The notes beneath the pieces were generated by a model. The model was given only the letters and a program-made list of their open reading frames with translations, ran no database searches and was not told the origin of the DNA. Of a stretch of DNA of 25,264 nucleotides, positions 1 through 25,264 are shown piece by piece. A program made the position numbers and the translations under genes. Source of the DNA: Fidelibacterota bacterium (GTDB taxonomy: Bacteria > Fidelibacterota > Marinisomatia > Marinisomatales > S15-B10). Each line of letters starts with the position of its first letter. Positions within the stretch are counted from its first letter, which is position 1. The DNA is taken from positions 1-25,264 of the forward strand of contig JBHIAI010000013.1 of assembly GCA_046861655.1 (NCBI GenBank). The letters are read 5' to 3'.

Positions 1-1158
1 GCAGACTCCCTTGTTGTCGAATTCTATGTGAGTGGGACCCAATCCGGCGTCTATGTCCCGGGAGACATAGGTCTTATCGATGATTCTTACGCCGAATTCT
101 TCCCCTGTGAACCGTTTTTCGGCGATGGCCTGTCTCACCTTTGTGTAATCGACCATCCTGACGATAGTCGTGGCTTTTCCCCCCACCACAGCGTATCTCC
201 CTGTGGGCGATACATCCACACCGTGAGGGTTCAAAGGACACGGAACGGCATAGACTTCCACATCCCTCCATGAAATAACGGGCACGTCGGGCGCTTCCTT
301 GGTCGTAATGTACTTGCCCTCCTTCACCGCCTGACGGATGCTCTCGATATTCCAGAAGAAAATGTAGTCCTCCGGTCTTTGGAACATCCCCACGACATTC
401 GTGGATCTTTCTGTATTGTAAGCGGTGTTGACAAGCCACCCGTCCATCTCACCCCAGCCCACGCGAACCATGTCGAATTGCCAGGGACCCCACACCTGCC
501 AGGCCGTTTTCATGGTGCCATCCTCTGCGATGTCAACTCCCGTAAGGCAGGAAGCATACGGACCCTTTATTTCATCGATGTCAATGTTGAGGTATTCCCG
601 TATCTCCCTGGCGGGATACTGTTCCAGTTCGATGTTCGCTACGAGCAGGTCCGTGTTGGGACCCACGTGAGCGCCATGGATTCCCCCCTTCACGTTGGGT
701 AGCCAGATGATCTCAGCCGTGCGAAAGGTGGAAAGATCTATCCGGGCCATCCGGGCGTAGGTCTTGTCGTTGATGAAGAGCCATCGGCCGTCGTAGACGC
801 CGTCGGTCTTGCTGATGGCAGGATGGTGGGTATCGCCAGACTGTACCACCTCCCCGGTCCTGGGATTCGTTAACAGTTTCTTGACAAACGGGTTGGACAG
901 GGTCCACCCTGTGGCCGCCGTCGGTTCAAACACGGGGATTTCCTGCAATAGCTTCATGGACGGGATGCTGTAAACGTAAAGCCCACCCTGCTGTCCCCCA
1001 CTGGCGAAAACGTAGAATTCGTCGTTTTTCTGCCAGAACTGGTGGGGCATGGGATAGACTCTCTGGTATGGGTTCACTCCGGACTGTTTCTTCGGGCCAC
1101 AACCGACAAAGAACAGGCCACTCAGTACCAATAGTCCGGCTGTTTTTGTCCACTTCAT
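1..1158 (-). CDS. nosZ: Nitrous oxide reductase (NosZ family), divergent, Sec/lipoprotein signal; N-terminal beta-propeller part only, 3' end runs off the window
   Basis: Manually translated (not in ORF track): ATG at 1158 preceded by AAGGAGG; 386 codons open to position 1. MKWTKTAGLLVLSGLFFVGC (lipobox)...DEFYVFASGGQQGGLYVYSIPSMKLLQEIPVF...GDTHHPAISKTDGVYDGRWLFINDK...ARIDL...GGIHG...YNTE...NPHGVDVSPTG...GLGPTHIEFD. The five CuZ-type His expected in this part are present (H111, H112, H161, H312, H377). Confidence 0.92.
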   Translation of the reverse strand, partial: MKWTKTAGLLVLSGLFFVGCGPKKQSGVNPYQRVYPMPHQFWQKNDEFYVFASGGQQGGLYVYSIPSMKLLQEIPVFEPTAATGWTLSNPFVKKLLTNPRTGEVVQSGDTHHPAISKTDGVYDGRWLFINDKTYARMARIDLSTFRTAEIIWLPNVKGGIHGAHVGPNTDLLVANIELEQYPAREIREYLNIDIDEIKGPYASCLTGVDIAEDGTMKTAWQVWGPWQFDMVRVGWGEMDGWLVNTAYNTERSTNVVGMFQRPEDYIFFWNIESIRQAVKEGKYITTKEAPDVPVISWRDVEVYAVPCPLNPHGVDVSPTGRYAVVGGKATTIVRMVDYTKVRQAIAEKRFTGEEFGVRIIDKTYVSRDIDAGLGPTHIEFDNKGVC

Positions 1159-1194
1159 TTCTGCCTCCTTGTGATTCAATCCATAGACTGCTTC

Positions 1195-1710
1195 TCAAAC
1201 AGCCTCAACAATCAATTTGCCCCGCATCTGGTAGTGGGCCAGACTGCAGAAAACCGTGCATTCGATGGCGAATTCTCCCGGAACGGTGGCTTTGAACGTA
1301 ATCTCCTTTACCACATTCGACCGCAGGCCCGTGACCCAAATGTCGTAGGGGCCCAGAACGTGGAATCCGTGTCCGCTGAACTCTTTCAATCCCGTGATTT
1401 TCGGGAGGTCGCCGTCGTCGCCCCCTTTCAGGACAAGCTTCACGACCTGATTCTGTTTCACACGAATCACGTTCGGTTTGTACTCGGATGTGACCACATC
1501 GATAGTGATGGTGACGTCCGGGTTTCCCAGCGGGTTGGCGGGCTGCCTTGACGGTTCGGAAATCCTCGCGTACGGTCCTGACCATCGTTTCGTCCCGGGG
1601 ACAAACTCTTCTGTTTGAGCCAGCCAGCCGTCCCGTGTACAGGAAATGATACCCAGAAGCAGAATCATCACCACGGTTCCTCGGGCCGCTTTCTCCATCA
1701 TGCTATACAC
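1195..1710 (-). CDS. CuA-type cupredoxin lipoprotein (start may be ATG 1701)
   Basis: Signal peptide ending in lipobox IISC; HGF...CTVFCSLAHYQM = H...CxxxCxxxHxxM CuA ligand set; overlaps/abuts the SCO stop codon. Confidence 0.85.
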   Translation of the reverse strand: MYSMMEKAARGTVVMILLLGIISCTRDGWLAQTEEFVPGTKRWSGPYARISEPSRQPANPLGNPDVTITIDVVTSEYKPNVIRVKQNQVVKLVLKGGDDGDLPKITGLKEFSGHGFHVLGPYDIWVTGLRSNVVKEITFKATVPGEFAIECTVFCSLAHYQMRGKLIVEAV

Positions 1711-2380
1711 CCCCTTCCTGAAGCAAATGCTTGATGTCTTTGACGATTACCTCCTGCGGGTCCACCAATCCGATATACCGGTACCGGACGTTTTCATTCC
1801 TGTCTATCAGGGTCACCATGTAGCTGTGATAGACAAGATCCACACTTCTTTTTTCCTTCACGAAGACCCTGTATGCGTCCCAAACCTCTTGCAGTTCGGA
1901 TTCGCTCCCCGTCAGGAAACGCCACTTCCCTCCAAATCCCCTGGTGTATGCCTTGATCCTCTCCGGAGTGTCCCTTCTCGGGTCGGTAGTGATGAATATC
2001 AACACCAGGTCTTTTTCCACAATATCATTGAACTCCCGCTGAATATGACGGAAGTGCTGAGTCAACAATCCGCAAACATCCGGACAGCTGGTATAGATGA
2101 ATCCGATCAAAACAAGCTTCCCGTCAAAATCGCTTAGCTGGGTGACACCGTTGTCCATATCGGTGAGTGTGAAGTCGAAGGCCTTCCGGGGTTCCAAAAG
2201 TTCAATCCTTCTCACCACCTGTTTCCCGGCGACCTCGGGGTTTTCCAGGGCAGGATGTTCAAAGGTGAAAGTCTCGTTCTCACCTTCCCGGAATTGCTGC
2301 AGGGCCCTGAAGGCCAGAATGAGGACGATAACGACACCGATGACGATCAGGAGATTGAGCCGCGGTTTCATCCCTCGCAC
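1703..2380 (-). CDS. SCO1/SenC/PrrC family copper chaperone, N-terminal membrane anchor
   Basis: DFTLTD...GKLVLIGFIYTSCPDVC (CxxxC), TTDPRRDTPE, downstream His in VYHSYMVTLID; hydrophobic N-terminus. Start GTG 2380 or ATG 2371. Confidence 0.93.
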   Translation of the reverse strand: MRGMKPRLNLLIVIGVVIVLILAFRALQQFREGENETFTFEHPALENPEVAGKQVVRRIELLEPRKAFDFTLTDMDNGVTQLSDFDGKLVLIGFIYTSCPDVCGLLTQHFRHIQREFNDIVEKDLVLIFITTDPRRDTPERIKAYTRGFGGKWRFLTGSESELQEVWDAYRVFVKEKRSVDLVYHSYMVTLIDRNENVRYRYIGLVDPQEVIVKDIKHLLQEGGV

Positions 2381-2764
2381 CTATTCAACAACAACTTCCC
2401 CTTTCATCAGCATATGGTGGTCGCTGCACCACACGGAACAATAGAAAGGAAATCTCCCCTGTACGTCCGGAGTAAACGTTACCCTTTCGACCTCTCCCGC
2501 TTTTACTTCCCTCACCATGATGTCGAAGGCGGGAAGATAGAAGCCGTGCGATACCACGTCAACGTTCCTGATGACGATTCTCACTTTCTCACCCCTGGTC
2601 ACCTGGATGGTCTGGGGAAACCAATTGCCCTTGATGGGTTCGCGAGCGAGGAGTTCGACTGTGTCGGGACTCTCCCGGCTCGACTCATAAGCGAAAACTG
2701 CCCAGAGGGTTCCCAGGGAAACCAGGAGAACCAGAACGACGGCGGCAGTTTCCTGAGCACGCAT
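2381..2764 (-). CDS. Small membrane-anchored CuA-type cupredoxin (127 aa)
   Basis: Start reassigned to ATG 2764 (MRAQETAAVVLVLL..., 5 nt after the upstream stop). DVVSHGF...FYCSVWCSDHHMLMKG = CuA ligand set. Confidence 0.85.
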   Translation of the reverse strand: MRAQETAAVVLVLLVSLGTLWAVFAYESSRESPDTVELLAREPIKGNWFPQTIQVTRGEKVRIVIRNVDVVSHGFYLPAFDIMVREVKAGEVERVTFTPDVQGRFPFYCSVWCSDHHMLMKGEVVVE

Positions 2765-2769
2765 AGGAA

Positions 2770-4641
2770 CTAGGCTACAAACAGACGAACGAAGAAAATG
2801 TGGAGGCCCACGAGAAACGCGACCATGGGAATCCAACCCCTTTTTGCCTCCGCCACCGTGGCATACGTTTGCCTGGAAAACTTGAATCCGTAGTCAAGGG
2901 CAAACATCAATCCGACGATAACCAGGGACACCTGGAGGTAGGGCATTGCCCCGGTCAAAACGGGCGTCCACGGATACTTTGCCGTTCCAAACAGGTTCCA
3001 GCCCCACCCGAAAGGGTCGGATAGAATGTGGAGGAGATAGCTGCCATTGGGCAGGATAATACCGATGCTGAAGGCGCCCCATACCGCAAGGCCAACGGGA
3101 ACAAGACAGTACGAGAAGTTGACGAATGCATCTTTGATCTTGACCTCCTGGTTCTTGCTCAGTTTTCTGGACAGGTACACGAACAGGAGAAATACTGCGG
3201 GGATGAAAAGAAAATCAACGAATGTAGCTTCCGCAAGATAGCTGATATATCCACCCAATGTGGTGGCTCTGACCATATCCTTGAATTCGCCAGCGGGACT
3301 CTGGAACGCTCTGAAGAAGACCAGGAAAATCCCGAGCATGGTCAACGCCTTGAAGGCTTCATCCAACCCCCGCCTTCGAAATTTTCTGTCGGTAGGTTTC
3401 CGCTCAGCGAGGAAGTCGGCACCGAACGGCCTCAGGTTCAACGCCATATTATCGTAAGGACACGTCTTGAAACACTCCATGCACATTCCGCAGTACGTAT
3501 TGCGATTTATGTCGTAGGGCTGCTCCATCCAGGGGCAGCCGTACCCCTTTTCATTCCCCACGACACATGTTTTCGGCTTGTGCTCCTTGCAGATATCCGG
3601 ATCTTTCACGCGAACTTCACAGAGGGAAAAATTCGAATAAAGACCCTGAAACCCGCTTACGGGGCACAGAAAAAGGCAGAAGGTCCGCTTTCCGTAGATG
3701 GCGGCCACGATCGTTGCTGCTCCGATGATGAAGGACAAAAGAAGAAAGGTGGCGAAGGGTCTCACTGTGAAGAAACCGGAAAACCAGGTTGCGACGAAAA
3801 AAAGGATAACCAGGGGCCAGAGATTCCTTACTTCGTTGGGCCATCTCTTATTGAGTCCCCATGACTTCTGGCGTCCCACCTTGATCAGTTTTCCTCGCTG
3901 CAGCCAGTCGCCGAAAAGGGGAAATGGACAGACCATACACCAAAGGCGTCCGATGACAGGAACCATAACAATCATGAGGAGAACCCACCAGAGAATCCAG
4001 ACGATCATGATCCCGAAATTGTAGTTGCCTGCTGAGAGACCGCCCACGAAACCTGCCAGGAGAATGACGGCAAACACGAATAGATTGATGATGATCGGGA
4101 CAAAGGGAAACCACCTGCTCTTGAGTAAGGCGCGAACGGGTCTGTACCGGGTAAGCTCGAATCTTAAGTTCAGCGGTATGAAGCCAAACAACCTGTCGGA
4201 CCCAGCGGGATTGGGGTTCCCCCTTTTCCTGAACGACAGACCCAGGGAACCCAGACCGATGAATGCCACAAGGAAAACGCTGGCATAATACCTGGTGTTG
4301 GGCAGAACCTTCAAATATCCCACCATGTACGGGTGAAACTCCCCGCAAGTTTTTGAACAGCGGAACGTAAACTTCCCGGTCTTGTCAGCGTTGATAACGA
4401 CTTCCCTGGTTTCGCCGGGATTGACGAAGAATTCTGTCCCGTAGCCATCGAGGAAGAATCCGTGGGTGACGTCCTGGCTGATGAGTTTTATGATGAGCCT
4501 GTCGCCCTTACTGGCGGTGATGACGCTCGGGGAATAGGCAAACCGTTTTGCCCTGAGTTCGATGTGCTTGTCCCTGGCGGTGGAGGGTTCCGGGGCGCTC
4601 AGCCCCAGGACAATCACCACTGCCCACAGAATCCTTCTCAC
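2770..4641 (-). CDS. CuA-cupredoxin domain fused to NapH/NosH/MauN-like multi-pass membrane polyferredoxin
   Basis: Likely GTG start 4641 (GTGA overlap with upstream stop, GGGAGA SD). Signal peptide; DVTHGF...CSKTCGEFHPYM; then TM helices with two CxxxCP motifs (WCMVCP, FCLFLCP), CKEHKPKTC...GYGCPW and YCGMCMECFKTCP; further C-terminal TM helices. Confidence 0.85.
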   Translation of the reverse strand: MRRILWAVVIVLGLSAPEPSTARDKHIELRAKRFAYSPSVITASKGDRLIIKLISQDVTHGFFLDGYGTEFFVNPGETREVVINADKTGKFTFRCSKTCGEFHPYMVGYLKVLPNTRYYASVFLVAFIGLGSLGLSFRKRGNPNPAGSDRLFGFIPLNLRFELTRYRPVRALLKSRWFPFVPIIINLFVFAVILLAGFVGGLSAGNYNFGIMIVWILWWVLLMIVMVPVIGRLWCMVCPFPLFGDWLQRGKLIKVGRQKSWGLNKRWPNEVRNLWPLVILFFVATWFSGFFTVRPFATFLLLSFIIGAATIVAAIYGKRTFCLFLCPVSGFQGLYSNFSLCEVRVKDPDICKEHKPKTCVVGNEKGYGCPWMEQPYDINRNTYCGMCMECFKTCPYDNMALNLRPFGADFLAERKPTDRKFRRRGLDEAFKALTMLGIFLVFFRAFQSPAGEFKDMVRATTLGGYISYLAEATFVDFLFIPAVFLLFVYLSRKLSKNQEVKIKDAFVNFSYCLVPVGLAVWGAFSIGIILPNGSYLLHILSDPFGWGWNLFGTAKYPWTPVLTGAMPYLQVSLVIVGLMFALDYGFKFSRQTYATVAEAKRGWIPMVAFLVGLHIFFVRLFVA

Positions 4642-5393
4642 GGTTTCTCCCAACTTAGTTTCCGTAGGATCGCGATAGATTTCCTGGAAAAACTTTCCAT
4701 TCTTCCCCCATCCCAGAGGGCGAAGGCAACGTTGAGGCTTGTCCCCGGCTCGAACTCAAACTCCTCTCCCTGATTGCTATCAAGCCGTCTTTTGAACATA
4801 ACCGACCATTTGCCGTCCCTGTAGTCCCCTTTCCCTTCCACATTCTGTCTTGCCATGGGAGTTTGGGTTCCGGGACCGTGAGCGGTTAGTTCACGGACGG
4901 GGTTCGTCGACGTGTTGCCTTTCAGGTACCGCTCCACATTCCTGTCCGCCAGCCATTGCCAGACATTCGCCTTGTCCCCATACCCCATCATCTGGGCGGT
5001 GGCCGGTGCCTCGGCAAGGGCAAACATTATGGCACAGGCATCGGGATTCACAGGAGGTCCAAGATCCTCGGTTTTGTCGTTGAACTCCAGGAGGAAAGCC
5101 ACCTCTTTCCCGTTGTATGCCGCCCTGACCCAAATATCTTTTTCCTCGTTTCCGTAGGGTGACCTTGCCGATTGAGGATACAGGCGTATCTTCTCGGGTT
5201 CAATACCGTTCCAAAAGGGAGCATGGGGATCAAGATCGAATTCTTTGCCCACGTGAGCAACTGTGAGATTGTCCTTAGTTTCTATTTTCTCCCATTTCAG
5301 GTAAATCATGCGGTACAGGACAGCAAAGTAGACTCCCGCCAGGACAAGGGTGACCGCCAGGGTGTATGAAAGGGTCCTGTGGTGTCTTTTCAT
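4638..5393 (-). CDS. Ethylbenzene dehydrogenase gamma-subunit-like (EB_dh / DOMON) heme-b protein with N-terminal anchor (251 aa)
   Basis: Start reassigned to ATG 5393 (MKRHHRTLSY...) to remove the overlap with rrf2. Motifs VRAAYNGKEVAFLLEFNDKTED, PDACAIMF, QMMG...NVWQW, YRDGKWSVMFKRRL, VAFALWDGG...RKS are typical of EB_dh domains. Confidence 0.8.
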   Translation of the reverse strand: MKRHHRTLSYTLAVTLVLAGVYFAVLYRMIYLKWEKIETKDNLTVAHVGKEFDLDPHAPFWNGIEPEKIRLYPQSARSPYGNEEKDIWVRAAYNGKEVAFLLEFNDKTEDLGPPVNPDACAIMFALAEAPATAQMMGYGDKANVWQWLADRNVERYLKGNTSTNPVRELTAHGPGTQTPMARQNVEGKGDYRDGKWSVMFKRRLDSNQGEEFEFEPGTSLNVAFALWDGGRMESFSRKSIAILRKLSWEKP

Positions 5394-5403
5394 CTGTGAC
5401 CTG

Positions 5404-5883
5404 TCAGCCCCCGCTGTCTGAGTCAACATCCAATTCTCCAGTGTGCATGGAGGCGATGTAATCGAGCTTGGTCTGGATTTCATCACTCAACTCCGTTACC
5501 GGAGTATCCCGTAGCATCTGAATGATGATTTTTTTTGCCGAACTCCACAGGGGGTGCAGTGGACACGGATTCTCGTCCTGACACCCGGGAAATCCAACGA
5601 CACAGTAGTCGAGAAACGATTCACCATCCACGATCTTGGCCACCCGTAAAAGGGATATTTCCTCTGGAGGCTGGCTGAGGAGAAAGCCCCCCGCTTTCCC
5701 TTTCTGGGAGACGACTATGCCATGGCGGGCCAGTTGCTGAAGGATTTTCCCGAGGAAATGGTTTGGGATGTCCAGTGCCTCGGCAATATCTCTCTGCAAT
5801 ATGGGGGTGTCCGGCTGTTGAGCAGCCAGATAGATGACGGACTGAATCGCGTATTGACAGGCCTTGCTGAACAAAACAGACAT
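5404..5883 (-). CDS. Rrf2 family transcriptional regulator with Fe-S ligand motif
   Basis: FSKACQYAIQSVIYLA...IAEALDIPNHFLGKILQQL...SQKGKAGGF (Rrf2 wHTH); CVVGFPGCQDENPCPLH (Cx6Cx5Cx2H). Confidence 0.95.
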   Translation of the reverse strand: MSVLFSKACQYAIQSVIYLAAQQPDTPILQRDIAEALDIPNHFLGKILQQLARHGIVVSQKGKAGGFLLSQPPEEISLLRVAKIVDGESFLDYCVVGFPGCQDENPCPLHPLWSSAKKIIIQMLRDTPVTELSDEIQTKLDYIASMHTGELDVDSDSGG

Positions 5884-5897
5884 AAGAAAAGTTTAAG

Positions 5898-5925
5898 TCA
5901 GACAATCAGACCCGATTGTCTGATT
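5898..5925. promoter_or_regulatory. Palindromic operator (putative Rrf2 site) over the predicted transcription start
   Basis: Perfect inverted repeats TCAGACAATC-N6-GATTGTCTGA (5898-5923) and overlapping AATCAGAC-N6-GTCTGATT (5904-5925), immediately downstream of the -10 box. Confidence 0.7.
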
Positions 5926-5926
5926 A

Positions 5927-5956
5927 ATTATACAAAAAAATCCTGAACCATGGCAA
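5927..5956 (-). promoter_or_regulatory. sigma70-type promoter for rrf2-nos cluster
   Basis: Minus strand TTGCCA (5956-5951) - 18 bp - TATAAT (5932-5927) in an AT-rich intergenic gap. Confidence 0.7.
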
Positions 5957-5996
5957 GAAATTTTTTCTGTACCCTGTCAAGCGGAGAATTCTGTCA

Positions 5997-6839
5997 TCAA
6001 AAAACCTGGGAAAAAGGAGACAAAAAGGCTCCTGTGGCCAGTGTACCGAATACGAGAGCGTGGGCCAATTCCGTAAACCCAAAACGTGTTACGTGTAAAG
6101 AATCCTTGTCCTGCCACCGGAAAACACCGGTGAATACCTTTAGCACGAAAGGTCCGTACGCTGCGACAAACAGCCAGGAGGTCCCCTGGACCAGGGTGAT
6201 TCCCGACACAACGGCCAGGACGACAAGACTGTGAACGAGGGAAGGAAGACCGGGCCGGAATCTCCCCAGAACCGGGGGTCTGGTGGTGGAAGGCTGAACC
6301 CTGAGCTTCAGCTTTACGTAGTGTACACTTCCCGCAAAGTAAAGAAAATTGATGAGCCAAAGAAACCATCCCAGAGGATCCAGCGTCCCCTGAACGAAGA
6401 CGTAAGTCAACGGACCGGCGGCGGTCAACCCGAACACACCCATCATCTCTCCCCGTGTGGACATATGTCTGCGGTGCAAGGTCATCCTTAGGTGCAGCCC
6501 GAAGGTTGCCCCCACCAGGATTCCCAGGAGAAATCCAATCCAGACGTGGTGAATGGCCAAGAGTATGACCACGGTTCCCGCCCCTGAGCCTCCCAGGATC
6601 AGGGTCCAGACCAGGGAAGAGGGATCCACGCTCCTCCTGGACCCCCAGGCCCGCACTACCTGTCCGGCGGGACGGTGGGACAGAAACACCAGGACATAGG
6701 CCCCTGCGAGGACAGGCGATGACCAGTTCCACGGCCGGGCCACCGCAAGAGCCATGAAGGTGGGTATCAGGAACATGGCCCAGGCGCCGTGCTGCCTGGG
6801 AACAGGAAAGGGCCCTAACCGGTATGCTATCGTTCCCAC
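5997..6839 (-). CDS. YwiC-like family membrane protein
   Basis: N-terminal PRQHGAWAMFLIP signature, multiple TM helices, LYFAGSVHYVK and FGFTEL motifs; GTG start overlaps the end of pduO. Confidence 0.82.
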   Translation of the reverse strand: MGTIAYRLGPFPVPRQHGAWAMFLIPTFMALAVARPWNWSSPVLAGAYVLVFLSHRPAGQVVRAWGSRRSVDPSSLVWTLILGGSGAGTVVILLAIHHVWIGFLLGILVGATFGLHLRMTLHRRHMSTRGEMMGVFGLTAAGPLTYVFVQGTLDPLGWFLWLINFLYFAGSVHYVKLKLRVQPSTTRPPVLGRFRPGLPSLVHSLVVLAVVSGITLVQGTSWLFVAAYGPFVLKVFTGVFRWQDKDSLHVTRFGFTELAHALVFGTLATGAFLSPFSQVF

Positions 6840-7366
6840 ATTCTTTCCTCACCGCCATCTTTCATGTTCTGGTACCTGGCGGCGACGAAAAGAAAGTCGG
6901 ACAATCGATTCACGTAGGAGAGGGTGACCTCGCTGATGGGCTCAGACTTGTTCAGAGTTACAAGATTCCGCTCCGCCCTCCGGCAGACGGATCTTGCGTG
7001 GTGAAGTTGGGCCGACACGGGGGATCCTCCCGGCAGAACAAATTCCTTCAAGGGGGGCAAAGATTCGTTCCAGCCGTCCAGGGTCCTTTCCAGCCAGTCC
7101 ACGTCATCTTGGGATATCAGATGCATTTTCCGGTCCTTCACCGCCAGCTCTCCTCCCAGATTGAACAGGGTGTTTTGAACTCGCCGAAGGGGTTCGGTCA
7201 GATCTCCTGCAGCGCTGTGGGCCAGGGCAACCCCGATGGAGGAACTGATCTCATCCAGGGAACCAAGCACCCGGATCCGCGGCGAGTCTTTGTCTACCCG
7301 TTCCCCCCTGGCCAGAGAGGTCGTACCATCATCGCCGGTCCGGGTGTATACTTTGGTGATTCTCAC
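6827..7366 (-). CDS. pduO: PduO-type ATP:cob(I)alamin adenosyltransferase (179 aa)
   Basis: True start GTG 7366 (GTGA overlap with nuoN stop; GGAGG SD): VRITKVYTRTGDDGTTSL...RVDKDSPRI...GSLDE...QNTLFNLGGELA...FVLPGG...ARSVCRRAER...YVNRLSDFLFVAARY. Confidence 0.95.
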   Translation of the reverse strand: MRITKVYTRTGDDGTTSLARGERVDKDSPRIRVLGSLDEISSSIGVALAHSAAGDLTEPLRRVQNTLFNLGGELAVKDRKMHLISQDDVDWLERTLDGWNESLPPLKEFVLPGGSPVSAQLHHARSVCRRAERNLVTLNKSEPISEVTLSYVNRLSDFLFVAARYQNMKDGGEERMWER

Positions 7367-8817
7367 AGAAAAACCTCCGCTGCTTTCATGGCTCCGGTCA
7401 GCAGCAAGCTGGGGTTCACGCCTAATCCGATGACAACCGCTGCCAGAACCGCCAGAAGGAAGGCCGTCTTGCGCAGGACGAATGTGGGCAAGGCAACCTC
7501 CTCTTCCTCCATATACATCTGAACGATGATGCGCACGTAATAGTATACGGAAATCAGGGTTGTTAGGACAGCAATGACCGTAAGCCAGATGTACCCCTGG
7601 TGTACCGCGGCTGAGAAAACCGCATACTTGGCCACAAACCCTGCCGTGGGGGGAAATCCCGCCAGTGAAATCATGAACAGGGCAAGACACGCGGCCAGCC
7701 ACGGATGCCGGGAAGCCAGTCCCCTGTAGTCGTTCAAGTTCACCCCCCTTTCCCCCTTCTCTACCAGGGAAATCCCGGCGAAGGCACCGAAATTCATGGC
7801 ACAATAGACAGCCAGATAGAAAAGAACTCCGGATACTCCCCCTTCGTCCAGGACCACCACGCCCATAAGAAGATATCCGGCATGGGCCACACTGGAAAAG
7901 GCCAGCATACGCTTCACGTTGGATTGCAAAAGGGCGCTCACGTTCCCCACGACCATGGTGAGAGCAGCGAGGACCCAGAGCAGATCCTGCCAGGCACCCA
8001 CCCGGTCCGGGAAGGCTACCAGCAAGACCTTTATGAGAGTCCCGAAACCCGCTGCCTTGGGGGCGGTAGCCAGAAAGGCCGTTACAGTCGTCGGTGCCCC
8101 CTGGTACACATCCGGAGACCACATGTGAAAGGGCACCAGGGCAACCTTGAAGGCAAACCCGATGAGCACAAGCCCTATCCCCAGTGACAGAATCGTTCCC
8201 GACAGAATCTTTCCTGCAGAAAGAGCCGCCGCGATCTGGTCAAAGTTTGTGCTGCCTGTGGCTCCAAAGACCAGGGCGGCTCCGAATACAAAGAACCCGG
8301 TAGTGAAGGCTCCCAGAAGAAGATACTTAACGCCCCCTTCGTTGCTCGCAGCATCATGACGAAGGAATCCGATGAGGACGTACAGGGACAAGGACAGCAG
8401 TTCCAGGCCCAGAAAGACCATGACCAGGTCGTTGGCCCGGGTCATGAACATCATGCCCATGGTGGCAAACAGGGTGAGGGCGTAGTACTCACCCCTCAGT
8501 TCCCCCTCTTTTCGTTCCAGATACCTCTGGGCCACGAGCAGGGCGGCCGTCCCTACCCCAAGATAGAGCAGGTCGAAGAAGGCCGTATAGCTGCTCAACG
8601 AGAGCATCCCGCTGAAGAGAACCTGCTCCTGACCGAAGGTCCTGACCACGAAGTATGCGGCCCCTGCGTATCCGGCCAGACCCACAGGCAGCATGATCCG
8701 CCTCAAGGATCTTGACACCATCTCCAGGGTCAGAATGGCGAGGCAGGTCGCCAGAAGAACGATCTCTGGAAGAATCCCCCTGAAATCCGACGCCCCCGGG
8801 ATAAAGATAACGTCCAT
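7363..8817 (-). CDS. nuoN: NADH-quinone oxidoreductase subunit N (second operon)
   Basis: LGLELLSLSLYVL, EGGVKYLLLGA, FKVALVPFHMWSPDVYQGAPT, QSNVKRMLAFSSVAHAGY, SLAGFPPTAGFVAK. Confidence 0.96.
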   Translation of the reverse strand: MDVIFIPGASDFRGILPEIVLLATCLAILTLEMVSRSLRRIMLPVGLAGYAGAAYFVVRTFGQEQVLFSGMLSLSSYTAFFDLLYLGVGTAALLVAQRYLERKEGELRGEYYALTLFATMGMMFMTRANDLVMVFLGLELLSLSLYVLIGFLRHDAASNEGGVKYLLLGAFTTGFFVFGAALVFGATGSTNFDQIAAALSAGKILSGTILSLGIGLVLIGFAFKVALVPFHMWSPDVYQGAPTTVTAFLATAPKAAGFGTLIKVLLVAFPDRVGAWQDLLWVLAALTMVVGNVSALLQSNVKRMLAFSSVAHAGYLLMGVVVLDEGGVSGVLFYLAVYCAMNFGAFAGISLVEKGERGVNLNDYRGLASRHPWLAACLALFMISLAGFPPTAGFVAKYAVFSAAVHQGYIWLTVIAVLTTLISVYYYVRIIVQMYMEEEEVALPTFVLRKTAFLLAVLAAVVIGLGVNPSLLLTGAMKAAEVFL

Positions 8818-8839
8818 CTTATCTCAATTGAACCTGGAC

Positions 8840-8941
8840 AATGAAGAATACAGAATGGAGAGTGCAAAATGGAAGATGCAGAATGCAACGTGCAAAACTG
8901 TCCCCAGTTCTCCAGTACTCCATTACTCCATCTCTCCATTT
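8840..8941. repeat. Adjacent degenerate tandem arrays: 8 x 7-mer (AATGCAR-like) and 5 x 8-mer (CTCCAKTW-like)
   Basis: 8840-8895: AATGAAG AATACAG AATGGAG AGTGCAA AATGGAA GATGCAG AATGCAA CGTGCAA; 8902-8941: CCCCAGTT CTCCAGTA CTCCATTA CTCCATCT CTCCATTT. Confidence 0.85.
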
Positions 8942-8948
8942 TCCCCCG

Positions 8949-10322
8949 TCACAAGAAAAACACCCATGTGACCAGCACAAAAATGGGAATCAAAATGGGC
9001 AGAGAGTATTTCACCATGTACCCGAAGAAACTGGGCATGGGGATGTCCATTTCCCGGGCGATGGATCTCACCATAAAGTTTGGGGCGTTTCCCACATACG
9101 TATTCGCTCCCATGAATACGGCCCCGGCGGAAATGGCCAACAGAGTTCCCGCCAGGTCGGTCATGAGAAGGTTGGGGTCTCCCCCTGCCGTGTTGAAAAA
9201 CACCAGGTAAGTGGGAGCGTTGTCAAGAAAGCTCGATAGAGCGCCCGTGGTCCAGAAATAGGTGGCATTTACGGGGTTTCCCTCGGGTGTGGACACCGCC
9301 CCGATGATGGCCCTGAGGGCACCGTGCTCTCCAGCCCTCAGGATGGCGATCGCTGGAATGATGGTGACGAAAATGCCGGCGAAGAGTTTTGCCACCTCCA
9401 CGATGGGAAACCAGCTGAACTCGTTTCTTTCCCGAATCTCCCGGGCCGTCACCTTCCAGCTCACGTAGGCAAAAAACAGAAGGAGCACATCCCTCATCAA
9501 GTCCTGCAGATGGATCTCCACGTGGTAAACTTCGAAGGAAACCGGGGAATGCCACAATCCGCTCAACAACACAGAACCGATGGCACCCAGCAGGATCAAC
9601 AGGTTTATGCCTCCCTCCATCCCTAGTTTCTCGGGGTTATCCCCGTTCTCCCCGGGGTCGGGCCTGTTCGTTTCCCGTCTGTAATAGTAGGTGTCGACAG
9701 CATAGAATACCACCCAGAGAATACCGATCACCAGGAGCATAGGTTCAAGCATGGCCCTGGTGGTCCAGAAAAAATCGATCCCGTTCAGAAACCCCAGGAA
9801 AAGGGGGGGATCGCCCAGGGGGGTCAGGGAACCGCCGATATTGGCAACCAGAAAGATGAAGAAAATCACAACATGAACATTCTTCTCCCGCCACCGGTTG
9901 GCACGGATGATGGGGCGTACAAGAAGCATGGCGGCGCCCGTGGTCCCCATCCAGCTGGCCAGAACCGTTCCCACCACCAGGATGGCAAGATTCAGAGGAG
10001 GAGTCCCCGTCAAGGATCCGGTGATTCTCACTCCTCCCGCGATCGTGAACAGGGCCAGAAGCAGGATGATGAAGGGGACGTACTCAAGGAGCCCCACGTC
10101 AACCAGTTCAAAAACCACCACATCCAAACCGTACTTGAGGCTCATGGGAACAATCAACACCGCTGCCCAAAAGGCCGCTACTTTGCCGTAGTGGCGATGC
10201 CAGAACCGGGGAGCCAGCAGGGGCAAGACGGCGATGGAAAGAAGTATGCAGAGAAAGGGAATCACCCAGGGAAGCCCCAGCACTGAACCGTCCATGTGAG
10301 GGATATCCACAGGATGCTCCAT
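8949..10322 (-). CDS. IT-superfamily (ArsB/NhaD-like, CitMHS_2-type) putative Na+/H+ antiporter or anion transporter
   Basis: Many TM helices; ASWMGTTGAAMLL, ANIGGSLTPLGDPPLFLGF, LSSFLDNAPTY, GAVFMGANTYVGNAPNFMV motifs; ATG directly follows the nuoM TGA. Confidence 0.85.
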   Translation of the reverse strand: MEHPVDIPHMDGSVLGLPWVIPFLCILLSIAVLPLLAPRFWHRHYGKVAAFWAAVLIVPMSLKYGLDVVVFELVDVGLLEYVPFIILLLALFTIAGGVRITGSLTGTPPLNLAILVVGTVLASWMGTTGAAMLLVRPIIRANRWREKNVHVVIFFIFLVANIGGSLTPLGDPPLFLGFLNGIDFFWTTRAMLEPMLLVIGILWVVFYAVDTYYYRRETNRPDPGENGDNPEKLGMEGGINLLILLGAIGSVLLSGLWHSPVSFEVYHVEIHLQDLMRDVLLLFFAYVSWKVTAREIRERNEFSWFPIVEVAKLFAGIFVTIIPAIAILRAGEHGALRAIIGAVSTPEGNPVNATYFWTTGALSSFLDNAPTYLVFFNTAGGDPNLLMTDLAGTLLAISAGAVFMGANTYVGNAPNFMVRSIAREMDIPMPSFFGYMVKYSLPILIPIFVLVTWVFFL

Positions 10323-11870
10323 TCAATCGCCTCCCGGGACCGTCATCGTCCACACCGGATCATTCTCACCGGACCGGTCTACCGCCATCTCGACCTGACG
10401 GACCAGCCTGTCCACTGACGGTTCAATCTTCTCCAGAAAGGGCTTGGGATAAACACCGAGCCACACGATGGCCAGAACAAGGGGAATCACCGCCGCCCAT
10501 TCCCTGGGGACCAGGTCCACCAGTTTGGCATTCTCCTCCCGGGTGACGGGTCCAAAAAACACCCGTTCCACAAGCCAAAGAAGGTAAACAGCGGCCAGGA
10601 CCACCCCCAGGGTGGCCAGGACCACCGCCACCGGATGAACGGGAAAGGACCCCAGAAGAATGAGGAATTCTCCCACGAAGCCGTTCAGGCCCGGCAGTCC
10701 AAGGGAAGCCAGGGCCACCACGATAAAGAGGGCGCTGTAGGCAGGGATCACCTTTGCAAGGCCCCCGAAATCCTGGATCATCCGCGTGTGGCGTCGGTCA
10801 TACAGCATGCCAACAAGGAGAAACAGGGCACCGGTAGAGAGACCGTGGTTAACCATCTGAATGATGCCCCCGGAAATGCTCTTGGAGGTGAGGGAAAAGA
10901 TGCCCAGGACCACGAATCCCAGGTGACTCACGCTTGAGAAGGCCACCAAACGTTTTATGTCGGGTTGGATCATGGCCATGAGAGCACCGTAGATAATCCC
11001 AAACACAGAAAGAAAGATGATCACCGGTACCAGAGGGGGAATGGCAAGAGGAAAGAGGGGAACGCAGAACCTGACCAGACCGTACGCCCCCATTTTCAAC
11101 AGGATCCCTGCCAGGATGATGGATCCCGCGGTGGGAGCATCGGAATGGGCATCGGGAAGCCAGGTGTGAAAGGGGAACAACGGCACCTTGATGGCAAAAC
11201 TGAGGGCAAAAGCCAGAAAAAGCAGGGTCTGGACCTTGCGGGAGATCACAAGATCTTGAAGGGTCTCATAATCCAGGGTGGGAGAGCCAAACTGAGAGGT
11301 GGTGAGTGTATAGAGGTAGATGATCCCCACAAGCATCAGGAGGGACCCCAGCATGGTAAACAGGATGAACTTGACGGCTGAATATATCCTCCTGTCCGTT
11401 CCCCACACTCCGATGATAAGGGTCATGGGAATGAGCACGGCTTCCCAGAAGATGTAAAACAGGAATAGATTGATGGAGGAGAACACCCCAACCAGGGCCC
11501 CTTCCGTGATGAGAAGGGAAACCATGAATCCCTTAACTCCCCTGGTGATGCAATCCCATGAACACAGGACCGTAACCGGACCGAGGAACGTCGTGAGAAG
11601 GATGAGAAGCAAACTGATGCCGTCGACCCCCACCGAATAGTTGATCGCCCATTCCGGAATCCATGGAACCTGCTGGACAAACTGAAAGTCGCTGGTCGAT
11701 TCAAACCGGACGGTCATGATGACACAAAGGCCGAGTTCAAGAACGGTAATGGCAACCGCAATCCACTTCGCCACGCTCCCGTGGCGGGAAGGGACGGCTG
11801 CGCACAACAGGGCCCCCGCCACAGGCAGGAGGATAAGCACCGTCAGACTGTGGTCGATTACCCAGGTCAT
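10323..11870 (-). CDS. nuoM: NADH-quinone oxidoreductase subunit M (second operon)
   Basis: GVDGISL, FYIFWEAVLIP, KVPLFPFHTWLPDAHSDAPTAGS, LLKMGAYG, QMVNHGL, LGLPGLNGFVGEF. Confidence 0.97.
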   Translation of the reverse strand: MTWVIDHSLTVLILLPVAGALLCAAVPSRHGSVAKWIAVAITVLELGLCVIMTVRFESTSDFQFVQQVPWIPEWAINYSVGVDGISLLLILLTTFLGPVTVLCSWDCITRGVKGFMVSLLITEGALVGVFSSINLFLFYIFWEAVLIPMTLIIGVWGTDRRIYSAVKFILFTMLGSLLMLVGIIYLYTLTTSQFGSPTLDYETLQDLVISRKVQTLLFLAFALSFAIKVPLFPFHTWLPDAHSDAPTAGSIILAGILLKMGAYGLVRFCVPLFPLAIPPLVPVIIFLSVFGIIYGALMAMIQPDIKRLVAFSSVSHLGFVVLGIFSLTSKSISGGIIQMVNHGLSTGALFLLVGMLYDRRHTRMIQDFGGLAKVIPAYSALFIVVALASLGLPGLNGFVGEFLILLGSFPVHPVAVVLATLGVVLAAVYLLWLVERVFFGPVTREENAKLVDLVPREWAAVIPLVLAIVWLGVYPKPFLEKIEPSVDRLVRQVEMAVDRSGENDPVWTMTVPGGD

Positions 11871-13774
11871 CTCAGGAAAAGATAGAAGATCATCAGAACC
11901 ACCCCTGCCAGAAAAACGACCGCATAGGTTTGAACGACTCCGGTTTGCACCCGCCGGAGTCTTCCTGACAGCGCTCCCATGAATTTCCCTGAACCGTTCA
12001 CCAGTCCGTCAACGACCCGAATATCAAACGCCCTCCACACCCATTCGCTGGATCTTCGCACAGGTTGCACAAACAGGACGTCGTAAATCTCGTCCACGTA
12101 GTATTTCCTGGACACCAGGGTATGGAGCACCGTGAACCTGCCGGCGACTTTTCCAGGAAGGTCGGGACGTCTCTGGTAAAGAAAAAAGGCCAGTCCGATG
12201 CCTGCCGCAGCCGCCACGATAGAGAACATCATCACCATCCATTGGGGAGTCAGGGTCTCCCTTCCCAGGGCGATGACCAGCCCGGCTCCATCGGGGGCCG
12301 AATGGTGAACGAACTCACGAAACGGGTTGCCCAACCCCAGGAATTCAGGGAGGCCCACGTACCCCCCGAATACCGCCAGAAGGGCAAGAGTGATCAGAGG
12401 GGCGGTCATGACCGGACGGGCGTCGCGGGGCGCAGTCTCCCGGTCCCAGCGGGCCTGACCATGGAAGGTCAGGAACAACAAACGGAACATGTACAGGGCG
12501 GTAAGGACAGCTGTTGCCAATCCCAGGAGGTACAGGAATCTCCCGGTCCCTTGCCAGGCGTAGAGACTCCACAGGATTTCATCCTTTGAGAAGAATCCGG
12601 ACAGGAGTGGAACACCGGAAATGGCCCCTACACCTGCCAGCATGGACAGGTATGTTCGGGGCATGGAAGACTTGAGGTCGCCCATTTTCCTCATGTCCTG
12701 GTGTCCTCCCAGGGCATGAATGACCGAGCCTGCCCCGAGAAACAAGGTGGCCTTGAAGAAGGCGTGGGTCACCAGGTGAAACAGTCCCGCCGCGTAGGCT
12801 CCCATCCCCACGGCGGTGATCATGGTTCCTAACTGGCTTATGGTGGAATAAGCCAGCACTTTCTTGATATCATTTTCCGTCACTGCCATAGTAGCCGCGA
12901 GAAAGGCCGTGACCGTCCCCACGATGGTGATCACCGCGACGGTGACGGCCGAAGCGGAAAAAAGAACACCCAGCCGTGCGATCAGATAGACACCGCCCGT
13001 CACCATGGTGGCGGCATGGATCAGGGCACTCACGGGCGTGGGACCGGCCATGGCGTCGGGGAGCCAGACATACAGGGGGATCTGGGCCGATTTTCCTACC
13101 GCACCCAGGAACAGCAAAAGGCCCATGGCAGTGACGATCTGGGGTCGCAGCAGGGCGATCCTTTCCGGGACGAGGATTTCTGAGAATTCAAGGGATCCAA
13201 ACCGGGAGAATATGAGAAACATGGCCAGAAGGAATCCCGCGTCCCCCACGCGGTTTACGATGAACGCTTTCTTTCCCGCCGCTGCCTTTTCCCGGTCCTC
13301 GAACCAGTGACCGATCAGCAGGTATGAGCAGAGGCCGACCCCTTCCCATCCTACGAACAGGAGGACCAGATTGTCTGCCATCACCAGGGTCAGCATCATG
13401 AAAGTGAACAGGTTCAGAAACGCGAAATACCGCTGAAAGCCCCGGTCCCCTTTCATGTAGCCCATAGAGTAGACATGAATCAGGCATCCCACCCCCGTCA
13501 CCACCAGGACCATGATCAGCGAAACCGAATCGAGAAGGTAGGAGACGGAGATCTGGAGGTCTCCTACCCACAGCCAGGTGAAAAGCGATTGACGAAGAGG
13601 TTCGTGGGTGTTCAGGACGCTTCCGAATAGAATCGTTCCCAGCACAAAGCTCAACCCCACGGAAACGGACCCAATCAAGCCCGAGGCTTTCTCGCTCAAT
13701 CTCTTTCCCAAGAGTCCATTGAGCAGAAAGCCCGCCAGGGGAAATCCCGGGATCAGCCAGATCACAGAATCCAT
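11867..13774 (-). CDS. nuoL: NADH-quinone oxidoreductase subunit L
   Basis: GWEGVGLCSYLLIG, KAFIVNRVGD, GKSAQIPLYVWLPDAMAGPTPVSALIHAATMV, HAFFKA, KYYVDEIY. Confidence 0.97.
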   Translation of the reverse strand: MDSVIWLIPGFPLAGFLLNGLLGKRLSEKASGLIGSVSVGLSFVLGTILFGSVLNTHEPLRQSLFTWLWVGDLQISVSYLLDSVSLIMVLVVTGVGCLIHVYSMGYMKGDRGFQRYFAFLNLFTFMMLTLVMADNLVLLFVGWEGVGLCSYLLIGHWFEDREKAAAGKKAFIVNRVGDAGFLLAMFLIFSRFGSLEFSEILVPERIALLRPQIVTAMGLLLFLGAVGKSAQIPLYVWLPDAMAGPTPVSALIHAATMVTGGVYLIARLGVLFSASAVTVAVITIVGTVTAFLAATMAVTENDIKKVLAYSTISQLGTMITAVGMGAYAAGLFHLVTHAFFKATLFLGAGSVIHALGGHQDMRKMGDLKSSMPRTYLSMLAGVGAISGVPLLSGFFSKDEILWSLYAWQGTGRFLYLLGLATAVLTALYMFRLLFLTFHGQARWDRETAPRDARPVMTAPLITLALLAVFGGYVGLPEFLGLGNPFREFVHHSAPDGAGLVIALGRETLTPQWMVMMFSIVAAAAGIGLAFFLYQRRPDLPGKVAGRFTVLHTLVSRKYYVDEIYDVLFVQPVRRSSEWVWRAFDIRVVDGLVNGSGKFMGALSGRLRRVQTGVVQTYAVVFLAGVVLMIFYLFLR

Positions 13775-13775
13775 G

Positions 13776-14081
13776 TCAATCCTTCAACAGGCTAATTTCA
13801 TCTATGGTGATGGTGCGCCGGTTGCGGAACAGGGCCACGATGATACCGAGACCTACCGCTACCTCGGCAGCCGCCAGAGTCATCACGAGAAACACGAACA
13901 CCTGGCCGCTGACGCTGTCGTAATACCGGGAGAAGGCCACCAGGGCCAGGTTGGCGGCATTGAGCATCAGTTCGATGGACATGAAGATGACAATAGCGTT
14001 CCTGCGAAACAGCACTCCCAGGACGCCGATGGAAAACAGCAAACCGCTCAAGGCGATGACCTGTTCCAGAGGGACGGTCAT
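13776..14081 (-). CDS. nuoK: NADH-quinone oxidoreductase subunit K
   Basis: [33 protein letters not shown]. Confidence 0.97.
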
Positions 14082-14581
14082 GAAACCTTCCTTTTTGCCA
14101 GATACACGGTTCCGATGAGAGCCACCAAAAGAAGCAGGGAAGCGACTTCAAACGGGAAGAGGTAGGTGGAAAACAGGACTTCCCCCACCGCGGTCACACT
14201 TCCGGACGTGATGGATTCCCCGGGGGAATGAGGGATATCCATCCCCTGGATGAGGAATATGGTAACGCCGGAAAAGAAAAGGAGAATAAGAAAAAGAGAA
14301 AAGACCCTTTGAACGGTGATCAGCTTTGGAACGGCTTCCTCCCTGCCCACATTGAGCAACATGATAACGAACAGGAAAAGGACCATGATGGCCCCGGCGT
14401 AGATGAGGATTTCCAGTACGGCCAGGAAATAGGCCTCCAGAAGTAGGTACAGAACGGAAAGGGAGAAAAAGGTACCCACCAGAAAGATAGCGCTGTGGAC
14501 GGGATTCTTGTTGAGAACGACCAGGAGTGCGCACACAAGGGTGACAACCGAGGCGATGTTGAACAGAAGGTCAGGCGACAT
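14078..14581 (-). CDS. nuoJ: NADH-quinone oxidoreductase subunit J
   Basis: [43 protein letters not shown]. Confidence 0.96.
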
Positions 14582-14604
14582 ACGCGATCCAGGCGTGGGA
14601 TATC

Positions 14605-15135
14605 TTAATCGTTTTCAGAGACTCCCTCCGGCACCTTCCCCGATGGTGTTTTGTAGTAGTTTTCCCCCTTGGTCAGTTCATAGACCGCCAGCAATCCTTC
14701 CTTGTCAATCCAGAGGCCTTCCCGGGTATGGTGAGAGAAGTCGTAGATTTCGGTCAATTCGATGGCTTCCTCGGGGCAGGCGATTTCACAGAATCCGCAG
14801 AAGATACACCGCAACAGATCAATATCGAAACGAACGGGATACCTCTCCTTTCCCTCCTCCCAGGGAGAGGGACCGGGCACGATATGGATACAGTGGGCCG
14901 GACAAGCGGCCGCGCACATGTCACAGGCCACGCACCGAATGCGCCCGTCCTCATACTTGTTCAGACGATGGAGGCCTCTGTACCCTTCCGGGGGTACGTG
15001 CTTTTCCTCAGGGTATTGGACAGTGACAGATCTTCTGACCAGGTGCTTGAAGGTGACCACGAGGCCTCTGAAAAGGGCGGGCAGGTACAGCTTGTCCCAG
15101 AAGGATGGTTCGTAGGATTTGACGATCGTCCCCAT
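14605..15135 (-). CDS. nuoI: NADH-quinone oxidoreductase subunit I
   Basis: TVQYPEE...YRGLH; CVACDMCAAACP and CIFCGFCEIACP (2x[4Fe-4S]). Confidence 0.96.
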   Translation of the reverse strand: MGTIVKSYEPSFWDKLYLPALFRGLVVTFKHLVRRSVTVQYPEEKHVPPEGYRGLHRLNKYEDGRIRCVACDMCAAACPAHCIHIVPGPSPWEEGKERYPVRFDIDLLRCIFCGFCEIACPEEAIELTEIYDFSHHTREGLWIDKEGLLAVYELTKGENYYKTPSGKVPEGVSEND

Positions 15136-15139
15136 GGTT

Positions 15140-16168
15140 TTAGGAGCGCAGGACCAGATAGCCGCCGGTGACCAGAATGTTAACCAGAGCCAGGGGAAGC
15201 ATCACTTTCCATCCCAGTCTCATGAGTTGATCATACCGGAACCTTGGGAAGGTCCACCTGACCCACACGTAAAGAAAAAGGAATAGGCCCACTTTTGCCA
15301 CAAAACCCAGGGCGGAAAGCAGTCCACCCAGATTGCCCAGAGTGGCCTCGTTCACAAATGGGATATCCCATCCTCCGAAGAACAGGGTAACCATGAGCGC
15401 AGATGCGGTTATCATGTTGGCGTATTCGGAAAGCATGAACATGGCGAATTTCATGCTGCTGTATTCGGTGTGGTATCCCCCGACCAGTTCCTGTTCTGCC
15501 TCGGTGAGGTCAAAGGGGAGACGGTTCGTTTCCGCGTAGGTGGCGATGAGGAATATGACGAACGCCAGCGGCTGCTTGAACACATTCCAGGAAAGCAGTC
15601 CACCCTGCTGCGCGGAAACCATGTCATTGAGTCTCAAAGATCCCGCCAGGAGAACCACACTGACCACCGCCAGACCCAGGGCCAGTTCATAACTTATCAT
15701 TTGGGCGGCAGACCTGAGTCCACCCAGAAGGGGATACTTGCTATTCGAGGCCCATCCCGCCAGGACAATGCCGTAGACCCCCACACTGGTGAGAGCCAGA
15801 ACATAGAGTATGCCCACGTTAACGTCTGCCACCTGCAGAGGAATATCTCTCCCGAAAAGATGGATGGGACTGCCAAAGGGGATCACCGCGAAAGTCATGA
15901 GCGCAGGGACAAGGAGGATGACCGGGGCCAGGAGGTAGACGGGCCTATCCACACCGGCCGGGATGATGTCTTCCTTCATCATGAACTTTACTCCATCGGC
16001 CAGGGGCTGAAGGATTCCCCCGGGCCCCACCCGGTTGGGCCCCAGGCGGTCCTGAATGAACGCCGACACCCGTCTTTCGATATAGGTCATGGCCATGACG
16101 GCAAACAATACAGCAGCCAGGACCGCCACCACTTTGACACAGATGATGATAAACAGAAGAAGATCCAC
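15140..16168 (-). CDS. nuoH: NADH-quinone oxidoreductase subunit H
   Basis: ERRVSAFIQDRLGPNRVG, QPLADGVK, LRSAAQMISYE, AETNRLPFDL.EAEQELVGGYHTEYS, PRFRYDQLM. Confidence 0.97.
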   Translation of the reverse strand: MDLLLFIIICVKVVAVLAAVLFAVMAMTYIERRVSAFIQDRLGPNRVGPGGILQPLADGVKFMMKEDIIPAGVDRPVYLLAPVILLVPALMTFAVIPFGSPIHLFGRDIPLQVADVNVGILYVLALTSVGVYGIVLAGWASNSKYPLLGGLRSAAQMISYELALGLAVVSVVLLAGSLRLNDMVSAQQGGLLSWNVFKQPLAFVIFLIATYAETNRLPFDLTEAEQELVGGYHTEYSSMKFAMFMLSEYANMITASALMVTLFFGGWDIPFVNEATLGNLGGLLSALGFVAKVGLFLFLYVWVRWTFPRFRYDQLMRLGWKVMLPLALVNILVTGGYLVLRS

Positions 16169-17793
16169 TATGCCTCGCCGGCTTCCTCGTTCGTGGGCAG
16201 TCCCTGATCGCCGATCCGGAACAGGGACACACCCTTGTATGCGGGGAAAGCTTCGCCCATTGCCCGGAGGATCTCGCCCAGATCAGTGAAGTCATACTGC
16301 CGCTTTCCTACCGTGTTCATCACCTCCATAAGGATCTCCCAGTCAGCCCGGACCTTTCCCTCTGGCCGCAGGGACGGACGCAGCCACTGGATCCTCCCCC
16401 GGTCATTGGTCATCGTCCCTTCCCTTTCAAAGGGGGCGGGGCCGGGAAGGATCACATGGGCCAACCGGGCTATGGGCGTCATGGCATACGTCTGAACCAC
16501 AAGAAAATCAAGATTCCCGAGTACCTCCGTCCAGGAGTCATCAGGCTCCCTGTCCACGCCGTCATCAAGAAGATACATGAGTTTTGTCTTGGTCTTCTTC
16601 ACCGCGGCCAGAAAATCTCCATCCAGTCCGGAAGAGAGGTCCAGAACTCCCTGGCGATTGGGAGATCGGTCCCCGCTGATCCTGAAGCCGGAGGGGAAGA
16701 GGATGTCTTCCTGTTCCCCGAATGGAGAAAGCATGCCAAGGATGCCCCGTCCCTTCAAAACCGTATGGATGAACTGCCCCAGAAGAAAGTTTGCTTCATT
16801 GGTATGAAAAGGAGAGACCACGCCTGCCACCCTGGGCTTTTCACCATTCTTTCCCCGGGTGAAGCGATGAAAGATCTCCTTTAGCCCCCCCTCCCAGCCG
16901 ATCTCCTGGAACCGTTCGTCGGACCGGATCAGAGGAGACCTGACCCGTTCAATCCCCTCATAGCGGTGGAATCCGTACCGGCCGATATCACACATGTAAA
17001 AGCCGTTAACATCATGATTCTCCCTGGGACTGATCCGAAACACTTGCTTTCCGTCATGGAACACGTGAATGTTGCAGCCCACACTGCAATCGGTGCAGAC
17101 CGACGACTGTCTGGTCAGATTCCACAGGCGGTTCTTGTGAACATAGTCCGTACTCAAGAGGGCACCCACGGGACAGATATCGGCCACATTGCCCGCCAGA
17201 AGATTGTCCAGCGGCTTCCCTTCCAAAACGGAAATCTTGGTGTCGTATCCCCTCGATTCCACGAAGAGTTCCCCCGTTCCCGTGATCTCCCGGGTAAACC
17301 GCACACACCGGGTGCACATGATGCAGCGGTTGTGGTTGAGGACAATAGAGGAACCCAGGTTTTCGTTGGGTCTGACCCTCTTCACCTCCTGGAACCGGCT
17401 GTGGGATCGACCAAACCTGAAGGAGTAATCCTGAAGGTAGCACTCTCCTGCCTGATCACATACCGGACAGTCCAGGGGATGGTTGATGAGAAGAAACTCC
17501 AGGATGTTCTCCCTCTCCTTTTTCACCGTATCGGTCTGGGTGAGCATCACCATATCGTATTTCCCGTCGATTCTGTTCTCCTCGGGAACTTCGTGGACAG
17601 GGGTGGAACACGAGGTCTGAAGGCGGGACATCCCCTCAATTTCAACCAGGCACATCCGGCAGCTTCCAACGATTTCCAGGGTTGGGTGGTAGCAATAATG
17701 AGGAATGTCGATTCCCGCCCCTCTGGCCGCCTCCAGGGCCATGGTCCCGGATTCAACTTCCACTTCTTTATCATCTATCTTTACCCAGGGCAT
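16168..17793 (-). CDS. nuoG: NADH-quinone oxidoreductase subunit G (short form, 541 aa)
   Basis: N1b CYHP...GSCRMC...TSC; N5 HPLDCPVCDQAGEC; N4 CIMCTRC...ICPVGAL; N7-type CTDCSVGC...MCDIGR; position between nuoF and nuoH. Confidence 0.93.
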   Translation of the reverse strand: MPWVKIDDKEVEVESGTMALEAARGAGIDIPHYCYHPTLEIVGSCRMCLVEIEGMSRLQTSCSTPVHEVPEENRIDGKYDMVMLTQTDTVKKERENILEFLLINHPLDCPVCDQAGECYLQDYSFRFGRSHSRFQEVKRVRPNENLGSSIVLNHNRCIMCTRCVRFTREITGTGELFVESRGYDTKISVLEGKPLDNLLAGNVADICPVGALLSTDYVHKNRLWNLTRQSSVCTDCSVGCNIHVFHDGKQVFRISPRENHDVNGFYMCDIGRYGFHRYEGIERVRSPLIRSDERFQEIGWEGGLKEIFHRFTRGKNGEKPRVAGVVSPFHTNEANFLLGQFIHTVLKGRGILGMLSPFGEQEDILFPSGFRISGDRSPNRQGVLDLSSGLDGDFLAAVKKTKTKLMYLLDDGVDREPDDSWTEVLGNLDFLVVQTYAMTPIARLAHVILPGPAPFEREGTMTNDRGRIQWLRPSLRPEGKVRADWEILMEVMNTVGKRQYDFTDLGEILRAMGEAFPAYKGVSLFRIGDQGLPTNEEAGEA

Positions 17794-17799
17794 GGCGCG

Positions 17800-19119
17800 C
17801 TACCGGTCAGAGACCGTATTGGCAGCCTCCTCTTTCTCAGGCAGGTAGGAAACAAATTCTTCTTTGAACTTTTCCACCAGGGTGCGGATCGGCCAGGACA
17901 CCGCCTCGCCGAAGGGACAGATGGTCTTCCCCAGATTTCCCTGGGAAAGGTCGCTGAGCCCTCCGATGTTTACCGTCAGGTCCAGAATAAGGGCAAGATC
18001 GTCACGCCTGCCAGCCCCGTTCACCAGCCGGGTTAATACCTGAACCAGCCACCCCGTTCCTTCCCGGCACGGAGTGCACTGGCCGCACGACTCATGGGCG
18101 TAAAAGCGGGCCAGGTTCAGGGCGACCTGCACCATGTCCGCCGTTTCGTCCATCACAATGATGCCCGCGGATCCCAGCATGGTATTCCGCTCAGCCATGG
18201 ACTCGAAATCCATGGTCAGACCTTCGATCTCTTGAGCGGCGAGAACCGCGGATGACGATCCACCGGGAAGGACAGCCTTCAGACGTTTGTTGTCCTTGAT
18301 TCCCTTTCCGTGATCGTAAATGAGTTCCTCCAGAGACACACCCATGGGCAGTTCGTACACTCCTGGCCGGTTGACCCGTCCCGAGAGACAGAAGAGCTTG
18401 GGTCCCGGACCCTTTTCGGGTCCGATGGACCTGAACCAACCGGCTCCCCGTTCAATGATGTGGGGTACGCAGGCCAACGTTTCCACATTGTTCACGATGG
18501 TCGGACTCTCAAGATACCCCTTGATGGCGGGAAAAGGCGGTTTGATCCTCGGCCAGGTCCTCTTGCCCTCCAGGGATTCAAGAAGGGCGGTTTCCTCGCC
18601 AGCGATGTAGGCACCGGCACCCCGGTGCACGATCACATCCAGATCATAACCCGACCCCAGAATATCCTTCCCCAGAAGATTGGCTCCGCTTGCTTCTTCG
18701 ATGGCTGCGTTGAGTATCCCGTACTCATCATAGAATTCTCCCCGTATGTAGATGATGGCAGTGTGAGACCGGATGGCGTAAGAAGCAATGATGGTCCCCT
18801 CCAGAACCATATGAGGAACCTCTTTCATGAGAAGCCGGTCCTTGAACGTTCCCGGTTCACTTTCGTCAGCATTGTTGATGAGATAGGTGGGCTTTCCCGA
18901 ATCCCTTGGAATAAACCCCCACTTCGCTCCCGCAGGGAATCCGGCTCCTCCCCGGCCCCTGAGATTCGAGGCTTTCACCTCCTCGATCACCTCATCCGGT
19001 GTCATGGTCTTAAGGACTCTTTCCAGGGCCGAGTATCCTCCTGTCTTCTTGTATCCCTCAAGGGTACGGGAATCCTCCCTGTGAATGTTACGGGTCAGAA
19101 CGGGTTCAAAGGGAGTCAT
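17800..19119 (-). CDS. nuoF: NADH-quinone oxidoreductase subunit F
   Basis: LRGRGGAGFP, NADESEPGTFKDR, GAGAYIAGEETALLESLEG, ESCGQCTPCREG...TICP. Confidence 0.97.
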   Translation of the reverse strand: MTPFEPVLTRNIHREDSRTLEGYKKTGGYSALERVLKTMTPDEVIEEVKASNLRGRGGAGFPAGAKWGFIPRDSGKPTYLINNADESEPGTFKDRLLMKEVPHMVLEGTIIASYAIRSHTAIIYIRGEFYDEYGILNAAIEEASGANLLGKDILGSGYDLDVIVHRGAGAYIAGEETALLESLEGKRTWPRIKPPFPAIKGYLESPTIVNNVETLACVPHIIERGAGWFRSIGPEKGPGPKLFCLSGRVNRPGVYELPMGVSLEELIYDHGKGIKDNKRLKAVLPGGSSSAVLAAQEIEGLTMDFESMAERNTMLGSAGIIVMDETADMVQVALNLARFYAHESCGQCTPCREGTGWLVQVLTRLVNGAGRRDDLALILDLTVNIGGLSDLSQGNLGKTICPFGEAVSWPIRTLVEKFKEEFVSYLPEKEEAANTVSDR

Positions 19120-19607
19120 AAGAGGGAACCCAGCAGAGAGTCGAACTCTTCCAGAGTCAGGCTTTCGTGATAGTCGTTATTGACCTGTACCACGGGCGCC
19201 GTGCCGCAGGAACCCAGGCATTCCACCTTCCGGAGGGTAATCTTGCCATCAGACGTGGTTTCCCCTGGCCGTATTCCCAGCTTCATGCAGGCATGATCAA
19301 CCAGGGCATCGGCACCGTTGAGGCTGCAGGAAAGTGTCTGGCAGATTTGAACCCTGGCCCTCCCCTGCGGTTCCCGATGAAACAGGGTATAGAAAGATAC
19401 CACGTCTATGATCTCGGCCGGATGACATCCCACGATTCCGGCCACCGCTTCCACAACACCCCTGGAGATGTATCCCAGCTGATCCTGGGCCAGATGAAGG
19501 AGCGGGAGAGTGGCGGACCGCCGGTCCGGATAGAGGGATACCATCCGCTCCACCCTGGAGGGGTTTTCAAACTCGAACCGACCGTCGTCGCCGGATGACG
19601 CTGTCAC
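19116..19607 (-). CDS. nuoE: NADH-quinone oxidoreductase subunit E
   Basis: LPLLHLAQ..GYI, VVSFYTLF, CQTLSC...ECLGSC [2Fe-2S] motif. Confidence 0.96.
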   Translation of the reverse strand: MTASSGDDGRFEFENPSRVERMVSLYPDRRSATLPLLHLAQDQLGYISRGVVEAVAGIVGCHPAEIIDVVSFYTLFHREPQGRARVQICQTLSCSLNGADALVDHACMKLGIRPGETTSDGKITLRKVECLGSCGTAPVVQVNNDYHESLTLEEFDSLLGSLL

Positions 19608-20809
19608 CGGTCCAGTTCTCCTGCGATGATATTGAAACTGCCGAGAATAGCCACGGCGTCAGAAAGCATATGCCCTTCCAGGAGTTTGGAGAAAACAGAG
19701 TAATTGATGAAGGAAGGTGGACGGGTTCGCACTCGATACGGTGTCCGCCCCCCATCGCTGACGATGTAGAACCCCAGCTCCCCGTTGGGGGATTCTGTGG
19801 GCACGTAGGCCTCCCCCACCGGAGGTTCCATCCCCCGGTTGGGCATGGTGATTTCAAAGTGGTAAATGAGGCCCTCGATGGAATTGTACACCTCATCTTT
19901 GGGGGGAAGGACCAGGCCGGAGTCGCTGTCGATGTTTACCTCTCCGGGAGGGAGCCTGTCGACTGCCTGCCTGCAGATTCTCGCGCTCTGACGAATTTCC
20001 TCCATCCTCACCAGATACCGGTCGAAAACGTCCCCGTTCAGAGCCGTGACAACATCAAAATCGAAATCCTCATACTTTGAATACGGCTCTTTCACCCTGA
20101 GATCCCAGTCAACTCCGGAAGCTCTGGCCATGGGACCGGAGAGACCGTAGGAGAGGGCATCTTCCTTAGAAATGACCCCAACTCCTTTGGTCCGGTGATG
20201 CCATATCCTGTTCTTGTTGAGAAGGGTTTCGATGTCGTCCACCACGTCACCCACATCCTCCAGGACTTTGAGCACGGCTGCTTCGTATCCCTCCGGGAGA
20301 TCCCGCATCAGCCCCCCGACCCGGGTGTACGCCGTGGTCATACGGGTTCCCGTGGCCATCTCGAAGAGGTCGTAGATCTCTTCCCTCAAACGGAATGCAT
20401 ACAGAAAAACGGTCATGGCCCCCAGATCCACCGCCTGCATTCCCACCGATATGAAGTGATCCGCTATCCTGCTGAGTTCACACATCAGCACTCGAATGAC
20501 CTGGGCCCTGTGGGGGACTTCCACACCCATGAGCTTTTCGGCGGACAGGGCGTACGCCACATTGTTGCAGAGGGGAGAAACGTAATTCATTCGATCGGTG
20601 ATGGTGATGTACTGGTTGTAATCGAGATGTTCTCCCAGTTTTTCGAATCCCGAATGAAGAAATCCGATCTCGGGCGTGGCCTTCACCACGGTTTCCCCGT
20701 CCAGCTCCATGATTATCCTCAAGGTCCCGTGGGTCGAGGGGTGGGACGGCCCGAAATTCAGGACCATCTGTTCCGTGTCCAGAGACCTGGAAATTCGATC
20801 CACCGTCAT
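19604..20809 (-). CDS. nuoD: NADH-quinone oxidoreductase subunit D
   Basis: NFGPSHPSTHGTLR, DRMNY, SGPMARASG, ESPNGELGFY, GELDR; no NiFe CxxC motifs. Confidence 0.97.
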   Translation of the reverse strand: MTVDRISRSLDTEQMVLNFGPSHPSTHGTLRIIMELDGETVVKATPEIGFLHSGFEKLGEHLDYNQYITITDRMNYVSPLCNNVAYALSAEKLMGVEVPHRAQVIRVLMCELSRIADHFISVGMQAVDLGAMTVFLYAFRLREEIYDLFEMATGTRMTTAYTRVGGLMRDLPEGYEAAVLKVLEDVGDVVDDIETLLNKNRIWHHRTKGVGVISKEDALSYGLSGPMARASGVDWDLRVKEPYSKYEDFDFDVVTALNGDVFDRYLVRMEEIRQSARICRQAVDRLPPGEVNIDSDSGLVLPPKDEVYNSIEGLIYHFEITMPNRGMEPPVGEAYVPTESPNGELGFYIVSDGGRTPYRVRTRPPSFINYSVFSKLLEGHMLSDAVAILGSFNIIAGELDR

Positions 20810-21330
20810 GACGATTCGTTCCCCGGGGACCGGGTTTCCGGGTACCGCTGAATCACGGGGAAGGCTTTCCTTTCTCCTCGACCCTCCCGGGGATAGTCCT
20901 TGCGAAGAGGGTGCCCCTGATAGTCATCCGGATTGAGTATCCGCTTGAGATCGGGGTGTCCTTCGAAAACAATCCCAAACAAATCGTACACTTCCCGTTC
21001 CTGCCAGTCAGCTGTTTTCCACAGCGACTCCACCGATGGGAGCGAGGGATTTCCCTCCGGGACATAGGCTTTGACTACCAGGCGCTGGACAGTCTCCATG
21101 CTCAGCAGGTGGTACACCACCGCGAACCGGTCAAATCCTCCCAGAGTCAGGTGATCCACTGCGGTGAGATCAGCAAGAAAATTGAAGCCCTTCTCCTTGA
21201 GGGTCCTGAGGATATTCAGGGCATGGGATCCCCGTATGTGGAGGGCGGTCTCCCCGGCAAATTCCGTCACATCAAGGATAGAATCGCCAAACCGCTCTTT
21301 GATACGGGAAACCGTGTCAGACTGGGACAT
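20806..21330 (-). CDS. nuoC: NADH-quinone oxidoreductase subunit C
   Basis: DLTAVD, RFAVVYHLLS, ADWQEREVYDLFGIVFEGHPDLKRIL...GHPLRKDYP. Confidence 0.97.
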   Translation of the reverse strand: MSQSDTVSRIKERFGDSILDVTEFAGETALHIRGSHALNILRTLKEKGFNFLADLTAVDHLTLGGFDRFAVVYHLLSMETVQRLVVKAYVPEGNPSLPSVESLWKTADWQEREVYDLFGIVFEGHPDLKRILNPDDYQGHPLRKDYPREGRGERKAFPVIQRYPETRSPGNESS

Positions 21331-21407
21331 TTAGGTGGCGGGAGCGTGGAAGTAGGAGTGCAGGGTTCGAACAGAATCGAATCTACAAGCCAAAAGATGA
21401 GGCGATT

Positions 21408-21878
21408 TCAAGGCGCGACCCCCTTTTGGATGGACCGCTGCAGTTTCAGCAGGCCGTCCAGGACACCTTCCGGCCGGGGGGGACACCCGGGGACATACAT
21501 ATCCACGGGGATGAATTGATCCACCCCCTGAATCACGCTGTAGGTATCGAACACACCCCCGCTGGAAGCACAAGCGCCCATGGATATCACCCATTTGGGT
21601 TCAGGCATCTGCTCATAGATCCGGGTGAGTACAGGCATCAGTTTAATGGTGATTCTGCCCGCCACGATGAGAAGATCGGATTGGCGGGGCGAGAACCGAA
21701 TGGCCTCGGCACCGAACCGGGCAATGTCAGATCGGGCCGCCAGCAATGCCATGAGCTCGATCCCGCAGCAGGCCGTGCCGAAGGGCATGGGCCACAGGGA
21801 ATTCTTTCTGCTCCAGCGGATAGCCCCTTTCAGGGTGGTGGTCAAAACGTTGGATTTGATGTCGCCTGTCACTCCCAT
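21408..21878 (-). CDS. nuoB: NADH-quinone oxidoreductase subunit B
   Basis: [45 protein letters not shown]. Confidence 0.97.
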
Positions 21879-22234
21879 TCCAGCGCCCCCTTCCTCCAGG
21901 CAAACACGTACCCGAAGATGAGGATGGCAAGAAAAACTACCATTTCATAGAAAATGAACGGGCCTGTGGAAAGGAATCTCTTGAACACCACAGCCCAGGG
22001 ATACAGAAAAATGATTTCAATATCGAAAATGATAAACATGAGAGCCACGATGAAATACTTGACGGAAAAACGAAGCCGGGCTTCCCCCAGGGGATCCACC
22101 CCCGACTCATAGGGCATGAGCTTGACCGGGGTCCGGGCCCTGGGACCTACGACGTGGGTCAGACCTAGGATGCCCAGGGCAATGGAGGAGGCCAGAACAA
22201 GGAGAACCAGTATGGGTACGTAACTTTCCAGCAT
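21869..22234 (-). CDS. nuoA: NADH-quinone oxidoreductase subunit A
   Basis: [40 protein letters not shown]. Confidence 0.97.
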
Positions 22235-22313
22235 GATTCAGCAGTTTGATCGCCCTCTTCCAACCCCAATGGATCCGGTTTTCCCTTGGACGGCCTTACC
22301 AGGTCGGAGGAAT

Positions 22314-23807
22314 TTAAAGTCCGGCTACAAAGAACAGCAAGGAATTATGGACCCAGTCCGCGATGGGGGACCAGTAAACGCCAAAGACGAGGGTGGGCAG
22401 GCCCAGGAATATGAGGAGGGTTACGGACATTCTTGATGGAAGATGGAACTCCGCTTGCGGTTCACCTTCAAGAAACATCACCTTAAGAACTCGAACGTAA
22501 TAGTACAGGGAAACGACACTGTTCAAGACCCCCAGAACGGCCAGCCAGTAAAACTGGGGGCCCGCCTGAATGAGAGCGGAAAACAGATAGAATTTTCCGA
22601 TAAAACCCGCCGTGGGGGGAATGCCGGTAAGAGAAAACATGAATATGGCCATCAGAATACCCAGAAACGGTGCCTTGAAGCCCAGTCCGCTGTACTCGTC
22701 GATGACTTCAGTACCGAACCGGTTCGATACGAGAATGGCCACGAAAAAAGCACCCAGCTGCATAAACAGGTAGACGATGATGTAGAAAATCATGGCGTGG
22801 ATACCGTCCTGGGAAAGGACCGGGATGCCCATGAGAATGTACCCGGCGTGGGCAATGCTGGAGTAAGCCAGCATCCTCTTGATATTGGACTGCTGAATGG
22901 CCACAAGATTCCCCAGGGTCATGGTGACGGCCGAGATGACCGCCAGAATGTGCTGCCAGGGAATTCCCTCCATCGTTTCCCACACGGCGGCGTTCAGGGC
23001 TTGTTCCCCGCCGAAAAGGGAGTTGAAAAACCGGATCAAAAGGGCAAACCCCGCCGCTTTGGGGGCCACGGAAAGATAGGCTGTGACGGGAGTGGGGGAT
23101 CCCTCATACACGTCGGGAGTCCAGAAATGAAAAGGAACCACCGACACCTTGTAGCCGAACCCGGCCATGATGAACACCGTAGCTATAGTGAGAGTGAGAT
23201 TGGCCTGGCCGTGAAGTTCCTGGATGGCCTGCCCGATTTCAAACAGTTTGGTGGTACCCGTTAGTCCAAAAAGGAGGCTCAACCCGTACAACATGATTCC
23301 AGAGGAAAACGCACCGTAGATCACGTATTTCAGGGAGGCTTCACTGGACCGGATCTGTGTCTTGAGATAGCCGGCCAGTATGAACGAAACGATGCTTACC
23401 ACCTCTATGGAGAGGTAAACCATGATGAGGTCCACACTGGTGGCCATCAACGACATTCCGAGAACCATGGCAGCCAGAAGGACAAAGTACTCGCCCGTCC
23501 GCGTACCTTTCAATTCATCGGTATGAAGGGACATCAGCACGGTGACCACCGTGGCGAGAATGAACACGAATTTGAAGATACGGGCGAATGGATCGAGGAC
23601 CAGGGACATCAGAAAAAGACTCGTGACTTCCCCGGACGGGGTCAACCAGAGGGCCACCAGGGAAAGACCCAGGCCTCCCAACACCCAGATACCCACCCGG
23701 TGAGAACGTTCCTTCGAATACAGAAGGTCGGCCACGATGGACACAATCACAGTAGCGACGAGAATCAGCTCCGGCACGAACAACCTGAGGCTTTGGAAAT
23801 TGTCCAT
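22314..23807 (-). CDS. nuoN: NADH-quinone oxidoreductase subunit N paralog (upstream operon)
   Basis: SEASLKYVIYGA, YKVSVVPFHFWTPDVYEGSPTP, QSNIKRMLAYSSIAHAGY, SLTGIPPTAGFIGKFY. Confidence 0.95.
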   Translation of the reverse strand: MDNFQSLRLFVPELILVATVIVSIVADLLYSKERSHRVGIWVLGGLGLSLVALWLTPSGEVTSLFLMSLVLDPFARIFKFVFILATVVTVLMSLHTDELKGTRTGEYFVLLAAMVLGMSLMATSVDLIMVYLSIEVVSIVSFILAGYLKTQIRSSEASLKYVIYGAFSSGIMLYGLSLLFGLTGTTKLFEIGQAIQELHGQANLTLTIATVFIMAGFGYKVSVVPFHFWTPDVYEGSPTPVTAYLSVAPKAAGFALLIRFFNSLFGGEQALNAAVWETMEGIPWQHILAVISAVTMTLGNLVAIQQSNIKRMLAYSSIAHAGYILMGIPVLSQDGIHAMIFYIIVYLFMQLGAFFVAILVSNRFGTEVIDEYSGLGFKAPFLGILMAIFMFSLTGIPPTAGFIGKFYLFSALIQAGPQFYWLAVLGVLNSVVSLYYYVRVLKVMFLEGEPQAEFHLPSRMSVTLLIFLGLPTLVFGVYWSPIADWVHNSLLFFVAGL

Positions 23808-23813
23808 GGGGCT

Positions 23814-23844
23814 TAGGAGTAGAGGATTCTACCCTCCACTCCTA
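23814..23844 (-). other. 13-bp RNA stem-loop between nuoM and nuoN paralogs (no U-tract)
   Basis: mRNA UAGGAGUGGAGGG-UAGAA-UCCUCUACUCCUA: 13 contiguous pairs including two G-U; begins at the nuoM stop codon. Confidence 0.65.
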
Positions 23845-25264
23845 CTGCAGCGCCAGCAGGGAACTGGTCTGAACGATTTCGATCAAATGGGCCATGGTTG
23901 ACTTCATGACATCGAGAACGGGAGCCGGATAGATACCCAGTAGCACCACCAGGATGGCCAGGGGAACCAGGGTGAACAGTTCCCTTCCGTTGATTTCAGG
24001 AAGATCGGCGTATTTTTCGTTGAGTCTTCCCAGGAAGATTCTTTGGTAGGACCACAGGAAATAGGAGGCGTTGAGCAGAATCCCAAGGGTAGAAACGATG
24101 ACCACGGTCCTGTACACCGGAAACGCTCCGATAAAACACATGGCTTCACTGATGAACCCCGACAGGCCCGGCAGGCCCAGTCCAGCAAACCAGGCAAGGG
24201 CAACCACCCCGGCGTACACGGGCATCCGCACGGCCAGTCCCCCAAACCGGTCGATGTCCCGGTGATGGGCCCGGTCGTATATTACGCCCACCAGGATAAA
24301 CAGCATGGCAGTGATGGTGCCGTGGTTAAACATCTGGAGAACGGCTCCGTTCATCCCTGCCTGGGCGGCGGCCAGGTTCGTGCCGTGCCTCTCACCCGCC
24401 GCCACCACGGCGGCCATCCCCAGAAGAACGTATCCCATGTGGTTGATACTGGAGTACGCCACGAGTTTTTTCAGGTCCGTCTGGGCCAGGGCGCAGAGAG
24501 CCCCCCAGATAATATTAATCATAGCCAGAACGGCCAGGGCACCTGCGAACCAGACCGCGCCGTCGGGCAGCATGGGATAGCTGATTCGTAACATCCCGTA
24601 CGTTCCCATCTTCAGGAGAACGCCTGCCAGGATAACCGAAATAGCCGTGGGCGCTTCCACGTGGGCCAGAGGGAGCCAGGTGTGAAATGGAAAGATGGGA
24701 ACCTTGATGGCAAAGGTAATGAACAGAAGGATCCAGATAACCTTCAAAGCATCCAGCCCCCACCAGGTGAGTCCGGCCAGTCTCTCGGGAGCCAGGGCCA
24801 TGATCTGGATCATATCGAACGTCCGCCCGCAGGTGAAATACAGGGCCAGCATGGCAATGAGCATCAACACCGATCCCAACAGGGTATACAGAAAAAACTT
24901 GATGGCGGCGTATTCCTTCTGGGGACCTCCCCACATTCCGATGAGGAAGTACATGGGAAGGAGCATCACTTCCCAGAATATGTAGAACAGGAAGAAATCG
25001 AGGGACAGAAAGACACCAACCATCCCTGTATCCAGAAGAAGGAAAAGGGCGAAATACCCCTTTGCCGCCTTCTTGATATTCCAGCTCACGAACACCCCCA
25101 GGAAAGACAACAGGGCGGTCAGAAGAACCATGGGAAGACTCAGGCCATCCAGCCCAAGGAAATAATGGATGTTGAGCGACGGAATCCAGCTCAGCCTCTC
25201 CTGAAACTGAAAACCGACGTACGATTGATCAAACTGGGTCCACAGGATAACGGCCAACCACAGC
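23842..25264 (-). CDS. nuoM: NADH-quinone oxidoreductase subunit M paralog (upstream operon), 5' end outside window
   Basis: Frame open to the window edge; GLDGLS, FYIFWEVMLLPMYFLIG, KVPIFPFHTWLPLAHVEAPT, LLKMGTYG, QMFNHG, GLPGLSGFISE. Confidence 0.95.
   Translation of the reverse strand, partial: LWLAVILWTQFDQSYVGFQFQERLSWIPSLNIHYFLGLDGLSLPMVLLTALLSFLGVFVSWNIKKAAKGYFALFLLLDTGMVGVFLSLDFFLFYIFWEVMLLPMYFLIGMWGGPQKEYAAIKFFLYTLLGSVLMLIAMLALYFTCGRTFDMIQIMALAPERLAGLTWWGLDALKVIWILLFITFAIKVPIFPFHTWLPLAHVEAPTAISVILAGVLLKMGTYGMLRISYPMLPDGAVWFAGALAVLAMINIIWGALCALAQTDLKKLVAYSSINHMGYVLLGMAAVVAAGERHGTNLAAAQAGMNGAVLQMFNHGTITAMLFILVGVIYDRAHHRDIDRFGGLAVRMPVYAGVVALAWFAGLGLPGLSGFISEAMCFIGAFPVYRTVVIVSTLGILLNASYFLWSYQRIFLGRLNEKYADLPEINGRELFTLVPLAILVVLLGIYPAPVLDVMKSTMAHLIEIVQTSSLLALQ

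Follow-up and report, generated by a model that had tools for sequence, protein, structure and literature searches.

The window, a 25,264-nucleotide stretch of DNA from a Fidelibacterota bacterium, is a whole contig (G000:C171, G000 being the source genome) and carries at one edge the first 386 codons of a gene for a putative copper-dependent nitrous oxide reductase (NosZ). We propose, with a probability of roughly 0.6, that this protein belongs to a separate NosZ lineage, most likely the sister of clade II, whose members are predicted to be active and to need neither NosD nor NosL for maturation and electron supply. Judged from sequence and a structural model, the family behaves as an N2O reductase in every test, yet it fails the HMM of each named clade. 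Three NosZ clades are recognised (available text of PMC13685413; PMC13477213). A bolder reading, which we hold tentatively and at somewhat under even odds, is that of an undescribed fourth clade of active N2O reductases. Such a clade would have been transferred across bacterial phyla and to an archaeon, would assemble CuZ without NosD and NosL, would draw on a dedicated CuA cupredoxin donor, and would have been missed by NCBI naming and by clade II primers.

Gene reconstruction and metal ligands

The gene runs from position 1158 to position 1 on the minus strand, and its translation is free of stops over 386 codons. It is absent from the list of open reading frames because the contig end cuts the frame, and it appears when open ends are allowed. 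The initial annotation had reported a 386-codon frame missed by the ORF track; this is borne out, and the omission is mechanical. The motifs DTHH, GIHG, NPHG and GPTH and the three further segments that it quoted are all present letter for letter. Its strong Shine-Dalgarno sequence corresponds to AAGGAGG, 6 bases ahead of the ATG, and the twin-arginine motif is missing as it had stated; instead, the N-terminus carries a lipoprotein-type Sec signal, a call that is a regular-expression pattern check only. The 386-residue fragment matches solved N2O reductases at E 2.5e-48, which is beyond chance, and a Pfam search with it gave no match. The two halves of the gene in the source genome score 282 bits (the window fragment) and 202 bits on the clade II profile TIGR04246, and the fragment scores 63 bits on the clade III profile NF052460. 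The features of the window and of the second contig are collected in Table 1.

Table 1. Features of the nosZ-like locus; positions refer to the window unless another contig or locus is named.
Position	Strand	Feature	Basis
1..1158	-	nosZ-like gene, codons 1-386 of 635; propeller; CuZ His 111, 112, 161, 312, 377	translation, profiles, alignment
1099..1158	-	lipoprotein-type Sec signal peptide, lipobox FVG-C20, no twin arginine	regular expression
823..828	-	CuZ His111-His112 (DTHH)	alignment
676..678	-	CuZ His161 (GIHG)	alignment
223..225	-	CuZ His312 (NPHG)	alignment
28..30	-	CuZ His377 (GPTH), mismatched target site of primer nosZ-II-F	alignment
1165..1171	-	Shine-Dalgarno AAGGAGG	sequence
1195..1710	-	cupredoxin with full CuA-type motif (His ... 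CxxFCxxxHxxM), directly upstream of nosZ	family search, motif
1703..2380	-	SCO1/SenC copper chaperone (CxxxC)	PF02630 E 7e-29
2381..2836	-	second CuA-type cupredoxin, likely start near 2764 (homolog length)	family search
2770..4653	-	membrane polyferredoxin (Fer4_5; weak NapH/MauN match) fused to N-terminal CuA-type cupredoxin	
4638..5486	-	EB_dh / DMSO-reductase type II gamma-like heme b protein, likely start near 5393	PF09459 E 4e-29; TIGR03477 below cut-off
5404..5883	-	Rrf2-family regulator heading the gene run	family search
5927..5956	-	sigma-70-like promoter match TTGCCA-18-TATAAT (11/12), upstream of the Rrf2 gene	consensus match
ending at 6827		presumably cobalamin adenosyltransferase-like frame	
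7363-25257		presumed complex I (nuo) operon	
8949-10322		presumed Na+/H+ antiporter-like gene between nuoM and nuoN	
22314-25257		presumed further nuoM/nuoN-like pair	
L024:793-2307 (G000:C150)		transglutaminase-like domain (Cys + His motifs) fused to TlpA thioredoxin (WCGRC), directly after nosZ	
C150:2285-2857		nosB-like membrane gene	locus comparison

The initial annotation had advised retrieval of the full gene, which was recovered across two contigs of the source genome. The missing C-terminal half was located on G000:C150 through relatives with 76-77% identity. The full gene consists of window 1158..1 (-), 6 bases absent from the assembly, and G000:C150:34-774, and its product has 386 + 2 + 247 = 635 residues. 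Contigs of the public runs X1 and X3 that cover C150 have a loose end before base 34, which repeats the last 24 bases of the window frame with one mismatch, a one-base difference in the window's last codons, plus 6 extra bases. These contigs bridge the window end to C150:34 in frame, and the gene is therefore continuous. Runs X1 and X3 are hydrothermal-vent metagenomes from a single study, and the assembly itself may derive from them. A search of sequencing runs listed the gene in four DNA runs, all of one study, and in no RNA run. The frame stops at a contig edge and bases 1-33 of C150 (L024:1-33), which resemble a wrongly joined contig end, are foreign to nosZ, as a truncated pseudogene or an assembly artefact would have it, but the in-frame join of both halves in the X1 and X3 contigs refutes this reading. 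Full-length relatives with 75-80% identity, and a GC3 of 0.68 that is similar to that of the nuo genes, also argue against it, and its probability is negligible.

Over the two contigs, the gene encodes all seven CuZ His, the Lys/Glu pair and the CuA ligands. Five of the CuZ His lie on the window. The last two (His 6 and 7) and the C-terminal CuA motif, which the initial annotation had left to be checked, were found on C150, where the CuA ligands are His, Cys, Cys, His and Met. A ligand census covered 76 full-length family proteins, with proteins under 560 residues left out. All seven CuZ His are present in 65 of them, the Lys/Glu pair in all 76 (aligned to Pseudomonas mandelii NosZ), and the CuA residues H/C/W/C/H/M in every one that covers that region. 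The ligands are intact in all 16 full-length genome loci of the family. The accessible part of PMC13685413 ties Lys397/Glu435 to N-O cleavage in N2OR. An AlphaFold model of P0002, a relative with 79% identity, has a pLDDT of 90, and its best structural matches are N2O reductases (TM 0.79; Z 47, rmsd 2.6 over 545 residues), the next fold reaching Z 34.7. As modelled, the family has a seven-bladed propeller and a C-terminal cupredoxin fold.

Eleven of the 76 full-length members (P0015, P0017, P0062, P0067, P0070, P0074, P0075, P0077, P0078, P0079 and P0081) lack 1-6 of the CuZ His and keep the CuA ligands where covered. The longest contigs of P0015 and P0008 are equally long, as are those of P0067 and P0038, which hints at a degenerate copy beside an intact copy, and the two may be heterodimer partners in which the degenerate one donates CuA. 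A Spirochaetaceae copy (L003:5213-7174) has an in-frame TAA at codon 357 and keeps all ligands on either side of it. The CuZ-degenerate members and this one in-frame stop point to relaxed selection in parts of the family. The CuZ-degenerate members are also natural controls.

Family extent and phylogenetic position

The window gene is part of a distinct family that counts some 80 protein clusters and spans several phyla and one archaeon. A homolog search returned 82 clusters (P0002-P0083, some partial) with 47-92% identity to the window protein, after which identity drops to 41% or less and to ordinary clade II proteins, as seen in the best 120 of 1365 relatives. Further searches added the basal members P0122, P0270 and P0441. 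According to named genome records, its members occur in Fidelibacterota (Marinisomatota), Spirochaetota, Planctomycetota, Chloroflexota, Thermaerobacter, Thiogranum and one archaeon, and the homolog search adds one Acidobacteriota protein. One Fidelibacterota record is of the same genus as the source genome. The habitats include vents and groundwater, water from deep mines, and marine low-oxygen water. No nosZ homolog besides the family gene is present in 19 of 21 family genomes (G298, G185 and G187 were left out as duplicates of G001, G002 and G004). A Thermaerobacter MAG (G010; loci L010, L019 and L088) has two family copies with 73% identity together with a canonical clade II nosZ and nosD. 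A metagenome scan (alignment A2) found none of the family among the at least 80 loci listed, which were dominated by clade II and were reused as extra clade II sampling. A plasmid search returned only clade I and II genes at identities under 60%, and a search of the ESM Atlas returned NosZ clusters only.

Profile scores set the family apart from each named clade. The initial annotation had proposed scoring against the HMMs of the three clades, and all 26 full-length members scanned, about a third of those found, lie below all three NCBIfam cut-offs. They score 430-601 bits on TIGR04246 (clade II; cut-off 625), 312-497 on TIGR04244 (clade I; 625) and 77-199 on NF052460 (clade III; 700). Ordinary clade II proteins score 899-912 bits on TIGR04246 (8/8). 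All 13 NCBI-named family hits are called 'hypothetical' or 'cupredoxin domain-containing', and at JGI 18 of the 82 family hits bear the name 'nitrous-oxide reductase'.

The trees took clade I and haloarchaeal references from named plasmids, clade II references from genomes and searches, and clade III references from sequences around P0305 of Desulfitobacterium nosdiversum. NosZ of Pyrobaculum, Ferroglobus and Aquificota are usually placed in clade II. The trees contained no sequence named as one of these, and no hit ranked above clade II for a basal member bore one of these names. Two IQ-TREE trees (LG+C20; 54 and 36 rows) recover the family as monophyletic (100/100) and clade II without the family likewise (100/99), and the two are joined at 94/80 and 96/88 over a branch of 0.08. 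A FastTree of 253 rows gathers 199 clade II-type rows in one clade (99) with the family as its sister (86). AU tests on the 36 rows, with groups picked after the BLAST results and trees had been seen, rejected a grouping of the family with the clade II subgroup that it matches best by BLAST (p-AU 4.5e-5) and with either half of clade II (p-AU 0.004 each). Placing the family outside both clades I and II, or with clade I, was not rejected (p-AU 0.114 each), and the sister relation to clade II is therefore not significant.

The family is thus monophyletic and lies outside the sampled clades I, II and III, and it is probably the sister of clade II. Since this is the preferred place, the choice between a 'new clade' and a 'deepest clade II-type branch' is partly one of naming. 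Mean identity of the family is 36.8% to clade II, 33.6% to clade I and 28.3% to clade III. Clades I and II share 37.2%, which means that the family is about as distant from clade II as clade I is. The idea of a deep-branching N2O reductase, possibly a new lineage, had been raised by the initial annotation, and it is supported by the monophyly, the position outside sampled clade II and the retained ligands. The phylogeny that it had suggested did not find the family nested within clade II, and the AU tests rejected such nesting.

Neighbouring genes and predicted maturation

The strongest feature of the family, absent from the initial annotation, is that by gene content nosD and nosL appear to be replaced by a conserved set of cupredoxin, SCO and thiol-reductase genes. 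nosD (TIGR04247) was not found in the source genome, which is 92.8% complete, and lies above cut-off in 2 of 21 family genomes (2 of 20 besides the source genome). Both of these (G010 and G019) have a second, canonical nosZ, and its contig has the nosD match. Among clade II control genomes, 30 of 31 have nosD (29/29 and 1/2). nosL occurs in only one of the 21 family genomes, namely that which carries a clade I gene, versus 13 of 13 controls. Completeness, available for 4 of the 21 family genomes, is about 93-94%. None of nosR, nosD and nosL lies near a family nosZ, and no shared ABC gene cluster lies near the family loci. A NosY query matched 0 of 7 controls as well and is uninformative. Some family genomes have weak TIGR04247 matches, with a best E of 6e-18 and in ORFs of 81-3890 residues; these are far below cut-off and were rejected as nosD.

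In the source genome, no nirS-type match was found; a short multicopper oxidase gives a NirK-like match over part of its length, and pieces of a heme-copper oxidase lie on C67 and C152. A locus away from nosZ (L025, G000:C35:1455-3913) has a second run of cupredoxin, NosH-like polyferredoxin and COX2-type cupredoxin genes, and its polyferredoxin is 41% identical to that of the window. Another (L170, G000:C112:1-3779) combines an Rrf2 gene with genes for a cytochrome c/heme b protein and for a NarG/Nxr-like alpha subunit of DMSO-reductase type II, for which nitrate or nitrite chemistry is possible.

A CuA cupredoxin, the hallmark of the family, lies directly upstream of nosZ in all 20 other family genomes, including that of the basal type (G020) and the archaeon. 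A nosB-like gene follows nosZ in 18 of 20 loci, and the remaining two loci end first. SCO is found in 15 of 20 loci, plus G020. The transglutaminase-like/TlpA fusion is found in 7 of 20 and a DsbD-like membrane protein in 10 of 20, never together; the DsbD-like label is based on a single Pfam hit together with a CxPC motif, seen in 3 of the 5 proteins inspected. That the transglutaminase-TlpA protein takes part in the delivery of sulfur or copper is purely speculative. A NosH-like polyferredoxin occurs in 5 of 20 loci, a clear match to the heme b protein (EB_dh) in 4 of 20, and an Rrf2 regulator in 3 of 20, plus G020. Promoter-like matches, which are consensus matches only, number 7 in the sites found versus 3.8 expected. 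The gene context suggests that the upstream CuA cupredoxin is likely the electron donor, and the polyferredoxin-CuA fusion is a candidate quinol-oxidising input. Modelling of NosZ (alignment A1) in complex with this cupredoxin scored 0.00 and gave no verdict.

N2OR forms head-to-tail dimers: CuA of one subunit feeds CuZ of its partner, and a lysine gives the proton (available parts of PMC13685413 and PMC11828985). On this known chemistry, the family protein would form a lipid-anchored head-to-tail dimer outside the cytoplasmic membrane, and electrons passing from CuA of one subunit to CuZ of the other would reduce N2O to N2. Judging by gene context, the path to this dimer would lead from quinol to the NosH-like membrane Fe-S protein with the CuA domain fused to it, then to the upstream CuA cupredoxin and the CuA of NosZ. 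SCO would load copper, and the TlpA or DsbD-like protein would keep the CuA cysteines reduced. Loading of CuA sites by SCO and a thiol reductase has an analogy in cytochrome oxidase assembly. The NosB-like membrane protein would be retained from clade II, and CuZ would be assembled by some NosD-independent route. This last step is weakened by the studied systems, in which loss of nosD, nosF or nosY leaves N2OR without CuZ (available text of PMC13685413). Clade III is also without nosDFYL (same text; PMC13477213), and the ABC components in its clusters are described there as possible stand-ins (PMC13685413, in the part available). By gene content, then, the absence of nosD and nosL is shared with clade III and is not diagnostic.

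NosDFY are held essential in clades I and II. The family bears on how CuZ is assembled and on the source of its sulfide. With a canonical seven-His site and a small, different helper set, a NosD-independent route would be directly testable through one compact operon.

Known systems, alternative readings and detection

The family shares with clade II NosZ (TIGR04246; Deinococcus ficus, Carboxydochorda, Desulfitobacterium) the propeller and CuA architecture, the seven CuZ His, Sec-type export, a NosH-like Fe-S protein (in the 5 of 20 family loci) and a nosB-like gene downstream, whose product is 27% identical to that of Deinococcus. It differs from clade II in its profile scores, in an identity of about 37%, in having no nosD or nosL, in having SCO and TlpA or DsbD-like genes, and in a CuA motif that reads CxWFCSELHxEM where clade II has Cx[NDE]FCSALHQEM. 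The gene directly upstream is a CuA cupredoxin in the family and a cytochrome c in clade II, and the Deinococcus ficus pDFI2 cluster (L074) reads cytc-nosZ-nosB-nosD-nosY-nosF. The departure of GLGPTHIEFD from the usual sequence, pointed out in the initial annotation, holds against 44 clade II genes, of which 42 read LGPLHT and 2 AGPLHT; its other two segments deviate as well, and clade II proteins such as P0091 read SGGHSG and DLxxAGKGxSxGW. Clade I NosZ (TIGR04244; structures 1QNI, 3SBP and 1FWX) has the same fold (Z 47), His spacing, CuA Trp and Lys/Glu second sphere. It is set apart by its profile and by the mean identity given above, by the twin-arginine pattern, present in only 1 of 81 family N-termini, and by nosR, nosD and nosL, none of which is near the family genes. 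DPANN nosZ-like proteins of oxygen-deficient zones are likewise divergent, CuA-bearing and from marine low-oxygen water, but as described in the available part of PMC10936187 they are without the CuZ site that the family has.

That the protein is an N2O reductase on no more than a long branch within clade II, where it may have been counted before (as 'sequence-divergent' NosZG7 or NosZG8 of cold seeps, for instance), is unlikely in our view. The clade II profile is the best one for the family, the Sec-type signal and nosB-like neighbour are those of clade II, trees prefer the sister position, and some family hits carry the enzyme's name at JGI; yet all 26 scanned members stay under the cut-off that ordinary clade II proteins clear, and nesting was rejected in all three AU tests on groups chosen as described. 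The CuA Trp is as in clade I, not the Asn, Asp or Glu of clade II, and nosD and nosL are absent, although both clades share nosDFYL according to the available text of PMC11828985. The same text files the divergent groups NosZG7 and NosZG8 in clade II; set against the family by description only, they may overlap with it. The available parts of PMC12569097, PMC13122619, PMC11148229 and PMC10359470 name no such lineage, and six family WGS prefixes are absent from the available supplements of PMC12569097. A literature search, with most subscription papers outside it, found no description of the lineage and no evident NosZ 'clade IV'; the family sequences may already be included in published trees.

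Another reading, which we consider improbable, is a NosZ-derived copper enzyme with another active site (for example, one without the bridging sulfide) or another substrate, nosD and nosL having been lost as canonical CuZ was no longer built. It would account for their absence, for the residues changed next to His5 (LH-T to TH-I in the core family), for the 11 CuZ-degenerate members and for the canonical nos system that G010 and G019 also retain. It does not sit well with the conservation, across phyla, of the seven His and of the Lys/Glu pair assigned to N-O cleavage (PMC13685413, in its available part), with the retained nosB-like gene, or with clade III, which likewise does without nosDFYL. 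Membership of clade III itself, the lactonase-type L-NosZ (NF052460), or a close relation to it had been entertained in the initial annotation and is refuted, so that we consider it highly improbable. The missing nosD and nosL, the CuA domain, a Sec or lipoprotein-type signal and a Glu two residues upstream of the His6 blade motif (column E467), which most clade I and II rows lack, are common to both groups. Against this, the 386-residue fragment scores 63 bits and full-length members 77-199 bits on NF052460, where P0305 scores 915; mean identity is 28%, and a 100/100 branch separates the two in the IQ-TREE trees. The family protein is also about 100 residues longer than P0305 and has the full DTHH pair where clade III has His-Glu. 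Its neighbours are cupredoxin, SCO, NosB-like and thiol-reductase genes, and those of clade III are b-type cytochromes and ABC/MacB genes (PMC13685413, available text). The preferred reading remains a separate, predicted-active NosZ lineage.

Clade II primers are mismatched to the family. The forward primer nosZ-II-F (sequence from the available part of PMC5902568) has 3-5 mismatches, including the 3' base, in all 18 scored family genes, a count made without L010, L014, L019 and the G020 gene, whose site the pattern did not match. In 44 of 44 clade II genes it has 0-2 mismatches and none in the last five bases. The best site of the reverse primer has 4-6 mismatches in all 20 family genes versus 0-1 in 43 of 44 clade II genes. 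The basal members P0122 and P0441 retain LGPLHT, and the mismatch is a property of the core family. To our knowledge, NosZ is the only enzymatic sink for N2O. Given its names at NCBI and the mismatched clade II primers, the family would be an uncounted N2O sink, if active. Its global weight may be small because it is rare: it was found in 4 of 301 sampled genomes of its own phylum, versus 36 with clade II, and in 2 of 401 Chloroflexota genomes, versus 14.

Other NosZ-like lineages were seen alongside the family. P0302/P0139 (Thermincola) is a NosZ of 455 residues with all CuZ His and no CuA domain, and P0143 has CuA and no CuZ ligands; these could be halves of a split enzyme. The P0126/P0293 lineage (L167:7444-13016) is a Sec-type NosZ lineage grouping with clade I and scoring under both HMM cut-offs. 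Its locus has an upstream cupredoxin and nosB-like and DsbD-like genes, as in the window family, plus nosD, an intermediate cluster layout. P0147, a NosZ-like protein of 527 residues, branches between clade III and all others and scores 415 bits on NF052460.

Follow-up and report, generated by a model that had tools for sequence, protein, structure and literature searches.

To our knowledge, the nitrous oxide reductase NosZ is the sole biological sink of N2O known. Clade I enzymes are exported by the Tat system and go with NosR/NosX (TIGR04244), and clade II enzymes of the Wolinella and Bacteroidota/Fidelibacterota type are exported by the Sec system (TIGR04246). The lactonase-type L-NosZ of clade III (NF052460) reduces N2O without nosDFYL (PMC13685413, PMC13477213). 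The assembly of the Cu-S cluster CuZ, above all the origin of its sulfide, is still an open question (PMC13685413).

The window analysed here is a stretch of 25,264 nucleotides from a Fidelibacterota bacterium, and the locus described below occupies its positions 1 to 5,956. All seven open reading frames lie on the minus strand and span positions 1-5883. By profile search they encode, from 5′ to 3′, an Rrf2 regulator, an EB_dh/DOMON heme-b protein, a cupredoxin joined to a Fer4_5 domain, a cupredoxin, SCO1, a further cupredoxin and NosZ. With gene starts chosen by ribosome sites and orthologues, the spacing in this order is 10 bp, a 4-bp overlap, 5 bp, 0 or 9 bp, 1 or 4 bp and 36 bp. A sigma-70-type promoter, TTGCCA-18-TATAAT (5927..5956, minus strand, 11/12 consensus), ranked top of the seven sites found in our scan (shuffle mean 3.8 sites), and similar hexamers are also present upstream of the Rrf2 orthologues in loci L036 and L035. 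Just 3′ of the -10 box lies a perfect inverted repeat with 10-nt arms and a 6-nt spacer (5898..5923, no strand), which is likely the Rrf2 operator; the motif is found at the equivalent place in L036 and L034 and in weaker form in L035. The regulator itself (5404..5883, minus strand; PF02082, E 2e-28) carries the putative Fe-S motif C-x6-C-x5-C-x2-H. No heme-c motif CxxCH was found in six scanned window proteins or in the translation of the seventh, CuA2. The sequence-only reading, which had described tightly spaced co-directional genes behind one promoter and free of heme c motifs, is thus borne out. Contigs from three of four sequencing runs, all of one study, span all 30 bins with single-base differences only.

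The nosZ gene (1..1158, minus strand) is truncated by the contig end at position 1, and the window encodes the N-terminal 386 amino acids of a deep-branching, lipoprotein-type NosZ. We place the rest of the gene on contig C150 of the same genome (positions 1-2860, locus L010), where it precedes a transglutaminase-TlpA fusion and a homologue of nosB. The two contigs, C171 and C150, are joined on indirect grounds, because the profile ranges of the halves are complementary (10-349 and 354-578), because contiguous orthologues with the same downstream genes exist in genomes G001 and G033 at 75-80% identity, and because the independent contigs X2 and X3 extend beyond window position 1. About 11 codons at the start of C150 show no alignment with relatives. 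Of the seven CuZ histidines, the window half contributes five and C150 the other two; C150 also carries the CuA site (H, C, C, H, M) at the C-terminus. Judged by eye, the N-termini have a Sec-type signal and no Tat motif, and the window protein has a lipobox-like Cys. The NosB on C150 is 29% identical to canonical NosB (E 1e-11); the earlier statement that no nosB-like gene is visible is true only inside the window.

We call the enzyme and its relatives NosZ*. Full-length members fall below the cut-offs of all three curated models: seven of seven score 430-520 bits with the clade II model (cut-off 625; three controls 905-912), 312-384 bits with the clade I model (cut-off 625) and 77-149 bits with the clade III model (cut-off 700), the clade II score always being the highest. 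P0213, which reaches 914 bits with NF052460, sits elsewhere in the tree than NosZ*. In quick trees with a long stem, clade II falls on one side of a branch that excludes NosZ* (SH-aLRT 98 and 99), and this branch is short beside the stem. One nesting of NosZ* within clade II was tested, the group being picked after the first tree had been seen, and gave a p-AU of 0.016. By these sequence comparisons NosZ* appears to branch outside the sampled clades I-III. The naming of its members is mixed: several NCBI entries are called "hypothetical" or "cupredoxin domain-containing", and JGI calls others nitrous-oxide reductase. Matches in the ESM Atlas were limited to general NosZ clusters.

The active-site residues are largely kept. 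All 15 CuZ, CuA, Lys, Glu and Trp positions are retained in 61 of 70 aligned relatives, and these ligand-complete proteins span about 45-80% identity. The CuA site and the second-sphere pair Lys397/Glu435 (role according to PMC13685413) are present in all 70. Nine relatives have altered CuZ ligands, and seven lack one to five CuZ histidines with CuA still intact; the scaffold can therefore persist without CuZ. The model of P0001, a protein 79% identical to the window half, has a pLDDT of 90 and matches solved N2O reductases at E 1e-52 to 1e-48 (TM 0.77-0.80 by query), with a predicted seven-bladed propeller and cupredoxin fold.

NosZ* shares with clade I the CuZ ligands, the Lys/Glu pair and the CuA motif WFC..LH.EM, but is only about 33% identical and has neither a Tat signal nor nosR. 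With clade II it shares Sec-type export, the full propeller and CuA fold, a downstream nosB homologue, a nearby Rrf2 gene as in canonical Fidelibacterota clusters, and homology of the polyferredoxin to NosH (24%, E 2.5e-5). However, it is about 37% identical to clade II, forms a separate branch, and its loci yielded no nosD, nosL, nosY or NosG; CuA3, SCO and TlpA/CcdA are found instead. Like clade III it seems to go without nosDFYL, whereas its length of about 640 aa, its canonical propeller and its branch differ, and its neighbours are CuA3, SCO, NosB, TlpA and CcdA rather than b-type cytochromes and MacB-type ABC parts. A sequence-divergent branch of canonical structure, NosZG7 (n = 27), has been described from a cold-seep gene catalogue (PMC11828985) and may be the same group, as far as the description in the accessible part of that paper goes. 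The "nosZ-like" proteins of DPANN archaea were considered and rejected as members since they are described, in the portion of the source at hand, as lacking CuZ (PMC10936187). We found no description of the present architecture in the literature searched, which covers the NosZG7 paper in part.

The genes upstream of nosZ encode three further CuA domains. CuA3 is a cupredoxin lipoprotein (1195..1701, minus strand; ligands C148/C152/H156/M159 and an upstream His) whose ligand set is unchanged in 27/27 sequences. CuA2 is a membrane-anchored cupredoxin of 127 aa (2381..2764, minus strand; H73/C109/C113/H117/M120), assigned by profile, motif and sequence. The third domain (H60/C95/C99/H103/M106) is exported and fused to a NapH/NosH/CcoG-like membrane polyferredoxin (2770..4641, minus strand; PF13473 and PF12801). 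The His-to-Cys spacing of 35-37 residues matches NosZ. The motif CxxxCxxxHxxM occurs only eight times in the whole 2.06-Mb genome (16,111 stop-to-stop frames), three of them within these 6 kb. Residue by residue, the three extra full ligand sets that the sequence-only reading had listed besides nosZ are confirmed at the sequence level, and they lie on a cupredoxin fold. Between CuA2 and CuA3 lies the gene of a SCO1/SenC copper chaperone with the motif CPDVC (1703..2380, minus strand; start at 2380 or 2371; PF02630, E 7e-29).

The membrane part of the fusion has about nine to ten helices by hydropathy and alignment, and a pair of CxxxCP motifs as well as a ferredoxin-like cluster of cysteines are predicted on its cytoplasmic side; its helices show no conserved heme-ligating His. 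With TIGR02163, the NapH/NosH quinol dehydrogenase model, it reaches 19.9 bits (cut-off 213). A NosG query gave no match in the lineage loci, leaving the protein there without a NapG/NosG partner. The model has an overall pLDDT of 67, and a fold search returned solved structures for the CuA domain only. The protein resembles NapH, NosH and CcoG in the CxxxCP and ferredoxin motifs, but differs in the fused CuA domain, the extra C-terminal helices and the lack of NapG. The remaining gene encodes an EbdC/NxrC-type DOMON heme-b protein with one N-terminal membrane helix (4638..5393, minus strand; PF09459, E 4e-29, 102.6 bits against a cut-off of 33.3), which stays below the TIGR03477 subfamily cut-off. 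A Met and a Lys align with the positions of 2IVF_C that we take to be the heme ligands of EbdC; unlike EbdC/NxrC subunits, the protein has no molybdoenzyme partner in this operon.

Across the lineage, CuA3 is the upstream neighbour of nosZ in all 30 loci with enough upstream DNA. NosB is present in 36 of 38 loci, SCO in 17 of 17, and TlpA-TG or CcdA in 16 of 17 (17 of 17 counting L038). A sister lineage has a matching gene layout, also without NosD. The arrangement is syntenic with NosZ* in several phyla, and the SCO belongs to the system as had been proposed. The block of DOMON protein and CuA-polyferredoxin, in contrast, was found in only five of the 18 loci whose upstream DNA is long enough, and in Planctomycetota and the sister lineage a diheme cytochrome c takes its position. 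It is thus an exchangeable donor block, and the "copper wire" that the sequence-only reading had proposed is not a defining trait. The block in L056 comes after nirS/nirF-like and napA genes; in G181 (96% complete) it sits at a contig end and no NosZ was found. A split CuA / NapH-like / CuA cassette also occurs in an operon without nosZ (C35, L094-L098, L100), adjoined by Rieske, cytochrome b and multiheme genes. Since the Fe-S cysteines are predicted to be cytoplasmic and the CuA domain outside, the suggested direct path from quinol over Fe-S to CuA is overstated, and a CcoG-like copper-reductase role of the fusion is a live rival.

NosD was not found in any of the 19 genomes with NosZ* as sole nosZ; seven of eight canonical controls were positive, G059 being without a match. 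Two of 21 lineage genomes exceed the cut-off, both with a second, canonical nosZ beside the NosD gene. NosL was not found in 20 of 21, the positive one being a clade I carrier (controls 5/8). No lineage locus, nor the host genome, matched NosD, NosY or NosL, and the lineage gene maps hold no nosR. The single-protein NosY query found one of 21 and missed the canonical cluster of G048; it is therefore given little weight. As ABC ATPases such as NosF are generic, the searches cover NosD, NosY and NosL. Completeness is known for four of the 21 genomes (93-94%), all are fragmented MAGs, and close kin are not independent. The earlier view that this is neither a clade I nor a typical clade II architecture fits these data, and no nosR, nosGH, nosC or nosDFYL set was found downstream of nosZ. 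That reading had missed that NosD and NosL are lacking across the lineage and that the enzyme branches deeply.

We suggest that the locus probably forms the 5′ part of an operon under Rrf2 control, whose N2O reductase belongs to a deep lineage of its own and would be matured without NosDFYL. The CuA of membrane-tethered NosZ* would take electrons from the adjacent CuA3, standing in for cytochrome c or pseudoazurin. The exchangeable block upstream would supply CuA3. In this operon it would draw on the quinol pool through the polyferredoxin-CuA fusion, CuA2 and the DOMON heme-b protein; other taxa would use the diheme cytochrome c. Complex prediction weakly favours docking of CuA3 on NosZ*: the score was 0.32 against 0.00 for the best control (runs 0.32, 0.73 and 0.04, with 26% or more of the contacts in common and a partner pLDDT of 72 or higher), on a scale where 116/157 solved and 2/215 mismatched pairs reach the mark and passes up to 0.60 are more often wrong than right. 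Sco, PCuAC, TlpA and CcdA form the CuA assembly set of heme-copper oxidases. The same families occur in NosZ* operons, but next to a NosZ-type enzyme and instead of NosDFYL, with a putative role in CuZ assembly. Copper delivery would fall to SCO together with TlpA or CcdA/DsbD as thiol reductant, often joined by PCuAC or an ArsP-type permease and helped by NosB. As for the CuZ sulfide, there are just candidates: the transglutaminase-like protein (Cys-His-Asp) and the lineage-specific His/Met residues. It counts against this reading that SCO, TlpA and PCuAC are established for CuA and CuB and are not known to act on CuZ. So does the finding that in clades I and II loss of nosD/F/Y gives an enzyme without CuZ (PMC13685413); clade III provides a precedent for N2O reduction without these genes.

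The host genome encodes a Nar/Nxr-like enzyme and aa3-type oxidases. Neither nirS nor nirK was found in it, there was no cytochrome cd1 match, and NrfA-family matches were weak. A match on C106 to the NirK model (80 bits against 296) was rejected as NirK and looks like a multicopper oxidase. In this host NosZ* would serve as a non-denitrifying N2O sink. Archaeal amoA was searched in G050 without a match, as in the controls.

We consider it unlikely that NosZ* is an N2O reductase scaffold with a different copper site, for example sulfide-free or of lower nuclearity, acting on O2, NO or peroxide, or serving as copper store or electron carrier. NosDFYL were not found, the accessory genes look like oxidase assembly factors, one sub-branch has lost CuZ histidines, and about 17 positions conserved in clades I and II are replaced, including Ala to Glu within the CuA loop, with seven lineage-specific His/Met positions conserved. 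Yet the seven His, the Lys and the Glu survive in 61 of 70 relatives over a wide range of identity, NosB is nearly always kept, and one locus lies within a nap/nir island. That nosDFYL exist in an ordinary divergent clade II system and were merely missed, through MAG gaps or divergence, is very improbable. The fragmented genomes, the one control without a NosD match, the insensitive NosY query and the top score of the clade II model speak for it; on the other side, the NosD model does find NosD in Thermaerobacter-, Proteobacteria- and Fidelibacterota-type clusters, other genes occupy the usual nosD positions in long loci, and clade II stays on its own side of the well-supported branch.

It is quite unlikely, too, that the reductase is real and the upstream genes handle copper, the fusion acting as a cupric reductase, the stand-alone CuA proteins as donors or buffers replacing NosL/NosD, and the electrons coming from elsewhere. 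The CxxxCP and cytoplasmic Fe-S pattern is shared with CcoG, described as a cupric reductase in the part of the source available (PMC8267372); the fusion lacks a NapG partner and a conserved heme-ligating His in its helices, and SCO sits mid-block. But the block includes a heme-b protein, a diheme cytochrome c replaces it elsewhere, and the split cassette keeps company with Rieske, cytochrome b and multiheme genes. CuA, moreover, is an electron-transfer site.

Beyond the proposed NosZ* reductase matured without NosDFYL, a wider proposal is tentative: a fourth N2O reductase lineage may have spread sideways through Fidelibacterota, Planctomycetota, Spirochaetota, Acidobacteriota, Chloroflexota (SAR202, Dehalococcoidia, Anaerolineae) and at least one archaeal MAG, building CuZ without the NosDFY motor via Sco/TlpA/CcdA and with a dedicated stand-alone CuA protein as its electron source; within this sub-lineage no cytochrome c would be part of the operon-encoded chain between membrane and enzyme.

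An enzyme of canonical fold with all ligands intact, in a compact operon and with NosDFYL not found, is a natural experiment on the factors that CuZ needs. A stand-alone CuA protein as dedicated electron donor would be unusual, if true. Because NosZ* falls below the three curated cut-offs and is named inconsistently, surveys miss it or count it without proof. If inactive, it inflates nosZ counts; if active, it means further N2O sinks for vents, oxygen-poor seas and groundwater.

The nos genes occupy the low-coordinate end of the window, the entire contig C171 of a 2.06-Mb metagenome-assembled genome (MAG; G000, 92.8% complete). The stretch is present in four listed runs, all hydrothermal-vent metagenomes from one study, and the nearest relatives of its NosZ among the matches listed are records named Fidelibacterota. 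The sequence-only reading of seven co-directional genes behind one promoter holds. An 11/12 consensus promoter (5956-5927) and a perfect inverted repeat (5898-5923) precede minus-strand genes for Rrf2 (5883-5404), an EbdC-type DOMON protein (5393-4638), a fusion of a cupredoxin with a membrane polyferredoxin (4641-2770), the cupredoxin CuA2 (2764-2381), SCO (2380 or 2371, two start options, to 1703), the cupredoxin lipoprotein CuA3 (1701-1195) and the N-terminal part of NosZ (1158 to the contig end), at distances of 10, -4, 5, 0 or 9, 1 or 4, and 36 bp. The three CuA ligand sets noticed besides nosZ are likewise complete in the fusion, CuA2 and CuA3; G000 holds eight such motifs genome-wide. 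A similar inverted repeat precedes the Rrf2 gene at two of three orthologous loci and is weak in the third, and we infer a candidate Rrf2 operator. Contig C150 of the same MAG opens with the remaining, C-terminal half of nosZ. Next come a gene that joins a transglutaminase-like domain to a TlpA thioredoxin (TG-TlpA; Cys-His-Asp triad invariant in 10/10 sequences), one for a 182-aa membrane protein and one for an unrelated sensor kinase. The nos gene order is contiguous in three further genomes (G001, G033, G186). The 182-aa protein is a NosB homologue (29%, E 1e-11); the earlier statement that no nosB-like gene is visible is thus right for the window and wrong for the operon.

Between the nos promoter and nuoN lie genes for a PduO-type cobalamin adenosyltransferase and a YwiC-like membrane protein (5997-7366, minus strand). 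A similar membrane protein is found near the nos block in locus L071 and before a second, nosZ-free cassette in L096. The remainder (7363-25257, minus strand) is taken up by nuoA-N, in which a CitMHS-like transporter gene separates nuoM from nuoN and NuoG is short (541 aa); an additional nuoM/nuoN pair lies upstream (22314-25257, minus strand).

Searching with the NosZ retrieved at least 82 proteins at 47-92% identity among 120 listed, the next being at most 41% identical. We call this group NosZ*. In an alignment of 70 near-full-length members, 61 retain all seven CuZ histidines, the Lys/Glu pair and the CuA ligands, two carry a His-to-Tyr change, and seven (P0061, P0066, P0069, P0073, P0074, P0077, P0078) lack one to five CuZ histidines and keep CuA, Lys and Glu. 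The two halves of the G000 enzyme together possess every one of these ligands, and P0001 is predicted to adopt the N2OR fold (pLDDT 90). By its ligands and predicted fold, NosZ* belongs to the NosZ family. All seven full-length members tested nevertheless score below the cut-offs of the clade I (312-384 vs 625 bits), clade II (430-520 vs 625) and clade III (77-149 vs 700) profiles; three canonical control NosZ reach 905-912 bits. The longest contigs agree in length within the pairs P0037/P0066 and P0007/P0014, a hint that altered copies may adjoin intact ones. Two nosZ* genes are interrupted, by an in-frame stop (L035:5213-7174) and a frame break (L073:416-2353), either assembly errors or pseudogenes.

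In a quick tree of 79 rows, built with IQ-TREE, NosZ* is monophyletic (support 100), has the single sequence P0121 as sister on a long stem (100) and lies outside clade I plus III (99) and the sampled clade II (98), whose labels were in many cases assigned from a score gap rather than a row-by-row scan. A second tree, with 31 long or redundant rows removed, recovers the same groups. Forcing NosZ* together with Bacillota/Acidobacteriota-type clade II rows, a group picked after the first tree and the sole nesting tried, gives p-AU 0.016. Mean identity is 36.9% between NosZ* and clade II, 33.4% between NosZ* and clade I, and 38.1% between clades I and II. The branch that sets NosZ* apart is short and its rank is therefore tentative; judged from sequence, it is possibly a fourth N2OR lineage. 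In a sample of 301 genomes of the host phylum, NosZ is encoded by 39, of which four have the NosZ* type, a patchy occurrence which suggests lateral spread.

Synteny was scored in 43 loci (one duplicate dropped, near-duplicates kept). CuA3 lies immediately upstream of nosZ* in all 30 loci with at least 600 bp upstream, and NosB downstream in 36 of 38. SCO, already assigned to the module by the sequence-only reading, is present in 17/17 loci with long flanks, TG-TlpA or a CcdA/DsbD-like membrane protein in 16 of them (17 counting L038); PCuAC and an ArsP-type permease are common companions. The sister lineage (L103, L104; G058; 91-94% to P0121) has Rrf2, diheme cytochrome c, SCO, CuA3, nosZ, nosB and a CcdA-like gene; NosD was not found in this layout. 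Two loci (L044, L105) of G050, a MAG titled 'uncultured archaeon' (GC 27-30% in both), read CuA3-nosZ*-nosB-CcdA-like-SCO.

Loss of nosD, nosF or nosY yields N2OR without CuZ (PMC13685413, available part). Reading onward for nosD, nosY and nosL, as had been proposed, gave no match to canonical queries in G000, nor did five NosD, three NosY and three NosL queries match in 44 lineage loci. We surveyed 29 genomes, 21 of the lineage (20 NosZ*, one sister) and eight with canonical NosZ. NosD exceeded the cut-off in 7/8 controls, G059 being missed, and in 2/21 lineage genomes (G048, G057), in both of which it adjoins an additional nosZ of canonical type; NosL was found in 1/21 (G057) versus 5/8. NosD was undetected in 19/19 genomes whose sole nosZ is of the lineage, several of them kin and only four of known completeness (93-94%). 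More telling than these counts, other genes take the usual place of nosD in the long loci. That a nosD is present and was overlooked, as in the missed control, seems very improbable to us. We rather favour, with some reserve, an N2OR with an alternative maturation that would dispense with NosDFYL. Clade III offers a precedent, also lacking nosDFYL (PMC13685413, available part; the lake-sediment study PMC13477213 agrees), and the former review, as far as available, calls the sulfur route into CuZ not known. Another copper site or another substrate is an unlikely reading. Peculiar to NosZ* are seven additional conserved His/Met positions and, within the CuA loop, Glu in place of Ala; they may mark an altered site or may serve copper uptake, and most members keep the full ligand set. 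In G048 (L083) and G057 (L085), NosZ* coexists with a canonical nosZ that is accompanied by nosD, which suggests that the two enzymes serve different roles or conditions.

The DOMON protein, the fusion and CuA2, here the donor block, had been read as a wire to NosZ. The proposed synteny check supports this in part: the block occurs in 5/18 loci that have 4.5 kb or more upstream, and partially in two shorter ones, and a split CuA/NapH-like/CuA cassette (about 40% identity) stands without nosZ on C35 of G000, in L094-L098 and in L100; its neighbours in the longer loci are genes for Rieske, cytochrome b and multiheme proteins. Planctomycetota loci have a diheme cytochrome c and two SCO genes in its place, Chloroflexota loci neither block nor cytochrome. 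At L056, nirS/nirF-like and napA genes precede the block; in G181, where NosZ was not found, the block in its fused form lies at a contig end. Copper handling by the block is somewhat less probable still than a different site or substrate; CcoG, related to the fusion, is a cupric reductase (PMC8267372, available part), and in the DOMON protein Met and Lys align to the heme-b ligands of EbdC. The nosZ-free operons that hold this cassette (C35, as L011, and L094-L098, L100) are conserved and encode a two-component system, a CxxCH porin-like protein, a cupredoxin-like protein, a CuA protein, a NapH-like polyferredoxin and a CuA(-cytochrome c) protein, with an Fe-S flavoprotein, Rieske protein, cytochrome b and multiheme cytochrome added in L095/L097. 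On C112 (L013, 1-3800) of G000 we find Rrf2, a diheme-DOMON fusion and a Tat-exported Nar/Nxr-like enzyme of the type II DMSO-reductase family, cut by the contig end.

We suggest that electron carriage from the membrane is probably the task of the fusion, CuA2 and the heme-b DOMON protein. The first step is uncertain because of the predicted topology (by hydropathy and charge, the CuA domain faces outward and 12 Cys lie in loops on the inner side), the failure to find a NapG partner and the kinship to CcoG. CuA3 would be the immediate donor, and N2O would be reduced at the His7 CuZ site of membrane-tethered NosZ*. Modelling NosZ with a CuA protein, an earlier proposal, weakly supports a CuA3 complex: the score is 0.32 against 0.00 for the best control (runs 0.32/0.73/0.04; at least 26% of contacts shared; partner pLDDT at least 72), at a mark passed by 116/157 solved and 2/215 mismatched pairs, low passes being more often wrong than right. 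In copper delivery, SCO, TlpA or CcdA, PCuAC and NosB likely substitute for NosDFYL.

In its working the clade II system is closest, sharing Sec export and NosB, but the operon falls outside clades I, II and III by the membership tests of each, in keeping with the first view that it is neither clade I nor typical clade II. We found no description of the architecture in the literature searched, which covers few subscription papers, nor in the available parts of PMC11409646, PMC12569097, PMC11148229, PMC10732223 and PMC10936187. The divergent branch NosZG7 (n=27) of a cold-seep study (PMC11828985, available part) may be the same group. SAR202 nosZ, of whichever type, is reported to be expressed in a hypoxic zone (PMC5596340, available part).

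As for the host, G000 contains Nar/Nxr-like molybdoenzyme and oxidase genes, and nirS and nirK were not found in it. This fits a non-denitrifying N2O reducer.

Follow-up and report, generated by a model that had tools for sequence, protein, structure and literature searches.

The fusion gene that we describe lies at positions 2770..4653 on the minus strand of the window, i.e., the whole stretch of DNA that was analysed (25,264 nucleotides), and encodes a CuA-cupredoxin/NapH-like polyferredoxin of 627 aa with a TTG start at 4653. The database copy of the protein (P0001) is 623 aa long and corresponds to 2770..4641, the span in which a sequence-only reading had placed a CuA domain on a NapH-type membrane polyferredoxin, and this description is borne out by Pfam, the copper ligands and the topology. 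Briefly, the fusion protein passes the Pfam cut-offs for Cupredoxin_1 (PF13473, residues 11-111, 35.1 bits, cut-off 27), COX2 (PF00116, residues 52-110, 24.4 bits, cut-off 22) and Fer4_5 (residues 217-256, 29.5 bits, cut-off 22). The NCBIfam NapH/MauN model (TIGR02163) matches residues 224-404 weakly, with 19.9-20 bits against a cut-off of 213. There are 922 homologues at E <= 0.001, and among the matches listed the 119 other proteins (P0001 aside) all have E <= 6e-204 and 49-77% identity to the fusion protein. At least 530 relatives were confirmed in contigs from one genome per species, and the best 80 of these were placed on a tree with their context. The fusion protein is a real and widespread membrane protein, well beyond a chance match.

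At its N-terminus, a signal peptide or anchor (residues 1-26; 4576..4653, minus strand), with a positive N-terminal end and a hydrophobic helix at residues 2-17, leads into a periplasmic CuA cupredoxin domain (residues 27-118; 4300..4575, minus strand), in agreement with the earlier placement of this domain at about 4300-4575. The ligands H64, C99, C103, H107 and M110 follow the pattern H64-x34-C99-x3-C103-x3-H107-x2-M110; across 53 aligned homologues no exchange occurs at H64, C99 or C103, and at least 90% retain H107 and M110. The fusion protein aligns ligand for ligand with the Thermus ba3 CuA domains (6pty_A, E 5.8e-10), and its head domain matches the CuA domain of NosZ in Foldseek (1fwx, rmsd 1.4 Å, 93 columns, E 4.8e-06) and 7deg_E in VIA (Z 14.5, rmsd 1.5 Å, 93 aligned). 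Judged by its sequence, the head is a CuA-type (COX2-type) cupredoxin with a complete ligand set, and copper binding is predicted. The cupredoxin fold and the full ligand set are common to known CuA domains, but the head is here tethered to a polyferredoxin instead. An identity as oxidase subunit II was rejected: no heme-copper oxidase subunit I family appeared among the neighbours scanned with Pfam, namely the genes of the entire window (operon and remainder), those of 15 selected loci and those flanking the four nosZ-linked loci L089, L010, L011 and L013.

The head is joined to the polytopic part by a predicted transmembrane (TM) linker helix (residues 120-142; 4228..4296, minus strand; AlphaFold2 model and charge counts), which is where a TM linker had been proposed. 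The remaining features of the protein are likewise on the minus strand. A NapH-like core (residues 184-424; 3382..4104) consists of four TM helices and a cytoplasmic Fe-S domain. Its first cysteine motif, C239-M-V-C242-P (C239, C242 and P243; 3925..3939), is invariant and sits on the cytoplasmic side after TM3; the second (C326, C330 and P331; 3661..3678) sits on the cytoplasmic side after TM5. Two CxxxCP motifs had been claimed from the letters, and this holds for the second one (326-331), but the first is CxxCP. The ferredoxin motifs also need a qualification: the ligands in 3457..3591 form one canonical CxxCxxCxxxCP (388-399; C388-x2-C391-x2-C394-x3-C398-P), but the other motif is degenerate (C355-x2-H358-x4-C363-x9-C373-P). 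A C-terminal extension (residues 430-626; 2776..3366) adds five TM helices at residues 430-451, 466-499, 517-545, 570-596 and 600-626, with a conserved periplasmic loop at 546-569.

The AlphaFold2 model of the fusion protein (pLDDT 84.7, pTM 0.88) and the counts of lysine plus arginine agree on a topology in which the signal peptide or anchor precedes 10 TM helices. The inside loops 143-183, 235-278 and 320-429 hold 9, 9 and 18 such residues, and the outside loops 204-212, 298, 452-465 and 546-569 hold 0, 1, 2 and 1, respectively. The model and these counts place the CuA domain outside, in the periplasm, and the cysteine motifs and the Fe-S domain inside; a cytoplasmic CuA was rejected on the positive-inside counts. 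No conserved histidine pair for heme and no other membrane-bridging cofactor is visible in the homologue alignment. Because the Fe-S and cysteine motifs are cytoplasmic, CuA is on the opposite side and no bridge is seen, the electron path and the donor considered below are guesses. Sequence searches for a solved relative of the membrane part returned cupredoxin matches alone, and so did Foldseek and VIA with the whole fusion model. Folded by itself (residues 171-627, pLDDT 88.1), the membrane part has a best Foldseek E of 0.32 and a best VIA Z of 7.0 (rmsd 3.1 Å, 95 aligned) to generic helix bundles, which does not imply a novel fold.

The sequence-only reading had named as grounds against itself that the homologues might normally be two genes and the fusion an assembly artefact. 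Split forms are indeed common (33 of 79 related loci), yet the fusion is natural: it is found in 44 of the 79, across many phyla, and the fusion/fission point is the cytoplasmic loop after the linker helix (residues 143-183). The cupredoxin/TM/NapH-like junction is spanned without an indel by Logan contigs that come from three runs of a single study, and on this and the spread across phyla we rejected an artefact; please note that the bridging is not independent support, because the runs may include the source sample. The source DNA was found in four runs of one hydrothermal-vent study, and no RNA run is listed among those carrying the DNA.

The fusion gene belongs to an operon whose genes are all on the minus strand and overlap or leave short gaps, which favours one transcript. 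An Rrf2-family regulator (5404..5883; conserved in L010, L011 and L013) is at the operon head. The next gene (4638..5393) encodes a heme-b protein of the EB_dh type that is TM-anchored at its N-terminus; the reading frame is open up to 5486 and the likely start is M32, and homologue matches begin at residue 32. This protein scores 102.6 bits with Pfam EB_dh and 108.8 bits with DMSO_red_II_gam, the latter under the cut-off of 169.85; its best solved match is 7b04_C, subunit C of nitrite oxidoreductase. A methionine and a lysine align with the methionine and the lysine of EbdC (2ivf_C) that serve there as heme ligands. Directly downstream of the fusion gene lies a partner CuA cupredoxin of 127 aa with an N-terminal TM anchor (2381..2764, open up to 2836); all of the 34 homologues compared keep its ligands H73, C109, C113, H117 and M120. 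Next come a membrane-anchored SCO1/SenC copper chaperone (1703..2380; Pfam 101 bits) and another small CuA-type cupredoxin (1195..1710), which has a signal resembling a lipobox and occurs in nosZ-linked operons only; its CxxxCxxxHxxM motif and lipobox were judged by eye. The sequence-only reading had overlooked the partner cupredoxin and the heme-b EB_dh protein.

A NosZ coding region in the same operon supports the nos context claimed for the fusion gene. It runs off the contig end (1..1179) and encodes 393 N-terminal residues of a divergent NosZ of the Sec/lipoprotein type, whose C-terminal part is found on contig C150 of the same genome. The protein falls below the family cut-off; it retains all seven CuZ histidines and the CuA motif, as judged by eye from alignment and translations. 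In Pfam scans of the window operon we found no cytochrome c family, no ApbE or NosX gene and no product resembling NapG; NarGH-type alpha and beta subunits are absent from the operon too, and nosZ is there instead. Directly upstream of the nosZ-linked operon is a complex I operon, and a quinone pool is therefore expected. Elsewhere in the source genome, the only other Fer4_5 gene (NapH/NosH/NosR-type) is a split paralogue on contig C35, and fragments of a type II DMSO-reductase alpha subunit are on contigs C112 and C143, the C112 fragment adjoining its own EB_dh gene.

A comparison of the related loci shows a conserved cassette of heme-b EB_dh, fusion protein and second membrane-anchored CuA cupredoxin. 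Of the 71 loci for which at least 0.5 kb is available, 69 have the second CuA cupredoxin immediately downstream, and EB_dh is upstream in 36/39 loci of the class with at least 50% identity. Among close loci (at least 50% identity), 24 of the 29 with at least 6 kb upstream encode a type II DMSO-reductase alpha subunit; nosZ adjoins in 3/45 and SCO1 in 8/45, the latter being absent from the other 37. The complete set of alpha, beta (Fer4_11), delta chaperone and EB_dh was confirmed by Pfam in L018, and the same set, short of one or two members that our gene calls had overlooked or truncated, in L017, L021, L026, L042 and L071, i.e., in 6 of the 15 loci picked for scanning. Neighbourhood genes were taken as the longest non-overlapping reading frames, so that some were missed or mis-stranded; such cases concern L021 (beta subunit), L071 (EB_dh) and C150 (the gene that follows nosZ). 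In the tree, the nosZ-linked copies fall within an 11-row clade (100*) alongside DMSO-reductase-linked copies; this clade is nested in a 39-row clade (99*) with the locus L077 of a Methanoperedens MAG at its base. L077 is a split copy (50% identity across residues 152-627) that is flanked by a cupredoxin gene on either side and has an FrhB-like gene between the cupredoxin and polyferredoxin genes.

More unusual arrangements exist in the family. P0093 is a fusion with Fer4_20 and Pyr_redox_2, seen on one contig only; P0068 joins a thioredoxin-like domain (AhpC/TSA), cupredoxin and Fer4_5, and P0075 and P0107 carry AhpC/TSA and Fer4_5 only. In Methanoperedens BLZ2, cooS adjoins the nitrate reductase cluster, according to PMC13079737. 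Together, the FrhB-like gene of L077, the P0093 fusion and cooS of BLZ2 hint at cytoplasmic donors rather than quinol. Relatives with less than 50% identity adjoin genes for NosL, DUF411, RND efflux and PCYCGC, which suggests copper handling.

The structure prediction of the complex between the fusion protein and the partner cupredoxin gave a score of 0.73, against 0.00 for the best of three controls. Among solved complexes, 116 of 157 attain the score mark that we used, and among mismatched pairs 2 of 215 do; as the alignments were our own, these counts apply only roughly here. At least 82% of the contacts agree between runs, and the pLDDT of the partner is at least 80. In the predicted interface, residues 111-115 of the partner (CuA loop) contact residues 101-107 of the fusion protein (CuA loop), and the partner TM helix contacts residues 184-199.

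The link to nosZ is limited to a small Fidelibacterota-centred group of five genomes, all of which keep the order EB_dh, fusion protein, cupredoxin, SCO1, cupredoxin, NosZ and thioredoxin-like fusion, with an Rrf2 gene at the operon head wherever upstream DNA is available; SCO1 and the lipoprotein CuA cupredoxin are what this group adds to the cassette. Its operons contain no gene for cytochrome c, and a further Fer4_5 gene (NapH/NosR/NosH-type) does not occur near nosZ. A genome of the same genus shows 54% and 50% identity to the window for the fusion protein and its partner, respectively, against 73-79% for SCO1, for the lipoprotein cupredoxin and for NosZ; the fusion protein and the partner cupredoxin are inherited as a unit. 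NosD and NosL were not found in the five nosZ-linked genomes, which makes the activity of this NosZ as an N2O reductase uncertain. For NosD we searched with TIGR04247 and a positive control (it is present in 30 of the 32 same-phylum genomes with canonical NosZ), because Pfam PF05048 is unspecific: its matches fall in 617- to 2052-aa reading frames and the control genomes are also positive. L011 additionally carries, upstream, genes for Rieske/cytochrome b and for multihaem cytochrome c, whose products might be an alternative source of electrons for NosZ.

The closest described system is the nar operon of Methanoperedens, given in 2015 as NarG-NarH-NarJ-Orf7-HCO II-NapH-HCO II (PMC4683180). The same paper describes the NapH-like protein with nine TM helices, five of them extra C-terminal ones, and high transcription of Orf7, both HCO II genes and NapH. 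The cluster was still termed a non-canonical nitrate reductase in 2026 and serves nitrate reduction (PMC13079737). The cassette order is the same: heme-b EB_dh/Orf7, CuA cupredoxin, NapH-like protein with five extra TM helices and second CuA cupredoxin; the fusion protein is the fused form of the Methanoperedens HCO II and NapH-like pair. However, the first cupredoxin is separate there and fused to the NapH-like protein here, the catalytic partner is NarGH there and NosZ here, and the window operon adds SCO1, a lipoprotein CuA cupredoxin and a thioredoxin-like fusion. The EB_dh protein is TM-anchored here, whereas Orf7 is listed without TM helices in PMC4683180.

With NapH itself (TIGR02163/PRK09477), the fusion protein shares a 4-TM core, cytoplasmic Cys-Pro motifs after TM helices and a cytoplasmic ferredoxin-type domain, and the NapH/MauN model matches 52 of 55 family members weakly. 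It differs from NapH by its score (20 bits versus 213), a first motif of CxxCP, one degenerate cluster motif and five extra TM helices, and its periplasmic partner is CuA, in contrast to the Fe-S protein NapG. FMN-headed NapH-like systems also carry an extracytoplasmic head on a NapH-like anchor and have been proposed to be modular with periplasmic oxidoreductases, reductases and oxidases (PMC8238504). NosR and these systems resemble our case in that an extracytoplasmic redox head sits on a membrane and Fe-S body of the NapH type, and the window adds a nos-operon context; however, the head is a predicted binuclear copper domain here and a flavinylated FMN-binding domain there, and the operon has no ApbE/NosX. 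Pfam finds no FMN-binding family in the N-terminus of the fusion protein, where the cupredoxin is. The fusion protein is not a relative of NosR: the NosR model does not match it at E <= 0.01 and matches 6 of 55 relatives weakly (best E 0.0011). The earlier idea of a "copper NosR" analogue therefore stands in part: the extracytoplasmic head on a NapH-like anchor, the nosZ operon and the lack of another Fer4_5 gene near nosZ are in its favour, but the NosR model match is missing. The family as a whole is not nos-specific (alpha subunit in 24/29, nosZ in 3/45 close loci). CcoG/FixG cupric reductases are also Fer4_5-type membrane polyferredoxins linked to copper enzymes, but the fusion protein carries a predicted CuA centre of its own and no C-terminal Ig-like domain is seen in it; the CcoG model matches 0 of 55 members at E <= 0.01, and a distant relation via Fer4_5 is compatible with this. 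Our literature search, from which subscription journals were mostly outside, found no report of a CuA/NapH fusion or of its nosZ link; the relevant items were the Methanoperedens papers, the flavinylation survey and the DPANN preprint only, and the papers searched hold no biochemistry or purification for any member.

We consider it moderately probable that the operon encodes a portable, copper-based membrane electron-entry module with two CuA centres that feeds NosZ, the fusion protein being its membrane core. In the predicted complex, the TM helix of the partner cupredoxin would dock on TM2 of the core so that the two CuA loops face each other above the conserved periplasmic loops. Menaquinol may be oxidized near the periplasmic face and hand two electrons to the pair of CuA centres; a cytoplasmic donor acting through the Fe-S domain may take its place in some relatives. 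From CuA, electrons would go to the heme-b protein and/or the lipoprotein CuA cupredoxin, then to the CuA of NosZ and to CuZ, where N2O would be reduced. The module, possibly taken over from a type II DMSO-reductase operon, would replace NosR, NosGH and cytochrome c in the nosZ-linked lineage.

Other readings of the same genes have to be weighed against this. The module might maintain NosZ as NosR does, i.e., a small electron flux would keep CuZ/CuA active or repair them, and the bulk of the electrons would flow via a bc-type complex and a soluble carrier. This builds on the roles of NosR, whose logic of an extracytoplasmic redox head on a NapH-like anchor is the same, and the Rieske/cytochrome b and cytochrome c genes upstream in L011 would fit such a bulk route; however, the cassette also serves type II DMSO reductases without CuZ (the 24 of 29 loci above), the window operon encodes no cytochrome c, and the extra lipoprotein CuA cupredoxin beside nosZ resembles a bulk-flow carrier, and we consider maintenance unlikely. 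A role in copper-site biogenesis is another reading, in which the fusion protein, together with SCO1 and the thioredoxin-like protein, would act as a CcoG-like cupric or thiol reductant that uses cytoplasmic reducing power for Cu(I) supply or reduction of the CuA cysteines. SCO1 adjoins in 8/45 close loci, the AhpC/TSA, cupredoxin and Fer4_5 triple fusion of P0068 is natural, the distant relatives have NosL, DUF411, RND efflux and PCYCGC neighbours, and the nosZ-linked genomes, being without NosD and NosL, need some other copper route. Nevertheless, the complete CuA ligand set is that of an electron-transfer site and not of a chaperone site, no member matches the CcoG model, SCO1 is absent from 37 of the 45 close loci where the second CuA cupredoxin is nearly always there, and the triple fusions are equally explained by a chaperone for the fusion protein's own CuA; a biogenesis factor is quite unlikely in our judgement.

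The family ties of the cassette raise the question whether it functionally belongs to a type II DMSO reductase elsewhere in the genome, its position next to nosZ being a leftover of rearrangement. EB_dh is the gamma-subunit family of these enzymes, alpha fragments are present on C112 and C143, and the nosZ-linked copies are nested in a DMSO-reductase-linked clade; but the order of the nosZ operon is kept in five genomes with Rrf2 at the head, the C112 alpha fragment comes with a separate EB_dh gene beside it, and the overlaps and short gaps favour one transcript, which leaves this reading distinctly improbable. Electrons might also run in reverse, from a periplasmic oxidation to the quinone pool or the cytoplasm. 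Type II DMSO reductases include oxidizing enzymes, the best match of the EB_dh protein is nitrite oxidoreductase (7b04_C), and NapH-like systems have been proposed with oxidases too (PMC8238504); yet the sole catalytic partner in the window is NosZ, a reductase, and the Methanoperedens cluster serves nitrate reduction (PMC4683180 and PMC13079737), and we regard reverse flow as very improbable.

A wider reading may be put forward tentatively, and we hold it to be doubtful rather than probable: the operon would encode a self-contained new type of N2O respiration without cytochrome c or NosDFYL, in which a quinol dehydrogenase accepts both electrons of menaquinol on two facing CuA centres, one on the fusion protein with its NapH-like anchor and one on the partner subunit, and feeds a copper/heme-b chain and a divergent NosZ. 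SCO1 and thioredoxin-like helpers would build the copper sites of this NosZ in place of NosD, NosF, NosY and NosL, and the same module would be what connects periplasmic Nar/Nxr-like molybdoenzymes to the membrane in numerous uncultured phyla. The family bears on how periplasmic reductases without a cytochrome partner, i.e., Nar/Nxr-like type II DMSO reductases of many uncultured phyla and atypical NosZ, are wired to the membrane. The fused form is a convenient target for expression, spectroscopy and cryo-EM because the copper head and the Fe-S anchor are on one polypeptide. With its divergent NosZ, the operon suggests that nos clusters of a separate kind exist, which bears on the N2O consumers at hydrothermal vents and on nosZ counts in surveys. 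The CuA domain leads annotation pipelines to label such proteins "nosZ-like". DPANN "nosZ-like" proteins of up to 617 aa, which have CuA without CuZ, failed to reduce N2O (preprint), and we infer that they belong to the family of the fusion protein.

The chain encoded at 2770-4653 on the minus strand of the window (627 aa, or 623 aa from the alternative start used in the sequence-only reading) joins a CuA cupredoxin to a NapH-type membrane polyferredoxin, and this architecture, claimed in that reading, is confirmed by the Pfam matches, the copper ligands, and the structural model. Pfam places Cupredoxin_1 and COX2 at the N-terminal end and Fer4_5 mid-chain; among the NCBIfam models, residues 30-124 match the CuA ends of NosZ and CoxB, and residues 224-404 weakly match NapH/MauN. 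The CuA ligand set is complete (H64, C99, C103, H107, and M110), can be aligned to that of Thermus ba3 CuA domains, and is conserved across 53 homologues. The AlphaFold2 model is confident (pLDDT 84.7, pTM 0.88), and its cupredoxin superposes on the NosZ CuA domain (1fwx) with an rmsd of 1.4 Å over 93 columns (VIA Z 14.0-14.5). In the membrane part, C239-x2-C242-P and C326-x3-C330-P are invariant, and a canonical ferredoxin motif (C388-x2-C-x2-C-x3-C398-P) is found together with a degenerate cluster set (C355/H358/C363/C373-P). Two CxxxCP motifs plus ferredoxin motifs had been described earlier; the second CxxxCP stands, but the first is CxxCP and just one ferredoxin motif is canonical.

The topology was derived from the AlphaFold2 helices and the positive-inside rule. 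From N to C terminus, the cupredoxin is outside, followed by a linker helix (120-142), a 41-residue inside loop with nine K+R, four transmembrane helices, and, after the 110-residue Fe-S domain, five further C-terminal transmembrane helices, among which the outside loop 546-569 is conserved. Both the Cys motifs and the Fe-S domain lie inside (18 K+R). The expected arrangement, i.e., CuA outside and Fe-S motifs inside, is therefore upheld by the positive-inside counts and the model helices, and a cytoplasmic CuA domain is rejected. Homologue conservation reveals no conserved cofactor site able to carry electrons across the bilayer, and neither sequence nor structure search found a solved structure resembling the membrane part.

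Could the fusion be an assembly artefact? A one-genome-per-species scan confirmed at least 530 relatives among 600 pattern matches, and the best 80 of these, at 79 loci and leaning to the closest kin of the window, were classified by whether the CuA motif and the membrane part share one open frame. Forty-four loci are fused, 33 are split, and two are cut by a contig end, which rules the artefact out; in the split loci the break point is the cytoplasmic loop following the linker helix. In three runs from a single study, which may include the source sample, Logan contigs also span the fusion junction without indels. The 119 other listed homologues are mostly 600-660 aa long, 49-77% identical, and have the same Pfam pair; their sources include Acidobacteriota, Aminicenantes, Longimicrobiales, Endomicrobiia, Lentisphaerae, and Undinarchaeales. 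A split paralogue is present in the genome of the window itself (contig C35, L103:1455-3916), consisting of a cupredoxin with a transmembrane helix, a polyferredoxin 41% identical to residues 169-627 of the fused protein, and a second cupredoxin; upstream of this paralogue are genes for a CarboxypepD_reg-like protein and for a 278-aa protein that Pfam does not match. Other natural combinations occur among the database homologues: P0068 is a longer fusion of a thioredoxin-like (AhpC/TSA) domain, cupredoxin, and Fer4_5, and P0075 and P0107 combine AhpC/TSA with Fer4_5.

The fused gene belongs to a tight row of seven genes, Rrf2 through NosZ, on the minus strand. These encode an Rrf2 regulator (5404-5883; Pfam/NCBIfam match), an EB_dh-type heme-b protein with an N-terminal transmembrane helix (4638-5393, the ORF being open to 5486), the fused protein, a membrane-anchored cupredoxin of 127 aa (2381-2764), SCO1/SenC (1703-2380), a 171-aa cupredoxin with a lipobox-like signal (1195-1710), and the first 393 residues of NosZ (1-1179), where the contig end truncates the gene. 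The window spans one entire contig, C171. The remainder of nosZ is on contig C150 of the same genome (L089:1-777), followed by a transglutaminase-core and AhpC/TSA (thioredoxin-like) fusion of 503 aa and a 182-aa protein that matched no known family (together L089:799-2860), and then by sensor-kinase genes. The window operon contains no cytochrome c and no additional NapH/NosH/NosR-type gene. Upstream lies a complete complex I (nuo) operon (7363-25257, minus strand), with a YwiC-like membrane protein gene (5997-6839, minus strand) between it and Rrf2. A CitMHS_2-type transporter gene (8949-10322) sits between two antiporter-like subunit genes of the nuo operon, whose upstream end has two more Proton_antipo_M genes (22314-25257).

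The same nosZ operon was found in five genomes: that of the window; L010, from a Fidelibacterota MAG that exactly matches a genome of the window's order; L011, on the same contig as in G206, of the same class; L013, labelled Spirochaetaceae; and G004 (locus L129, contig C136), of the same genus. The common order is Rrf2 (where upstream DNA is present), EB_dh, fused protein, cupredoxin, SCO1, lipoprotein cupredoxin, NosZ, thioredoxin-like fusion, and the 182-aa gene. The last two follow nosZ in every nosZ-linked operon seen in full (L010, L011, and G004); in L013 the scan covered the thioredoxin-like fusion only, and it was found after nosZ. Both products are candidate maturation factors.

The wider company of the module was surveyed by tblastn of the window proteins against the 79 loci (E <= 1e-5), with alpha subunit, beta subunit, and chaperone queries from two molybdoenzyme loci, L026 and L018 (E <= 1e-8). 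Of the 71 loci (among the 79 from the best 80 relatives) with at least 0.5 kb of downstream sequence, 69 have a CuA cupredoxin gene immediately 3' of the module gene. Among the 45 close loci (at least 50% identity), EB_dh is upstream in 36 of 39, SCO1 is within 3 kb in eight, and NosZ is found in three; of the 29 close loci with at least 6 kb upstream, 24 encode a type II DMSO-reductase alpha subunit, and L011, L012, L022, L034, and L077 do not. The 34 loci below 50% identity yielded no EB_dh, molybdoenzyme, or NosZ by tblastn, and the downstream cupredoxin is kept in 30 of 32 of them. A Pfam scan of 15 loci, picked for spread and long flanks, confirmed molybdopterin alpha, Fer4_11 beta, Nitrate_red_del chaperone, and EB_dh in L018, and the same set minus one or two parts missed or cut by crude ORF calls in L017, L021, L026, L042, and L071. 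Below 50% identity various other neighbours were seen: two NosL genes with an ABC ATPase in L060, and DUF411 with RND efflux pumps in L067. L056 has a PCYCGC protein, a DUF1573 Ig-like gene that separates the halves, and, downstream, a cupredoxin-cytochrome c fusion; in L053 the halves are separated by rubrerythrin.

A quick maximum-likelihood tree, with a midpoint root only, was computed for the membrane part. Its 72 rows comprise the window, its C35 paralogue, and 70 loci out of the 79; L022, L031, L037, and L069 (stops or X in translation) and five loci with the match cut short were left out. The four nosZ-linked rows group with five molybdoenzyme-linked rows in a single starred clade of 11 rows (100*). 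This clade is nested in one of 39 rows (99*), the rest of which is molybdoenzyme-linked and has Methanoperedens at a basal position. The placement fits a history in which the cassette and an "orphan" gamma-type heme-b subunit would have been recruited from a Nar-like operon to nosZ. Please note that the direction of this move is not proven, because the tree root was not inferred. Among kin the module gene occurs patchily, in 5 of the 61 genomes sampled from the order (the window's own included). Between G004 and the window, the fused protein and the partner cupredoxin are 54% and 50% identical, compared with 64-79% for the other genes (73-79% for SCO1, the lipoprotein cupredoxin, and NosZ); the two are far less alike than their neighbours, and the pair has therefore been exchanged as a unit.

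The Methanoperedens nar operon (PMC4683180) runs NarG, NarH, NarJ, Orf7, HCO II, NapH, HCO II; its NapH-like protein is given nine transmembrane helices, five of them additional at the C-terminal end, all genes are highly transcribed, and an unusual membrane-bound nitrate-reducing complex is proposed there for biochemical testing. Its order of EB_dh/Orf7, cupredoxin, NapH-like protein, and cupredoxin is that of the window, and a Methanoperedens MAG is among our loci (L077, 50% identity). In a 2026 account (PMC13079737), the description of this cluster is still limited to genes and transcripts, and cooS genes adjoin. Genome sequences have revealed the module itself, split and next to NarGH, since 2015. 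As far as the literature was searched, three aspects are new: that the fused form is a natural variant of wide occurrence, that its CuA is predicted to pair with a second CuA, and that the cassette has been transferred to a divergent NosZ whose operon lacks cytochrome c, NosR/NosGH, and NosDFYL. This is a kind of system already known but uncharacterised, of interest to researchers of N2O and nitrate respiration.

The NapH/MauN model is matched by 52 of 55 family members (best E 1.4e-12), the NosR model by six, and the CcoG model by none; the fused protein of the window scores 20 bits on NapH/MauN against a cut-off of 213. Judged by these matches, the membrane part is nearest to NapH/MauN, not NosR or CcoG. 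The principle of a redox head on a NapH-like anchor is known from FMN-headed systems (PMC8238504). A preprint (10.1101/2023.10.30.564641) describes DPANN "nosZ-like" proteins of up to 617 aa, with CuA but no CuZ; when these were tested in a Pseudomonas nosZ mutant, N2O was not significantly consumed. An Undinarchaeales MAG (L071) encodes a 617-aa member (P0106) after type II DMSO-reductase alpha, beta, and chaperone genes, and we infer that the DPANN proteins are of the same family as the fused protein, annotated via the CuA domain.

The NosZ encoded at 1-1179 and on C150 is a divergent subtype. The Sec-type NosZ model has a cut-off of 625 bits; the two pieces reach 282 and 202 bits on it, and full-length homologues 498 and 482 bits. 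A reading by eye of the L010 protein aligned to 9f8x_A, and of the window and C150 translations, shows that every one of the seven CuZ histidines is retained, together with the CuA motif. In a phylum sample of 201 genomes, 32 have canonical NosZ above cut-off and 30 of these also match NosD (the positive control), while the two other divergent-NosZ genomes of this sample and the window's genome have no NosD match. None of the five genomes with the nosZ-linked operon has NosL (PF05573) or NosD (TIGR04247) above cut-off, the best NosD score being 40 bits versus 300; for two of the five, the window's genome and G004, completeness is 92.8% and 93%.

The module has two CuA domains, both outside, and Fe-S motifs inside. 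Complex prediction for the partner cupredoxin with the fused protein scored 0.73, versus 0.00 for the best of three controls; among solved complexes 116 of 157 reach the mark for this score, and among mismatched pairs 2 of 215, although these counts are a rough guide only with our own alignments used. At least 82% of contacts are shared between the runs, with a partner pLDDT of at least 80. In the predicted interface, the partner transmembrane helix packs on TM2 (residues 184-199), the partner CuA loop (111-115) lies against that of the fused domain (101-107), and both cupredoxins rest on conserved outside loops 204-211 and 546-559. The partner is thus predicted to bind the fused protein. Two adjacent one-electron CuA centres over a conserved periplasm-facing surface would suit the two electrons of quinol, and the onward path to the NosZ CuA may lead through the heme-b protein, the lipoprotein cupredoxin, or both. 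The Met and Lys of the EB_dh protein align with those of EbdC, which we take to be heme ligands, and the operon carries SCO1 and the thioredoxin-like fusion as probable CuA-maturation helpers.

We consider it reasonably probable that the module is the electron-entry module for NosZ, and within this reading we lean only slightly toward quinol as the donor. The proposal of a "copper NosR" analogue is partly supported: the electron-entry role is favored, and the membrane part is nearest to NapH/MauN. The weak point of the electron-entry reading is that it gives no account of the cytoplasmic Fe-S domain, a difficulty shared with NapH and NosR. It is suggested that this domain can take electrons from cytoplasmic donors, because in the Methanoperedens MAG (L077:8499-11869) an FrhB/FdhB-like gene (F420-dependent beta-subunit family) separates the cupredoxin gene from the polyferredoxin gene, because P0093, on one contig, fuses cupredoxin and Fer4_5 to Fer4_20 and Pyr_redox_2, and because of the published cooS neighbours (PMC13079737). 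Multihaem cytochrome genes lie 3' of the second cupredoxin in the same MAG.
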